In this document: positions 1 to 64,000 of the stretch, in pieces
Position numbering within the stretch: the first letter of the stretch is position 1
How the letters are laid out: every line of letters begins with the position of its first letter
From: Azolla caroliniana
Taxonomy: Eukaryota > Plantae > Polypodiophyta
NCBI GenBank assembly: GCA_043228905.1
Contig: JBHGNT010000008.1
Location: forward strand, 124,001 to 188,000
Direction of reading: 5' to 3'
DNA: 64,000 bases
Position numbers and translations under genes: made by a program
Notes under the pieces: generated by a model
Databases searched by the model: none
The model's input: only the letters and a program-made list of their open reading frames with translations
What the model was told of the DNA's origin: nothing

Positions 1-2790
1 CCTATGATATGGAATTCAAAAATCAAGCTTTTGAAACTCACGTCAAGAGACATGAAGAAATAACCAAATTTGAGGAGGGAGTTGAGGAGAGCCCGAGAGT
101 AAATTAAAATGTTCATACCTGGCCCATGTGATATCGGATTTGAGTGTTCAAACATGCGAATCGAAGCTAACAATGCTGCCTATGATATGGACTTAAAAAA
201 TAAATCTTTTGAAACTCATGTCGAAAGACATGAAGAAATTACCAAATTAGAGGAGGGAGTAGAGAAGAGGCCGAGAGTAAATTAAAATGTTCATACCTGG
301 CCCATTTGATATCGGATTTTAGTGTTCAAACTTGCGAATCGAAGCTAGCAAAGCTACCTATGATATGGAATTCAAAAATCAAGCTTTTGAAACTCACGTC
401 AAGAGACATGAAGAAATAACCAAATTTGAGGAGGGAGTTGAGAAGAGCCCGAGAGTAAATTAGAATGTTCATACCTGGCCCATGTGATATCAGATTTGAG
501 TGTTCAAACATGCGAATCGAAGCTAACAATGCTAGCTATGATATGGCAATAGAAAATCAACATTGGAAACTCAGGTCGAGAGATATGAAGAAATAACCAA
601 ATTTGAGGAGGGAGTTGAGAAGACCCCGAGAGTAAATTAAAATGTTCATACCTGGCCCATGTGATATCGGATTTTTGTGTTCAAACATGCGAATTGAAGC
701 TAACAATGCTACCTATGATATGGAATTAAAAAATGAAGCTTTTGAAACTCAGGTCGAGAGACATGAAGAAATTACCAAATTTGAGGAGGGAGTTGAGAAG
801 AGCCCGAGATCAAATTAAAATGTTCATACCTGTCCCATGTGATATCGGATTTTAGTGTTCAAACATTTGAATCGAAGGTTACAATGTTAGCAATCATATG
901 GAAGTAAAAAATAAGGATTTCGAAAGTCACGTTGAGAGACATGAAGAAATAACCAAATTTGAGGAGGGAAGTAGAGAAGAGGCCGAGAGTAAATTGGATT
1001 TTAGTGATATCGGATTTTAGTGTTCAAATATGCGAATCGAAGCTAACAATGCGAGCTATGATATGGAAATCAAAAATCAAGATTTTCAAACTCAGGTCAA
1101 GAGACATGAAGAAATAACCAAATTTGAGGAGGGATTGAGAAGAGCCCGAGAGTAAAATAAAATGTTCATACCTGGCCCATGTGATATCGGATTTGAGTGT
1201 TCAAACATGCGAATCGAAGCTAACAAGGCTAGCTATGATATGGCATTAGAAAATCAATCTTTGGAAACTCAGGTCGAGAGATATGAAGAAATTACCAAAT
1301 TAGAGGAGGGAGTTGAGAAGAGCCCGAGAGTAAATTAAAATGTTCATACCTGGCCCATGTGATATCGGATTTTAGTGTTCAAACTTCCGAATCGAAGCTA
1401 GCAAAGCTACCTATGATATGGAATTCAAAAATCAAGCTTTTGAAACTCACGTCAAGAGACATGAAGAAATAACCAAATTTGAGGAGGGAGTTGAGGAGAG
1501 CCCGAGAGTAAATTAAAATGTTCATACCTGGCCCATGTGATATCGGATTTGAGTGTTCAAACATGCGAATCGAAGCTAACAATGCTGCCTATGATATGGA
1601 CTTAAAAAATAAATCTTTTGAAACTCATGTCGAAAGACATGAAGAAATTACCAAATTAGAGGAGGGAGTAGAGAAGAGGCCGAGAGTAAATTAAAATGTT
1701 CATACCTGGCCCATTTGATATCGGATTTTAGTGTTCAAACTTGCGAATCGAAGCTAGCAAAGCTACCTATGATATGGAATTCAAAAATCAAGCTTTTGAA
1801 ACTCACGTCAAGAGACATGAAGAAATAACCAAATTTGAGGAGGGAGTTGAGAAGAGCCCGAGAGTAAATTAGAATGTTCATACCTGGCCCATGTGATATC
1901 AGATTTGAGTGTTCAAACATGCGAATCGAAGCTAACAATGCTAGCTATGATATGGCAATAGAAAATCAACATTGGAAACTCAGGTCGAGAGATATGAAGA
2001 AATTACCAAATTTGAGGAGGGAGTTGAGAAGACCCCGAGAGTAAATTAAAATGTTCATACCTGGCCCATGTGATATCGGATTTTTGTGTTCAAACATGCG
2101 AATTGAAGCTAACAATGCTACCTATGATATGGAATTAAAAAATGAAGCTTTTGAAACTCAGGTCGAGAGACATGAAGAAATTACCAAATTTGAGGAGGGA
2201 GTTGAGAAGAGCCCGAGATCAAATTAAAATGTTCATACCTGTCCCATGTGATATCGGATTTTAGTGTTCAAACATTTGAATCGAAGGTTACAATGTTAGC
2301 AATCATATGGAAGTAAAAAATAAGGATTTCGAAAGTCACGTTGAGAGACATGAAGAAATAACCAAATTTGAGGAGGGAAGTAGAGAAGAGGCCGAGAGTA
2401 AATTGGATTTTAGTGATATCGGATTTTAGTGTTCAAATATGCGAATCGAAGCTAACAATGCGAGCTATGATATGGAAATCAAAAATCAAGATTTTCAAAC
2501 TCAGGTCAAGAGACATGAAGAAATAACCAAATTTGAGGAGGGATTGAGAAGAGCCCGAGAGTAAAATAAAATGTTCATACCTGGCCCATGTGATATCGGA
2601 TTTGAGTGTTCAAACATGCGAATCGAAGCTAACAAGGCTAGCTATGATATGGCATTAGAAAATCAATCTTTGGAAACTCAGGTCGAGAGATATGAAGAAA
2701 TTACCAAATTAGAGGAGGGAGTTGAGAAGAGCCCGAGAGTAAATTAAAATGTTCATACCTGGCCCATGTGATATCGGATTTTAGTGTTCA
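1..2790 (+). repeat. Tandem higher-order duplication, 1409-bp unit (8 monomers including a deletion scar)
   Basis: Position 1 matches position 1410; the private scar AAATTGGATTTTAGTGATATC occurs at 991 and 2400; ORFs at 326 and 1735 are 1409 bp apart. Confidence 0.9.
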
Positions 2791-3429
2791 AACATGCTAA
2801 TTGAAGCTAACAATGCTACCTATGATATGGAATTAAAAAATGAAGCTTTTGAAACTCAGGTCGAGAGACATGAAGAAATTACCAAATTTGAGGAGGGAGT
2901 TGAGAAGAGCCCGAGATCAAATTAAAATGTTCATACCTGTCCCATGTGATATCGGATTTTAGTGTTCAAACATTTGAATCGAAGCTTACAATGTTAGCTA
3001 TCATATGGAAGTAAAAAATAAGGATTTTGAAAGTAACGTTGAGAGACATGAAGAAATAACCAAATTTGAGGAGGGAAGTAGAGAAGAGTCCGAGAGTAAA
3101 TTAAAATGTTCATACCTGGCCCATGTGATATCGGATTTTAGTGTTCAAATATGCGAATCGAAGCTAACAATGCTAGCTATGATATGGAATTAAAAAATCA
3201 AGATTTTGAAAGTCACGTTGAGAGACATGAAGAAATAACCAAATTTGAGGAGGGATTGAGAAGAGCCCGAGAGTAAATTAAAATGTTCATACCTGGCCCA
3301 TGTGATATCGGATTTTAGTGTTCAAACTTGCGAATCGAAGCTAGCAAAGCTACCTATGATATGGAATTCAAAAATCAAGCATTTGAAACTCACGTCAAGA
3401 GACATGAAGAGATAACCAAATTTGAGGAG

Positions 3430-6400
3430 GGAGTTGAGAAGAGCCCGAGAGTAAATTAAAATGTTCATACCTGGCCCATGTGATATCGGATTTTAGTGTT
3501 CAAACATGCGAATCGAAGCTAACAACGGTAGCTATGATATCGAATTAAAAAATCAAGATTTTAAACTCATGTCGAGAGACATGAAGAAATTACCAAATTA
3601 AAGGAGGGATTGAGAAGAGCGCATGAGTAAATTAAAATGTTCATACCTGGCCCATGTGATATAGGATTTTAGTGTTCAAACATGCGAATCGAAGCTAACA
3701 ATGGTACCTATGATATGGACTTAAAAAATAAATCTTTTGAAACTCATGTCGAAAGACATGAAGAAATTACCAAATTAGAGGAGGGAGTAGAGAAGAGGCC
3801 GAGAGTAAATTAAAATGTTCATACCTGGCCCATTTGATATCGGACTTTAGTGTTCAAACTTGCGAATCGAAGCTAGCAAAGCTACCTATGATATGGAATT
3901 CAAAAATGAAGCTTTTGAAACTCACGTCAAGAGACATGAAGAAATAACCAAATTTGAGGAGGGAGTTGAGAAGAGCCCGAGAGTAAATTAAAATGTTCAT
4001 ACCTGGCCCATGTGATATCGGATTTGAGTGTTCAAACATGCGAATCGAAGCTAACAATGCTGCCTATGATATGGACTTAAAAAATAAATCTTTTGAAACT
4101 CATGTCGAAAGACATGAAGAAATTACCAAATTAGAGGAGGGAGTAGAGAAGAGGCCGAGAGTAAATTAAAATGTTCATACCTGGCCCATTTGATATCGGA
4201 TTTTAGTGTTCAAACTTGCGAATCGAAGCTAGCAAAGCTACCTATGATATGGAATTCAAAAATGAAGCTTTTGAAACTCACGTCAAGAGACATGAAGAAA
4301 TAACCAAATTTGAGGAGGGAGTTGAGAAGAGCCCGAGAGTAAATTAAAATGTTCATACCTGGCCCATGTGATATCGGATTTGAGTGTTCAAACATGCGAA
4401 TCGAAGCTAACAATGCTAGCTATGATATGGCAATAGAAAATCAACATTGGAAACTCAGGTCGAGAGATATGAAGAAATTACCAAATTTGAGGAGGGAGTT
4501 GAGAAGAGCCCGAGAGTAAATTAAAATGTTCATACCTGGCCCATATGATATCGGATTTTTGTGTTTAAACATGCGAATTGAAGCTAACAATGCTACCTAT
4601 GATATGGAATTAAAAAATGAAGCTTTTGAAACTCAGGTCGAGAGACATGAAGAAATTACCAAATTTGAGGAGGGAGTTGAGAAGAGCCCGAGATCAAATT
4701 AAAATGTTCATACCTGTCCCATGTGATATCGGATTTTAGTGTTCAAACATTTGAATCGAAGGTTACAATGTTAGCAATCATATGGAAGTAAAAAATAAGG
4801 ATTTTGAAAGTCACGTTGAGAGACATGAAGAAATAACCAAATTTGAGGAGGGAAGTAGAGAAGAGGCCGAGAGTAAATTAAAATGTTCATACCTGGCCCA
4901 TGTGATATCGGATTTTAGTGTTCAAATATGCGAATCGAAGCTAACAATGCTAGCTATGATATGGAATCAAAAAATCAAGATTTTGAAAGTCACGTTGAGA
5001 GACATGAAGAAATAACCAAATTTGAGGAGGGATTGAGAAGAGCCCGAGAGTAAAATAAAATGTTCATACCTGGCCCATGTGATATCGGATTTTAGTGTTC
5101 AAACATATGAATCGAAGCTAACAAGGCTAGCTATGATATCGAATTAAAAAATCAAGGTTTTGAAACTCAGGTCGAGAGACATGAAGAAATTACCAAATTA
5201 AAGGAGGGATTGAGAAGAGCGCATGAGTAAATTAAAATGTTCATACCTGGCCCATGTGATATAGGATTTTAGTGTTCAAACATGCGAATCGAAGCTAACA
5301 ATGCTACCTATGATTTGGACTTAAAAAATAAATCTTTCGAAACTCATGTTGAAAGACATGAAGAAATTATCAAATTAGAGGAGGGAGTAGAGAAGAGGCC
5401 GAGAGTAAATTAAAATGTTCATACCTGGCCCATGTGATATCGGATTTTAGTGTTCAATCTTGGGAATCGAAGCTAGCAAAGCTACCTATGATATGGAATT
5501 CAAAAATCAAGCTTTTGAAACTCACGTCAAGAGACATGAAGAAATAACCAAATTTGAAGAGGGAGTTGAGAAGAGCCCGAGAGTAAATTAAAATGTTCAT
5601 ACCTGGCCCATGTGATATCGGATTTGAGTGTTCAAACATGCGAATCGAAGCTAACAAGGCTAGCTATGATATGGCATTAGAAAATCAATCTTTGGAAACT
5701 CAGGTCGAGAGATATGAAGAAATTACCAAATTAGAGGAGGGAGTTGAGAAGAGCCCGAGAGTAAATTAAAATGTTCATACCTGGCCCATGTGATATCGGA
5801 TTTTAGTGTTCAAACATGCGAATGGAAGCTAACAACGGTAGCTATGATATCGAATTAAAAAATCAAGATTTTGAAACTCATGGCAAGAGACATGAAGAAA
5901 TTACCAAATTAAAGGAGGGATTGAGAAGAGCGCATGAGTAAATTAAAATGTTCATACCTGGCCCATGTGATATAGGATTTTAGTGTTCAAACATGCGAAT
6001 CGAAGCTAACAATGCTACCTATGATATGGACTTAAAAAATCAATCTTTTGAAACTCATGTCGAAAGACATGAAGAAATTACCAATTTAGAGGAAGGAGTA
6101 GAGAAGAGGCCCAGAGTAAATTAAAATGTTCATAACTGGCCCATTGAATATCGGATTTTAGTGTTCAAACAGGCGAATCGAATCTAACAATGCTAGCTAT
6201 GATATGGAATCAAAAAATCAAGCTTTGGAAACTCACGTCAAGAGACATGAAGAAATAACCAAATTTGAGGAGGGAGTTGAGAAGAGCCCGAGAGTAAATT
6301 AAAATGTTCATACCTGGCCCATGTTATATCGGATTTGAGTGTTCAAACATGCGAATCGAAGCTAACAATGCTAGCTATGATATGGCATTAGAAAATCAAG

Positions 6401-8200
6401 CTTTGGAAACTCAGGTCGAGAGATATGAAGAAATTACCAAATTAGAGGAGGGAGTTGAGAAGAGCCCGAGAGTAAATTAAAATGTTCATACCTGGCCCAT
6501 GTGATATCGGATTTTAGTGTTCAAACATTTGAATCGAAGGTTACAATGCTAGCTATCATATGGAAGTAGAAAATAAGGATTTTGAAAGTCACGTTGAGAG
6601 ACATGAAGAAATAACCAAATTTGAGGAGGGAGTTGAGAAGAGCCCGAGAGTAAATTAAAATGTTCATACCTGGCCCATGTGATATCGGATTTTAGTGTTC
6701 AAACATGCGAATCGAAGCTAACAACGGTAGCTATGATATCGAATTAAAAAATCAAGATTTTGAAACTCATGTCGAGAGACATGAAGAAATTACCAAATTA
6801 AAGGAGGGATTGAGAAGAGCGCATGAGTAAATTAAAATGTTCATACCTGGCCCATGTGATATAGGATTTTAGTGTTCAAACATGCGAATCGAAGCTAACA
6901 ATGCTACCTATGATATGGACTTAAAAAATAAATCTTTTGAAACTCATGTCAAAAGACATGAAGAAATTACCAAATTAGAGGAGGGAGTAGAGAAGAGGCC
7001 GAGAGTAAATTAAAATGTTCATACCTGGCCCATTTGATATCGGATTTTAGTGTTCAAACTTGCGAATCGAAGCTAGCAAAGCTACCTATGATATGGAATT
7101 CAAAAATCAAGCTTTTGAAACTCACGTCAAGAGACATGAAGAAATAACCAAATTTGAGGAGGGAGTTGAGAAGAGCCCGAGAGTAAATTAAAATGTTCAT
7201 ACCTGGCCCATGTGATATCGGATTTGAGTGTTCAAACATGCGAATCGAAGCTAACAATGCTGCCTATGATATGGACTTAAAAAATAAATCTTTTGAAACT
7301 CATGTCGAAAGACATGAAGAAATTACCAAATTAGAGGAGGGAGTAGAGAAGAGGCCGAGAGTAAATTAAAATGTTCATACCTGGGCCATTTGATATCGGA
7401 TTTTAGTGTTCAAACTTGCGAATCGAAGCTAGCAAAGCTACCTATGATATGGAATTCAAAAATGAAGCTTTTGAAACTCACGTCAAGAGACATGAAGAAA
7501 TAACCAAATTTGAGGAGGGAGTTGAGAAGAGCCCGAGAGTAAATTAAAATGTTCATACCTGGCCCATGTGATATCGGATTTGAGTGTTCAAACATGCGAA
7601 TCGAAGCTAACAATGCTAGCTATGATATGGCAATAGAAAATCAACATTGGAAACTCAGGTCGAGAGATATGAAGAAATTACCAAATTTGAGGAGGGAGTT
7701 GAGAAGACCCCGAGAGTAAATTAAAATGTTCATACCTGGCCCATATGATATCGGATTTTTGTGTTCAAACATGCGAATTGAAGCTAACAATGCTACCTAT
7801 GATATGGAATTAAAAAATGAAGCTTTTGAAACTCAGGTCGAGAGACATGAAGAAATTACCAAATTTGAGGAGGGAGTTGAGAAGAGCCCGAGATCAAATT
7901 AAAATGTTCATACCTGTCCCATGTGATATCGGATTTTAGTGTTCAAACATTTGAATCGAAGCTTACAATGTTAGCTATCATATGGAAGTAAAAAATAAGG
8001 ATTTTGAAAGTCATGTTGAGAGACATGAAGAAATAACCAAATTTGAGGAGGGAAGTAGAGAAGAGGCCGAGAGTAAATTAAAATGTTCATACCTGGCCCA
8101 TGTGATATCGGATTTTAGTGTTCAAATATGCGAATCGAAGCTAACAATGCTAGCTATGATATGGAATTAAAAAATCAAGATTTTGAAAGTCACGTTGAGA
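3430..8200 (+). repeat. Dispersed higher-order duplication (~3430-4990 copied at ~6630-8190, offset 3200 bp)
   Basis: ORF pairs 3854/7054, 4210/7410 and 4782/7982 are each offset by 3200 bp, with the same order of monomer variants. Confidence 0.8.
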
Positions 8201-11200
8201 GACATGAAGAAATAACCAAATTTGAGGAGGGAGTTGAGAAGAGCCCGAGAGTAAATTAAAATGTTCATACCTGGCCCATGTGATATTGGATTTTAGTGTT
8301 CAAACATTTGAATCGAAGCTTACAATGTTAGCTATCATATGGAAGTAAAAAATAAGGATTTTGAAACTCACGTTGCGAGATATGAAGAAATAACCAAATT
8401 TGAGGAGGGAGTTGAGAAGAGCCCGAGAGTAAATTCAAATGTTCATACCTGGCCCATGTTATATCGGATTTTAGTGTTCAAATATGCGAATCGAAGCTAG
8501 TAAGGCTAGCTATGATATGGAATTAAAAAATCAATATTTCGAAACTCAGGTCGAGAGACATGAAGAAATTACCAAATTTGAGGAGGGAGTTGAGAAGAGC
8601 GCGTGAGTAAATTAAAATGTTCATACCTGGCCCATGTGATATAGGATTTTAGTGTTCAAACATGCGAATCGAAGCTAACAATGCTAGCTATAATATGGAA
8701 TTAAAAAATCAAGATTTTCAAACTCAGGTCGAGACACATGAAGAAATTCCAAAATTAGAGGAGGGGGTAGAGAAGAGCCCGAGAGTAAATTAAAATGTTC
8801 ATACCTGGCCCATGTGATATCGGATTTTAGTGTTCAAACATACAAATCGAAGCTAACAAGTCTAGCTATGATATGGAATTAAAAAATGAAGCTGTTGAAA
8901 CTCAGGTCGAGAGACATGAAGAAATTACCAAATTTGAGGAGGGAGTTGAGAAGAGCCCGAGAGTAAATTAAAATATTCATACCTGTCCCATGTGATATCG
9001 GATTTTAGTGTTTAAACATGCGAATCGAAGCTAGCAAAGCTACCTATGATATGGAATTAAAAAATCAAGCTTTTGAAACTCACGTCGAGAGACATGAAAA
9101 AATTCCAAAATTAGAGGAGGGAGTAGAGAAGAGCCCGAGAGTAAATTAAAATGTTCATACCTGGCCCATGTGATATCGGATTTTAGTGTTCAAACATACG
9201 AATCGAAGCTAACAAGTCTAGCTATGATATCGAATTAAAAAATCAAGGTTTTGAAACTCAGGTCGAGAGACATGAAGAAATTACCAAATTAGAGGAGGGA
9301 GTAGAGAAGAGGCCGAGAGTAAATTAAAATGTTCATACCTGGCCCATGTGATATCGGATTTTTGTGTTCAAACATGCGAATCGAAGCTAACAATGTTGCC
9401 TATGATATGGAATTAAAAAATGAAGCTTTTGAAACTCAGGTCGAGAGACATGAAGAAATTACCAAATTTGAGGAGGGAGTTGAGAAGAGCCCGAGAGTAA
9501 ATTAAAATGTTCATACCTGTCCCATGTGATATTGGATTTTAGTGTTCAAACATTTGAATCGAAGCTTACAATGTTAGCTATCATATGGAAGTAAAAAATA
9601 AGGATTTTGAAACTCACGTTGAGAGACATGAAGAAATAACCAAATTTGAGGAGGGAGTTGAGAAGAGCCCGAGAGTAAATTCAAATGTTCATACCTGGCC
9701 CATGTTATATCGGATTTTAGTGTTCAAATATGCGAATCGAAGCTAACAATGCTAGCTATGATATGGAATTAAAAAATCAATGTTTTGAAACTCAGGTCGA
9801 GAGACATGAAGAAATTACCAAATTAGAGGAGGGAGTAGAGAAGAGGCCGAGAGTAAATTAAAATGTTCATACCTGGCCCATGTGATATTGGATTTTAGTG
9901 TTTAAACATGCGAATCGAAGCTAGCAAAGGTACCTATGATATGGAATTAAAAAATCAAGCTTTCAAACTCACGTCGAGAGACATGAAGAAATAACCAAAT
10001 TTGAGGAGGGAGTTGAGAAGAGCCCGAGAGTAAATTAAAATGTTCATACCTGGCCCATGTGATATCGGATTTTATTGTTCAAGCATAAAATTCGAAGCTA
10101 ACAAGGCTAGCTATGATATAGAATTAAAAAATCTAGGTTTCGAAACTCAGGTCGAGAGACATGAAGAAATTCCCAAATTAGAGGAGGGAGTAGAGAAGAG
10201 CCCGAGAGTAAATTAAAATGTTTAGACTTGGCCAATGTGATATCGGATTTGAGTGTTTAAACATGCGAATGGAAGCTAACAAAGCTACCTATGATATGGA
10301 ATAAAAAATCAAGATTTTCAAACTCAGGTCGAGAGACATGAAGAAATTACCAAATTTGAGGAGGGAGTTGAGAAGAGCGCGTGAGTAAATTAAAATGTTC
10401 ATACCTGGCCCATGTGATATAGGATTTTAGTGTTCAAACATGCGAATCGAAGCTAACAATGCTAGCTATAATATGGAATTAAAAAATCAAGATTTTCAAA
10501 CTCAGGTCGAGAGACATGAAGAAATTCCAAAATTAGAGGAGGGAGTAGAGAAGAGCCCGAGAGTAAATTAAAATGTTCATACCTGGCCCATGTGATATCG
10601 GATTTTAGTGTTCAAACATACAAATCGAAGCTAACAAGTCTAGCTATGATATCGAATTAAAAAATCAAGGTTTTGAAACTCAGGTCGAGAGACATGAAGA
10701 AATTACCAAATTTGAGGAGGGAGTTGAGAAGAGCGCGTGAGTAAATTAAAATGTTTATACCTGGCCCATGTGATATAGGATTTTAGTGTTCAAACATGCG
10801 AATCGAAGCTAACAATGCTAGCTATAATATGAAATTAAAAAATCAAGATTTTCAAACTCAGGTCGAGAGACATGAAGAAATTCCAAAATTAGAGGAGGGA
10901 GTAGAGAAGAGCCCGAGAGTAAATTAAAATGTTCATACCTGGCCCATGTGATATCGGATTTTAGTGTTCAAACATACAAATTGAAGCTAACAAGTCTAGC
11001 TATGATATCGAATTAAAAAATCAAGGTTTTGAAACTCAGGTCGAGAGACATGAAAAAATTACCAAATTAGAGGAGGGAGTAGAGAAGAGGCCGAGAGTAA
11101 ATTAAAATGTTCATACCTGGCCCATGTGATATCGGATTTTAGTGTTCAAATATGCGAACCGAAGCTAACAATGCGAGCTATGTTATGCAGATCAAAAATC

Positions 11201-12479
11201 AAGATTTTGAAACTCAGGTCGAGAGACATGAAGAAATTCCCAAATTAGAGGAGGGAGTAGAGAAGAGCCCGAGAGTAAATTAAAATGTTTATACCTGGCG
11301 CATGTGATATCGGATTTTTGTGTTCAAACATGCGAATCGAAGCTAGCAAAGCTACCTATGATATGGAATTCAAAAATCAAGCTTTTGAAACTCACGTCAA
11401 AAGACATGAAGAAATTACCAAATTTGAGGAGGGAGTTGAGAAGAGCCCGAGAGTAAATTAAAATGTTCATACCTGTCCCATGTGATATTGGATTTTAGTG
11501 TTCAAACATTTGAATCGAAGCTTACAATGTTAGCTATCATATGGAAGTAAAAAATAAGGATTTTGAAACTCACGTTGAGAGACATGAAGAAATAACCAAA
11601 TTTGAGGAGGGAGTTGAGAAGAGCCCGAGAGTAAATTCAAATGTTCATACCTGGCCCATGTTATATCGGATTTTAGTGTTCAAATATGCGAATCGAAGCT
11701 AACAATGCTAGCTATGATATGGAATTAAAAAATCAATGTTTTGAAACTCACGTCGAGAGACATGAAGAAATTACCAAATTAGAGGAGGGAGTAGAGAAGA
11801 GGCCGAGAGTAAATTAAACTGTTCATACCTGGCCCATGTGATATCGGATTTTAGTGTTCAAATATGCGAACCGAAGCTAACAATGCGAGCTATGTTATGC
11901 AGATCAAAAATCAAGATTTTGAAACTCAGGTCGAGAGACATGAAGAAATTCCAAAATTAGAGGAGGGAGTAGAGAAGAGCCCGAGAGTAAATTAAAATGT
12001 TTATACCTGGCCCATGTGATATCGGATTTTTGTGTTCAAACATGCGAATTGAAGCTAACAATGCTACCTATGATATGGAATTCAAAAATCAAGCTTTTGA
12101 AACTCAGGTCGAGAGACATGAAGAAATTACCAAATTTGAGGAGGGAGTTGAGAAGAGCCCGAGAGTAAATTAAAATGTTCATACCTGTCCCATGTGATAT
12201 TGGATTTTAGTGTTCAAACATTTGAATCGAAGCTTACAATGTTAGCTATCATATGGAATTAAAAAATAAGGATTTTGAAACTCACGTTGAGAGACATGAA
12301 GAAATAACCAAATTTGAGGAGGGAGTTGAGAAGAGCCCGAGAGTAAATTCAAATGTTCATACCTGGCCCATGTTATATCGGATTTTAGTGTTCAAATATG
12401 CGGATCGAAGCTAACAATGCTAGCTATGATATGGAATTAAAAAATCAAGATTTTGAAACTCAGGTCGAGAGACATGAAG

Positions 12480-15400
12480 AAATTCCAAAATTAGAGGAGG
12501 GAGTTGAGAAGAGCCCGAGAGTAAATTAAAATGTTCATACCTGGCCCATGTGATATCGGATTTTTGTGTTCAAACATGCGAATCGAAGCTAACAATGCTA
12601 CCTATGATATAGAAGTAAAAAATAAGGATTTTGAAACTCACGTTGAGAGACATGAAGAAATAACCAAATTTGAGGAGGAAGTTGAGAGGAGCCCGAGAGT
12701 AAATTCAAATGTTCATACCTGGCCCATGTGATATCGGATTTTAGTGTTCAAACATGCGAATCGAAGCTAACAACGGTAGCTATGATATGGAATTAAAAAA
12801 TCAAGGTTTTGAAACTCAGGTCGAGAGACATGAAGAAATTACCAAATTAGAGGAGGGAAGTAGAGAAGAGGCCGAGAGTAAATTAAAATGTTCATACCTG
12901 GCCCATGTGATATCGGATTTTAGTGTTCAAATATGCGAATCGAAGCTAACAATGCGAGCTATGTTATGGAAATCAAAAATCAAGATTTCGAAACTCAGGT
13001 CGAGAGACATGAAGAAATTACCAAATTTGAGGAGGGAGTTGAGAAGAGCCCGAGAGTAAATTAAAATGTTCATACCTGGCCCATGTGATATCGGATTTTA
13101 GTGTTCAAACATTTGAATCGAAGGTTACAATGTTAGCTATCATATGGAAGTAAAAAATAAGGATTTTGAAACTCACGTTGAGAGACATGAAGAAATAACC
13201 AAATTTGAGGAGGGAGTTGAGAAGAGCCCGAGAGTAACATGTGATATAGGATTTTAGTGTTCAAACATGCGAATCGAAGCTAACAATGCTAGCTATGATA
13301 TGGAATTAAAAAATCAATCTTTTGAAACTCATGTCGAAAGACATGAAGAAATTACCTAATCAGAGGAAGGAGTAGAGAAGAGGCCGAGAGTAAATTAAAA
13401 TGTTCATAACTGGCCCATTGAAGATCGGATTTTAGTGTTCAAATAGGCGAATCGAAGCTAACAATGCTACCTATGATATGGAATTAAAAAATCAATCTTT
13501 TGAAACTCATGTCGAAAGACATGAAGAAATTACCTAATTAGAGGAAGGAGTAGAGAAGAGGCCGAGAGTAAATTAAAATGTTCATAACTGGCCCATTGAA
13601 GATCGGATTTTAGTGTTCAAACAGCCGAATCGAAGCTAACAATGCTAGCTATGATATGGCATTAAAAAATCAAGCTTTGGAAACCCACGTCGAGAGACAT
13701 GAAGAAATTCCAAAATTAGAGGAGGGAGTAGAGAAGAGCCCGAGAGTAAATTAAAATGTTCATACCTGGCCCATGTGATATCGGATTTTAGTGTTCAAAC
13801 ATACGAATCGAAGCTAACAAGTCTAGCTATGATATCGAATTAAAAAATCAAGGTTTTGAAACTCAGGTCGAGAGATATGAAGAAATTACCAAATTAGAGG
13901 AGGGAGTAGAGAAGAGGCCGAGAGTAAATTAAAATGCGAATCGAAGCTAACAATGCTACCTATGATATCGAATACAAAAAATCAATCTTTTGAAACTCAT
14001 GTCGAAAGACATGAAGAAATTACCTAATTAGAGGAAGGAGTAGAGAATAGGCCGAGAGTAAATTAAAATGTTCATAATTGGCCCATTGAAGATCGGATTT
14101 TAGTGTTCAAATAGGCGAATCAAGCTTTTGAAACTCAGGTCGAGAGACATTAAGAAATTACCAAATTTGAGGAGGTAGTAGAGAAGAGCCCGAGAGTAAA
14201 TTAAAATGTTCATACCTGGCCCATGTGATATCGGATTTTAGTGTTTAAACATGTGAATCGAAGCTAGCAAAGGTACCTATGATATGGAATTGAAAAATCA
14301 AGCTTTGGAAACCCACGTCGAGAGACAGGGTTTGAAAATTAGAGGAGGGAGTAGAGAAGAGCCCGAGAGTAAATTAAAATGTTCATACCTGGCCCATGTG
14401 ATATCGGATTTTAGTGTTCAAACATACGAATCGAAGCTAACAATGCTACCTATGATATCGAATTAAAAAATCAATCTTTTGAAACTCATGTCGAAAGACA
14501 TGAAGAAATTACGTAATTAGAGGAAGGAGTAGAGAAGAGGCCGAGAGTAAATTAAAATGTTCATAACTGGCCCATTGAATATCGGATTTTAGTGTCTAAA
14601 CAGGCGAATCGAAGCTAACAATGCTAGCTATGATATGGAATTAAAAAATCAAGATTTTGAAACTCAGGTCGAGAGACATGAAGAAATTACCAAATTAGAG
14701 GAGGGATTGAGAAGAGCCCGAGAGTAAATTAAAATGTTCATACCTGGCCCATGTGATATCGGATTTTAGTGTTCAAACATGGAAATCGAAGCTAACAATG
14801 CTAGCTATGATATGGAATTAAAAAATCAATGTTTTGAAACTCAGGTCGAGAGACATGAAGAAATTACCAAAATAGAGGAGGGAGTAGAGAAGAGGCCCAG
14901 AGTAAATTAAAATGTTCATACCTGGCCCATGTGATATCGGATTTTAGTGTTAAAATATGTGAATCGAAGCTAACAAGGCGAGCTATGTTATGGAAATCAA
15001 AAATCAAGATTTCGAAACTCAGGTCGAGAGACATGAAGAAATTCCCAAATTTGAGGAGGGAGTTGAGAAGAGCCCGAGAGTAAATTAAAATGTTCATACC
15101 TGTCCCATGTGATATTGGATTTTAGTGTTCAAACTTGCGAATCGAAGCTAGCAAAGCTACCTATGATATGGAATTCAAAAAACAAGCTTTTGAAACTCAC
15201 GTCACGAGACATGAAGAAATAACCAAATTTGAGGAGGGAGTTGACAAGAGCCCGAGAGTAAATTAAAATGTTCATACCTGGCCCATGTGATATCGGATTT
15301 GAGTGTTCAAACATGCGAATCGAAGCTAACAATGCTAGCTATGATATGGCATTAGAAAATCAAGCTTTGGAAACTCAGGTCGAGAGATATGAAGAAATTA

Positions 15401-18400
15401 CCAAATTAGAGGAGGGAGTTGAGAAGAGCCCGAGAGTAAATTAAAATGTTCATACCTGGCCCATGTGATATCGGATTTTTGTGTTCAAACATGCGAATCG
15501 AAGCTAACAATGCTACCTATGATATGGAATTGAAAAATGAAGCTTTTGAAACTCAGGTCGAGAGACATGAAGAAATTACCAAATTTGAGGAGGGAGTTGA
15601 GAAGAGCCCGAGATGAAATTAAAATGTTCATACCTGGCCCATGTGATATCGGATTTTAGTGTTCAAACTTGCGAATCGAAGCTAACAATGTGAGCTATGT
15701 TATGGAATTAAAAAATCAAGATTTTGAAACTCAGGTCGAGAGACATGAAGAAATTCCAAAATTAGAGGAGGGAGTTGAGAAGAGCCCGAGAGTAAATTAT
15801 AATGTTCATACATGGCCCATGTGATATCGGACTTGAGTGTTCAAACATGCGAATCGAAGCTAACAATGCTAGCTATGATATGGCATTAGAAAATCAAGCT
15901 TTGGAAACTCAGGTCGAAAGATATGAAGAAATTACCAAATTAGAGGAGGGAGTTGAGAAGAGCCCGAGAGTAAATTAAAATGTTCATACCTGGCCCATGT
16001 GATATAGGATTTTAGTGTTCAAACATGCGAATCGAAGCTAACAATGCTACCTATGATATGGACTTAAAAAATCAATATTTTGAAACTCATGTCGAAAGAT
16101 ATGAAGAAATTACCCATTTAGAGGAAGGAGTAGAGAAGAGGCCGAGAGTAAATTAAAATGTTCATAACTGGCCCATTGAATATCGGATTTTAGTGTTCAA
16201 ACTTGCGAATCGAAGCTAACAATGCGAGCTATGTTATGGAATTAAAAAATTAAGATTTTGAAAGTCAGGTCGAGAGACATGAAGAAATTCCAAAATTAGA
16301 GGAGGGAGTAGAGAAGAGCCCGAGAGTAAATTAAAATGTTCATACCTGGCCCATGTGATATCGGATTTTAGTGTTCAAACTTGCGAATCGAAGCTAACAA
16401 TGCGAGCTATGTTATGAAATTAAAAAATCAAGATTTTGAAACTCAGGTCGAGAGACATGAAGAAATTCCAAAATTAGAGGAGGGAGTTGAGAAGAGCCCG
16501 AGAGTAAATTATAATGTTCATACCTGGCCCATGTGATATCGGACTTGAGTGTTCAAACATGCGAATCGAAGCTAACAATGCTAGCTATGATATGGCATTA
16601 GAAAATCAAGCTTTGGAAACTCAGGTCGAGAGATATGAAGAAATTACCAAATTAGAGGAGGGAGTTGAGAAGAGCCCGAGAGTAAATTAAAATGTTCATA
16701 CCTGGCCCATGTGATATAGGATTTTAGTGTTCAAACATGCGAATCGAAGCTAACAATGCTACCTATGATATGGACTTAAAAAATCAATCTTTTGAAACTC
16801 ATGTCGAAAGACATGAAGAAATTACCCATTTAGAGGAAGGAGTAGAGAAGAGGCCGAGAGTAAATTAAAATGTTCATAACTGGCCCATTGAATATCGGAT
16901 TTTAGTGTTCAAACTTGCGAATCGAAGCTAACAATGCGAGCTATGTTATGGAATTAAAAAATTAAGATTTTGAAAGTCAGGTCGAGAGACATGAAGAAAT
17001 TCCAAAATTAGAGGAGGGAGTAGAGAAGAGCCCGAGAGTAAATTAAAATGTTCATACCTGGCCCATGTGATATCGGATTTTAGTGTTCAAACTTGCGAAT
17101 CGAAGCTAGCACAGCTAGCTATGATATGGAATTCAAAAATCAAGCTTTTGAAACTCACGTCAAGAGACATGAAAAAATAACCAAATTTGAGGAGGGAGTT
17201 GAGAAGAGCCCGAGAGTAAATTAAAATGTTCATACCTGGCCCATGTGATATCGGACTTGAGTGTTCAAACATGCGAATCGAGGCTAACAATGCTAGCTAT
17301 GATATGGCATTAGAAAATCAAGCTTTGGAAACTCAGGTCGAGAGATATGAAGAAATTACCAAATTAGAGGAGGGAGTTGAGAAGAGCCCGAGAGTAAATT
17401 AAAATGTTCATACCTGGCCCATGTGATATCGGATTTTTGTGTTCAAACATGCGAATCGAAGCTAACAATGCTACCTATGATATAGAAGTAAAAAATAAGG
17501 ATTTTGAAACTCACGTTGAGAGACATGAAGAAATAACCAAATTTGAGGAGGAAGTGGAGAGGAGCCCGAGAGTAAATTAAAATGTTCATACCTGGCCCAT
17601 GTGATATCGGACTTGAGTGTTCAAACATGCGAATCGAGGCTAACAATGCTAGCTATGATATGGCATTAGAAAATCAAGCTTTGGAAACTCAGGTCGAGAG
17701 ATATGAAGAAATTACCAAATTAGAGGAGGGAGTTGAGAAGAGCCCGAGAGTAAATTAAAATGTTCATACCTGGCCCATGTGATATCGGATTTTTGTGTCC
17801 AAACGTGCGAATCGAAGCTAACAATGCTACCTATGATATGGAATTGAAAAATGAAGCTTTTGAAACTCAGGACGAGAGACATGAAGAAATTACCAAATTT
17901 GAGGAGGGAGTTGAGAAGAGCCCGAGATCAAATTAAAATGTTCATACCTGGCCCATGTGATATCGGATTTTAGTGTTCAAACTTGCGAATCGAAGCTAAC
18001 AATGCGAGCTATGTTATGGAATTAAAAAATCAAGATTTTGAAACTCAGGTCGAGAGACATGAAGAAATTCCAAAATTAGAGGAGGGAGTTGAGAAGAGCC
18101 CGAGAGTAAATTAAAATGTTCATACCTGGCCCATGTGATATCGGATTTTTGTGTTCAAACATGCGAATCGAAGCTAACAATGCTACCTATGATATAGAAG
18201 TAAAAAATAAGGATTTTGAAACTCACGTTGAGAGACATGAAGAAATAACCAAATTTGAGGAGGAAGTTGAGAGGAGCCCGAGAGTAAATTAAAATGTTCA
18301 TACCTGGCCCATGTGATATCGGATTTTAGTGTTCAAACATGCGAATCGAAGCTAACAACGGTAGCTATGATATGGAATTAAAAAATCAAGGTTTTGAAAC

Positions 18401-20060
18401 TCAGGTCGAGAGACATGAAGAAATTACCAAATTAGAGGAGGGAAGTAGAGAAGAGGCCGAGAGTAAATTAAAATGTTCATACCTGGCCCATGTGATATCG
18501 GATTTTAGTGTTCAAATATGCGAATCGAAGCTAACAATGCGAGCTATGTTATGGAAATCAAAAATCAAGATTTCGAAACTCAGGTCGAGAGACATGAAGA
18601 AATTACCAAATTTGAGGAGGGAGTTGAGAAGAGCCCGAGAGTAAATTAAAATGTTCATACCTGGCCCATGTGATATCGGATTTTAGTGTTCCAACATTTG
18701 AATCGAAGGTTACAATGTTAGCTATCATATGGAAGTAAAAAATAAGGATTTTGAAACTCACGTTGAGAGACATGAAGAAATAACCAAATTTGAGGAGGGA
18801 GTTGAGAAGAGCCCGAGAGTAACATGTGATATAGGATTTTAGTGTTCAAACATGCGAATCGAAGCTAACAATGCTAGCTATGATATGGAATTAAAAAATC
18901 AATCTTTTGAAACTCATGTCGAAAGACATGAAGAAATTACCTAATTAGAGGAAGGAGTAGAGAAGAGGCCGAGAGTAAATTAAAATGTTCATAACTGGCC
19001 CATTGAAGATCGGATTTTAGTGTTCAAATAGGCGAATCGAAGCTAACAATGCTACCTATGATATGGAATTAAAAAATCAATCTTTTGAAACTCATGTCGA
19101 AAGACATGAAGAAATTACCTAATTAGAGGAAGGAGTAGAGAAGAGGCCGAGAGTAAATTAAAATGTTTATAACTGGCCCATTGAAGATCGGATTTTAGTG
19201 TTCAAATAGCCGAATCGAAGCTAACAATGCTAGCTATGATATGGCATTAAAAAATCAAGCTTTGGAAACCCACGTCGAGAGACATGAAGAAATTCCAAAA
19301 TTAGAGGAGGGAGTAGAGAAGAGCCCGAGAGTAAATTAAAATGTTCATACCTGGCCCATGTGATATCGGATTTTAGTGTTCAAACATACGAATCGAAGCT
19401 AACAAGTCTAGCTATGATATCGAATTAAAAAATCAAGGTTTTGAAACTCAGGTCGAGAGATATGAAGAAATTACCAAATTAGAGGAGGGAGTAGAGAAGA
19501 GGCCGAGAGTAAATTAAAATGCGAATCGAAGCTAACAATGCTACCTATGATATCGAATACAAAAAATCAATCTTTTGAAACTCATGTCGAAAGACATGAA
19601 GAAATTACCTAATTAGAGGAAGGAGTAGAGAAGAGGCCGAGAGTAAATTAAAATGTTCATAACTGGCCCATTGAAGATCGGATTTTAGTGTTCAAATAGG
19701 CGAATCGAAGCTAACAATGCTAGCTATGATATGGCATTAAAAAATCAAGCTTTTGAAACTCAGGTCGAGAGACATGAAGAAATTACCAAATTTGAGGAGG
19801 TAGTTGAGAAGAGCCCGAGAGTAAATTAAAATGTTCATACCTGGCCCATGTGATATCGGATTTTAGTGTTTAAACATGTGAATCGAAGCTAGCAAAGGTA
19901 CCTATGATATGGAATTGAAAAATCAAGCTTTGGAAACCCACGTCGAGAGACAGGGTTTGAAAATTAGAGGAGGGAGTAGAGAAGAGCCCGAGAGTAAATT
20001 AAAATGTTCATACCTGGCCCATGTGATATCGGATTTTAGTGTTCAAACATACGAATCGAA
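12480..20060 (+). repeat. Dispersed ~2-kb duplication (~12480-14430 and ~18060-20060), offset 5585 then 5625 bp
   Basis: Shared scars GAGTAACATGTG (~13232/~18817), AAAATGCGAATC (~13931/~19516) and GACAGGGTTTG (~14324/~19949); identical 101-aa pseudo-ORF at 12754 and 18339. The offset rises by 40 after a deletion at ~14121 in the first copy. Confidence 0.88.
15660..17090 (+). repeat. Tandem duplication of a 712-bp (4-monomer) unit
   Basis: The private variant TACCCATTTAG occurs at 16111 and 16823; AAATTATAATG and GGACTTGAG variants repeat at the same 712-bp offset. Confidence 0.82.
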
Positions 20061-23000
20061 GCTAACAAGGCTAGCTATGATATGGAATTAAAAAATCAAG
20101 GTTTTGAAACTCAGGTCGAGAGACATGAAGAAATTACCAAATTTGAGGAGGGAGTTGAGTAGAGCCCGAGAGTAAATTAAAATGTTCATACCTGGCCCAT
20201 GTGATATCGGATTTTAGTGTTCGAATATGCGAATCGAAGATAACAATGCGAGCTATGTTATGGAATTCGAAAATCAAGATTTTGAAACTAAGGTCGAAAG
20301 AAATGAAGAAATTTCCAAATTAGAGGAGGGAGTATAGAAGAGCCCGAGAGTAAATTAAAATGTTCATACCTGGCTCATGTGATATCGAATTTTAGTGTTC
20401 AAACATGCGAATCGAAGCTCACAATGCTAGCTATGATATGGAATTAAAAAATCAAGACTTTGAAACTTAGGTCGAGAGACATGAAGAAATTACCAAATTT
20501 GAGGAGGGGGTAGAGAAGAGGCCGAGAGTAAATTAAAATGTTCATACCTGGCCCATGTGATATTGCATCTTAGTCTTCAAACATGCGAATCGAAGCTAAC
20601 AATGCTAGTTATGATATGGCATTAAAAAATCAAGCTTTTGAAACTCAGGTCGAGAGACATGAAGAAATTACCCAATTTGAGGAGGTAGTTGAGAAGAGCC
20701 CGAGAGTAAATTAAAATGTTCATACCTGGCCCATGTGATATCGGATTTTAGTGTTCAAACATACGAATCGAAGCTAACAAGGCTAGCTGTGATATGGAAT
20801 GAAAAAATCAAGCTTTTGAAACTCAGGTCGAGAGACATGAAGAAATTACCAAATTAGAGCAGGCAGTAGAGAAGAGCCCGAGAGTAAATTAAAATGTTCA
20901 TACCTGTCCCATCTGATATCGGATTTTAGTGTTTAAACATGTGAATCAAAGCTAGCAAAGGTACCTATGATATGGAATTAAAAAATCAAGCTTTGGAAAC
21001 CCACGTCGAGAGACATGAAGAAATTCCAAAATTAGAGGAGGGAGTAGAGAAGAGCCCGAGAGTAAATTAAAATGTTCATACCTGGCCCATGTGATATCGG
21101 ATTTTAGTGTTCAAACATACGAATCGAAGCTAACAAGTCTAGCTATGATATGGAATTAAAAAATCAAGGTTTTGAAACTCAGGTCGAGAGACATGAAGAA
21201 ATTACCAAATTAGAGGAGGGAGTAGAGAAGAGGCCGAGAGTAAATTACAATGTTCATACCTGGCCCATGTGATATCGGATTTTAGTGTTCAAACATGGGA
21301 ATCGAAGCTAACAATGCTAGCTATTTTATGGAATTAAAAATTCAAGATTTTAAACTTAGGTCGAGAGACATGAAGAAATTACCAAATTAGAGGAGGGAGT
21401 TGAGAAGAGCCCGAGAGTAAATTAAAATGTTCATACCTGGCCCATGTGATATCGGATTTGAGTGTTCAACCTTACGAATCGAAGCTAACAAGGCTAGCTA
21501 TGATATGGAATTAGAAAATCAAGCTTCTGAAACTCAGGTCGAGAGACATGAAGAAATTACCAAATTAGAAGAGGGAGTAGAGAAGAGGCCGAGAGTAAAT
21601 TAAAATGTTCATACCTGGCCCATGTGATATCGGCTTTTAGTGTTCAAATATGCAAATCGAAGCTAACAATGCGAGCTATGTTATGGAATTGGAAAATCGA
21701 GATTTTGGAACTCAGGTCGAGAGACATGAAGAAATTCCCGAATTAGAGGAGGGAGTAGAGTAGAGCCCGAGAGTAAATTAAAATGTTTAGACTTGGCCAA
21801 TGTAATATCGGATTTTAGTGTTTAAACATTGGAATCGAAGCTAACAACGCAAGCTATGATATGGAATTGAAAAATCAAGATTTTGAAACTCAGGTCGAGA
21901 GACATGAAGAAATTACCCAATTTGAGGAGGTAGTTGAGAAGAGGCCGAGAGTAAATTAAAATGTTCATACCTGGCCCATGTGATATCGGATTTTAGTGTT
22001 CAAACATACGAATCGAAGCTAACAAGGCTAGCTATGCTATGGAATGAAAAAATCAAGATTTTGAAACTCAGGTCGAGAGACATGAAGAAATTACCAAATT
22101 TGAGGAGGGAGTTGAGAAGAGCCCGAGAGTAAATTAAAATGTTCATACCTGTCCCAGGTGATATCGGATTTTCGTGTTTAAACATTTGAATCGAAGCTTA
22201 CAATGTTAGCTATCATATGGAAGTAAAAAATAAGGATTTTGAAGCTCACGTTGAGAGACATGAAGAAATAACCAAATTTGAGGAGGGAGTTGAGAAGAGC
22301 CCAAGTGTAAATTAAAATTTTTAGACCTGGCCCATGTGATATCAGATTTTAGTGTGTAAACATGCGAATCGAAGCTAACAAAGCTAGCTATCATATGGAA
22401 TTAAAAAATCAAGGTTTTGAAACTCACGTCGAGAGACTTGAAGAAATTCCCAAATTAGAGGAGGGAGTTGAGAAGAGCCCGAGAGTAAATTAAAATGTTT
22501 AGACCTGGCCCCTGTGATATCGGATTTTAGTGTATAAACATGCGAATCGAAGCTAACAAAGCTAGCTATCATCTGGAATTAAAAATTCATGATTTTCAAA
22601 ATCAGGTCGAGAGACATGAAGAAATTCCCAAATTAGAGGAGGGAGTTGAGAAGAGCGCGTGAGTAAATTAAAATGTTCATATCTGGCCCATGTAATATCG
22701 GATTTTAGTGTTCAAATATGCGAATCGAAGCTAACAAAGGTACCTATGTTATGGATTTAAAAATCCAAGATTTTGAAACTCAGGTTGAGAGACATGAAGA
22801 CATTCCCAAATTAGAGGAGGGAGTAGAGAGGAGCCCGAGAGTAAATTAAATGTTCATACGTGGCCCATGTGATATCGGATTTTATTGTTCAGCCATGCGA
22901 ATTAAAGCTAACCAAGCTACCTATGATATGGAATTAAAAAATCAAGATTTTGAAACTCAGGTCGAGAGACATGAAGAAATTCCCGAATTAGAGCAGGGAG

Positions 23001-26000
23001 TAGAGAAGAGCCCGAGAGTAAATTAAAATGTTTAGACTTGGCCAATGTGAAATCGGATTTTAGTGTTTAAACATGCGAATGGAAGCTAACAAAGCTACCT
23101 ATGATATGGAATAAAAAATCAAATTTTCAAACTCAGGTCGAGAGACATGAAGAAATTACCCAATTTGAGGAGGGAGTTGAGAAGAGGCCGAGAGTAAATT
23201 AAAATGTTCATACCTGGCCCATGTGATATCGGATTTTAGTGTTCAAACATACGAATCGAAGCTAACAAGGCTAGCTATGATATCGAATTAAAAAATGAAG
23301 GTTTTGAAACTCAGGTCCAGAGACATGAAGAAATTCCCAAATTAGAGGAGGGAGTAGAGAAGAGCCCGAGAGTAAATTAAAATGTTTTGACCTAGCACAT
23401 GTGATATCGGACTTTAGTGTTTAAACATGCGAATCGAAACATGTTTAAACTTTAGTGTTTGCTAGGTATGATATGGAATTAAAAAATCAAGATTTTCAAA
23501 CTCAGGTCGAGAGATATTAAGAAATTACCAAATTTCAGGATAGAGTTGAGAAGAGCGTGTGAGTAAATTAAAATGTTCATACCTGGCCCAAGTAATATAG
23601 GATTTTAGTGTTCAAACATGCGAATCGAAGCTAACAATGCTAGCTATGATATAGAATAAAAATTCAAGATTTTAAAACTTAGGTCGAGAGACATGAAGAA
23701 ATTACCAAATTAGAGGAGGGAGTTGAGAAGAGCCCGAGAGTAAATTAAAATGTTCATACCTGGCCCATGTGATATCGGATCTGAGTGTTCAAACATACGA
23801 ATCGAAGCTAACAAGGCTAGCTATGATATGGAATTAGAAAATCAAGCTTTTGAAACTCAGGTCGAGAGACATGAAGAAATTACCCGATTTGAGGAGGTAG
23901 TTGAGAAGAGCCCGAGAGTAAATTAAAATGTTCATACCTGGCCCATGTGATATCGGATTTGAGTGTTCAAACTTACGAATCGAAGCTAACAAGGCTAGCT
24001 ATAATATGGAATTAGAAAATCAAGCTTTTGAAACTCAGGTCGAGAGACATGAAGAAATTACCCAATTTGAGGAGGTAGTTGAGAAGAGCCCGAGAGTAAA
24101 TTAAAATGTTCATACCTGGCCCATGTGATATCGGATTTGAGTGTTCAAACTTACGAATCGAAGCTAACAAGGCTAGCTATGATATGGAATTAGAAAATCA
24201 AGCTTCTGAAACTCAGGTCGAGAGACATGAAGAAATTACCAAATTAGAGGAGGGAGTAGAGAAGAGGCCGAGAGTAAATTAAAATGTTCATACCTGGCCC
24301 ATGTGATATCGGCTTTTAGTGTTCAAATATGCAAATCGAAGCTAACAATGCGAGCTATGTTATGGAATTCGAAAATCGAGATTTTGGAACTCAGGTCGAG
24401 AGACATGAAAAAATTCCCGAATTAGAGGAGGGAGTAGAGTAGAGCCCGAGAGTAAATTAAAATGTTTAGACTTGGCCAATGTAATATCGGATTTTAGTGT
24501 TTAAACATTGGAATGGAAGCTAATAACGCAAGCTATGATATGGAATTGAAAAATCAAGATTTTGAAACTCAGGTCGAGAGACATGAAGAAATTACCCAAT
24601 ATTAGGAGGTAGTTGAGAAGAGGCCGAGAGTAAATTAAAATTTTCATACCTGGCCCATGTGATATCGGATTTTAGTGTTCAAACATACGAATCGAAGCTA
24701 ACAAGGCTAGCTATGATATGGAATGAAAACATCAAGATTTTGAAACTCAGGTCGAGAGATATGAAGAAATTACCAAATTTGAGGAGGGAGTTGAGAAGAG
24801 CGCATGAGTAAATTAAAATGTTCATACCTGGCCCATCTGATATAGGATTTTAGTGTTCAAACATGCGAATCGAAGCTAACAATGCTACCTATGATATGGA
24901 ATTAAAAAATCAATCTTTTGAAACTCATGTCGAAAGACATGAAGAAATTACCAAATTAGAGGAGGGAGTAGAGAAGAGGCCGAGAGTAAATTAAAATGTT
25001 CATAACGGGCCCATTGAATATCGGATTTTAGTGTTCAAACAGGCGAATCGAAGCTAACAATGCTAGCTATGATATGGAATTAAAAAATCAAAATTTTGAA
25101 ACTCAGGTCGAGAGACATGAAAAAGTTACCAAATTAGAGGAGGTATTGAGAAGAGCCCGAGAGTAAAATAAAATGTTCATACCTGGCCCATGTGATATCG
25201 GATTTGAGTGTTCAAACATACGAATCGAAGCTAACAAGGCTAGCTATGATATGGAATTAAAAAATCAAGGTTTGGAAACTCACGTCGAGAGACATGAAGA
25301 AATTACCAAATTAGAGGAGGGAGTTGAGACGAGCCCGAGAGTAAATTAAAATGTTCATACCTGGCCCATGTGATATCGGATTTTAGTGTTCAAATATGTG
25401 AATCGAAGCTAACAAAGGTACCTTTGATATGGAATTAAAAAACCAAGCTTCTGAAAATCAGGTCGAGAGACATGAACAAATTACCAAATTAGAGGAGGGA
25501 GTTGAGAATAGCGCGTGAGTAAATTAAAATGTTCATACCTGGCCCATCTGATATCGGATTTTAGCGTTCAAATATGCGAATCGAAGCTAGCAAAGCTACC
25601 TATGACATGGAATGAAAAAATCAAGCTTTTGAAACTCAGGTGCAGAGACATGAAGAAATTACCAAATTAGAGCAGGGAGGAGAGAAGAGCCCGAGAGTAA
25701 ATTAAAATGTTTAGACCTGGCCCATGTGATATCGGATTTTAGTGTTCAAATATACGAATCGAGGCTAACAATGCTACCTATGATATGGAATTAAAAAATC
25801 AAGCTTTTGAAACTCAGGTCTAGAGACATGAAGAAATTACCAAATTTGAGGAGGGAGTTGAGAAGAGCCCGAGAGTAAATTAAAATGTTCATACCTGTCC
25901 CATGTCATATCGGATTTTAGTGTTCAAACATTTGAATCGAAGCTTACAATGTTAGCTATGATATGGAAGTAAAAAATAAGGATTTTGAAACTCACGTTGA

Positions 26001-28983
26001 GAGACATAGAAAAATAACCAAATTTGAGGAGGGAGTTGAGAAGAGCCCGAGAGTAAATTAAAATGTTCATACCTGGCCCATGTGATATCGGATTTTAGTG
26101 TTCAAACATGCGAATCGAAGCTAACAACGGTAGCTATGCTATCGAATTAAAAAATCAAGATTTTAAAACTCAGGTCGAGAGACATGAAGAAATTACCAAA
26201 TTAAAGGAGGGAGTTGAGAAGAGCCCGAGAGTAAATTAAAATGTTCATACCTGGCCCATGTGATATCGGATTTTTGTGTTCAAACATGCGAATCGAAGCG
26301 AATAATGCTACCTATGATATGGAATTAAAAAATCAAGCTTTTGAAACTCAGGTCTCGAGACATGAAGAAATTACCAAATTTGAGGAGGGAGTTGAGAAGA
26401 GCCCGAGAGTAAATTAAAATGTTCATACCTGTCCCATGTGATATCGGATTTTAGTGTTCAAACATTTGAATCGAAGCTTACAATGTTAGCTATGATATGG
26501 AAGTAAAAAATAACATAAAGAAATAACCAAATTTGAGGGGGGAGTTGAGAAGAGCCCGAGAGTAAATTAAAATGTTCATACCTGGCCCATGTGATATCGG
26601 ATTTTAGTGTTCAAACATGCGAATCGAAGCTAACAACGGTAGCAATGATATCGAATTAAAAAATCAATATTTTGAAACTCAGGTCGAGAGACATGTAGAA
26701 ATTACCCAATTTGAGGAGGTAGTTGAGAAGAGCCCGAGAGTAAATTAAAATGTTCATACCTGGCCCATGTGATATCGGATTTTAGTGTTCAAACATACGA
26801 ATCGAAGCTAACAAGGCTAGCTGTGATATGGAATGAAAACATCAAGATTTTGAAACTCAGGTCGAGAGACATGAAGAAATGACCAAATTAGAGCAGGGAG
26901 TAGAGAAGAGCCCGAGAGTAAATTAAAATGTTTAGACCTGGCCCATGTGATATCGGATTTTAGTGTTTAAACATGCGAATCGAAACTAGCAAAGCTACCT
27001 ATGATATGGAATTAAAAAATCAAGCTTTGGAAACTCACGTCGAGAGACATGAAGAAATTACCAAATTTGAGGAGGGAGTTGAGACGAGCCCGAGAGTAAA
27101 TTAAAATGTTCATACCTGGCCCATGTGATATCGGCTTTTAGTGTTAAAATATGCGAATCGAAGCTAACAATGCAAGTTATGTTATGGAATTAAAAAATGA
27201 AGATTTTGAAAGTTAGGTCGAGAGACGTGAAGAAATTCCCAAATTAGAGGAAGGAGTAGAGAAGAGCACGAGAGTAAATTAAAATGTTCATACCTGTCCC
27301 ATGTGATATCGGATTTTAGTGTTTAAACATGCGACTCGAAGCTACCAAAGCTACCTATGACATGGAATTAAAAAATCAAGATTTTCAAACTCAGGTTGAG
27401 AGATATTAAGAAATTACCAAATTTGACGAGGGAGTTGAGAAGAGCGCGTGAGTAAATGAAAATGTTCATACCTGGCCCATGTGAGATAGGATTTTACTGT
27501 TCAAAGATGCGAATCGAAGCTAACAATGCTAGCTATGATATGGAAGAAATTACCAAATTAGAGGAGGGAGTAGAGAAGAGGCCGAGAGTAAATTGAAATG
27601 TTCATACCTGGCCCATGTGATATTGCATCTTAGTGTTCAAACATGCGAATCGAAGCTAACAATGCTAGCTATGATATGGCATTAAAAAATCAAGATTTTG
27701 AAATTCAGGTCGAGAGAAATGAAGACATTCCCAAATTTGAGGAGGGAGTATAGAAGAGCTCGAGAGTAAATTAAAATGTTCATACCTGGCCCATGTGATA
27801 TCGGATTTTAGTGTTCAAACATACGAATCGAAGCTAACAAGGCTAGCTATGATATCGAATTAAAAAATCAAGCTCTTGAAACTCACGTCGAGAGACATGA
27901 AGAAATTACCAAATGAGAGGAGGGAGTTGAGAAGAGCCCCAGAGTAAATTAAAATGTTCATACCTGACACATATGATATCGGATTTTAGTGTTCAAATAT
28001 GCGAATCGAAGCTAACAACGCTAGCTATGACATGGAATGAAAAAATCAAGCTTTTGAAACTCAGGTCGAGAGACATGAAGAAATTCCCAAATTAGAGGAG
28101 GGAGTAGATAAGAGCCCGAGAGTAAATTAAAATGTTTAGACCTAGCCCATGTGATATCGGATTTTAGTGTTTAAACATGCGAATCGAAGCTAGCAAAGCT
28201 AGCTATGATATGGAATTAAAAAATCAAGATTTTCAAACTCAGGTCGAGAGATATTAAGAAATTACCAAGTTAGAGGAGCCCGAGAGTAAATTAAAATGTT
28301 CATACCTGGCCCAAGTGATATAGGATTTTAGTGTTCAAACATGCGAATCGAAGCTAACAATGCTAGCTATGATATGGAATTAAAAATTCAAGATTTTGAA
28401 ACTTAGGAGGGAGTAGATAAGAGGCCGAGAGTAAATTAAAATGTTTAGACCTGGCCTGTGTGAGATCGGATTTTAGTGTTTAAATATGCGAATCGAAGCT
28501 AACAATGCGAGCTATATTATGGAATTAAAAAATCAAGATTTTGAAACTCAGGTCGAGAGAAATGAAGAAATTACCAAATTAGAGGAGGGAGTAGAGAAGA
28601 GGCCGAGAGTAAATTAAAATGTTCATACCTAGCCCATGTGATATCGGATTTTAGTGTTCAAATATGAGAATCGAAGCTAACAATGCGAGCTATGTTATGG
28701 AATTCGAAAATCAAGATTTTGAAACTCAGGTCGAGAGACATGAAGAAATTCCCGAGTCAGAGGAGGGAGTAGAGAAGAGCCCGAGAGTAAATTAAAATGT
28801 TTAGACTTGGCCAATGTGATATCGGATTTTAGCGTTTAAACATTGGAATCGAAGCTAACAATGCAAGCTATGATATGGAATTAAAAAATCAAGATTTTGA
28901 AACTCAGGTTGAGAGACATGAAGAAATTACCCAATTTGAGGAGGTAGTTGAGAAGAGCCCGAGAGTAAATTAAAATGTTCATA

Positions 28984-29008
28984 CCCTAAACCCTAAACCC
29001 TAAACCCT
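28984..29008 (-). repeat. Interstitial plant-type telomeric tract (CCCTAAA)3+CCCT at the array inversion junction
   Basis: Sequence reads ttcata-CCCTAAA CCCTAAA CCCTAAA CCCT-gagtttcaaaat. TTTAGGG is the Arabidopsis-type telomere repeat and is absent from the monomer consensus. Confidence 0.93.
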
Positions 29009-32000
29009 GAGTTTCAAAATCTTGATTTTTTAATTCCATATCATAGCTTGCATTGTTAGCTTCAATTCCAATGTTTAAACACTAAAATCCGATATCACAT
29101 TGGCCAAGTCTAAACATTTTAATTTACTCTCGGGCTCTTCTCTACTCCCTCCTCTGACTCGGGAATTTCTTCATATCTCTCGACCTGAGTTTCAAAATCT
29201 TGATTTTCGAATTCCATAACATAGCTCGCATTGTTAGCTTCGATTCTCGGCCTTTAACACTAAAATCCGATATCACATGGGCTAGGTATGAACATTTTAA
29301 TTTACTCTCGGCCTCTTCTCTACTCCCTCCTCTAATTTGGTAATTGTTTCATGTCTCTCGACCTGAGTTTCAAAAGCTTGATTTTTTCATTCCATATCAT
29401 AGGTAACCTTGTTAGCTTCGATTCGTATGTTTGAACACTAAAATCCGATATCACATGGGCCAGGTATGAACATTTTAATTTACTCTCGGGCTCTTCTCAA
29501 CTACCTCCTCAAATTGGGTAATTTCTACATGTCTCTCGACCTGAGTTTCAAAATCTTGATTTTTTAATTCCATAATATAGCTCGCATTGTTAGCTTCGAT
29601 TCGCATATTTGAACACTAAAATCCGATATAACATGGGCCAGGTATGAACATTTTAATTTACTCTCGGGCTCTTCTCAACTCCCTCCTCAAATTTGGTTAT
29701 TTCATTATGTCTCTCAACGTGAGTTTCAAAATCCTTATTTTTTACTTCCATTCAAATATTTGAACACTAAAATCCGATATCACATGGGACAGGTATGAAC
29801 ATTTTAATTTACCCTCGGGCTGTTCTCAACTCCCTCCTCAAATTTGGTAATTTCTTCATGTCTCGAGACCTGAGTTTCAAAAGCTTGATTTTTTAATTCC
29901 ATATCATAGCTATCGTTGTTAGCTTCCATTTGCATGTTTGAACACTAAAATCCGATATCACATGGGCCAGGTATGAACATTTTAATTTACTCTCGGGCTC
30001 TTCTCAACTCCCTCCTCAAATTTGGTTATTTCATTATGTCTCTCAACATGAGTTTCAAAATCCTTATTTTTTACTTCCATATCATAGCTAACATTGTAAG
30101 CTTCGATTCAAATGTTTGAACACTAAAATCCGATATCACATGGGACAGGTATGAACATTTTAATTTACTCTCGGGCTCTTCTCAACTCCCTCCTCAAATT
30201 TGGTAATTTCTTCATGTCTCTCGACCTGAGTTTCAAAAGCTTGATTTTTTAATTCCATATCATAGGTAGCATTGTTCTCTTCGATTCGCATGTTTGAACA
30301 CAAAAATCCGATATCACATGGGCCAGGTATGAACATTTTAATTTACTCTCGGGCTCTTCTCAACTCCCTCCTTTAATTTGGTAATTTCTTCATGTCTCTC
30401 GACCTGAGTTTTAAAATCTTGATTTTTTAATTCGATAGCATAGCTACCGTTGTTAGCTTCGATTCGCATGTTTGAACACTAAAATCCGATATCACATGGG
30501 CCAGGTATGAACATTTTAATTTACTCTCGGGCTCTTCTCAACTCCCTCCTCAAATTTGGTTATTTTTCTATGTCTCTCAACGTGAGTTTCAAAATCCTTA
30601 TTTTTTACTTCCATATCATAGCTAACATTGTAAGCTTCGATTCAAATGTTTGAACACTAAAACCGATATGACATGGGACAGGTATGAACATTTTAATTTA
30701 CTCTCGGGCTCTTCTCAACTCCCTCCTCAAATTTGGTAATTTCTTCATGTCTCTAGACCTGAGTTTCAAAAGCTTGATTTTTTAATTCCATATCATAGGT
30801 AGCATTGTTAGCCTCGATTCGCATATTTGAACACTAAAATCCGATATCACATGGGCCAGGTCTAAACATTTTAATTTACTCTCGGGCTCTTCTCTACTCC
30901 CTGCTCTAATTTGGTAATTTCTTCATGTCTCTGCACCTGAGTTTCAAAAGCTTGATTTTTTCATTCCATGTCATAGGTAGCTTTGCTAGCTTCGATTCGC
31001 ATATTTGAACGCTAAAATCCGATATCAGATGGGCCAGGTATGAACATTTTAATTTACTCACGCGCTATTCTCAACTCCCTCCTCTAATTTGGTAATTTGT
31101 TCATGTCTCTCGACCTGATTTTCAGAAGCTTGATTTTTTAATTTCATATCAAAGGTACCTTTGTTAGCTTCGATTCACATATTTGAACACTAAAATCCGA
31201 TATCACATGGGCCAGGTATGAACATTTTAATTTACTCTCGGGCTCGTCTCAACTCCCTCCTCTAATTTGGTAATTTCTTCATGTCTCTCGACCTGAGTTT
31301 CAAAACCTTGACTTTTTAATTCCATATCATAGCTAGCCTTGTTAGCTTTGATTCGTATGTTTGAACACTCAAATCCGATATCACATGGGCCAGCTATGAA
31401 CATTTTAATTTACTCTCGGGCTCTTCTCAATCCCTCCTCTAATTTGGTAACTTCTTCATGTCTCTCGACCTGAGTTTCAAAATTTTGATTTTTTAATACC
31501 ATATCATAGCTAGCATTGTTAGCTTTGATTCGCCTGTTTGAACACTAAAATCCGATATTCAATGGGCCCGTTATGAACATTTTAATTTACTCTCGGCCTC
31601 TTCTCTACTCCCTCCTCTAATTTGGTAATTTCTTCATGTCTTTCGACATGAGTTTCAAAAGATTGATTTTTTAATTCCATATCATAGGTAGCATTGTTAG
31701 CTTCAATTCGCATGTTTGAACACTAAAATCCTATATCAGATGGGCCAGGTATGAACATTTTAATTTACTCATGCGCTCTTCTCAACTCCCTCCTCAAATT
31801 TGGTAATTTTTTCATATCTCTTGACCTGAGTTTCAAAATCATGATTCTTTAATTCCATATTATAGCTAGCATTGTTAGCTTCAATTCGCATCTTTGAACA
31901 CTAAAATCCTATATCACATGGGCCAGGTTTGAACATTTTAATTTACTCAAATTTGGTAATTTCTTCATGTCTCTCGACCTGAGTTTCAAAATCTTGATTT

Positions 32001-34544
32001 TTTAATTCCATATCATACCTAGCATTGTTAGCTTCGATTCGCATGTTTGAACACTCAAATCCGATATCACATGGGCCAGGTATGAACATTTTAATTTACT
32101 CTCGGCCTCTTCTCAATCCCTCCTCTAATTTGGTAATTTCTACATGTCTCTCGACCCGAGTTTGAAAATCTTGATTTTTTAATTCCATATCATAGCTAGC
32201 ATTGTTAGCTTCGATTCGCCTATTTGAACACTAAAATCCAATATCCAATGGGCCAGTTATGAACATTTTAATTTACTCTCGGCCTCTTCACTACTCCCTC
32301 CTCTAATTTGGTAATTTCTTCATGTCTTTCGACATGAGTTTCCAAAGATTGATTTTTTATTTCCATATCATAGCTAGCATTGTTAGCTTCAATTCGCATG
32401 TTTGAACACTAAAATCCTATATCACATGGGCCAGCTATGAACATTTTAATTTACTCATGCGCTCTTCTCAACTCCCTCCTCAAATTTGGAAATTTGTTCA
32501 TATCTCTCGACCTGAGTATTAAAATCTTGATTTTTTAATTCCATATGATAGCTAGCTTTGTTAGCTTCGATTCGCATGTTTACACACTACAATCTGATAT
32601 CACATGGGCCAAGTCTAAACATTTTAATTTACTCTCGGGCTCTTATCTACTCCCTCCTAAGTTTCAAAATCTCGGGCTCATCTCAACTCCCTCCTCAAAT
32701 TTGGTTATTTCTTCATGTCTCTCAACGTGAGTTTCAAAATCCTTATTTCTTCATGGCTCTCGACCTGAGTTTCAAAAGCTTCATTTTTTCATTCCATATC
32801 ATAGCTAGCCTTGTTAGCTTCGATTCGTATGTTTGAACACTAAAATCCGATATCACATGGGCCAGGTATGAACATTTTAATTTACTCTCGGGCTCTTCTC
32901 AACTACCTCCTCAAATTGGGTAATTTCTTCATGTCTCTCAACCTGAGTTTCAAAATCTTGATTTTTTAATTCCATATCATAGCTTGCATTGTTAGCTTCG
33001 ATTCCAATGTTTAAACACTAAAATCCGATATCACATTGGCCAAGTCTAAACATTTTAATTTACTCTTGGGCGCTTCTCTACTCCGTCCTCTAACTCGGGA
33101 ATTTCTTCATGTGTCTCGACCTGAGTTTCAAAATCTTGATTTTCGAATTCCATAACATAGCTCGCATTGTTAGCTTCGATTCTCTTATTTGAACACTAAA
33201 ATCCGATATCACATAGGCCAGGTATGAACATTTTAATTTACTCTCGGCCTCTTCTCTACTCCCTCCTCTAATTTGGTAATTTTTTCATGTCTCTCGACTT
33301 GAGTGTCAAAACCTTGATTTTTTAATTCCATATCATAGCTAGCCTTGTTAGCTTCGATTCGTATGTTTGAACACTAAAATCCGATATCACATGGGCCAGG
33401 TATGAACATTTTAATTTACTGTCGGGCTCTTCTATACTCCCTCAAATTTGGGAATGTCTTCATGTCTCTCGACCTGAGTTTCAAAATCTTCATTTTTTAA
33501 TTCCATATCATAGATAGCTTTGTTAGCTTCAGTTCGCATATTTGAACACTAAAATCCGATATCACATGGGCCAGGTATGAACATTTTAATTTACTCACGC
33601 GCTCTTCTCAACTCCCTGCTCTAATATGGTAATTTCTTCATGTCTATCGACCTGATTTTCAGAAGCTTGATTTTTTAATTCCATATCATAGGTACCTTTG
33701 TTAGCTTCGATTCGCATATTTGAACACTAAAATCCGATATCACATGGGCCAGGTATGAACATTTTAATTTACTCTCGGGCTCTTCTCAACTCCCTCCTCA
33801 AATTTGGTAATTTCTTCATATCTCTCGACCTGAGTTTCAAAATCATGATTGTTTAATTCCATATTATAGCTAGCATTGTTAGCTTCAATTCGCATGTTTG
33901 AACACTAAAATCCTATATCACATGGGCCAGGTCTGAACATTTTAATTTACTCACGCGCTCTTCTCAACTCCCTACTCAAATTTGGTAATTTCTTCATGTC
34001 TCTCGACCTGAGTTTGAAAATCTTTATTTTTTCATTCCATATCATACCTAGCATTGTTAGCTTCGATTCGCATGTTTGAACACTCAAATCCGATATCACA
34101 TGGGCCAGGTATGAACATTTTAATTTACTCTCGGCCTCTTCTCAATCCCTCCTCTAATTTGGTAATTTCTTCATGTCTCTCCACCTGAGTTTCAAAATCT
34201 TGATTTTTTAATTCAATATTATAGCTAGCATTGTTAGCTTCGATTCGCCTGTTTGAACACTAAAATCCAATATCCAATGGGCCAGTTATGAACATTTTAA
34301 TTTACTCTCGGCCTCTTCTCTACTCCCTCCTCTAATTTGGTAATTTCTTGATGTCTTTCGACATGAGTTTCCAAAGATTGATTTCTTAATTCCATATCAT
34401 AGGTAGCATTGTTAGCTTCGATTCGCATGTTTGAACACTAAAATCCTATATCACATGGGCCAGCTATGAACATTTTAATTTACTGATGCGCTCTTCTCAA
34501 CTCCCTCCTCAAATTTGGAAATTTGTTCATATCTCTCGACCTGC

Positions 34545-34559
34545 GTTTAGGGTTTAGGG
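34545..34559 (+). repeat. Interstitial telomeric tract G(TTTAGGG)2 inside the array
   Basis: Sequence reads cgacctgc-G TTTAGGG TTTAGGG-aaatttgctcatg. The paralogous monomer context at ~32490-32520 and ~45805-45840 lacks it. Confidence 0.82.
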
Positions 34560-36459
34560 AAATTTGCTCATGCCTCTCAACGTGAGCTTCAAAATCCTTA
34601 TTTTTTACTTTCATATGATAGCTAACATTGTAAGCTTCGATTCAAATGTTTGAACACGAAAATCCGATATCACCTGGGACAGGTATGAACATTTTAATTT
34701 ACTCTCGGGCTCTTCTCAACTCCCTCCTCAAATTTGGTAATTTCTACATGTCTCTCGACCTGAGTTTCAAAATCTTGATGTTTTCATTCCATATCATAGC
34801 TAGCCTTGTTAGCTTCGATTCGTATGTTTGAACACTAAAATCCGATATCACATGGGCCAGGTATGAACATTTTAATTTACTCTCGGCCTCTTCTCAACTA
34901 CCTCCTCAAATTGGGTAATTTTTTCATGTCTCTCGACCTGAGTTTCAAAATCTTGATTTTTCAATTCCATATCATAGCTTGCGTTGTTAGCTTCGATTCC
35001 AATATTTAAACACTAAAATCTGATATTACATTGGCCAAGTCTAAACATTTTAATTTACTCTCGGGCTCTACTCTACTCCCTCCTCTAATTCGGGAATTTC
35101 TTCATGTCTCTCGATCTGAGTTCCAAAATCTCGATTTTCGAATTCCATAACATAGCTCGCATTGTTAGCTTCGATTTGCATATTTGAACACTAAAAGCCG
35201 ATATCACATGGGCCAGGTATGAACATTTTAATTTACTCTCGGCCTCTTCTCTACTCCCTCCTCTAATTTGGTAATTTCTTCATGTCTCTCGACCTGAGTT
35301 TCAGGAGCTTGATTTTCTAATTCCATATCATAGCTAGCATTGTTAGCTTCGATTCGTAAGTTTGAACACTCAAATCCGATATCACATGGGCCAGGAATGA
35401 ACATTTTAATTTACTCTCGGGCTCTTCTCAACTACCTCCTCAAATTGGGTAATTTCTTCATGTCTCTCGACCTGAGTTTCAGAAGCTTGATTTTCTAATT
35501 CCATATCATAGCTAGCCTTGTTAGCTTCGATTCGTATGTTTGAACACTCAAATCTGATATCACATGGGCCAGGTATGAACATTTTAATTTACTCTCGGGC
35601 TCTTCTCAACTCCCTCCTCTAATTTGGTAATTTCTTCATGACTCTCGACCTAAGTTTTAAAATCTTGAATTTTTAATTCCATATTATAGCTAGCATTGTT
35701 AGCTTCGATTCGCATGTTTGAACACTAAAATCCTATATTACTTGGGCCAGATATGAACATTTTAATTTACTCACACGCTTTTCTCAACTCTATCCTTAAA
35801 TTTGGTAATTTCTTAATATCTCTCGACCTGAGTTTGAAAATCTTGATTTTTTAATTCCATATCATAGCTAGCAAACAATAAAGTTTAAACATGTTTCGAT
35901 TCGCATGTTTAAACACTAAAGTCCGATATCACATGTGCTAGGTCTAAACATTTTAATTTACTCTCGGGGTCTTCTCTACTCCCTCCTCTAATTTGGGAAT
36001 TTCTTCATGTCTCTGGACCTGAGTTTCAAAACCTTTATTTTTTAATTCGATATCATAGCTAGCCTTGTTAGCTTCGATTCGTATGTTTGAACACTAAAAT
36101 CCGATATCACATGGGCCAGGTATGAACATTTTAATTTACTCTCGGCCTCTTCTCAACTCCCTCCTCAAATTGGGTAATTTCTTCATGTCTCTCGACCTGA
36201 GTTTGAAATTTTGATTTTTTATTCCATATCATAGGTAGCTTTGTTAGCTTCCATTCGCATGTTTAAACACTCAAATCCGATTTCACATTGGCCAAGTCTA
36301 AACATTTTAATTTACTCTCGGGCTCTTCTCTACTCCCTGCTCTAATTCGGGAATTTCTTCATGTCTCTCGACCTGAGTTTCAAAATCTTGATTTTTTAAT
36401 TCCATATCATAGGTAGCTTGGTTAGCTTTAATTCGCATGGCTGAACAATAAAATCCGAT

Positions 36460-39400
36460 ATCACATGGGCCACGTATGAACATTTAATTTACTCTCGGGC
36501 TCCTCTCTACTCCCTCCTCTAATTTGGGAATGTCTTCATGTCTCTCAACCTGAGTTTCAAAATCTTGGATTTTTAAATCCATAACATAGGTACCTTTGTT
36601 AGCTTCAATTCGCATATTTGAACACTAAAATCCGATATTACATGGGCCAGGTATGAACATTTTAATTTACTCACGCGCTCTTCTCAACTCCCTCCTCTAA
36701 TTTGGGAATTTCTTCATGTCTCTCGACCTGATTTTGGAAATCATGATTTTTTAATTCCAGATGATAGCTAGCTTTGTTAGCTTCGATTCGCATGTTTATA
36801 CACTAAAATCCGATATCACAGGGGCCAGGTCTAAACATTTTAATTTACTCTCGGGCTCTTCTCAACTCCCTCCTCTAATTTGGGAATTTCTTCATGTCTC
36901 TCGACGTGAGTTTCAAAACCTTGATTTTTTAATTCCATATGATAGCTAGCTTTGTTAGCTTCGATTCGCATGTTTACACACTAAAATCTGATATCACATG
37001 GGCCAGGTCTAAACATTTTAATTTACACTTGGGCTCTTCTCAACTCCCTCCTCAAATTTGGTTATTTCTTCATGTCTCTCAACGTGAGCTTCAAAATCCT
37101 TATTTTTTACTTCCATATGATAGCTAACATTCTAAGCTTCGATTCAAATGTTTGAACACGAAAATCCAATATCACCTGGGACAGGTATGAACATTTTAAT
37201 TTACTCTCGGGCTCTTCTCAACTCCCTCCTCAAATTTGGTAATTTCTTCATGTCTCTCGACCTGAGTTTCAAAATCTTGATTTTTTCATTCCATATCATA
37301 GCTAGCCTTGTTAGCTTCGATTCGTATGTTTGAACACTAAAATCCGATATCACATGGGCCAGGTATGAACATTTTAATTTACTCTCGGCCTCTTCTCAAC
37401 TACCTCCTCAAATTGGGTAATTTCTTCATGTCTCTCGACCTGAGTTTCAAAATCTTGATTTTTCAATTCCATATCATAGCTTGCGTTGTTAGCTTCGATT
37501 CCAATGTTTAAACACTAAAATCCGATATTACATTGGCCAAGTCTAAACATTTTAATTTACTCTCGGGCTCTTATCTACTCCCTCCTCTAATTCGGGAATT
37601 TCTTCATGTCTCTCGACCTGAGTTCCAAAATCTCGATTTTCGAATTCCATAACATAGCTCGCATTGTTAGCTTCGATTTGCATATTTGAACACTAAAAGC
37701 CGATATCACATGGGCCAGGTATGAACATTTTAATTTACTCTCGGCCTCTTCTCTACTCCCTCCTCTAATTTGGTAATTTCTTCATGTCTCTCGACCTGAG
37801 TTTCAGAAGCTTGATTTTCTAATTCCATATCATAGCTAGCCTTGTTAGCTTCGATTCGTAAGTTTGAACACTCAAATCCGATATCACATGGGCCAGGTAT
37901 GAATATTTTAATTTACTCTCGGGCTCTTCTCAACTCCCTCCTCTAATTTGGTAATTTCTTCATGTCTCTCGACCTAAGTTTTAAAATCTTGAATTTTTAA
38001 TTCCATATCATAGCTAGCATTGTTAGCTTCGATTCCCATGTTTGAACACTAAAATCCGATATCACATGGGCCAGGTATGAATATTGTAATTTACTCTCGG
38101 CCTCTTCTCTACTCCCTCCTCTAATTTGGTAATTTCTTCATGTCTCTCGACCTGAGTTTCAAAACCTTGATTTTTTAATTCCATATCATAGCTAGACTTG
38201 TTAGCTTCGATTCGTATGTTTGAACACTAAAATCCGATATCACATGGGCCAGGTATGAACATTTTAATTTACTCTCGGGCTCTTCTCTATTCCCTCCTCT
38301 AATTTTGGAATTTCTTCATGTCTCTCGACCTCAGTTTGAAAATCTTGATTTTTTAATTCCATATTATAGCTAGCATTGTTAGCTTCGATTCGCATATTTG
38401 AACACTAAAATCCTATATCACATGGGCCAGGTATGAACATTTTAATTTACTCACGCGCTCTTCTCAACTCCCTCCTCAAATTTTGTAATTTCTTCATGTC
38501 TCTCGACCTGAGTTTGAAAATCTTGATTTTTTATTCCATATCATAGGTAGCTTTGTTAGCTTCCATTCGCATGTTTAAACACTCAAATCCGATATCACAT
38601 TGGGAAGTCTAAACATTTTAATTTACTCTCGAGCTCTTCTCTACTCCCTCCTCTAATTTGGGAATTTCTTCATGTCTCTCGACCTGACTTTCAAAACCTA
38701 GATTTTTTAATTCTATATCATAGCTAGCCTTGTTAGCTTCGATTCGTATGTTTGAACACTAAAATCTGATATCACATGGGCCACGTATGAACATTTAATT
38801 TACTCTCGGGCTCCTCTCTACTCCCTCCTCTAATTTGGGAATGTCTTCATGTCTCTCAACCTGAGTTTCAAAATCTTGGATTTTTAAATCCATAACATAG
38901 GTACCTTTGTTAGCTTCGATTCTCATATTTGAACACTAAAATCCGATATTACATGGGTCAGGTATGAACATTTTAATTTACTCACGCACTCTTCTCAACT
39001 CCCTCCTCTAATTTGGGAATTTCTTCATGTCTCTCGACCTGATTTTGGAAATCATGATTTTTTAATTCCAGATGATAGCTAGCTTTGTTAGCTTCGATTC
39101 GCATGTTTATACACTAAAATCCGATATCACAGGGGCCAGGTCTAAACATTTTAATTTACTCTCGGGCTCTTCTCAACTCCCTCCTCTAATTTGGGAATTT
39201 CTTCATGTCTCTCGACGTGAGTTTCAAAACCTTGATTTTTTAATTCCATATGATAGCTAGCTTTGTTAGCTTCGATTCGCATGTTTACACACTAAAATCT
39301 GATATCACATGGGCCAGGTCTAAACATTTTAATTTACACTTGGGCTCTTCTCAACTCCCTCCTCAAATTTGGTTATTTCTTCATGTCTCTCAACGTGAGC

Positions 39401-41090
39401 TTCAAAATCCTTATTTTTTACTTCCATATGATAGCTAACATTCTAAGCTTCGATTCAAATGTTTGAACACGAAAATCCGATATCACCTGGGACAGGTATG
39501 AACATTTTAATTTACTCTCGGGCTCTTCTCAACTCCCTCCTCAAATTTGGTAATTTCTTCATGTCTCTCGACCTGAGTTTCAAAATCTTGATTTTTTCAT
39601 TCCATATCATAGCTAGCCTTGTTAGCTTCGATTCGTATGCTTGAACACTAAAATCCGATATCACATGGGCCAGGTATGAACATTTTAATTTACTCTCGGC
39701 CTCTTCTCAACTACCTCCTCAAATTGGGTAATTTCTTCATGTCTCTCGACCTGAGTTTCAAAATCTTGATTTTTCAATTCCATATCATAGCTTGCGTTGT
39801 TAGCTTCGATTCAATTGTTTAAACACTAAAATCCGATATTACATTGGCCAAGTCTAAACATTTTAATTTACTCTCGGGATCTACTCTACTCCCTCCTCTA
39901 ATTCGGGAATTTCTTCATGTCTCTCGACCTGAGTTCCAAAATCTCGATTTTCGAATTCCATAACATAGCTCGCATTGTTAGCTTCGATTTGCATATTTGA
40001 ACACTAAAAGCCGATATCACATGGGCCAGGTATGAACATTTTAATTTACTCTCGGCCTCTTCTCTACTCCCTCCTCTAATTTGGTAATTTCTTCATGTCT
40101 CTCGACCTGAGTTTCAGAAGCTTGATTTTCTAATTCCATATCATAGCTAGCCTTGTTAGCTTCGATTCGTAAGTTTGAACACTCAAATCCGATATCACAT
40201 GGGCCAGGTATGAATATTTTAATTTACTCTCGGGCTCTTCTCAACTCCCTCCTCTAATTTGGTAATTTCTTCATGTCTCTCGACCTAAGTTTTAAAATCT
40301 TGAATTTTTAATTCCATATCATAGCTAGCCTTGTTAGCTTCGATTCCCATGTTTGAACACTAAAATCCGATATCACATGGGCCAGGTATGAATATTTTAA
40401 TTTACTCTCGGGCTCTTCTCAACTCCCTCCTCAAATTTGGTTATTTTTTCATGTCTCTTGACGTGAGTTTCAAAAGCTTGATTTTTTAATTCCATATCAT
40501 AGCTAGACTTGTTAGCTTCGATTCGTATGTTTGAACACTAAAATCCGATATCACATGGGCCAGGTATGAACATTTTAATTTACTCTCGGGCTCTTCTCTA
40601 TTCCCTCCTCTAATTTTGGAATTTCTTCATGTCTCTCGACCTCAGTTTGAAAATCTTGATTTTTTAATTCCATATTATAGCTAGCATTGTTAGCTTCGAT
40701 TCGCATGTCTGAACACTAAAATCCTATATCACATGGGCCAGGTATGAACATTTTAATTTACTCACGCGCTCTTCTCAACTCCCTCCTCAAATTTTGTAAT
40801 TTCTTCATGTCTCTCGACCTGACTTTGAAAATCTTGATTTTTTATTCCATATCATAGGTAGCTTTGTTAGCTTCCATTCGCATGTTTAAACACTCAAATC
40901 CGATATCACATTGGGAAGTCTAAACATTTTAATTTACTCTCGAGCTCTTCTCTACTCCCTCCTGTAATTTGGGAATTTCTTCATGTCTCTCGACCTGACT
41001 TTCAAAACCTAGATTTTTTAATTCTATATCATAGCTAGCCTTGTTAGCTTCGATTCGTATGTTTGAACACTAAAATCTGATATCACATGG
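36460..41090 (-). repeat. Tandem duplication of a 2311-bp (13-monomer) unit
   Basis: ORFs 36761/39072, 36939/39250 and 37148/39459 are offset by 2311; markers CACGTATGAACATTTAAT (36471/38782) and TGGGAAGTCT (38601/40912) agree. Confidence 0.9.
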
Positions 41091-42799
41091 GCCAGGTATG
41101 AACATTTTAATTTACTCTCGGGCTCTTCTCAACTCCCTCCTCAAATTTGGTAATTTCTTCATGTCTCTCGAGGTGAGTTTCAAAAGCTTGATTTTTTAAT
41201 TCCATATCATAGGTAGCTTTGCTAGCTTCGATTCGCATATTTGAACACTAAAATCCGATATCACATGGGCCAGGTATGAACATTTTAATTTACTCTCGGC
41301 CTCTTCTCTACTCCCTCCTCTAATTTGGTAATTTCTTCATGTCTCTCGACCTGAGTTTCAAAACATTGATTTTTTAATTCCATATCATAGCTAGCATTGT
41401 TAGCTTCGATTCCCTTGCTTGAACACTAAAATCCGATATCACATGGGCTAGGTATGAACATTTTAATTTACTCTCGGGCTCTTCTCTACTCCCTCCTCTA
41501 ATTTTGGAATTTCTTTATGTCTCTCGACTTGAGTTTGAAAATCTTGATTTTTTAATTCCATATCATAGCTAGCATTGTTAGATTCGATTAGCCTGTTTGA
41601 ACACTAAAATCCGATATTCAATGGGCCAGTTATGAACATTTTAATTTACTCTCGGCCTCTTCTCTACTCCTTCCTCTAATTTGGTAATTTCTTCATGTCT
41701 TTCGACATGAGTTTCAAAAGATTGATTTTTTAACTCCATATCATAGGTAGCATTGTTAGCTTTGATTCGCATGTTTGAACACTAAAATCCTATATCACAT
41801 GGGCCAGGTATGAACATTTTAATTTACTCATGCGCTCTTCTCAATCCCTCCTTTAATTTGGTAATTTTGTTCATGTCTCTTGACATGAGTTCCAAAATCT
41901 TGATTTTCTAATTCCATATCATAGCTACCGTTGTCAGCTTCCATTCGCATATTTGAACACTAAAATCCGATATAACATGGGCCAGGTATGAACATTTTAA
42001 TTTACTCTCGGGCTCTTCTCAACTCCCTCCTCAAATTTGGTTATTTCATTATGTCTCTCAACGTGAGTTTCAAAATCCTTATTTTTTACTTCCATTCAAA
42101 TATTTGAACACTAAAATCCGATATCACATGGGACAGGTATGAACATTTTAATTTCTTCATGTCTCTCGACATGAGTTTCAAAAGCTTGATTTTTTAATTC
42201 CATATCATAGCTATCGTTGTTAGCTTCCATTCGCATGTTTGAACACTAAAATCCGATATGACATGGGACAGGTATGAACATTTTAATTTACTCTCGGGCT
42301 CTTCTCAACTCCCTCCTCAAATTTGGTAATTTCTTCATGTCTCTAGACCTGAGTTTCAAAAGCTTGATTTTTTAATTCCATATCATAGGTAGCATTGTTA
42401 GCCTCGATTCGCATATTTGAACACTAAAATCCGATATCACATGGGCCAGGTCTAAACATTTTAATTTACTCTCGGGCTCTTCTCTACTCCCTGCTCTAAT
42501 TTGGTAATTTCTTCATGTCTCTGCACCTGAGTTTCAAAAGCTTGATTTTTTCATTCCATGTCATAGGTAGCTTTGCTAGCTTCGATTCGCATATTTGAAC
42601 GCTAAAATCCGATATCAGATGGGCCAGGTATGAACATTTTAATTTACTCACGCGCTATTCTCAACTCCCTCCTCTAATTTGGTAATTTGTTCATGTCTCT
42701 CGACCTGATTTTCAGAAGCTTGATTTTTTAATTCCATATTAAAGGTACCTTTGTTAGCTTCGATTCACATATTTGAACACTAAAATCCGATATCACATG

Positions 42800-45420
42800 G
42801 GCCAGGTATGAACATTTTAATTTACTCTCGGGCTCGTCTCAACTCCCTCCTCTAATTTGGTAATTTCTTCATGTCTCTCGACCTGAGTTTCAAAACCTTG
42901 ATTTTTTAATTCCATATCATAGCTAGCCTTGTTAGCTTTGATTCGTATGTTTGAACACTCAAATCCGATATCACATGGGCCAGGTATGAACATTTTAATT
43001 TACTCTCGGGCTCTTCTCAATCCCTCCTCTAATTTGGTAACTTCTTCATGTCTCTCGACCTGAGTTTCAAAATTTTGATTTTTTAATACCAGATCATAGC
43101 TAGCATTGTTAGCTTCGATTCGCCTGTTTGAACACTAAAATCCGATATTCAATGGGCCCGTTATGAACATTTTAATTTACTCTCGGCCTCTTCTCTACGC
43201 CCTCCTCTAATTTGGTAATTTCTTCATGTCTTTCGACATGAGTTTCAAAAGATTGATTTTTTAATTCCATATCATAGGTAGCATTGTTAGCTTCGATTCG
43301 CATGTTTAAACACTAAAATCCTATATCAGATGGGCCAGGTATGAACATTTTAATTTACTCATGCGCTCTTCTCAACTCCCTCCTCAAATTTGGTAATTTC
43401 TTCATATCTCTCGACCTGAGTTTCAAAATCATGATTCTTTAATTCCATATTATAGCTAGCATTGTTAGCTTCAATTCGCATCTTTGAACACTAAAATCCT
43501 ATATCACATGGGCCAGGTTTGAACATTTTAATTTACTCAAATTTGGTAATTTCTTCATGTCTCTCGACCTGAGTTTCAAAATCTTGATTTTTTAATTCCA
43601 TATCATACCTAGCATTGTTAGCTTCGATTCGCATGTTTGAACACTCAAATCCGATATCACATGGGCCAGGTATGAACATTTTAATTTACTCTCGGGCTCG
43701 TCTCAACTCCCTCCTCTAATTTGGTAATTTCTTCATGTCTCTCGACCTGAGTTTCAAAACCTTGATTTTTTAATTCCATATCATAGCTAGCCTTGTTAGC
43801 TTTGATTCGTATGTTTGAACACTCAAATCCGATATCACATGGGCCAGCTATGAACATTTTAATTTACTCTCGGGCTCTTCTCAATCCCTCCTCTAATTTG
43901 GTAACTTCTTCATGTCTCTCGACCTGAGTTTCAAAATTTTGATTTTTTAATACCAGATCATAGCTAGCATTGTTAGCTTCGATTCGCCTGTTTGAACACT
44001 AAAATCCGATATTCAATGGGCCCGTTATGAACATTTTAATTTACTCTCGGCCTCTTCTCTACGCCCTCCTCTAATTTGGTAATTTCTTCATGTCTTTCGA
44101 CATGAGTTTCAAAAGATTGATTTTTTAATTCCATATCATAGGTAGCATTGTTAGCTTCGATTCGCATGTTTAAACACTAAAATCCTATATCAGATGGGCC
44201 AGGTATGAACATTTTAATTTACTCATGCGCTCTTCTCAACTCCCTCCTCAAATTTGGTAATTTCTTCATATCTCTCGACCTGAGTTTCAAAATCATGATT
44301 CTTTAATTCCATATTATAGCTAGCATTGTTAGCTTCAATTCGCATCTTTGAACACTAAAATCCTATATCACATGGGCCAGGTTTGAACATTTTAATTTAC
44401 TCAAATTTGGTAATTTCTTCATGTCTCTCGACCTGAGTTTCAAAATCTTGATTTTTTAATTCCATATCATACCTAGCATTGTTAGCTTCGATTCGCATGT
44501 TTGAACACTCAAATCCGATATCACATGGGCCAGGTATGAACATTTTAATTTACTCTCGGGCTCGTCTCAACTCCCTCCTCTAATTTGGTAATTTCTTCAT
44601 GTCTCTCGACCTGAGTTTCAAAACCTTGATTTTTTAATTCCATATCATAGCTAGCCTTGTTAGCTTTGATTCGTATGTTTGAACACTCAAATCCGATATC
44701 ACATGGGCCAGCTATGAACATTTTAATTTACTCTCGGGCTCTTCTCAATCCCTCCTCTAATTTGGTAACTTCTTCATGTCTCTCGACCTGAGTTTCAAAA
44801 TTTTGATTTTTTAATACCAGATCATAGCTAGCATTGTTAGCTTCGATTCGCCTGTTTGAACACTAAAATCCGATATTCAATGGGCCCGTTATGAACATTT
44901 TAATTTACTCTCGGCCTCTTCTCTACGCCCTCCTCTAATTTGGTAATTTCTTCATGTCTTTCGACATGAGTTTCAAAAGATTGATTTTTTAATTCCATAT
45001 CATAGGTAGCATTGTTAGCTTCGATTCGCATGTTTAAACACTAAAATCCTATATCAGATGGGCCAGGTATGAACATTTTAATTTACTCATGCGCTCTTCT
45101 CAACTCCCTCCTCAAATTTGGTAATTTCTTCATATCTCTCGACCTGAGTTTCAAAATCATGATTCTTTAATTCCATATTATAGCTAGCATTGTTAGCTTC
45201 AATTCGCATCTTTGAACACTAAAATCCTATATCACATGGGCCAGGTTTGAACATTTTAATTTACTCAAATTTGGTAATTTCTTCATGTCTCTCGACCTGA
45301 GTTTCAAAATCTTGATTTTTTAATTCCATATCATACCTAGCATTGTTAGCTTCGATTCGCATGTTTGAACACTCAAATCCGATATCACATGGGCCAGGTA
45401 TGAACATTTTAATTTACTCT
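42800..45420 (-). repeat. Tandem triplication of an 864-bp (5-monomer) higher-order repeat
   Basis: The 25-bp deletion scar ATTTACTCAAATTTGG is at 43531, 44395 and 45259; the CTCGTCTC variant is at 42833, 43697 and 44561. Confidence 0.92.
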
Positions 45421-48400
45421 CGCCCTCTTCTCAATCCCTCCTCTAATTTGGTAATTTCTTCATGTCTCTCGACCCGAGTTTGAAAATCTTGATTTTTTAA
45501 TTCCATATCATAGCTAGCATTGTTAGGTTCGATTCGCCTATTTGAACACTAAAATCCAATATCCAATGGGCCAGTTATGAACATTTTAATTTACTCTCGG
45601 CCTCTTCACTACTCCCTCCTCTAATTTGGTAATTTCTTCATGTCTTTCGACATGAGTTTCCAAAGATTGATTTTTTAATTCCATATCATAGGTAGCATTG
45701 TTAGCTTCGATTCCATGTTTGAACACTAAAATCCTATATCACATGGGCCAGCTATGAACATTTTAATTTACTCATGCGCTCTTTTCAACTCCCTCCTCAA
45801 ATTTGGAAATTTGTTCATATCTCTCGACCTGAGTATTAAAATCTTGATTTTTTAATTCCATATGATAGCTAGCTTTGTTAGCTTCGATTCGCATGTTTAC
45901 ACACTACAATCTGATATCACATGGGCCAAATCTAAACATTTTAATTTACTCTCGGGCTCTACTCTACTCCCTCCTCTAATTCGGGAATTTCTTCATGTCT
46001 CTCGACCTGAGTTCCAAAATCTCGATTTTCGAATTCCATAACATAGCTCGCATTGTTAGCTTCGATTTGCATATTTGAACACTAAAAGCCGATATCACAT
46101 GGGCCCGGTATGAACATTTTAATTTACTCTCGGCCTCTTCTCTACTCCCTCCTCTAATTTGGTAATTTCTTCATGTCTCTCGACCTGAGTTTCAGAAGCT
46201 TGATTTTCTAATTCCATATCATAGCTAGCCTTGTTAGCTTCGATTCGTAAGTTTGAACACTCAAATCCGATATCACATGGGCCAGGTATGAATATTTTAA
46301 TTTACTCTCGGGCTCTTCTCAACTCCCTCCTCAAATTTGGTTATTTCTTCATGTCTCTTGACGTGAGTTTCAAAAGCTTGATTTTTTAATTCCATATCAT
46401 AGCTAGCATTGTTAGATTCGATTCGCCTGTTTGAACACTAAAATCCGATATTCAATGGGCCAGTTATGAACATTTTAATTTACTCTCGGCCTCTTCTCTA
46501 CTCCTTCCTCTAAATTGGTAATTTCTTCATGTCTTTCGACATGAGTTTCAAAAGATTGATTTTCTAATGCCATATCATAGCTAGAATTGTTAGCTTCGAT
46601 TCCAATGTTTGAACACTCAAATCCGATATCACATGGGCCAGGTATGAACATTTTAATTTACTCTCGGGCTCTTCTCAACTCCCTCCTCAAATTTGGTTAT
46701 TTCTTCATGTCTCTTGACGTGAGTTTCGAAAGCTTGATTTTTTAATTCCATATCATAGGTAGCATTGTTAGCTTCGATTCGCATGTTTGAACACAAAAAT
46801 CCGATATCACATGGGCCAGGGCTTCGATTCCAATGTTTGAACACTCAAATCCGATATCACATGGGCCAGGTATGAACATTTTAATTTACTCTCGGGCTCT
46901 TCTCAACTCCCTCCTCAAATTTGGTAATTTCTTCATGTCTCTCGACCTGAGTTTTAAAACCTTGATTTTTTAATTCCATATCATAGGTAGCATTGTTAGC
47001 TTCGATTCGCATGTTGGAACACAAAAATCCGATATCACATGGGCCAGGTATGAACATTTTAATTTACTCTCGGGCTCTTCTCAACTCCCTCCTCTAATTT
47101 TGGAATTTCTTCATGTCTCTCGACCTGAGTTTCAAAATCTTGATTTTTGATTTCCATAACATAGCTCGCATTGTTAGCTTCGATTCGCATATTTGAACAC
47201 TAAAATCCGATATCACATGGGCCAGGTATGAACATTTTAATTTACTCTAGGCCTCTTCTCTACTCCCTCCTCTAATTTGGTAATTTCTTCATGTCTCTCG
47301 ACCTGAGTTTCAAAACATTGATTTTTTAATTCCATATCATAGGTAGCATTGTTAGCTTCGATTCGCATGTTTGAACACTAAAATCCGATATCACATGGGC
47401 CAGGTATGAACATTTTAATTTACTCTCGGGCTCTTCTCTACTCCCTCCTCTAATTTTGGAATTTCTTCATGTCTCTCGACGTGGGTTTCCAAAGCTTGAT
47501 TTTTTAATTCCATATCATAGGTACCTTTGCTAGCTTTGATTCACATGTTTAAACACTAAAATCCGATATCAGATGGGACAGGTATGAACATTTTAATTTA
47601 CTCTCGGGCTCTTCTCTACTGCCTGCTCTAATTTGGTAATTTCTTCATGTCTCTCGACCTGAGTTTCAAAATCTTGATTTTTGATTTCCATAACATAGCT
47701 CGCATTGTTAGCTTCGATTCGCATATTTGAACACTAAAATCCGATATCACATGGGCCAGGTATGAACATTTTAATTTACTCTCGGCCTCTTCTCTACTCC
47801 CTCCTCAAATTTGGTAATTTCTTCATATCTCTCGACCTGAGTTTCAAAATCTTGATTTTTTAATTCCATATCATAGCTAGCACTGTTAGATTCCATTCGC
47901 ATGTTTGAACACTAAAATCCGATATCACATAGGCCAGGTATGAACATTTTAATTTACTCTCGGCCTCTTCTCAACCCCCTCCTCAAATTTGGTAATTTCT
48001 TCATGTCTCTCGACCTAAGTTTCAAAGGCTTGATTTTTTAATTCCATATCATAGGTAGCATTGTTAGCTTCGATTCGCATGTTTGAACACAAAAATCCGA
48101 TATCACATGGGCCAGGTATGAACATTTTCAAAATCCTTATTTTTTACTTCCATATGATAGCTAACATTGTAAGCTTCGATTCAAATGTTTGAACACTAAA
48201 ATCCGATATCAGATGGGACAGGTATGAACATTTTAATTTACTCTCGGGCTCTTCTCAACTCCCTCCTCAAATTTGGTAATTTCTTCATGTCTCTCGACCT
48301 GAGTTTCAAAAGCTTGATTTTTTAATTCCATATCATAGGTAGCATTGTTAGCTTCGATTCGCATGTTTGAACACTAAAATCCTATATCACATGGGCCAGG

Positions 48401-51400
48401 TATGAACATTTTAATTTACTCATGCGCTCTTCTCAATCCCTCCTTTAATTTGGTAATTTCTTCATGTCTCTCGACATGAGTTTCAAAATCTTGATTTTTT
48501 AATTCGATATCATAGCTACCGTTGTTAGCTTCGATTCGCATGTTTGAACACTAAAATTCGATATCACATGGGCCAGGTATGAACATTTTAATTTACTCTC
48601 GGGCTCTTCTCAACTCCCTCCTCAAATTTGGTTATTTCTTCATGTCTCTCGACCTGAGTTTCAAAAGCTTCATTTTTTAATTCCATATGATAGCTAGCAT
48701 TGTTAGCTTCAATTCGCATGTTTGAACACAAAAATCCGATATCACATGGGCCAGGTATGAACATTTTAATTTACTCTCGGGCTCTTCTTAACTCCCTCCT
48801 CTAATTTGGTAATTTCTTCATGTCTCTCGACCTGAGTTTCAAAAGCTTGATTTTTTCATTCCATATCACAGCTAGCCTTGTTAGCTTCGATTCGTATGTT
48901 TGAACACTAAAATCCGATATCACATGGGCCAGGTATGAACATTTTAATTTACTCTCGGGCTCTTCTCAACTACCTCCTCAAATTGGGTAATATCTTCATG
49001 TCTCTCGACCTGAGTTTCAAAAGCTTGATTTTTTAATGCCATATCATAACTAGCATTGTTAGCTTCGATTCGCATGTTTGAACACTCAAATCCGATATCA
49101 CATGGGCCAGGTATGAACATTTTAATTTACTCTCGGGCTCTTCTCAACTCCCTCCTCAAATTTGGTTATTTCTTCATGTCTCTTGACGTGAGTTTCAAAA
49201 GCTTGATTTTTTAATTCCATATCATAGCTAGCATTGTTAGATTCGATTCGCCTGTTTGAACACTAAAATCCGATATTCAATGGGCCAGTTATGAACATTT
49301 TAATTTACTCTCGGCCTCTTCTCTACTCCTTCCTCTAAATTGGTAATTTCTTCATGTCTTTCGACATGAGTTTCAAAAGATTGATTTTCTAATGCCATAT
49401 CATAGCTAGCATTGTTAGCTTCGATTCCAATGTTTGAACACTCAAATCCGATATCACATGGGCCAGGTATGAACATTTTAATTTACTCTCGGGCTCTTCT
49501 CAACTCCCTCCTCAAATTTGGTTATTTCTTCATGTCTCTTGACGTGAGTTTCGAAAGCTTGATTTTTTAATTCCATATCATAGGTAGCATTGTTAGCTTC
49601 GATTCGCATGTTTGAACACAAAAATCCGATATCACATGGGCCAGGGCTTCGATTCCAATGTTTGAACACTAAAATCCGATATCACATGGGCCAGATATGA
49701 ACATTTTAATTTACTCTAGGCCTCTTCTCTACTCCCTCCTCTAATTTGGTAATTTCTTCATGTCTCTCGACCTGAGTTTCAAAACATTGATTTTTTAATT
49801 CCATATCATAGGTAGCATTGTTAGCTTTGATTCGCATGTTTGAATACTAAAATCCGATATCACATGGGCCAGGTATGAACATTTTAATTTACTCTCGGGC
49901 TCTTCTCTACTCCCTCCTCTAATTTTGGAATTTCTTCATGTCTCTCGACGTGGGTTTCCAAAGCTTGATTTTTTAATTCCATATCATAGGTACCTTTGCT
50001 AGCTTTGATTCACATGTTTAAACACTAAAATCCGATATCAGATGGGACAGGTATGAACATTTTAATTTACTCTCGGGCTCTTCTCTACTGCCTGCTCTAA
50101 ATTGGTAATTTCTTCATGTCTTTCGACATGAGTTTCAAAAGATTGATTTTCTAATGCCATATCATAGCTAGCATTGTTAGCTTCGATTCCAATGTTTGAA
50201 CACTCAAATCCGATATCACATGGGCCAGGTATGAACATTTTAATTTACTCTCGGGCTCTTCTCAACTCCCTCCTCAAATTTGGTTATTTCTTCATGTCTC
50301 TTGACGTGAGTTTCGAAAGCTTGATTTTTTAATTCCATATCATAGGTAGCATTGTTAGCTTCGATTCGCATGTTTGAACACAAAAATCCGATATCACATG
50401 GGCCAGGGCTTCGATTCCAATGTTTGAACACTCAAATCCGATATCACATGGGCCATGTATGAACATTTTAATTTACTCTCGGGCTCTTCTCAACTCCCTC
50501 CTCAAATTTGGTAATTTCTTCATGTCTCTCGACCTGAGTTTTAAAACCTTGATTTTTTAATTCCATATCATAGGTAGCATTGTTAGCTTCGATTCGCATG
50601 TTGGAACACAAAAATCCGATATCACATGGGCCAGGTATGAACATTTTAATTTACTCTCGGGCTCTTCTCAACTCCCTCCTCTAATTTTGGAATTTCTTCA
50701 TGTCTCTCGACCTGAGTTTCAAAATCTTGATTTTTGATTTCCATAACATAGCTCGCATTGTTAGCTTCGATTCGCATATTTGAACACTAAAATCCGATAT
50801 CACATAGGCCAGGTATGAACATTTTAATTTACTCTCGGCCTCTTCTCAACCCCCTCCTCAAATTTGGTAATTTCTTCATGTCTCTCGACCTAAGTTTCAA
50901 AGGCTTGATTTTTTAATTCCATATCATAGGTAGCATTGTTAGCTTCGATTCGCATGTTTGAACACAAAAATCCGATATCACATGGGCCAGGTATGAACAT
51001 TTTCAAAATCCTTATTTTTTACTTCCATATGATAGCTAACATTGTAAGCTTCGATTCAAATGTTTGAACACTAAAATCCGATATCAGATGGGACAGGTAT
51101 GAACATTTTAATTTACTCTCGGGCTCTTCTCAACTCCCTCCTCAAATTTGGTAATTTCTTCATGTCTCTCGACCTGAGTTTCAAAAGCTTGATTTTTTAA
51201 TTCCATATCATAGGTAGCATTGTTAGCTTCGATTCGCATGTTTGAACACTAAAATCCAATATCACATTGGCCAAGTCTAAACATTTTAATTAACTGCTCT
51301 AATTTGGTAATTTCTTTATGTCTCTCGACCTGAGTTTCAAAAGCTTGATTTTTTCATTCCATATCACAGCTAGCCTTGTTAGCTTCGATTCGTATGTTTG

Positions 51401-54400
51401 AACACTAAAATCCGATATCACATGGGCCAGGTATGAACATTTTAATTTACTCTCGGGCTCTTCTCAACTACCTCCTCAAATTGGGTAATTTCTTCATGTC
51501 TCTCGACCTGAGTTTCAAAAGCTTGATTTTTTAATGCCATATCATAGCTCGCATTGTTAGCTTCGATTCGCATATTTGAACACTAAAATCCGATATCACA
51601 TGGGCCAGGTATGAACATTTTAATTTACTCTCGGCCTCTTCTCTACTCCCTCCTCTAATTTGGTAATTTCTTCATGTCTCTCGACCTGAGTTTCAAAACC
51701 TTGATTTTTTAATTCGATATCATAGCTAGACTTGTTAGCTTCGATTCGTATGTTTGAACACTAAAATCCGATATCACATGGGCCAGGTATGAACATTTTA
51801 ATTTACTCTCGGGCTCTTCTCTACTCCCTCCTCTAATTTTGGAATTTCTTCATGTCTCTCGACGTGGGTTTCCAAAGCTTGATTTTTTAATTCCATATCA
51901 TAGGTACCTTTGCTAGCTTTGATTCACATGTTTAAACACTAAAATCCGATATCAGATGGGACAGGTATGAACATTTTAATTTACTCTCGGGCTCTTCTCT
52001 ACTGCCTGCTCTAATTTGGTAATTTCTTCATGTCTCTCGACCTGAGTTTCAAAAGCTTGATTTTTTCATTCCATATCACAGCTAGCCTTGTTAGCTTCGA
52101 TTCGTATGTTTGAACACTAAAATCCGATATCACATGGGCCAGGTATGAACATTTTAATTTACTCTCGGGCTCTTCTCAACTACCTCCTCAAATTGGGTAA
52201 TATCTTCATGTCTCTCGACCTGAGTTTCAAAAGCTTGATTTTTTAATGCCATATCATAACTAGCATTGTTAGCTTCGATTCGCATGTTTGAATACTAAGA
52301 TGCAATATCACATGGGCCAGGTATGAACATTTTAATTTACTCTCGGCCTCTTCTCTACTCCCTCCTCAAATTTGGTAATTTTTCATATCTCTCGACCTGA
52401 GTTTCAAAATCTTGATTTTTTAATTCCATATCATAGCTAGCACTGTTAGATTCCATTCGCATGTTTGAACACTAAAATCCGATATCACATAGGCCAGGTA
52501 TGAACATTTTAATTTACTCTCGGCCTCTTCTCAACCCCCTCCTCAAATTTGGTAATTTCTTCATGTCTCTCGACCTAAGTTTCAAAGGCTTGATTTTTTA
52601 ATTCCATATCATAGGTAGCATTGTTAGCTTCGATTCGCATGTTTGAACACAAAAATCCGATATCACATGGGCCAGGTATGAACATTTTCAAAATCCTTAT
52701 TTTTTACTTCCATATGATAGCTAACATTGTAAGCTTCGATTCAAATGTTTGAACACTAAAATCCGATATCAGATGGGACAGGTATGAACATTTTAATTTA
52801 CTCTCGGGCTCTTCTCAACTCCCTCCTCAAATTTGGTAATTTCTTCATGTCTCTCGACCTGAGTTTCAAAAGCTTGATTTTTTAATTCCATATCATAGGT
52901 AGCATTGTTAGCTTCGATTCGCATGTTTGAACACTAAAATCCAATATCACATTGGCCCAGTTATGAACATTTTAATTTACTCTCGGCCTCTTCTCTACTC
53001 CTTCCTCTAAATTGGTAATTTCTTCATGTCTTTCGACATGAGTTTCAAAATATTGATTTTTTAAGTCCATATCATAGGTAGCATTGTTAGCTTCGATTCG
53101 CATGTTTGAACACTAAAATCCTATATCACATGGGCCAGGTATGAACATTTTAATTTACTCATGCGCTCTTCTCAATCCCTCCTTTAATTTGGTAATTTCT
53201 TCATGTCTCTCGACATGAGTTTCAAAATCTTGATTTTTTAATTCGATATCATAGCTACCGTTGTTAGCTTCGATTCGCATGTTTGAACACTAAAATCCGA
53301 TATCACATGGGCCAGGTATGAACATTTTAATTTACTCTCGGGCTCTTCTCAACTCCCTCCTCAAATTTGGTTATTTCTTCATGTCTCTCGACGTGAGTTT
53401 CAAAAGCTTCATTTTTTAATTCCATATGATAGCTAGCATTGTTAGCTTCAATTCGCATGTTTGAACACAAAAATCCGATATCACATGGGCCAGGTATGAA
53501 CATTTTAATTTACTCTCGGGCTCTTCTTAACTCCCTCCTCTAATTTGGTAATTTCTTCATATCTCTCGACCTGAGTTTCCAAAGCTTGATTTTCTAATGC
53601 CATATCATAGCTAGCATTGTTAGCTTCGATTCGCATGTTTGAACACTCAAATCGGATATCACATGGGCCAGGTATGAACATTTTAATTTACTCTCGGGCT
53701 CTTCTCAACTCCGTCCTCTAATTTGGTAATTTCTTCATATCTCTCGACCTGAGTTTCCAAAGCTTGATTTTCTAATGCCATATCATAGCTAGCATTGTTA
53801 GCTTCGATTCGCATGTTTGAACACTCAAATCCGATATCACATGGGCCAGGTATGCACATTTTAATTTACTCTCGGGCTCTTCTCAACTCCCTCCTCAAAT
53901 TTGGTTATTTCTTTATGTCTCTTGACGTGAGTTTCAAAAGCTTGATTTTTTAATTCCATATCATAGCTAACATTGTTAGATTCGATTCGCCTGTTTGAAC
54001 ACTAAAATCCGATATTCAATGGGCCAGTTATGAACATTCTAATTTACTCTCGGCCTCTTCTCTACTCCTTCCTCTAAATTGGTAATTTCTTCATGTCTTT
54101 CGACATGAGTTTCAAAAGATTGATTTTCTAATGCCATATCATAGCTAGCATTGTTAGCTTCGATTCCAATGTTTGAACACTCAAATCCGATATCACATGG
54201 GCCTGGTATGAACATTTTAATTTACTCTCGGGCTCTTCTCAACTCCCTCCTCAAATTTGGTTATTTCTTCATGTCTCTTGACGTGAGTTTCGAAAGCTTG
54301 ATTTTTTAATTCCATATCATAGGTAGCATTGTTAGCTTCGATTCGCATGTTTGAACACAAAAATCCGATATCACATGGGCCAGGGCTTCGATTCCAATGT

Positions 54401-57400
54401 TTGAACACTCAAATCCGATATCACATGGGCCAGGCATGAACATTTTAATTTACTCTCGGGCTCTTCTCAACTCCCTCCTCAAATTTGGTAATTTCTTCAT
54501 GTCTCTCGACCTGAGTTTTAAAAGCTTGATTTTTTAATTCCATATCATAGGTAGCATTGTTAGCTTCGATTCGCATGTTTGAACACAAAAATCCGATATC
54601 ACATGGGCCAGGTATGAACATTTTAATTTACTCTCGGGCTCTTCTCAACTCCCTCCTCTAATTTTGGAATTTCTTCATGTCTCTCGACCTGAGTTTCAAA
54701 ATCTTGATTTTTGATTTCCATAACATAGCTCGCATTGTTAGCTTCGATTCGCATATTTGAACACTACAATCCGATATCACATGGGCCAGGTATGAACATT
54801 TTAATTTACTCTAGGCCTCTTCTCTACTCCCTCCTCTAATTTGGTAATTTCTTCATGTCTCTCGACCTGAGTTTCAAAACATTGATTTTTTAATTCCATA
54901 TCATAGGTAGCATTGTTAGCTTCGATTTGCATGTTTGAACACTAAAATCCGATATCACATGGGCCAGGTATGAACATTTTAATTTACTCTCGGGCTCGTC
55001 TCAACTCCCTCCTCAAATTTGGAAATTTCTTCATGTCTCTCGACCTGAGTTTCAAAAGCTTCATTTTTTAATTCCATATCATAGGTACCTTTCCTAGCTT
55101 TGATTCACATGTTTAAACACTAAAATCCGATATCAGATGGGACAGGTATGAACATTTTAATTTACTCTCGGGCTCTTCTCTACTGCCTGCTCTAATTTGG
55201 TAATTTCTTCATGTCTCTCGACCTGAGTTTCAAAAGCTTGATTTTGTCATTCCATATCACAGCTAGCCTTGTTAGCTTCGATTCGTATGTTTGAACACTA
55301 AAATCCGATATCACATGGGCCAGGTATGAACATTTTAATTTACTCTCGGGCTCTTCTCAACTACCTCCTCAAATTGGGTAATTTCTTCATATCTCTCGAC
55401 CTGAGTTTCAAAAGCTTGATTTTTTAATGCCATATCATAACTAGCATTGTTAGCTTCGATTCGCATGTTTGAATACTAAGATGCAATATCACATGGGCCA
55501 GGTATGAACATTTTAATTTACTCTCGGCCTCTTCTCTACTCCCTCCTCTAATTTGGTAATTTCTTCATATCTCTCGACCTGAGTTTCAAAATCTTGATTT
55601 CTTAATTCCATATCATAGCTAGCATTGCTAGATTCCATTCGCATGTTTGAACACTAAAATCCGATATCACATAGGCCAGGTATGAACATTTTAATTTACT
55701 CTCGGCCTCTTCTCAACCCCCTCCTCAAATTTGGTAATTTCTTCATGTCTCTCGACCTAAGTTTCAAAGTCTTGATTTTTTAATTCCATATCATAGCTAG
55801 CATTGTGACCTTCGATTCGCATGTTTGAACACTAAAATCCTATATCACATGGGCCAGGTATGAACATTTTAATTTACTCACGCGCTCTTCTCAACTCCCT
55901 CCTCAAATTTGGTAATTTCTTCATATCTCTCGACCTGAGTTTCAAAACCTTGATTTTTTAATTCTATATCATAGCTATCCTTGTTAGCTTCGATTCGCAT
56001 GTTTGAACACTAAAATTCGATATCACATGGGCCAGGTATGAACATTTTAATTTACTCTCGGGCTCTTCTCTACTCCCTCCTCTAATTTGGGAATTTCTTC
56101 ATTTCTCTCGACCTTAGTTTCAAAATCTTGATTTTCGAATTCCATAACATAGCTCGCATTGTTATCTTCGATTCGCATATTCGAACACTAAAATCCGATA
56201 TCACATGGGCCAGGTATGAACATTTTAATTTACTCTCGGGCTCTTCTCTCCTCCCTCCTCTAATTTTGGAATTTCTTCATGTCTCTCGACTTGAGTTTGA
56301 AAATCTTGATTTTTTAACTCCATATCATAGCTAGCATTGTTAGATTCGATTAGCCTGTTTGAACACTAAAATCCGATATTCAATGGGCCAGTTATGAACA
56401 TTTTAATTTACTCTCGGCCTCTTCTCTACTCCTTCCTCTAATTTGGTAATTTCTTCATGTCTTTCGACATGAGTTTCAAAAGATTGATTTTTTAACTCCA
56501 TATCATAGGTAGCATTGTTAGCTTTGATTCGCATGTTTGAACACTAAAATCCTATATCACATGGGCCAGGTATGAACATTTTAATTTACTCATGCGCTCT
56601 TCTCAATCCCTCCTTTAATTTGGTAATTTCTTCATGTCTCTCGACATGAGTTCCAAAATCTTGATTTTTTCATTCCATATCATAGCTACCGTTGTTAGCT
56701 TCGATTCGCATGTTTGAACCCTAAAATCCGATATCACATGGGCCAGGTATGAACATTTTAATTTACTCTCGGGCTCTTCTCAACTCCCTCCTCAAATTTG
56801 GTTATTTCTACATGTCTCTCGACCTGAGTTTCAAAAGCTTGATTTTTGAATTCCATATCATAGGTAGATTTGCTAGCTTCGATTCGCATGTTTGAACACT
56901 AAAATCCGATATCATATGGGCCAGGTATGAACATTTTAATTTACTCATGCGCTCTTCTCAATCCCTCCTTTAATTTGATAATTTCTTCATGTCTCTCGAC
57001 CTGAGTTTCAAAACATTGATTTTTTAATTCCATATCATAGCTAGCATTGTTAGCTTCGATTCCCATGTTTGAACACTAAAATCCGATATCACATGGGCCA
57101 GGTATGAACATTTTAATTTACTCTCGGGCTCTTCTCAATCCCTCCTCTAATTTTGTAATTTCTTCATGTCTCTCGACCTGAGTTTGAAAATCGTGATTTT
57201 TTAATTCCATATCATAGCTAGCATTGTTAGATTCGATTCGCCTGTTTGAACACTAAAATCCGATATTCAATGGGCCAGTTATGAACATTTTAATTTACTC
57301 TCGGCCTCTTCTCAATCCCTCCTCTAATTTGGTAATTTCTTCATGTCTCTCGACCTGAGTTTCAAAACATTGTTTTTTTAATTCCATATCATAGCTAGCA

Positions 57401-60400
57401 TTGTTAGCTTCGATTCCCATGTTTGAACACTAAAATCCGATATCACATGGGCCAGGTATGAACATTTTAATTTACTCTCGGGCTCTTCTCTACTCCCTCC
57501 TCTAATTTGGTAATTTCTTCATGTCTCTCGACCTGAGTTTCAAAATCTTGATTTTTTAATTCCATATCATAGCTAGCATTGTTAGATTCGATTAGCCTGT
57601 TTGAACACTAAAATCCGATATTCAATGGGCCAGTTATGAACATTTCAATTTACTCTCGGCCTCTTCTCTACTCCTTCCTCTAATTTGGTAATTTCTTCAT
57701 GTCTTTGGACATGAGTTTCAAAAGATTGATTTTTTAAGTCCATATCATAGGTAGCATTGTTAGCTTTGATTCGCATGTTTGAACACTAAAATCCTATATC
57801 ACATGGGCCAGGTATGAACATTTTAATTTACTCATGCGCTCTTCTCAATCCCTCCTTTAATTTGGTAATTTCTTCATGTCTCTCGACATGAGTTTCAAAA
57901 TCTTGATTTTTTAACTCCATATCATAGCTACCGTTGTTAGCTTCGATTCGCATGTTTGAACACTAAAATCCGATATCACATGGACCAGGTATGAACATTT
58001 TAATTTACTCTCGGGCTCTTCTCAACTCCCTCCTCAACTTTGGTTATTTCTTCATGTCTCTCAACGTGAGTTTCAAAATTCTTATTTTTTACTTTTATAT
58101 GATAGCTAACATTGTAAGCTTCGATTCAAATGTTTGAACACTAAAATCCGATATCACATGGGACAGCTATGAACATTTTAGTTTGATCTCGGGCTCTTCT
58201 CAACTCCCTCCTCAAATTTGGTAATTTCTTCATGTCTCTCGACCTGAGTTTCAAAAGCTTCATTTTTCAATTCCATATCATAGATAGCATTGTTAGCTTC
58301 GATTCGCATGTTTGAACACAAAAATCCGATATCACATGGGCCAGGTATGAACATTTTAATTTACTCTCGGGCTCTTCTCAACTCCCTCCTCTAATTTGGT
58401 AATTTCTTCATATCTATCGACCTGAGTTTCCAAAGCTTGATTTTCTAATGCCATATCATAGCTAGCATTGTTAGCTTCGATTCGCATGTTTGAACACTCA
58501 AATCCGATATCACATTGGCCAGGTATGAACATTTTAATTTACTCTCGGGCTCTGGTCAACTCCCTCCTCAAATTTGCTTATTTCTTCATGTCTCTTGACG
58601 TGAGTTTCAAAAGCTTGTTTTTTGAATTCCATATCATAGGTAGCTTTGCTAGCTTCGATTCGCAAGTTTGAACACTAAAATCCAATATCACATGGGACAG
58701 GTATGAACATTTTAATTTAATCTCGGGCTCTTCTCAACTCCCTCCTCAAATTTGGTAATTTTTCATGTCTCTCGACCTGAGTTTCGAAATCTTGATTTTT
58801 GATTTCCATAACATAGCTCGCATTGTTAGCTTCGATTCGCATATTTGAACACTAAAATCCGATATCACATGGGCCAGGTATGAACATTTTAATTTACTCT
58901 CGGCCTCTTCTCTACTTCCCTCCTCTAATTTGGTAATTTCCTCATGTCTCTCGACCTGAGTTTCAAAACCTTGATTTTTTAATTCGATATCATAGCTAGA
59001 CTTGTTAGCTTCAATTCGTATGTTTGAACACTAAAATCCGATATCACATGGGCCAGGTATGAACATTTTAATTTACTCTCGGGCTCTTCTCTAGTCCCTC
59101 CTCTAATTTTGGAATTTCTTCATGTCTCTCGACCTGAGTTTGAAAATCTTGATTTTTTAATTCCATATCATAGCTAGCATTGTTAGATTCGATTAGCCTA
59201 TTTGAACACTAAAATCCGATATTCAAGGGGCCAGTTATGAACATTTTAATTTACTCTCGGCCTCTTCTCGACTCCTTCCTCTAATTTGGTAATTTCTTCA
59301 TGTCTTTTGACATGAATTTCAAAAGATTGATTTTTTAAGTCCATATCATAGGTAGCATTGTTAGCTTCGATTCGCATGTTTGAACACTAAAATCCTATAT
59401 CACATGGGCCAGGTATGAACATTGTAATTTACTCATGCGCTCTTCTCAATCCCTCCTTTAATTTGGTAATTTCTTCATGTCTCTCGACATGAGTTTCAAA
59501 ATCTTGATTTTTTAATTCCATATCATAGCTACCGTTGTTAGCTTCCATTCGCATGTTTGAACACTAAAATCCGATATCACATGGGCCAGGTATGAACATT
59601 TTAATATACTCTCGGGCTCTTCTCAACTCCCTCCTCAAATTTGGTTATCTCTTCATGTCTCTCAACGTAAGTTTCAAAATTCTTATTTTGTACTTCCATA
59701 TGATAGCTAACATTGTAAGCTTCGATTCAAATGTTTGAACACTAAAATCCGATATCACATGGGACAGGTATGAACATTTTAATATGATCTCGAGCTATTC
59801 TCAACTCCCTCCTCAAATTTGGTAATTTCTTAATGTCTCTCGACCTGAGTTTCAAAAGCTTCATTTTTCCATTCCATATCATAGGTAGCATTGTTAGCTT
59901 CTATTCGCATGTTTGAACACAAAAATCCGATATCAAATGGGCCACGTATGAACATTTTAATTTACTCTCGGGCTCTTCTCAACTCCCTCCTCTAATTTGG
60001 TAATTTCTTCATATCTCTCGACCTGAGATTCCAAAGCTTGATTTTCTAATGCCATATCATAGCTAGCATTGTTAGCTTCGATTCGCATGTTTGAACACTA
60101 AAATCCGATATCGCTTGGGCCAGGTATGAACATTTTAATTTACTCTCGGGCTCTTCTCAACTCCCTCCTCAAATTTGGTTATTTCTACATGTCTCTCGAC
60201 CTGAGTTTCAAAATCTTGATTTTTGAATTCCATATCATAGGTAGCTTTGCTAGCTTGGATTCGCATGTTTGAACACTAAAATCCGATATCACATGGGCCA
60301 GGTATGAACATTTTAATTTACTCTCGGGCTCTTGTCAACTCCCTCCTCAAATTTGGTTATTTCTTCATGGCTCTTGACGAGAGTTTCAAAAGCTTGTTTT

Positions 60401-61439
60401 TTGAATTCCATATCATAGGTAGCTTTGCTAGCTTCGATTCGCAAGTTTGAACACTAAAATCCAATATCACATGGGACAGGTATGAACATTTTAATTTACT
60501 CTCGGGCTCTTCTCAACTCCCTCCTCAAATTTGGTAATTTTTCATGTCTCTCGACCTGAGTTTCGAAATCTTGATTTTTGATTTCCATAACATAGCTCGC
60601 ATTGTTAGCTTCGATTCGCATATTTGAACACTAAAATCCGATATCACATGGGCCAGGTATGAACATTTTAATTTACTCTCGACCTCTTCTCTACTTCCCT
60701 CCTCTAATTTGGAAATTTCTTCATGTCTCTCGACCTGAGTTTCAAAACCGATTCGCATATTCGAACACTAAAATTCGAACACTAAAATCCGATATCACAT
60801 GGGCCAGGTATGAACATTTTAATTTACTCTCGGGCTCTTCTCTACTCCCTCCTCTAATTTTGGAATTTCTTCATGTCTCTCGACTTGAGTTTGAAAATCT
60901 TGATTTTTTAACTCCATATCATAGCTAGCATTGTTAGATTCGATTAGCCTGTTTGAACACTAAAATCCGATATTCAATGGGCCAGTTATGAACATTTTAA
61001 TTTACTCTCGGCCTCTTCTCTACTCCTTCCTCTAATTTGGTAATTTCTTCATGTCTTTCGACATGAGTTTCAAAAGATTGATTTTTTAACTCCATATCAT
61101 AGGTAGCATTGTTAGCTTTGATTCGCATGATTGAACACTAAAATCCTATATCACATGGGCCAGGTATGAACATTTTAATTTACTCATGCGCTCTTCTCAA
61201 TCCCTCCTTTAATTTGGTAATTTCTTCATGTCTCTCGACATGAGTTCCAAAATCTTGATTTTTTAATTCCATATCATAGCTACCGTTGTTAGCTTCGATT
61301 CGCATGTTTGAACACTAAAATCCGATATCACATGGGCCAGGTATGAACATTTTAATTTACTCTCGGGCTCTTCTCAACTCCCTCCTCAAATTTGGTAATT
61401 TCTTTATGTCTCTCAACCTGAGTTTCAAAATCTTGATTT

Positions 61440-63570
61440 TTGAATTCCATATCATAGGTAGCTTTGCTAGCTTCGATTCGCATGTTTGAACACTAAAATC
61501 CGATATCACATGGGCCAGGTATGAACATTTTAATTTACTCATGCGCTCTTCTCAATCCCTCCTTTAATTTGGTAATTTCTTCATGTCTCTCGACCTGAGT
61601 TTCAAAACATTGATTTTTTAATTCCATATCATATCTAGCATTGTTAGCTTCGATTCCCATGTTTGAACACTAAAATCCGATATCACATGGGCCAGGTATG
61701 AACATTTTAATTTACTCTCGGGCTCTTCTCAATCCCTCCTCTAATTTTGTAATTTCTTCATGTCTCTCGACCTGAGTTTCAAAATCTTGATTTTTTAATT
61801 CCATATCATAGCTAGCATTGTTAGATTCGATTCGCCTGTTTGAACACTAAAATCCGATATTCAATGGGCCAGTTATGAACATTTTAATTTACTCTCGGCC
61901 TCTTCTCAATCCCTCCTTTAATTTGGTAATTTCTTCATGTCTCTCGACCTGAGTTTCAAAACATTGATTTCTTAATTCCATATCATAGCTAGCATTGTTA
62001 GCTTCGATTCCCATGTTTGAACACTAAAATCCGATATCACATGGGCCAGGTATGAACATTTTAATTTACTCTCGGGCTCTTCTCTACTCCCTCCTCTAAT
62101 TTGGTAATTTCTTCATGTCTCTCGACCTGAGTTTCAAAATCTTGATTTTTTAATTCCATATCATAGCTAGCATTGTTAGATTCGATTAGCCTGTTTGAAC
62201 ACTAAAATCCGATATTCAATGGGCCAGTTATGAACATTTCAATTTACTCTCGGCCTCTTCTCTACTCCTTCCTCTAATTTGGTAATTTCTTCATGTCTTT
62301 GGACATGAGTTTCAAAAGATTGATTTTTTAAGTCCATATCATAGGTAGCATTGTTAGCTTTGATTCGCATGTTTGAACACTAAAATCCGATATCACATGG
62401 GCCAGGTATGAACATTTTAATTTACTCATGCGCTCTTCTCAATCCCTCCTTTAATTTGGTAATTTCTTCATGTCTCTCGACATGAGTTTCAAAATCTTGA
62501 TTTTTTAATTCCATATCATAGGTAGCTTTGCTAGCTTCGATTCGCATGTTTGAACACTAAAATCCGATATCACATGGGCCAGGTATGAACATTTTAATTT
62601 ACTCATGCGCTCTTCTCAATCCCTCCTTTAATTTGGTAATTTCTTCATGTCTCTCGACCTGAGTTTCAAAACATTGATTTTTTAATTCCATATCATATCT
62701 AGCATTGTTAGCTTCGATTCCCATGTTTGAACACTAAAATCCGATATCACATGGGCCAGGTATGAACATTTTAATTTACTCTCGGGCTCTTCTCAATCCC
62801 TCCTCTAATTTTGTAATTTCTTCATGTCTCTCGACCTGAGTTTCAAAATCTTGATTTTTTAATTCCATATCATAGCTAGCATTGTTAGATTCGATTCGCC
62901 TGTTTGAACACTAAAATCCGATATTCAATGGGCCAGTTATGAACATTTTAATTTACTCTCGGCCTCTTCTCAATCCCTCCTTTAATTTGGTAATTTCTTC
63001 ATGTCTCTCGACCTGAGTTTCAAAACATTGATTTTTTAATTCCATATCATAGCTAGCATTGTTAGCTTCGATTCCCATGTTTGAACACTAAAATCCGATA
63101 TCACATGGGCCAGGTATGAACATTTTAATTTACTCTCGGGCTCTTCTCTACTCCCTCCTCTAATTTGGTAATTTCTTCATGTCTCTGGACCTGAGTTTCA
63201 AAATCTTGATTTTTTAATTCCATATCATAGCTAGCATTGTTAGATTCGATTAGCCTGTTTGAACACTAAAATCCGATATTCAATGAGCCAGTTATGAACA
63301 TTTCAATTTACTCTCGGCCTCTTCTCTACTCCTTCCTCTAATTTGGTAATTTCTTCATGTCTTTCGACATGAGTTTCAAAAGATTGATTTTTTAAGTCCA
63401 TATCATAGGTAGCATTGTTAGCTTTGATTCGCATGTTTGAACACTAAAATCCTATATCACATGGGCGAGGTATGAACATTTTAATTTACTCATGCGCTCT
63501 TCTCAATCCCTCCTTTAATTTGGTAATTTCTTCATGTCTCTCGACATGAGTTTCAAAATCTTGATTTTTT
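61440..63570 (-). repeat. Tandem duplication of a 1064-bp (6-monomer) unit
   Basis: ATATCTAGC is at 61631 and 62695; ATGCGCTC is at 61541 and 62605. Confidence 0.85.
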
Positions 63571-64000
63571 AATTCCATATCATAGCTACCGTTGTTAGCT
63601 TCGATTCGCATGTTTGAACACTAAAATCCGATATCACATGGACCAGGTATGAACATTTTAATTTACTCTCGGGCTCTTCTCAACTCCCTCCTCAACTTTG
63701 GTTATTTCTTCATGTCTCTCAACGTGAGTTTCAAAATTCTTATTTTTTACTTCCATATGATAGCTAACATTGTAAGCTTCGATTCAAATGTTTGAACACT
63801 AAAATCCGATATCACATGGGACAGCTATGAACATTTTAATTTGATCTCGGGCTCTTCTCAACTCCCTCCTCAAATTTGGTAATTTCTTCATGTCTCTCGA
63901 CCTGAGTTTCAAAAGCTTCATTTTTCAATTCCATATCATAGGTAGCATTGTTAGCTTCGATTCGCATGTTTGAACACAAAAATCCGATATCACATGGGCC

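What the first reader, a model, noticed from the sequence alone, without database searches (positions are those of the whole stretch)
28984..34559. 5.58-kb satellite segment capped by outward-facing telomere repeats at both ends, embedded in the array
Seen: (CCCTAAA)3 at the left end (28984-29004) and (TTTAGGG)2 at the right end (34546-34559). These are the only multi-unit telomeric tracts I found in 64 kb. Established: CCCTAAA on the left and TTTAGGG on the right is the polarity of a linear chromosome, and telomerase can add repeats de novo at double-strand breaks. Inference: a satellite fragment was excised or linearised (for example from satellite eccDNA), healed at both ends by telomerase, and re-ligated into the array at the inversion point. 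That would be a telomerase-assisted route for satellite turnover. Two independent break-repair events with telomeric filler are the alternative.
Basis: partly seen in the sequence, partly recalled or inferred. Interest (0 to 1): 0.85.

Follow-up and report, generated by a model that had tools for sequence, protein, structure and literature searches.

The report
Telomere scars at satellite repair junctions
Two short runs of telomere repeats sit at junctions inside a plant repeat array, one at the tip of a mirror-image duplication and one where most of a repeat unit was likely lost; they are likely scars of DNA-break repair involving telomerase, and the DNA between them likely never left its place.

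Summary
Both tracts are real: perfect telomeric runs of 26 nt (28983-29008) and 15 nt (34545-34559) in a 178-bp plant satellite. The excised, capped and re-inserted fragment is not supported. The left tract lies at the apex of an old inverted duplication. The segment's first 335 bp mirror the left flank (327 of 335 identical), and the mirror runs on for about 8-9 kb at 1.3% divergence, across the right tract. The right tract is a same-orientation junction. Paralogous monomers give the native order Y-M-Z, and here most of M is replaced by 14 nt of telomeric filler plus a 9-nt local copy. So the segment most likely kept its native right neighbour. Best reading: two short interstitial telomeric insertions made during break repair, probably by telomerase (3 nt in register at the left junction); the left one records a fusion of sister copies. 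One clustered event that briefly capped both ends in place remains possible (about 30%), because both breaks fall at nearly the same monomer position. The junctions could not be confirmed with reads. This is a new member of a known kind, useful as a sequence-resolved plant example.

The parts
1..28985 (-). Left arm: 178-bp satellite, opposite orientation to the right arm (157 monomer units, L0-L156 counted outward)
28909..28985 (-). 77-nt unpaired stub of the left arm: tail of the W-type monomer that natively precedes an X-type monomer; with the insert it forms the 97-nt loop of the palindrome
   Evidence: 0 differences from the tail of monomer R180; 97 nt between arms
28986..29005 (-). 20-nt telomeric insert (perfect run 28983-29008), G-rich on the minus strand; 3-nt overlap with native satellite at each side
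28574..28908 (-). Innermost left mirror arm (monomers L0-L1)
   Evidence: 327 of 335 identical to 29006-29340
29006..29340 (+). Innermost right mirror arm (R157-R158); holds a cluster of 5 changes at 29249-29255
29006..34543 (+). The segment between the tracts: 33 monomer units (R157-R189) of native array, starting at monomer position 1 and ending at position 4
24736..26513 (-). Mirror copy of 30064-31840 (inside the segment)
   Evidence: 1756 matches, 21 mismatches, 1 gap column
21006..24801 (-). Mirror copy of 34709-38328 (right of the right tract), directly adjoining the previous block
   Evidence: 3567 matches, 51 mismatches, 180 gap columns
31825..34758 (+). 18 monomer units (R173-R190), including the right tract, that have no collinear mirror; likely lost from the left arm by an in-phase deletion
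34544..34557 (+). 14-nt insert (one non-telomeric base plus 13 telomeric; perfect run 34545-34559), G-rich on the plus strand
34558..34566 (+). 9-nt copy of 34517-34525, 41 nt upstream; shares 2 nt with the telomeric run
   Evidence: the motif occurs 4 times in the window: 32488, 34517, 34558, 45805
34567..34758 (+). Remaining tail of the lost M-type monomer, followed by the Z-type monomer R190
34759..64000 (+). Rest of the right arm, same orientation as the segment

Best explanation
The two tracts are short telomeric inserts at junctions in a native satellite array, likely left by two separate double-strand-break repairs in which telomerase likely added 2-3 repeats to one end before joining, and the 5.54-kb segment between them likely never moved. 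Left junction. Shown: it is the apex of an inverted duplication whose two arms stop 77 nt apart, with the G-rich strand on the shorter arm's 3' end. Inferred: two sister copies broke at nearly the same place, one end was extended from an AGG 3' end by 20 nt, and it fused to the sister end through 3 nt of overlap, creating the strand switch; the arms then diverged by 1.3% and lost or gained whole monomers. Right junction. Shown: same orientation on both sides, net gain of 41 bp, telomeric insert plus a 9-nt local copy. Inferred: a break in monomer M was resected, extended by two repeats and rejoined to its own neighbour by microhomology-mediated end joining.
For: Mirror at the apex: arms 28500-28908 and 29006-29414, 95% complementary, 97-nt loop. 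L0-L1 is the closest two-monomer match to R157-R158 in the window (distance 11, next 15), and only 103 of 30,732 left-right two-monomer pairs are that close. Collinear chain outward from the apex: 47 pairs, score 210.6, against 16 pairs, score 54.6 in the opposite order; 30 pairs lie near the apex and the score falls as windows slide away. The chain pairs L13-L21 with R164-R172 and then L22-L42 with R191-R210, so it crosses the right tract. Native order at the right junction: 2 of 2 other Y-type monomers are followed by an M-type, 3 of 3 other Z-type monomers are preceded by one, and the five M markers occur together in just those 5 of 355 monomers. The segment is no outlier: mean nearest-neighbour distance 3.77 against 3.11 +/- 1.01, with 21% of 319 same-size blocks as high. 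Telomerase fit: 3 nt in register at the left priming end, which 20 of 178 positions on that strand would offer; wheat healing sites show 2-4 nt (PMC12094224 passage). Both inserts can be read as ending at the 5' boundary of the Arabidopsis template given in PMC11406999. In-phase deletions of 1-18 units are routine in Arabidopsis centromeres (10.1101/2025.06.02.657473 section 7).
Against: Both tracts face outward from the same piece (1 in 4 by chance). They lie 5.5 kb apart (chance 0.17 for two points in 64 kb). Both breaks fall at monomer positions 1 and 4 (about 1 in 20 by my arithmetic), and other indel breakpoints are not enriched there (3 of 48 within 5 nt, 3.0 expected). Together these favour one linked event. 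The right insert starts with a non-telomeric base, so its register is not clean. No intact Y-M-Z triplet exists in the window, and M copies after Y differ from M copies before Z by 10-11 bases or more, so the deletion may be longer than one monomer. L2-L10 have no close mirror. Where the inserts end is ambiguous by 2-3 nt. This plant's telomerase template is unknown.
Confidence: 0.47

Rival explanations
1. One clustered event in place: a chromatid broke twice, 5.54 kb apart, and its sister broke 77 nt further out. Telomerase extended both ends of the freed piece, which rejoined its own right neighbour and fused to the sister on the left. The piece was briefly capped at both ends but did not move.
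For: Outward polarity, 5.5-kb spacing and the shared monomer phase (positions 1 and 4) without a general hotspot. Ages are compatible: mirror arms differ by 1.3%, and monomers R189-R193 around the right tract differ from their closest paralogs by 1-3 of 178 bases. One horse locus has two telomeric stretches made in a single complex event (PMC7215372 passages).
Against: It needs three breaks and two telomerase events at once. A contig of another sample seems to join telomere repeats to the satellite at the same monomer position 1 (table 5c), so a site preference could explain the shared phase without linkage. The left-arm region that would date the right tract is missing.
Confidence: 0.3
2. No telomerase at the break: an error-prone repair polymerase copied telomeric DNA or RNA as filler during template switching. 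In this reading the left arm's 3' end copied a telomeric G-strand and then folded back on itself.
For: A 9-nt local copy at the right junction. A cluster of 5 changes 240 nt from the apex that resembles a nearby motif. A jump over L2-L10 just beyond it. PMC7215372 section 12 names telomeric RNA as an alternative source.
Against: The 3-nt register at the left priming end. The asymmetry (telomere on the shorter arm's 3' end) is what a telomerase-extended sister end predicts. The filler is pure canonical repeat both times.
Confidence: 0.14
3. One reading: a satellite fragment or linearised circle from elsewhere was capped at both ends and ligated into the array at the inversion point.
For: Outward polarity. 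The piece begins and ends at nearly the same monomer position, as a circle opened once would.
Against: The left flank is the piece's mirror image, the right flank follows native order, and the mirror copy links the interior to the right flank. Y is followed by M, not by an X-type start, in 2 of 2 paralogs, so the two ends were not native neighbours on a circle.
Confidence: 0.04
4. Assembly or read artefact: a fold-back chimeric read or a mis-join produced the palindrome and the tracts.
For: Palindromes in satellite arrays are error-prone (own knowledge). No read support could be obtained.
Against: The arms differ by 1.3%, with derived changes on both sides (27 left, 36 right, 4 both, in 29 pairs), and by kb-scale in-phase indels. 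A chimeric read would give near-identical arms.
Confidence: 0.03
5. Local slippage: a point mutation made one telomeric motif in the monomer and slippage expanded it.
For: The monomer has a site one substitution away from a telomeric motif, realised once at 56717-56725. Such single motifs are common in Arabidopsis (10.64898/2026.05.10.723265).
Against: Neither tract lies at that site (monomer positions about 73-80). Both sit exactly on rearrangement junctions. The same preprint finds multiple motifs by point mutation negligible.
Confidence: 0.02

Closest known systems
Short interstitial telomeric sequences inserted at double-strand breaks in horse, primates and rodents (PMC7215372; passages and section 12 read)
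   Same: A few canonical repeats appear in one step at a break, with flanking deletion, small additions, inversions or inverted duplications, and nucleotides in register at the 3' end.
   Different: Plant heptamer; the target is a tandem satellite; the empty site is inferred from paralogous monomers rather than orthologous loci; the inverted duplication is many kb, not tens to hundreds of bp.
Sister-chromatid fusion / breakage-fusion-bridge junctions (PMC2847243 passages; PMC12094224 passages)
   Same: Imperfect inverted repeat, asymmetric ends, 1-12 nt of microhomology, telomere remnant on one side.
   Different: Here the junction lies inside a satellite array, is old (1.3% arm divergence) and inherited, and the repeats look newly added to a broken satellite end rather than left over from an eroded telomere.
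De novo telomere healing of broken plant centromeres (10.64898/2026.07.24.740321 passages; PMC12581906 passages)
   Same: Telomere repeats are added directly to broken centromeric DNA, with a sharp boundary.
   Different: Those ends became full kb-long telomeres; here addition stopped after 2-3 repeats and the end was joined.
CenTel mosaic satellites of Arabidopsis (10.64898/2026.05.10.723265; whole main text read; supplements not seen)
   Same: Telomeric repeats inside a 178-bp satellite; the paper names telomerase-mediated healing of breaks as a presumed route to multi-repeat clusters.
   Different: No periodic 500-600-bp mosaic unit, no 180-bp telomeric islands, and the two tracts have opposite polarity relative to the monomer. 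At most these are seeds.

Membership tests
Short interstitial telomeric sequence (break-repair insertion) | A few canonical repeats at an internal site | tested here: met
   26-nt and 15-nt perfect runs, 29 kb from either window end
Short interstitial telomeric sequence (break-repair insertion) | Absent from the empty site, appearing in one step | tested here: met
   By paralogs only: no other of the 355 monomer units has a run over 9 nt
Short interstitial telomeric sequence (break-repair insertion) | Orthologous empty locus in a relative | not testable with these tools
   No genome held; public contigs over the satellite are short
Short interstitial telomeric sequence (break-repair insertion) | End-joining changes at the site (deletion, addition, duplication, inversion) | tested here: met
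   Deletion plus 9-nt copy on the right; inverted duplication on the left
Short interstitial telomeric sequence (break-repair insertion) | [quoted passage not shown] | tested here: inconclusive
   Left 3 nt (20 of 178 sites would give this); right interrupted by one base
Sister-chromatid fusion / fold-back junction | Imperfect inverted repeat centred on the junction | tested here: met
Sister-chromatid fusion / fold-back junction | Asymmetric ends, telomere on one side, short microhomology | tested here: met
   77-nt stub, 20-nt insert, 3-nt overlap
Sister-chromatid fusion / fold-back junction | Dicentric intermediate and a second, return junction | not testable with these tools
   The inverted orientation runs to both window ends; no genome held
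Telomere-capped fragment or eccDNA re-inserted | Tracts face outward | tested here: met
Telomere-capped fragment or eccDNA re-inserted | Segment out of register with both flanks | tested here: not met
Telomere-capped fragment or eccDNA re-inserted | The two ends were native neighbours (opened circle) | tested here: not met
   Y is followed by M in 2 of 2 paralogs
Telomere-capped fragment or eccDNA re-inserted | Free capped molecules or circles in raw reads | not testable with these tools
   All 12 runs offered were contigs
CenTel mosaic satellite | Periodic 500-600-bp units with about 180-bp telomeric islands | tested here: not met
   2 tracts in 355 monomer units
CenTel mosaic satellite | Fixed orientation of telomeric repeat to satellite | tested here: not met
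   Opposite polarities relative to the right-arm monomer

The most novel reading that the evidence does not exclude
Strand switches in plant satellite arrays are inherited sister-fusion scars in which telomerase acts on the broken end first. This monomer has a preferred telomerase-priming site, and here one clustered event capped both ends of a 5.54-kb piece in place. Aborted telomere healing would then be a routine maker of satellite inversions and of the multi-repeat seeds from which centromere-telomere mosaic satellites grow.
Probability: 0.25. Interest if true: 0.68.

Novelty: new member of a known kind. Interest (0 to 1): 0.38.

Why it matters
How satellite arrays acquire strand switches, and how multi-unit telomeric clusters first arise inside them, are open questions. 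The 2026 CenTel preprint says point mutation cannot make such clusters and presumes telomerase healing of breaks. This window gives two base-resolved junctions of that kind in another plant and a simple genome-wide test: look for telomeric filler and mirror symmetry at every strand switch. It does not show a route by which satellite blocks move.

Tried and rejected
Whole-genome scan: no genome is held. Read support: 10 of 12 listed runs hold part of 28500-35000, none half of it (best 0.30). Four runs were laid (shares 0.30, 0.24, 0.21, 0.14); all are contigs of other samples. No listed contig bridged either junction, but the tables were cut, so this shows nothing either way. One run had no cover over the left tract's interior and the others had low summed depth there; the tool says this is no copy number, so I drew no density from it. 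Metagenome scans for the left junction and for a satellite core motif found 0 matches each. Naming the satellite: a motif search of papers found 0. My early searches assumed Arabidopsis CEN178; from memory this monomer is not CEN178, which no call tested, so Arabidopsis papers serve as analogies only. Hotspot idea for monomer positions 1-4: other indel breakpoints are not enriched (3 of 48, 3.0 expected; automatic alignments, some noisy, the right junction itself included). A first test of whether the segment is foreign (9.54, 6% of blocks) was inflated by a placeholder value for very short monomers and was redone on monomers of 130 or more aligned bases, 31 of the segment's 33. The 29 pairs are the near-apex chain without L11-R159 and L25-R194, plus L1-R158. 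Fold-back by the telomerase-extended end itself: rejected, because it would leave the left arm shorter, and it is 77 nt longer. Earlier findings of the scan: nothing relevant. Heacock 2004 (PMC419913) is not held; only its title was seen in a reference list. PMC11712536 passages gave nothing on telomeric filler.
Full report
Observation. The window is one array of a 178-bp satellite, with monomers 93.8% identical to their consensus. GC and AT skew change sign once, in the bin 28001-30000. The perfect runs are 26 nt (28983-29008) and 15 nt (34545-34559), and the next longest is 9 nt. Chance expectations are 2e-10 and 9e-4. The heptamer type and the array point to a plant (own knowledge); the species and satellite were not identified.

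Left junction. The satellite changes strand here. The first 335 bp to the right are the reverse complement of 28574-28908 (327 of 335 identical), with a 97-nt loop made of a 77-nt native stub and the 20-nt insert. This pair is the closest two-monomer match in the window (11 differences, next 15), and 103 of 30,732 left-right pairs are as close. Beyond a gap (L2-L10 have no close partner) the mirror continues. 24736-26513 mirrors 30064-31840 (21 mismatches in 1777 aligned bases), and 21006-24801 mirrors 34709-38328 (51 mismatches in 3618). A collinear chain outward from the apex holds 47 pairs (score 210.6) against 16 (54.6) in the opposite order. In 29 selected mirror pairs the arms differ by 1.3%, with 27 derived changes on the left and 36 on the right, so the palindrome is old and not a chimeric read. 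Borrowing Arabidopsis centromere rates of 2.3-4.7e-8 per base per generation gives roughly 1-3 x 10^5 generations; this is only an order of magnitude. Read 5' to 3' towards the apex, the right arm ends in AGG followed by the G-rich insert, and the left arm ends 77 nt further out without telomere; they overlap by 3 nt. This is the anatomy of an asymmetric sister fusion (PMC2847243 passages). That it arose so is inference.

Right junction. Orientation is the same on both sides, and the monomer is 219 bp, 41 more than usual. After the first 4 bases of the next monomer come one non-telomeric base, 13 telomeric bases, a 9-nt copy of sequence 41 nt upstream and the tail of an M-type monomer. Both other Y-type monomers are followed by an M-type, and all three other Z-type monomers are preceded by one. 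The five M markers occur together in exactly those 5 of 355 monomers. Monomer R254 is M-like in its first half and X-like in its second, and is followed by the type that follows X. This fits an ancestral order Y-M-Z-W-X, the order seen at R189-R192 with M replaced. No intact Y-M-Z triplet is present, so the size of the deletion is inferred.

Did the segment move? The mirror copy on the left arm joins the partners of R164-R172 directly to those of R191-R210. The adjacencies on both sides of the missing 18 units are shared with other right-arm copies (R172-R173 with 3 copies, R190-R191 with 3), so the left arm probably lost them by an in-phase deletion. Such deletions of 1-18 units are routine in Arabidopsis. 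The segment's monomers have close relatives outside it, as other blocks do (3.77 against 3.11 +/- 1.01). Nothing indicates an imported fragment, and the two ends were not native neighbours, as an opened circle would need.

One event or two? For one event: outward polarity (1 in 4), spacing (0.17) and breaks at monomer positions 1 and 4 (about 1 in 20), with no general hotspot there. Ages are compatible. For two events: a single event needs three breaks; palindromes are fragile near the apex (own knowledge); and other samples seem to have their own satellite-telomere joints. Run X1 has a contig joining position 34362, monomer position 1, to the tract start (depth 766.7, table 5c), and run X9 has one joining the tract end to 28965 (depth 94.8, table 5c). 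The kind of joint is not printed in those tables; I read both as same-strand, and they are single contigs that I could not inspect. I put two events at 0.47 and one clustered event in place at 0.30.

Telomerase or copied filler? The left priming end has 3 nt in register, which 20 of 178 positions on that strand would give; wheat healing sites have 2-4 nt. Both inserts can be read as stopping at the 5' boundary of the Arabidopsis template, but the boundary is ambiguous and this plant's template is unknown. The right insert's first base breaks the register. The 9-nt copy and the cluster of 5 changes at 29249-29255 point to error-prone synthesis, so copied filler keeps 0.14. Slippage from a point-mutated motif is excluded by position.

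Comparison and novelty. The junctions match short interstitial telomeric insertions at breaks (PMC7215372) and sister-fusion junctions. Telomere addition to broken plant centromeres is documented. They are not CenTel satellites, but they look like the telomerase-made seeds that 10.64898/2026.05.10.723265 presumes. My ten paper searches listed no report of telomeric filler at the apex of a plant satellite strand switch. I judged most hits from the listing only, the library lacks most subscription journals, and bioRxiv supplements were not seen, so this is weak evidence of novelty.

Verdict. These are real break-repair scars in a native array, a new member of a known kind, interest 0.38. The junctions remain unconfirmed by reads.

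Noticed in passing
window 56717-56725: A single telomeric motif made by one substitution at a monomer site that is one base away from it, like the point-mutation motifs described in Arabidopsis CEN4 and CEN5.
   Followed up: partly
window 29249-29255: Cluster of 5 changes in monomer R158 that resembles a motif about 60 nt further on in the monomer; possibly a micro template switch 240 nt from the apex.
   Followed up: partly
window 26862-28552: Nine left-arm monomer units (L2-L10) next to the apex have no close relative on the right arm (6-13 differences to the best match). L2 shares a 33-bp deletion junction with R177 at 32511.
   Followed up: partly
window 42783-45422 and 1-2793: Very recent tandem duplications (864-bp and 1409-bp periods, under 0.1% divergence), beside older ones at about 1% such as the 2311-bp and 5585-bp periods. 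The 5585-bp period on the left arm is close to the segment's length, apparently by coincidence.
   Followed up: partly
window 32511-32763: Three truncated units in a row (145, 70 and 38 bp) inside the segment: a small complex rearrangement without telomeric filler.
   Followed up: no
runs X1 and X9 laid on window 28983-29008: Contigs of other samples, one of a different organism code, appear to join telomeric repeats to this satellite at other junctions (table 5c, depth 766.7; table 5c, depth 94.8); possibly amplified satellite-telomere units.
   Followed up: partly
whole window: Many indels do not keep the 178-bp phase (34 units listed with lengths far from 178 or 356), whereas all 56 large indels in Arabidopsis mutation-accumulation lines kept it.
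   Followed up: no
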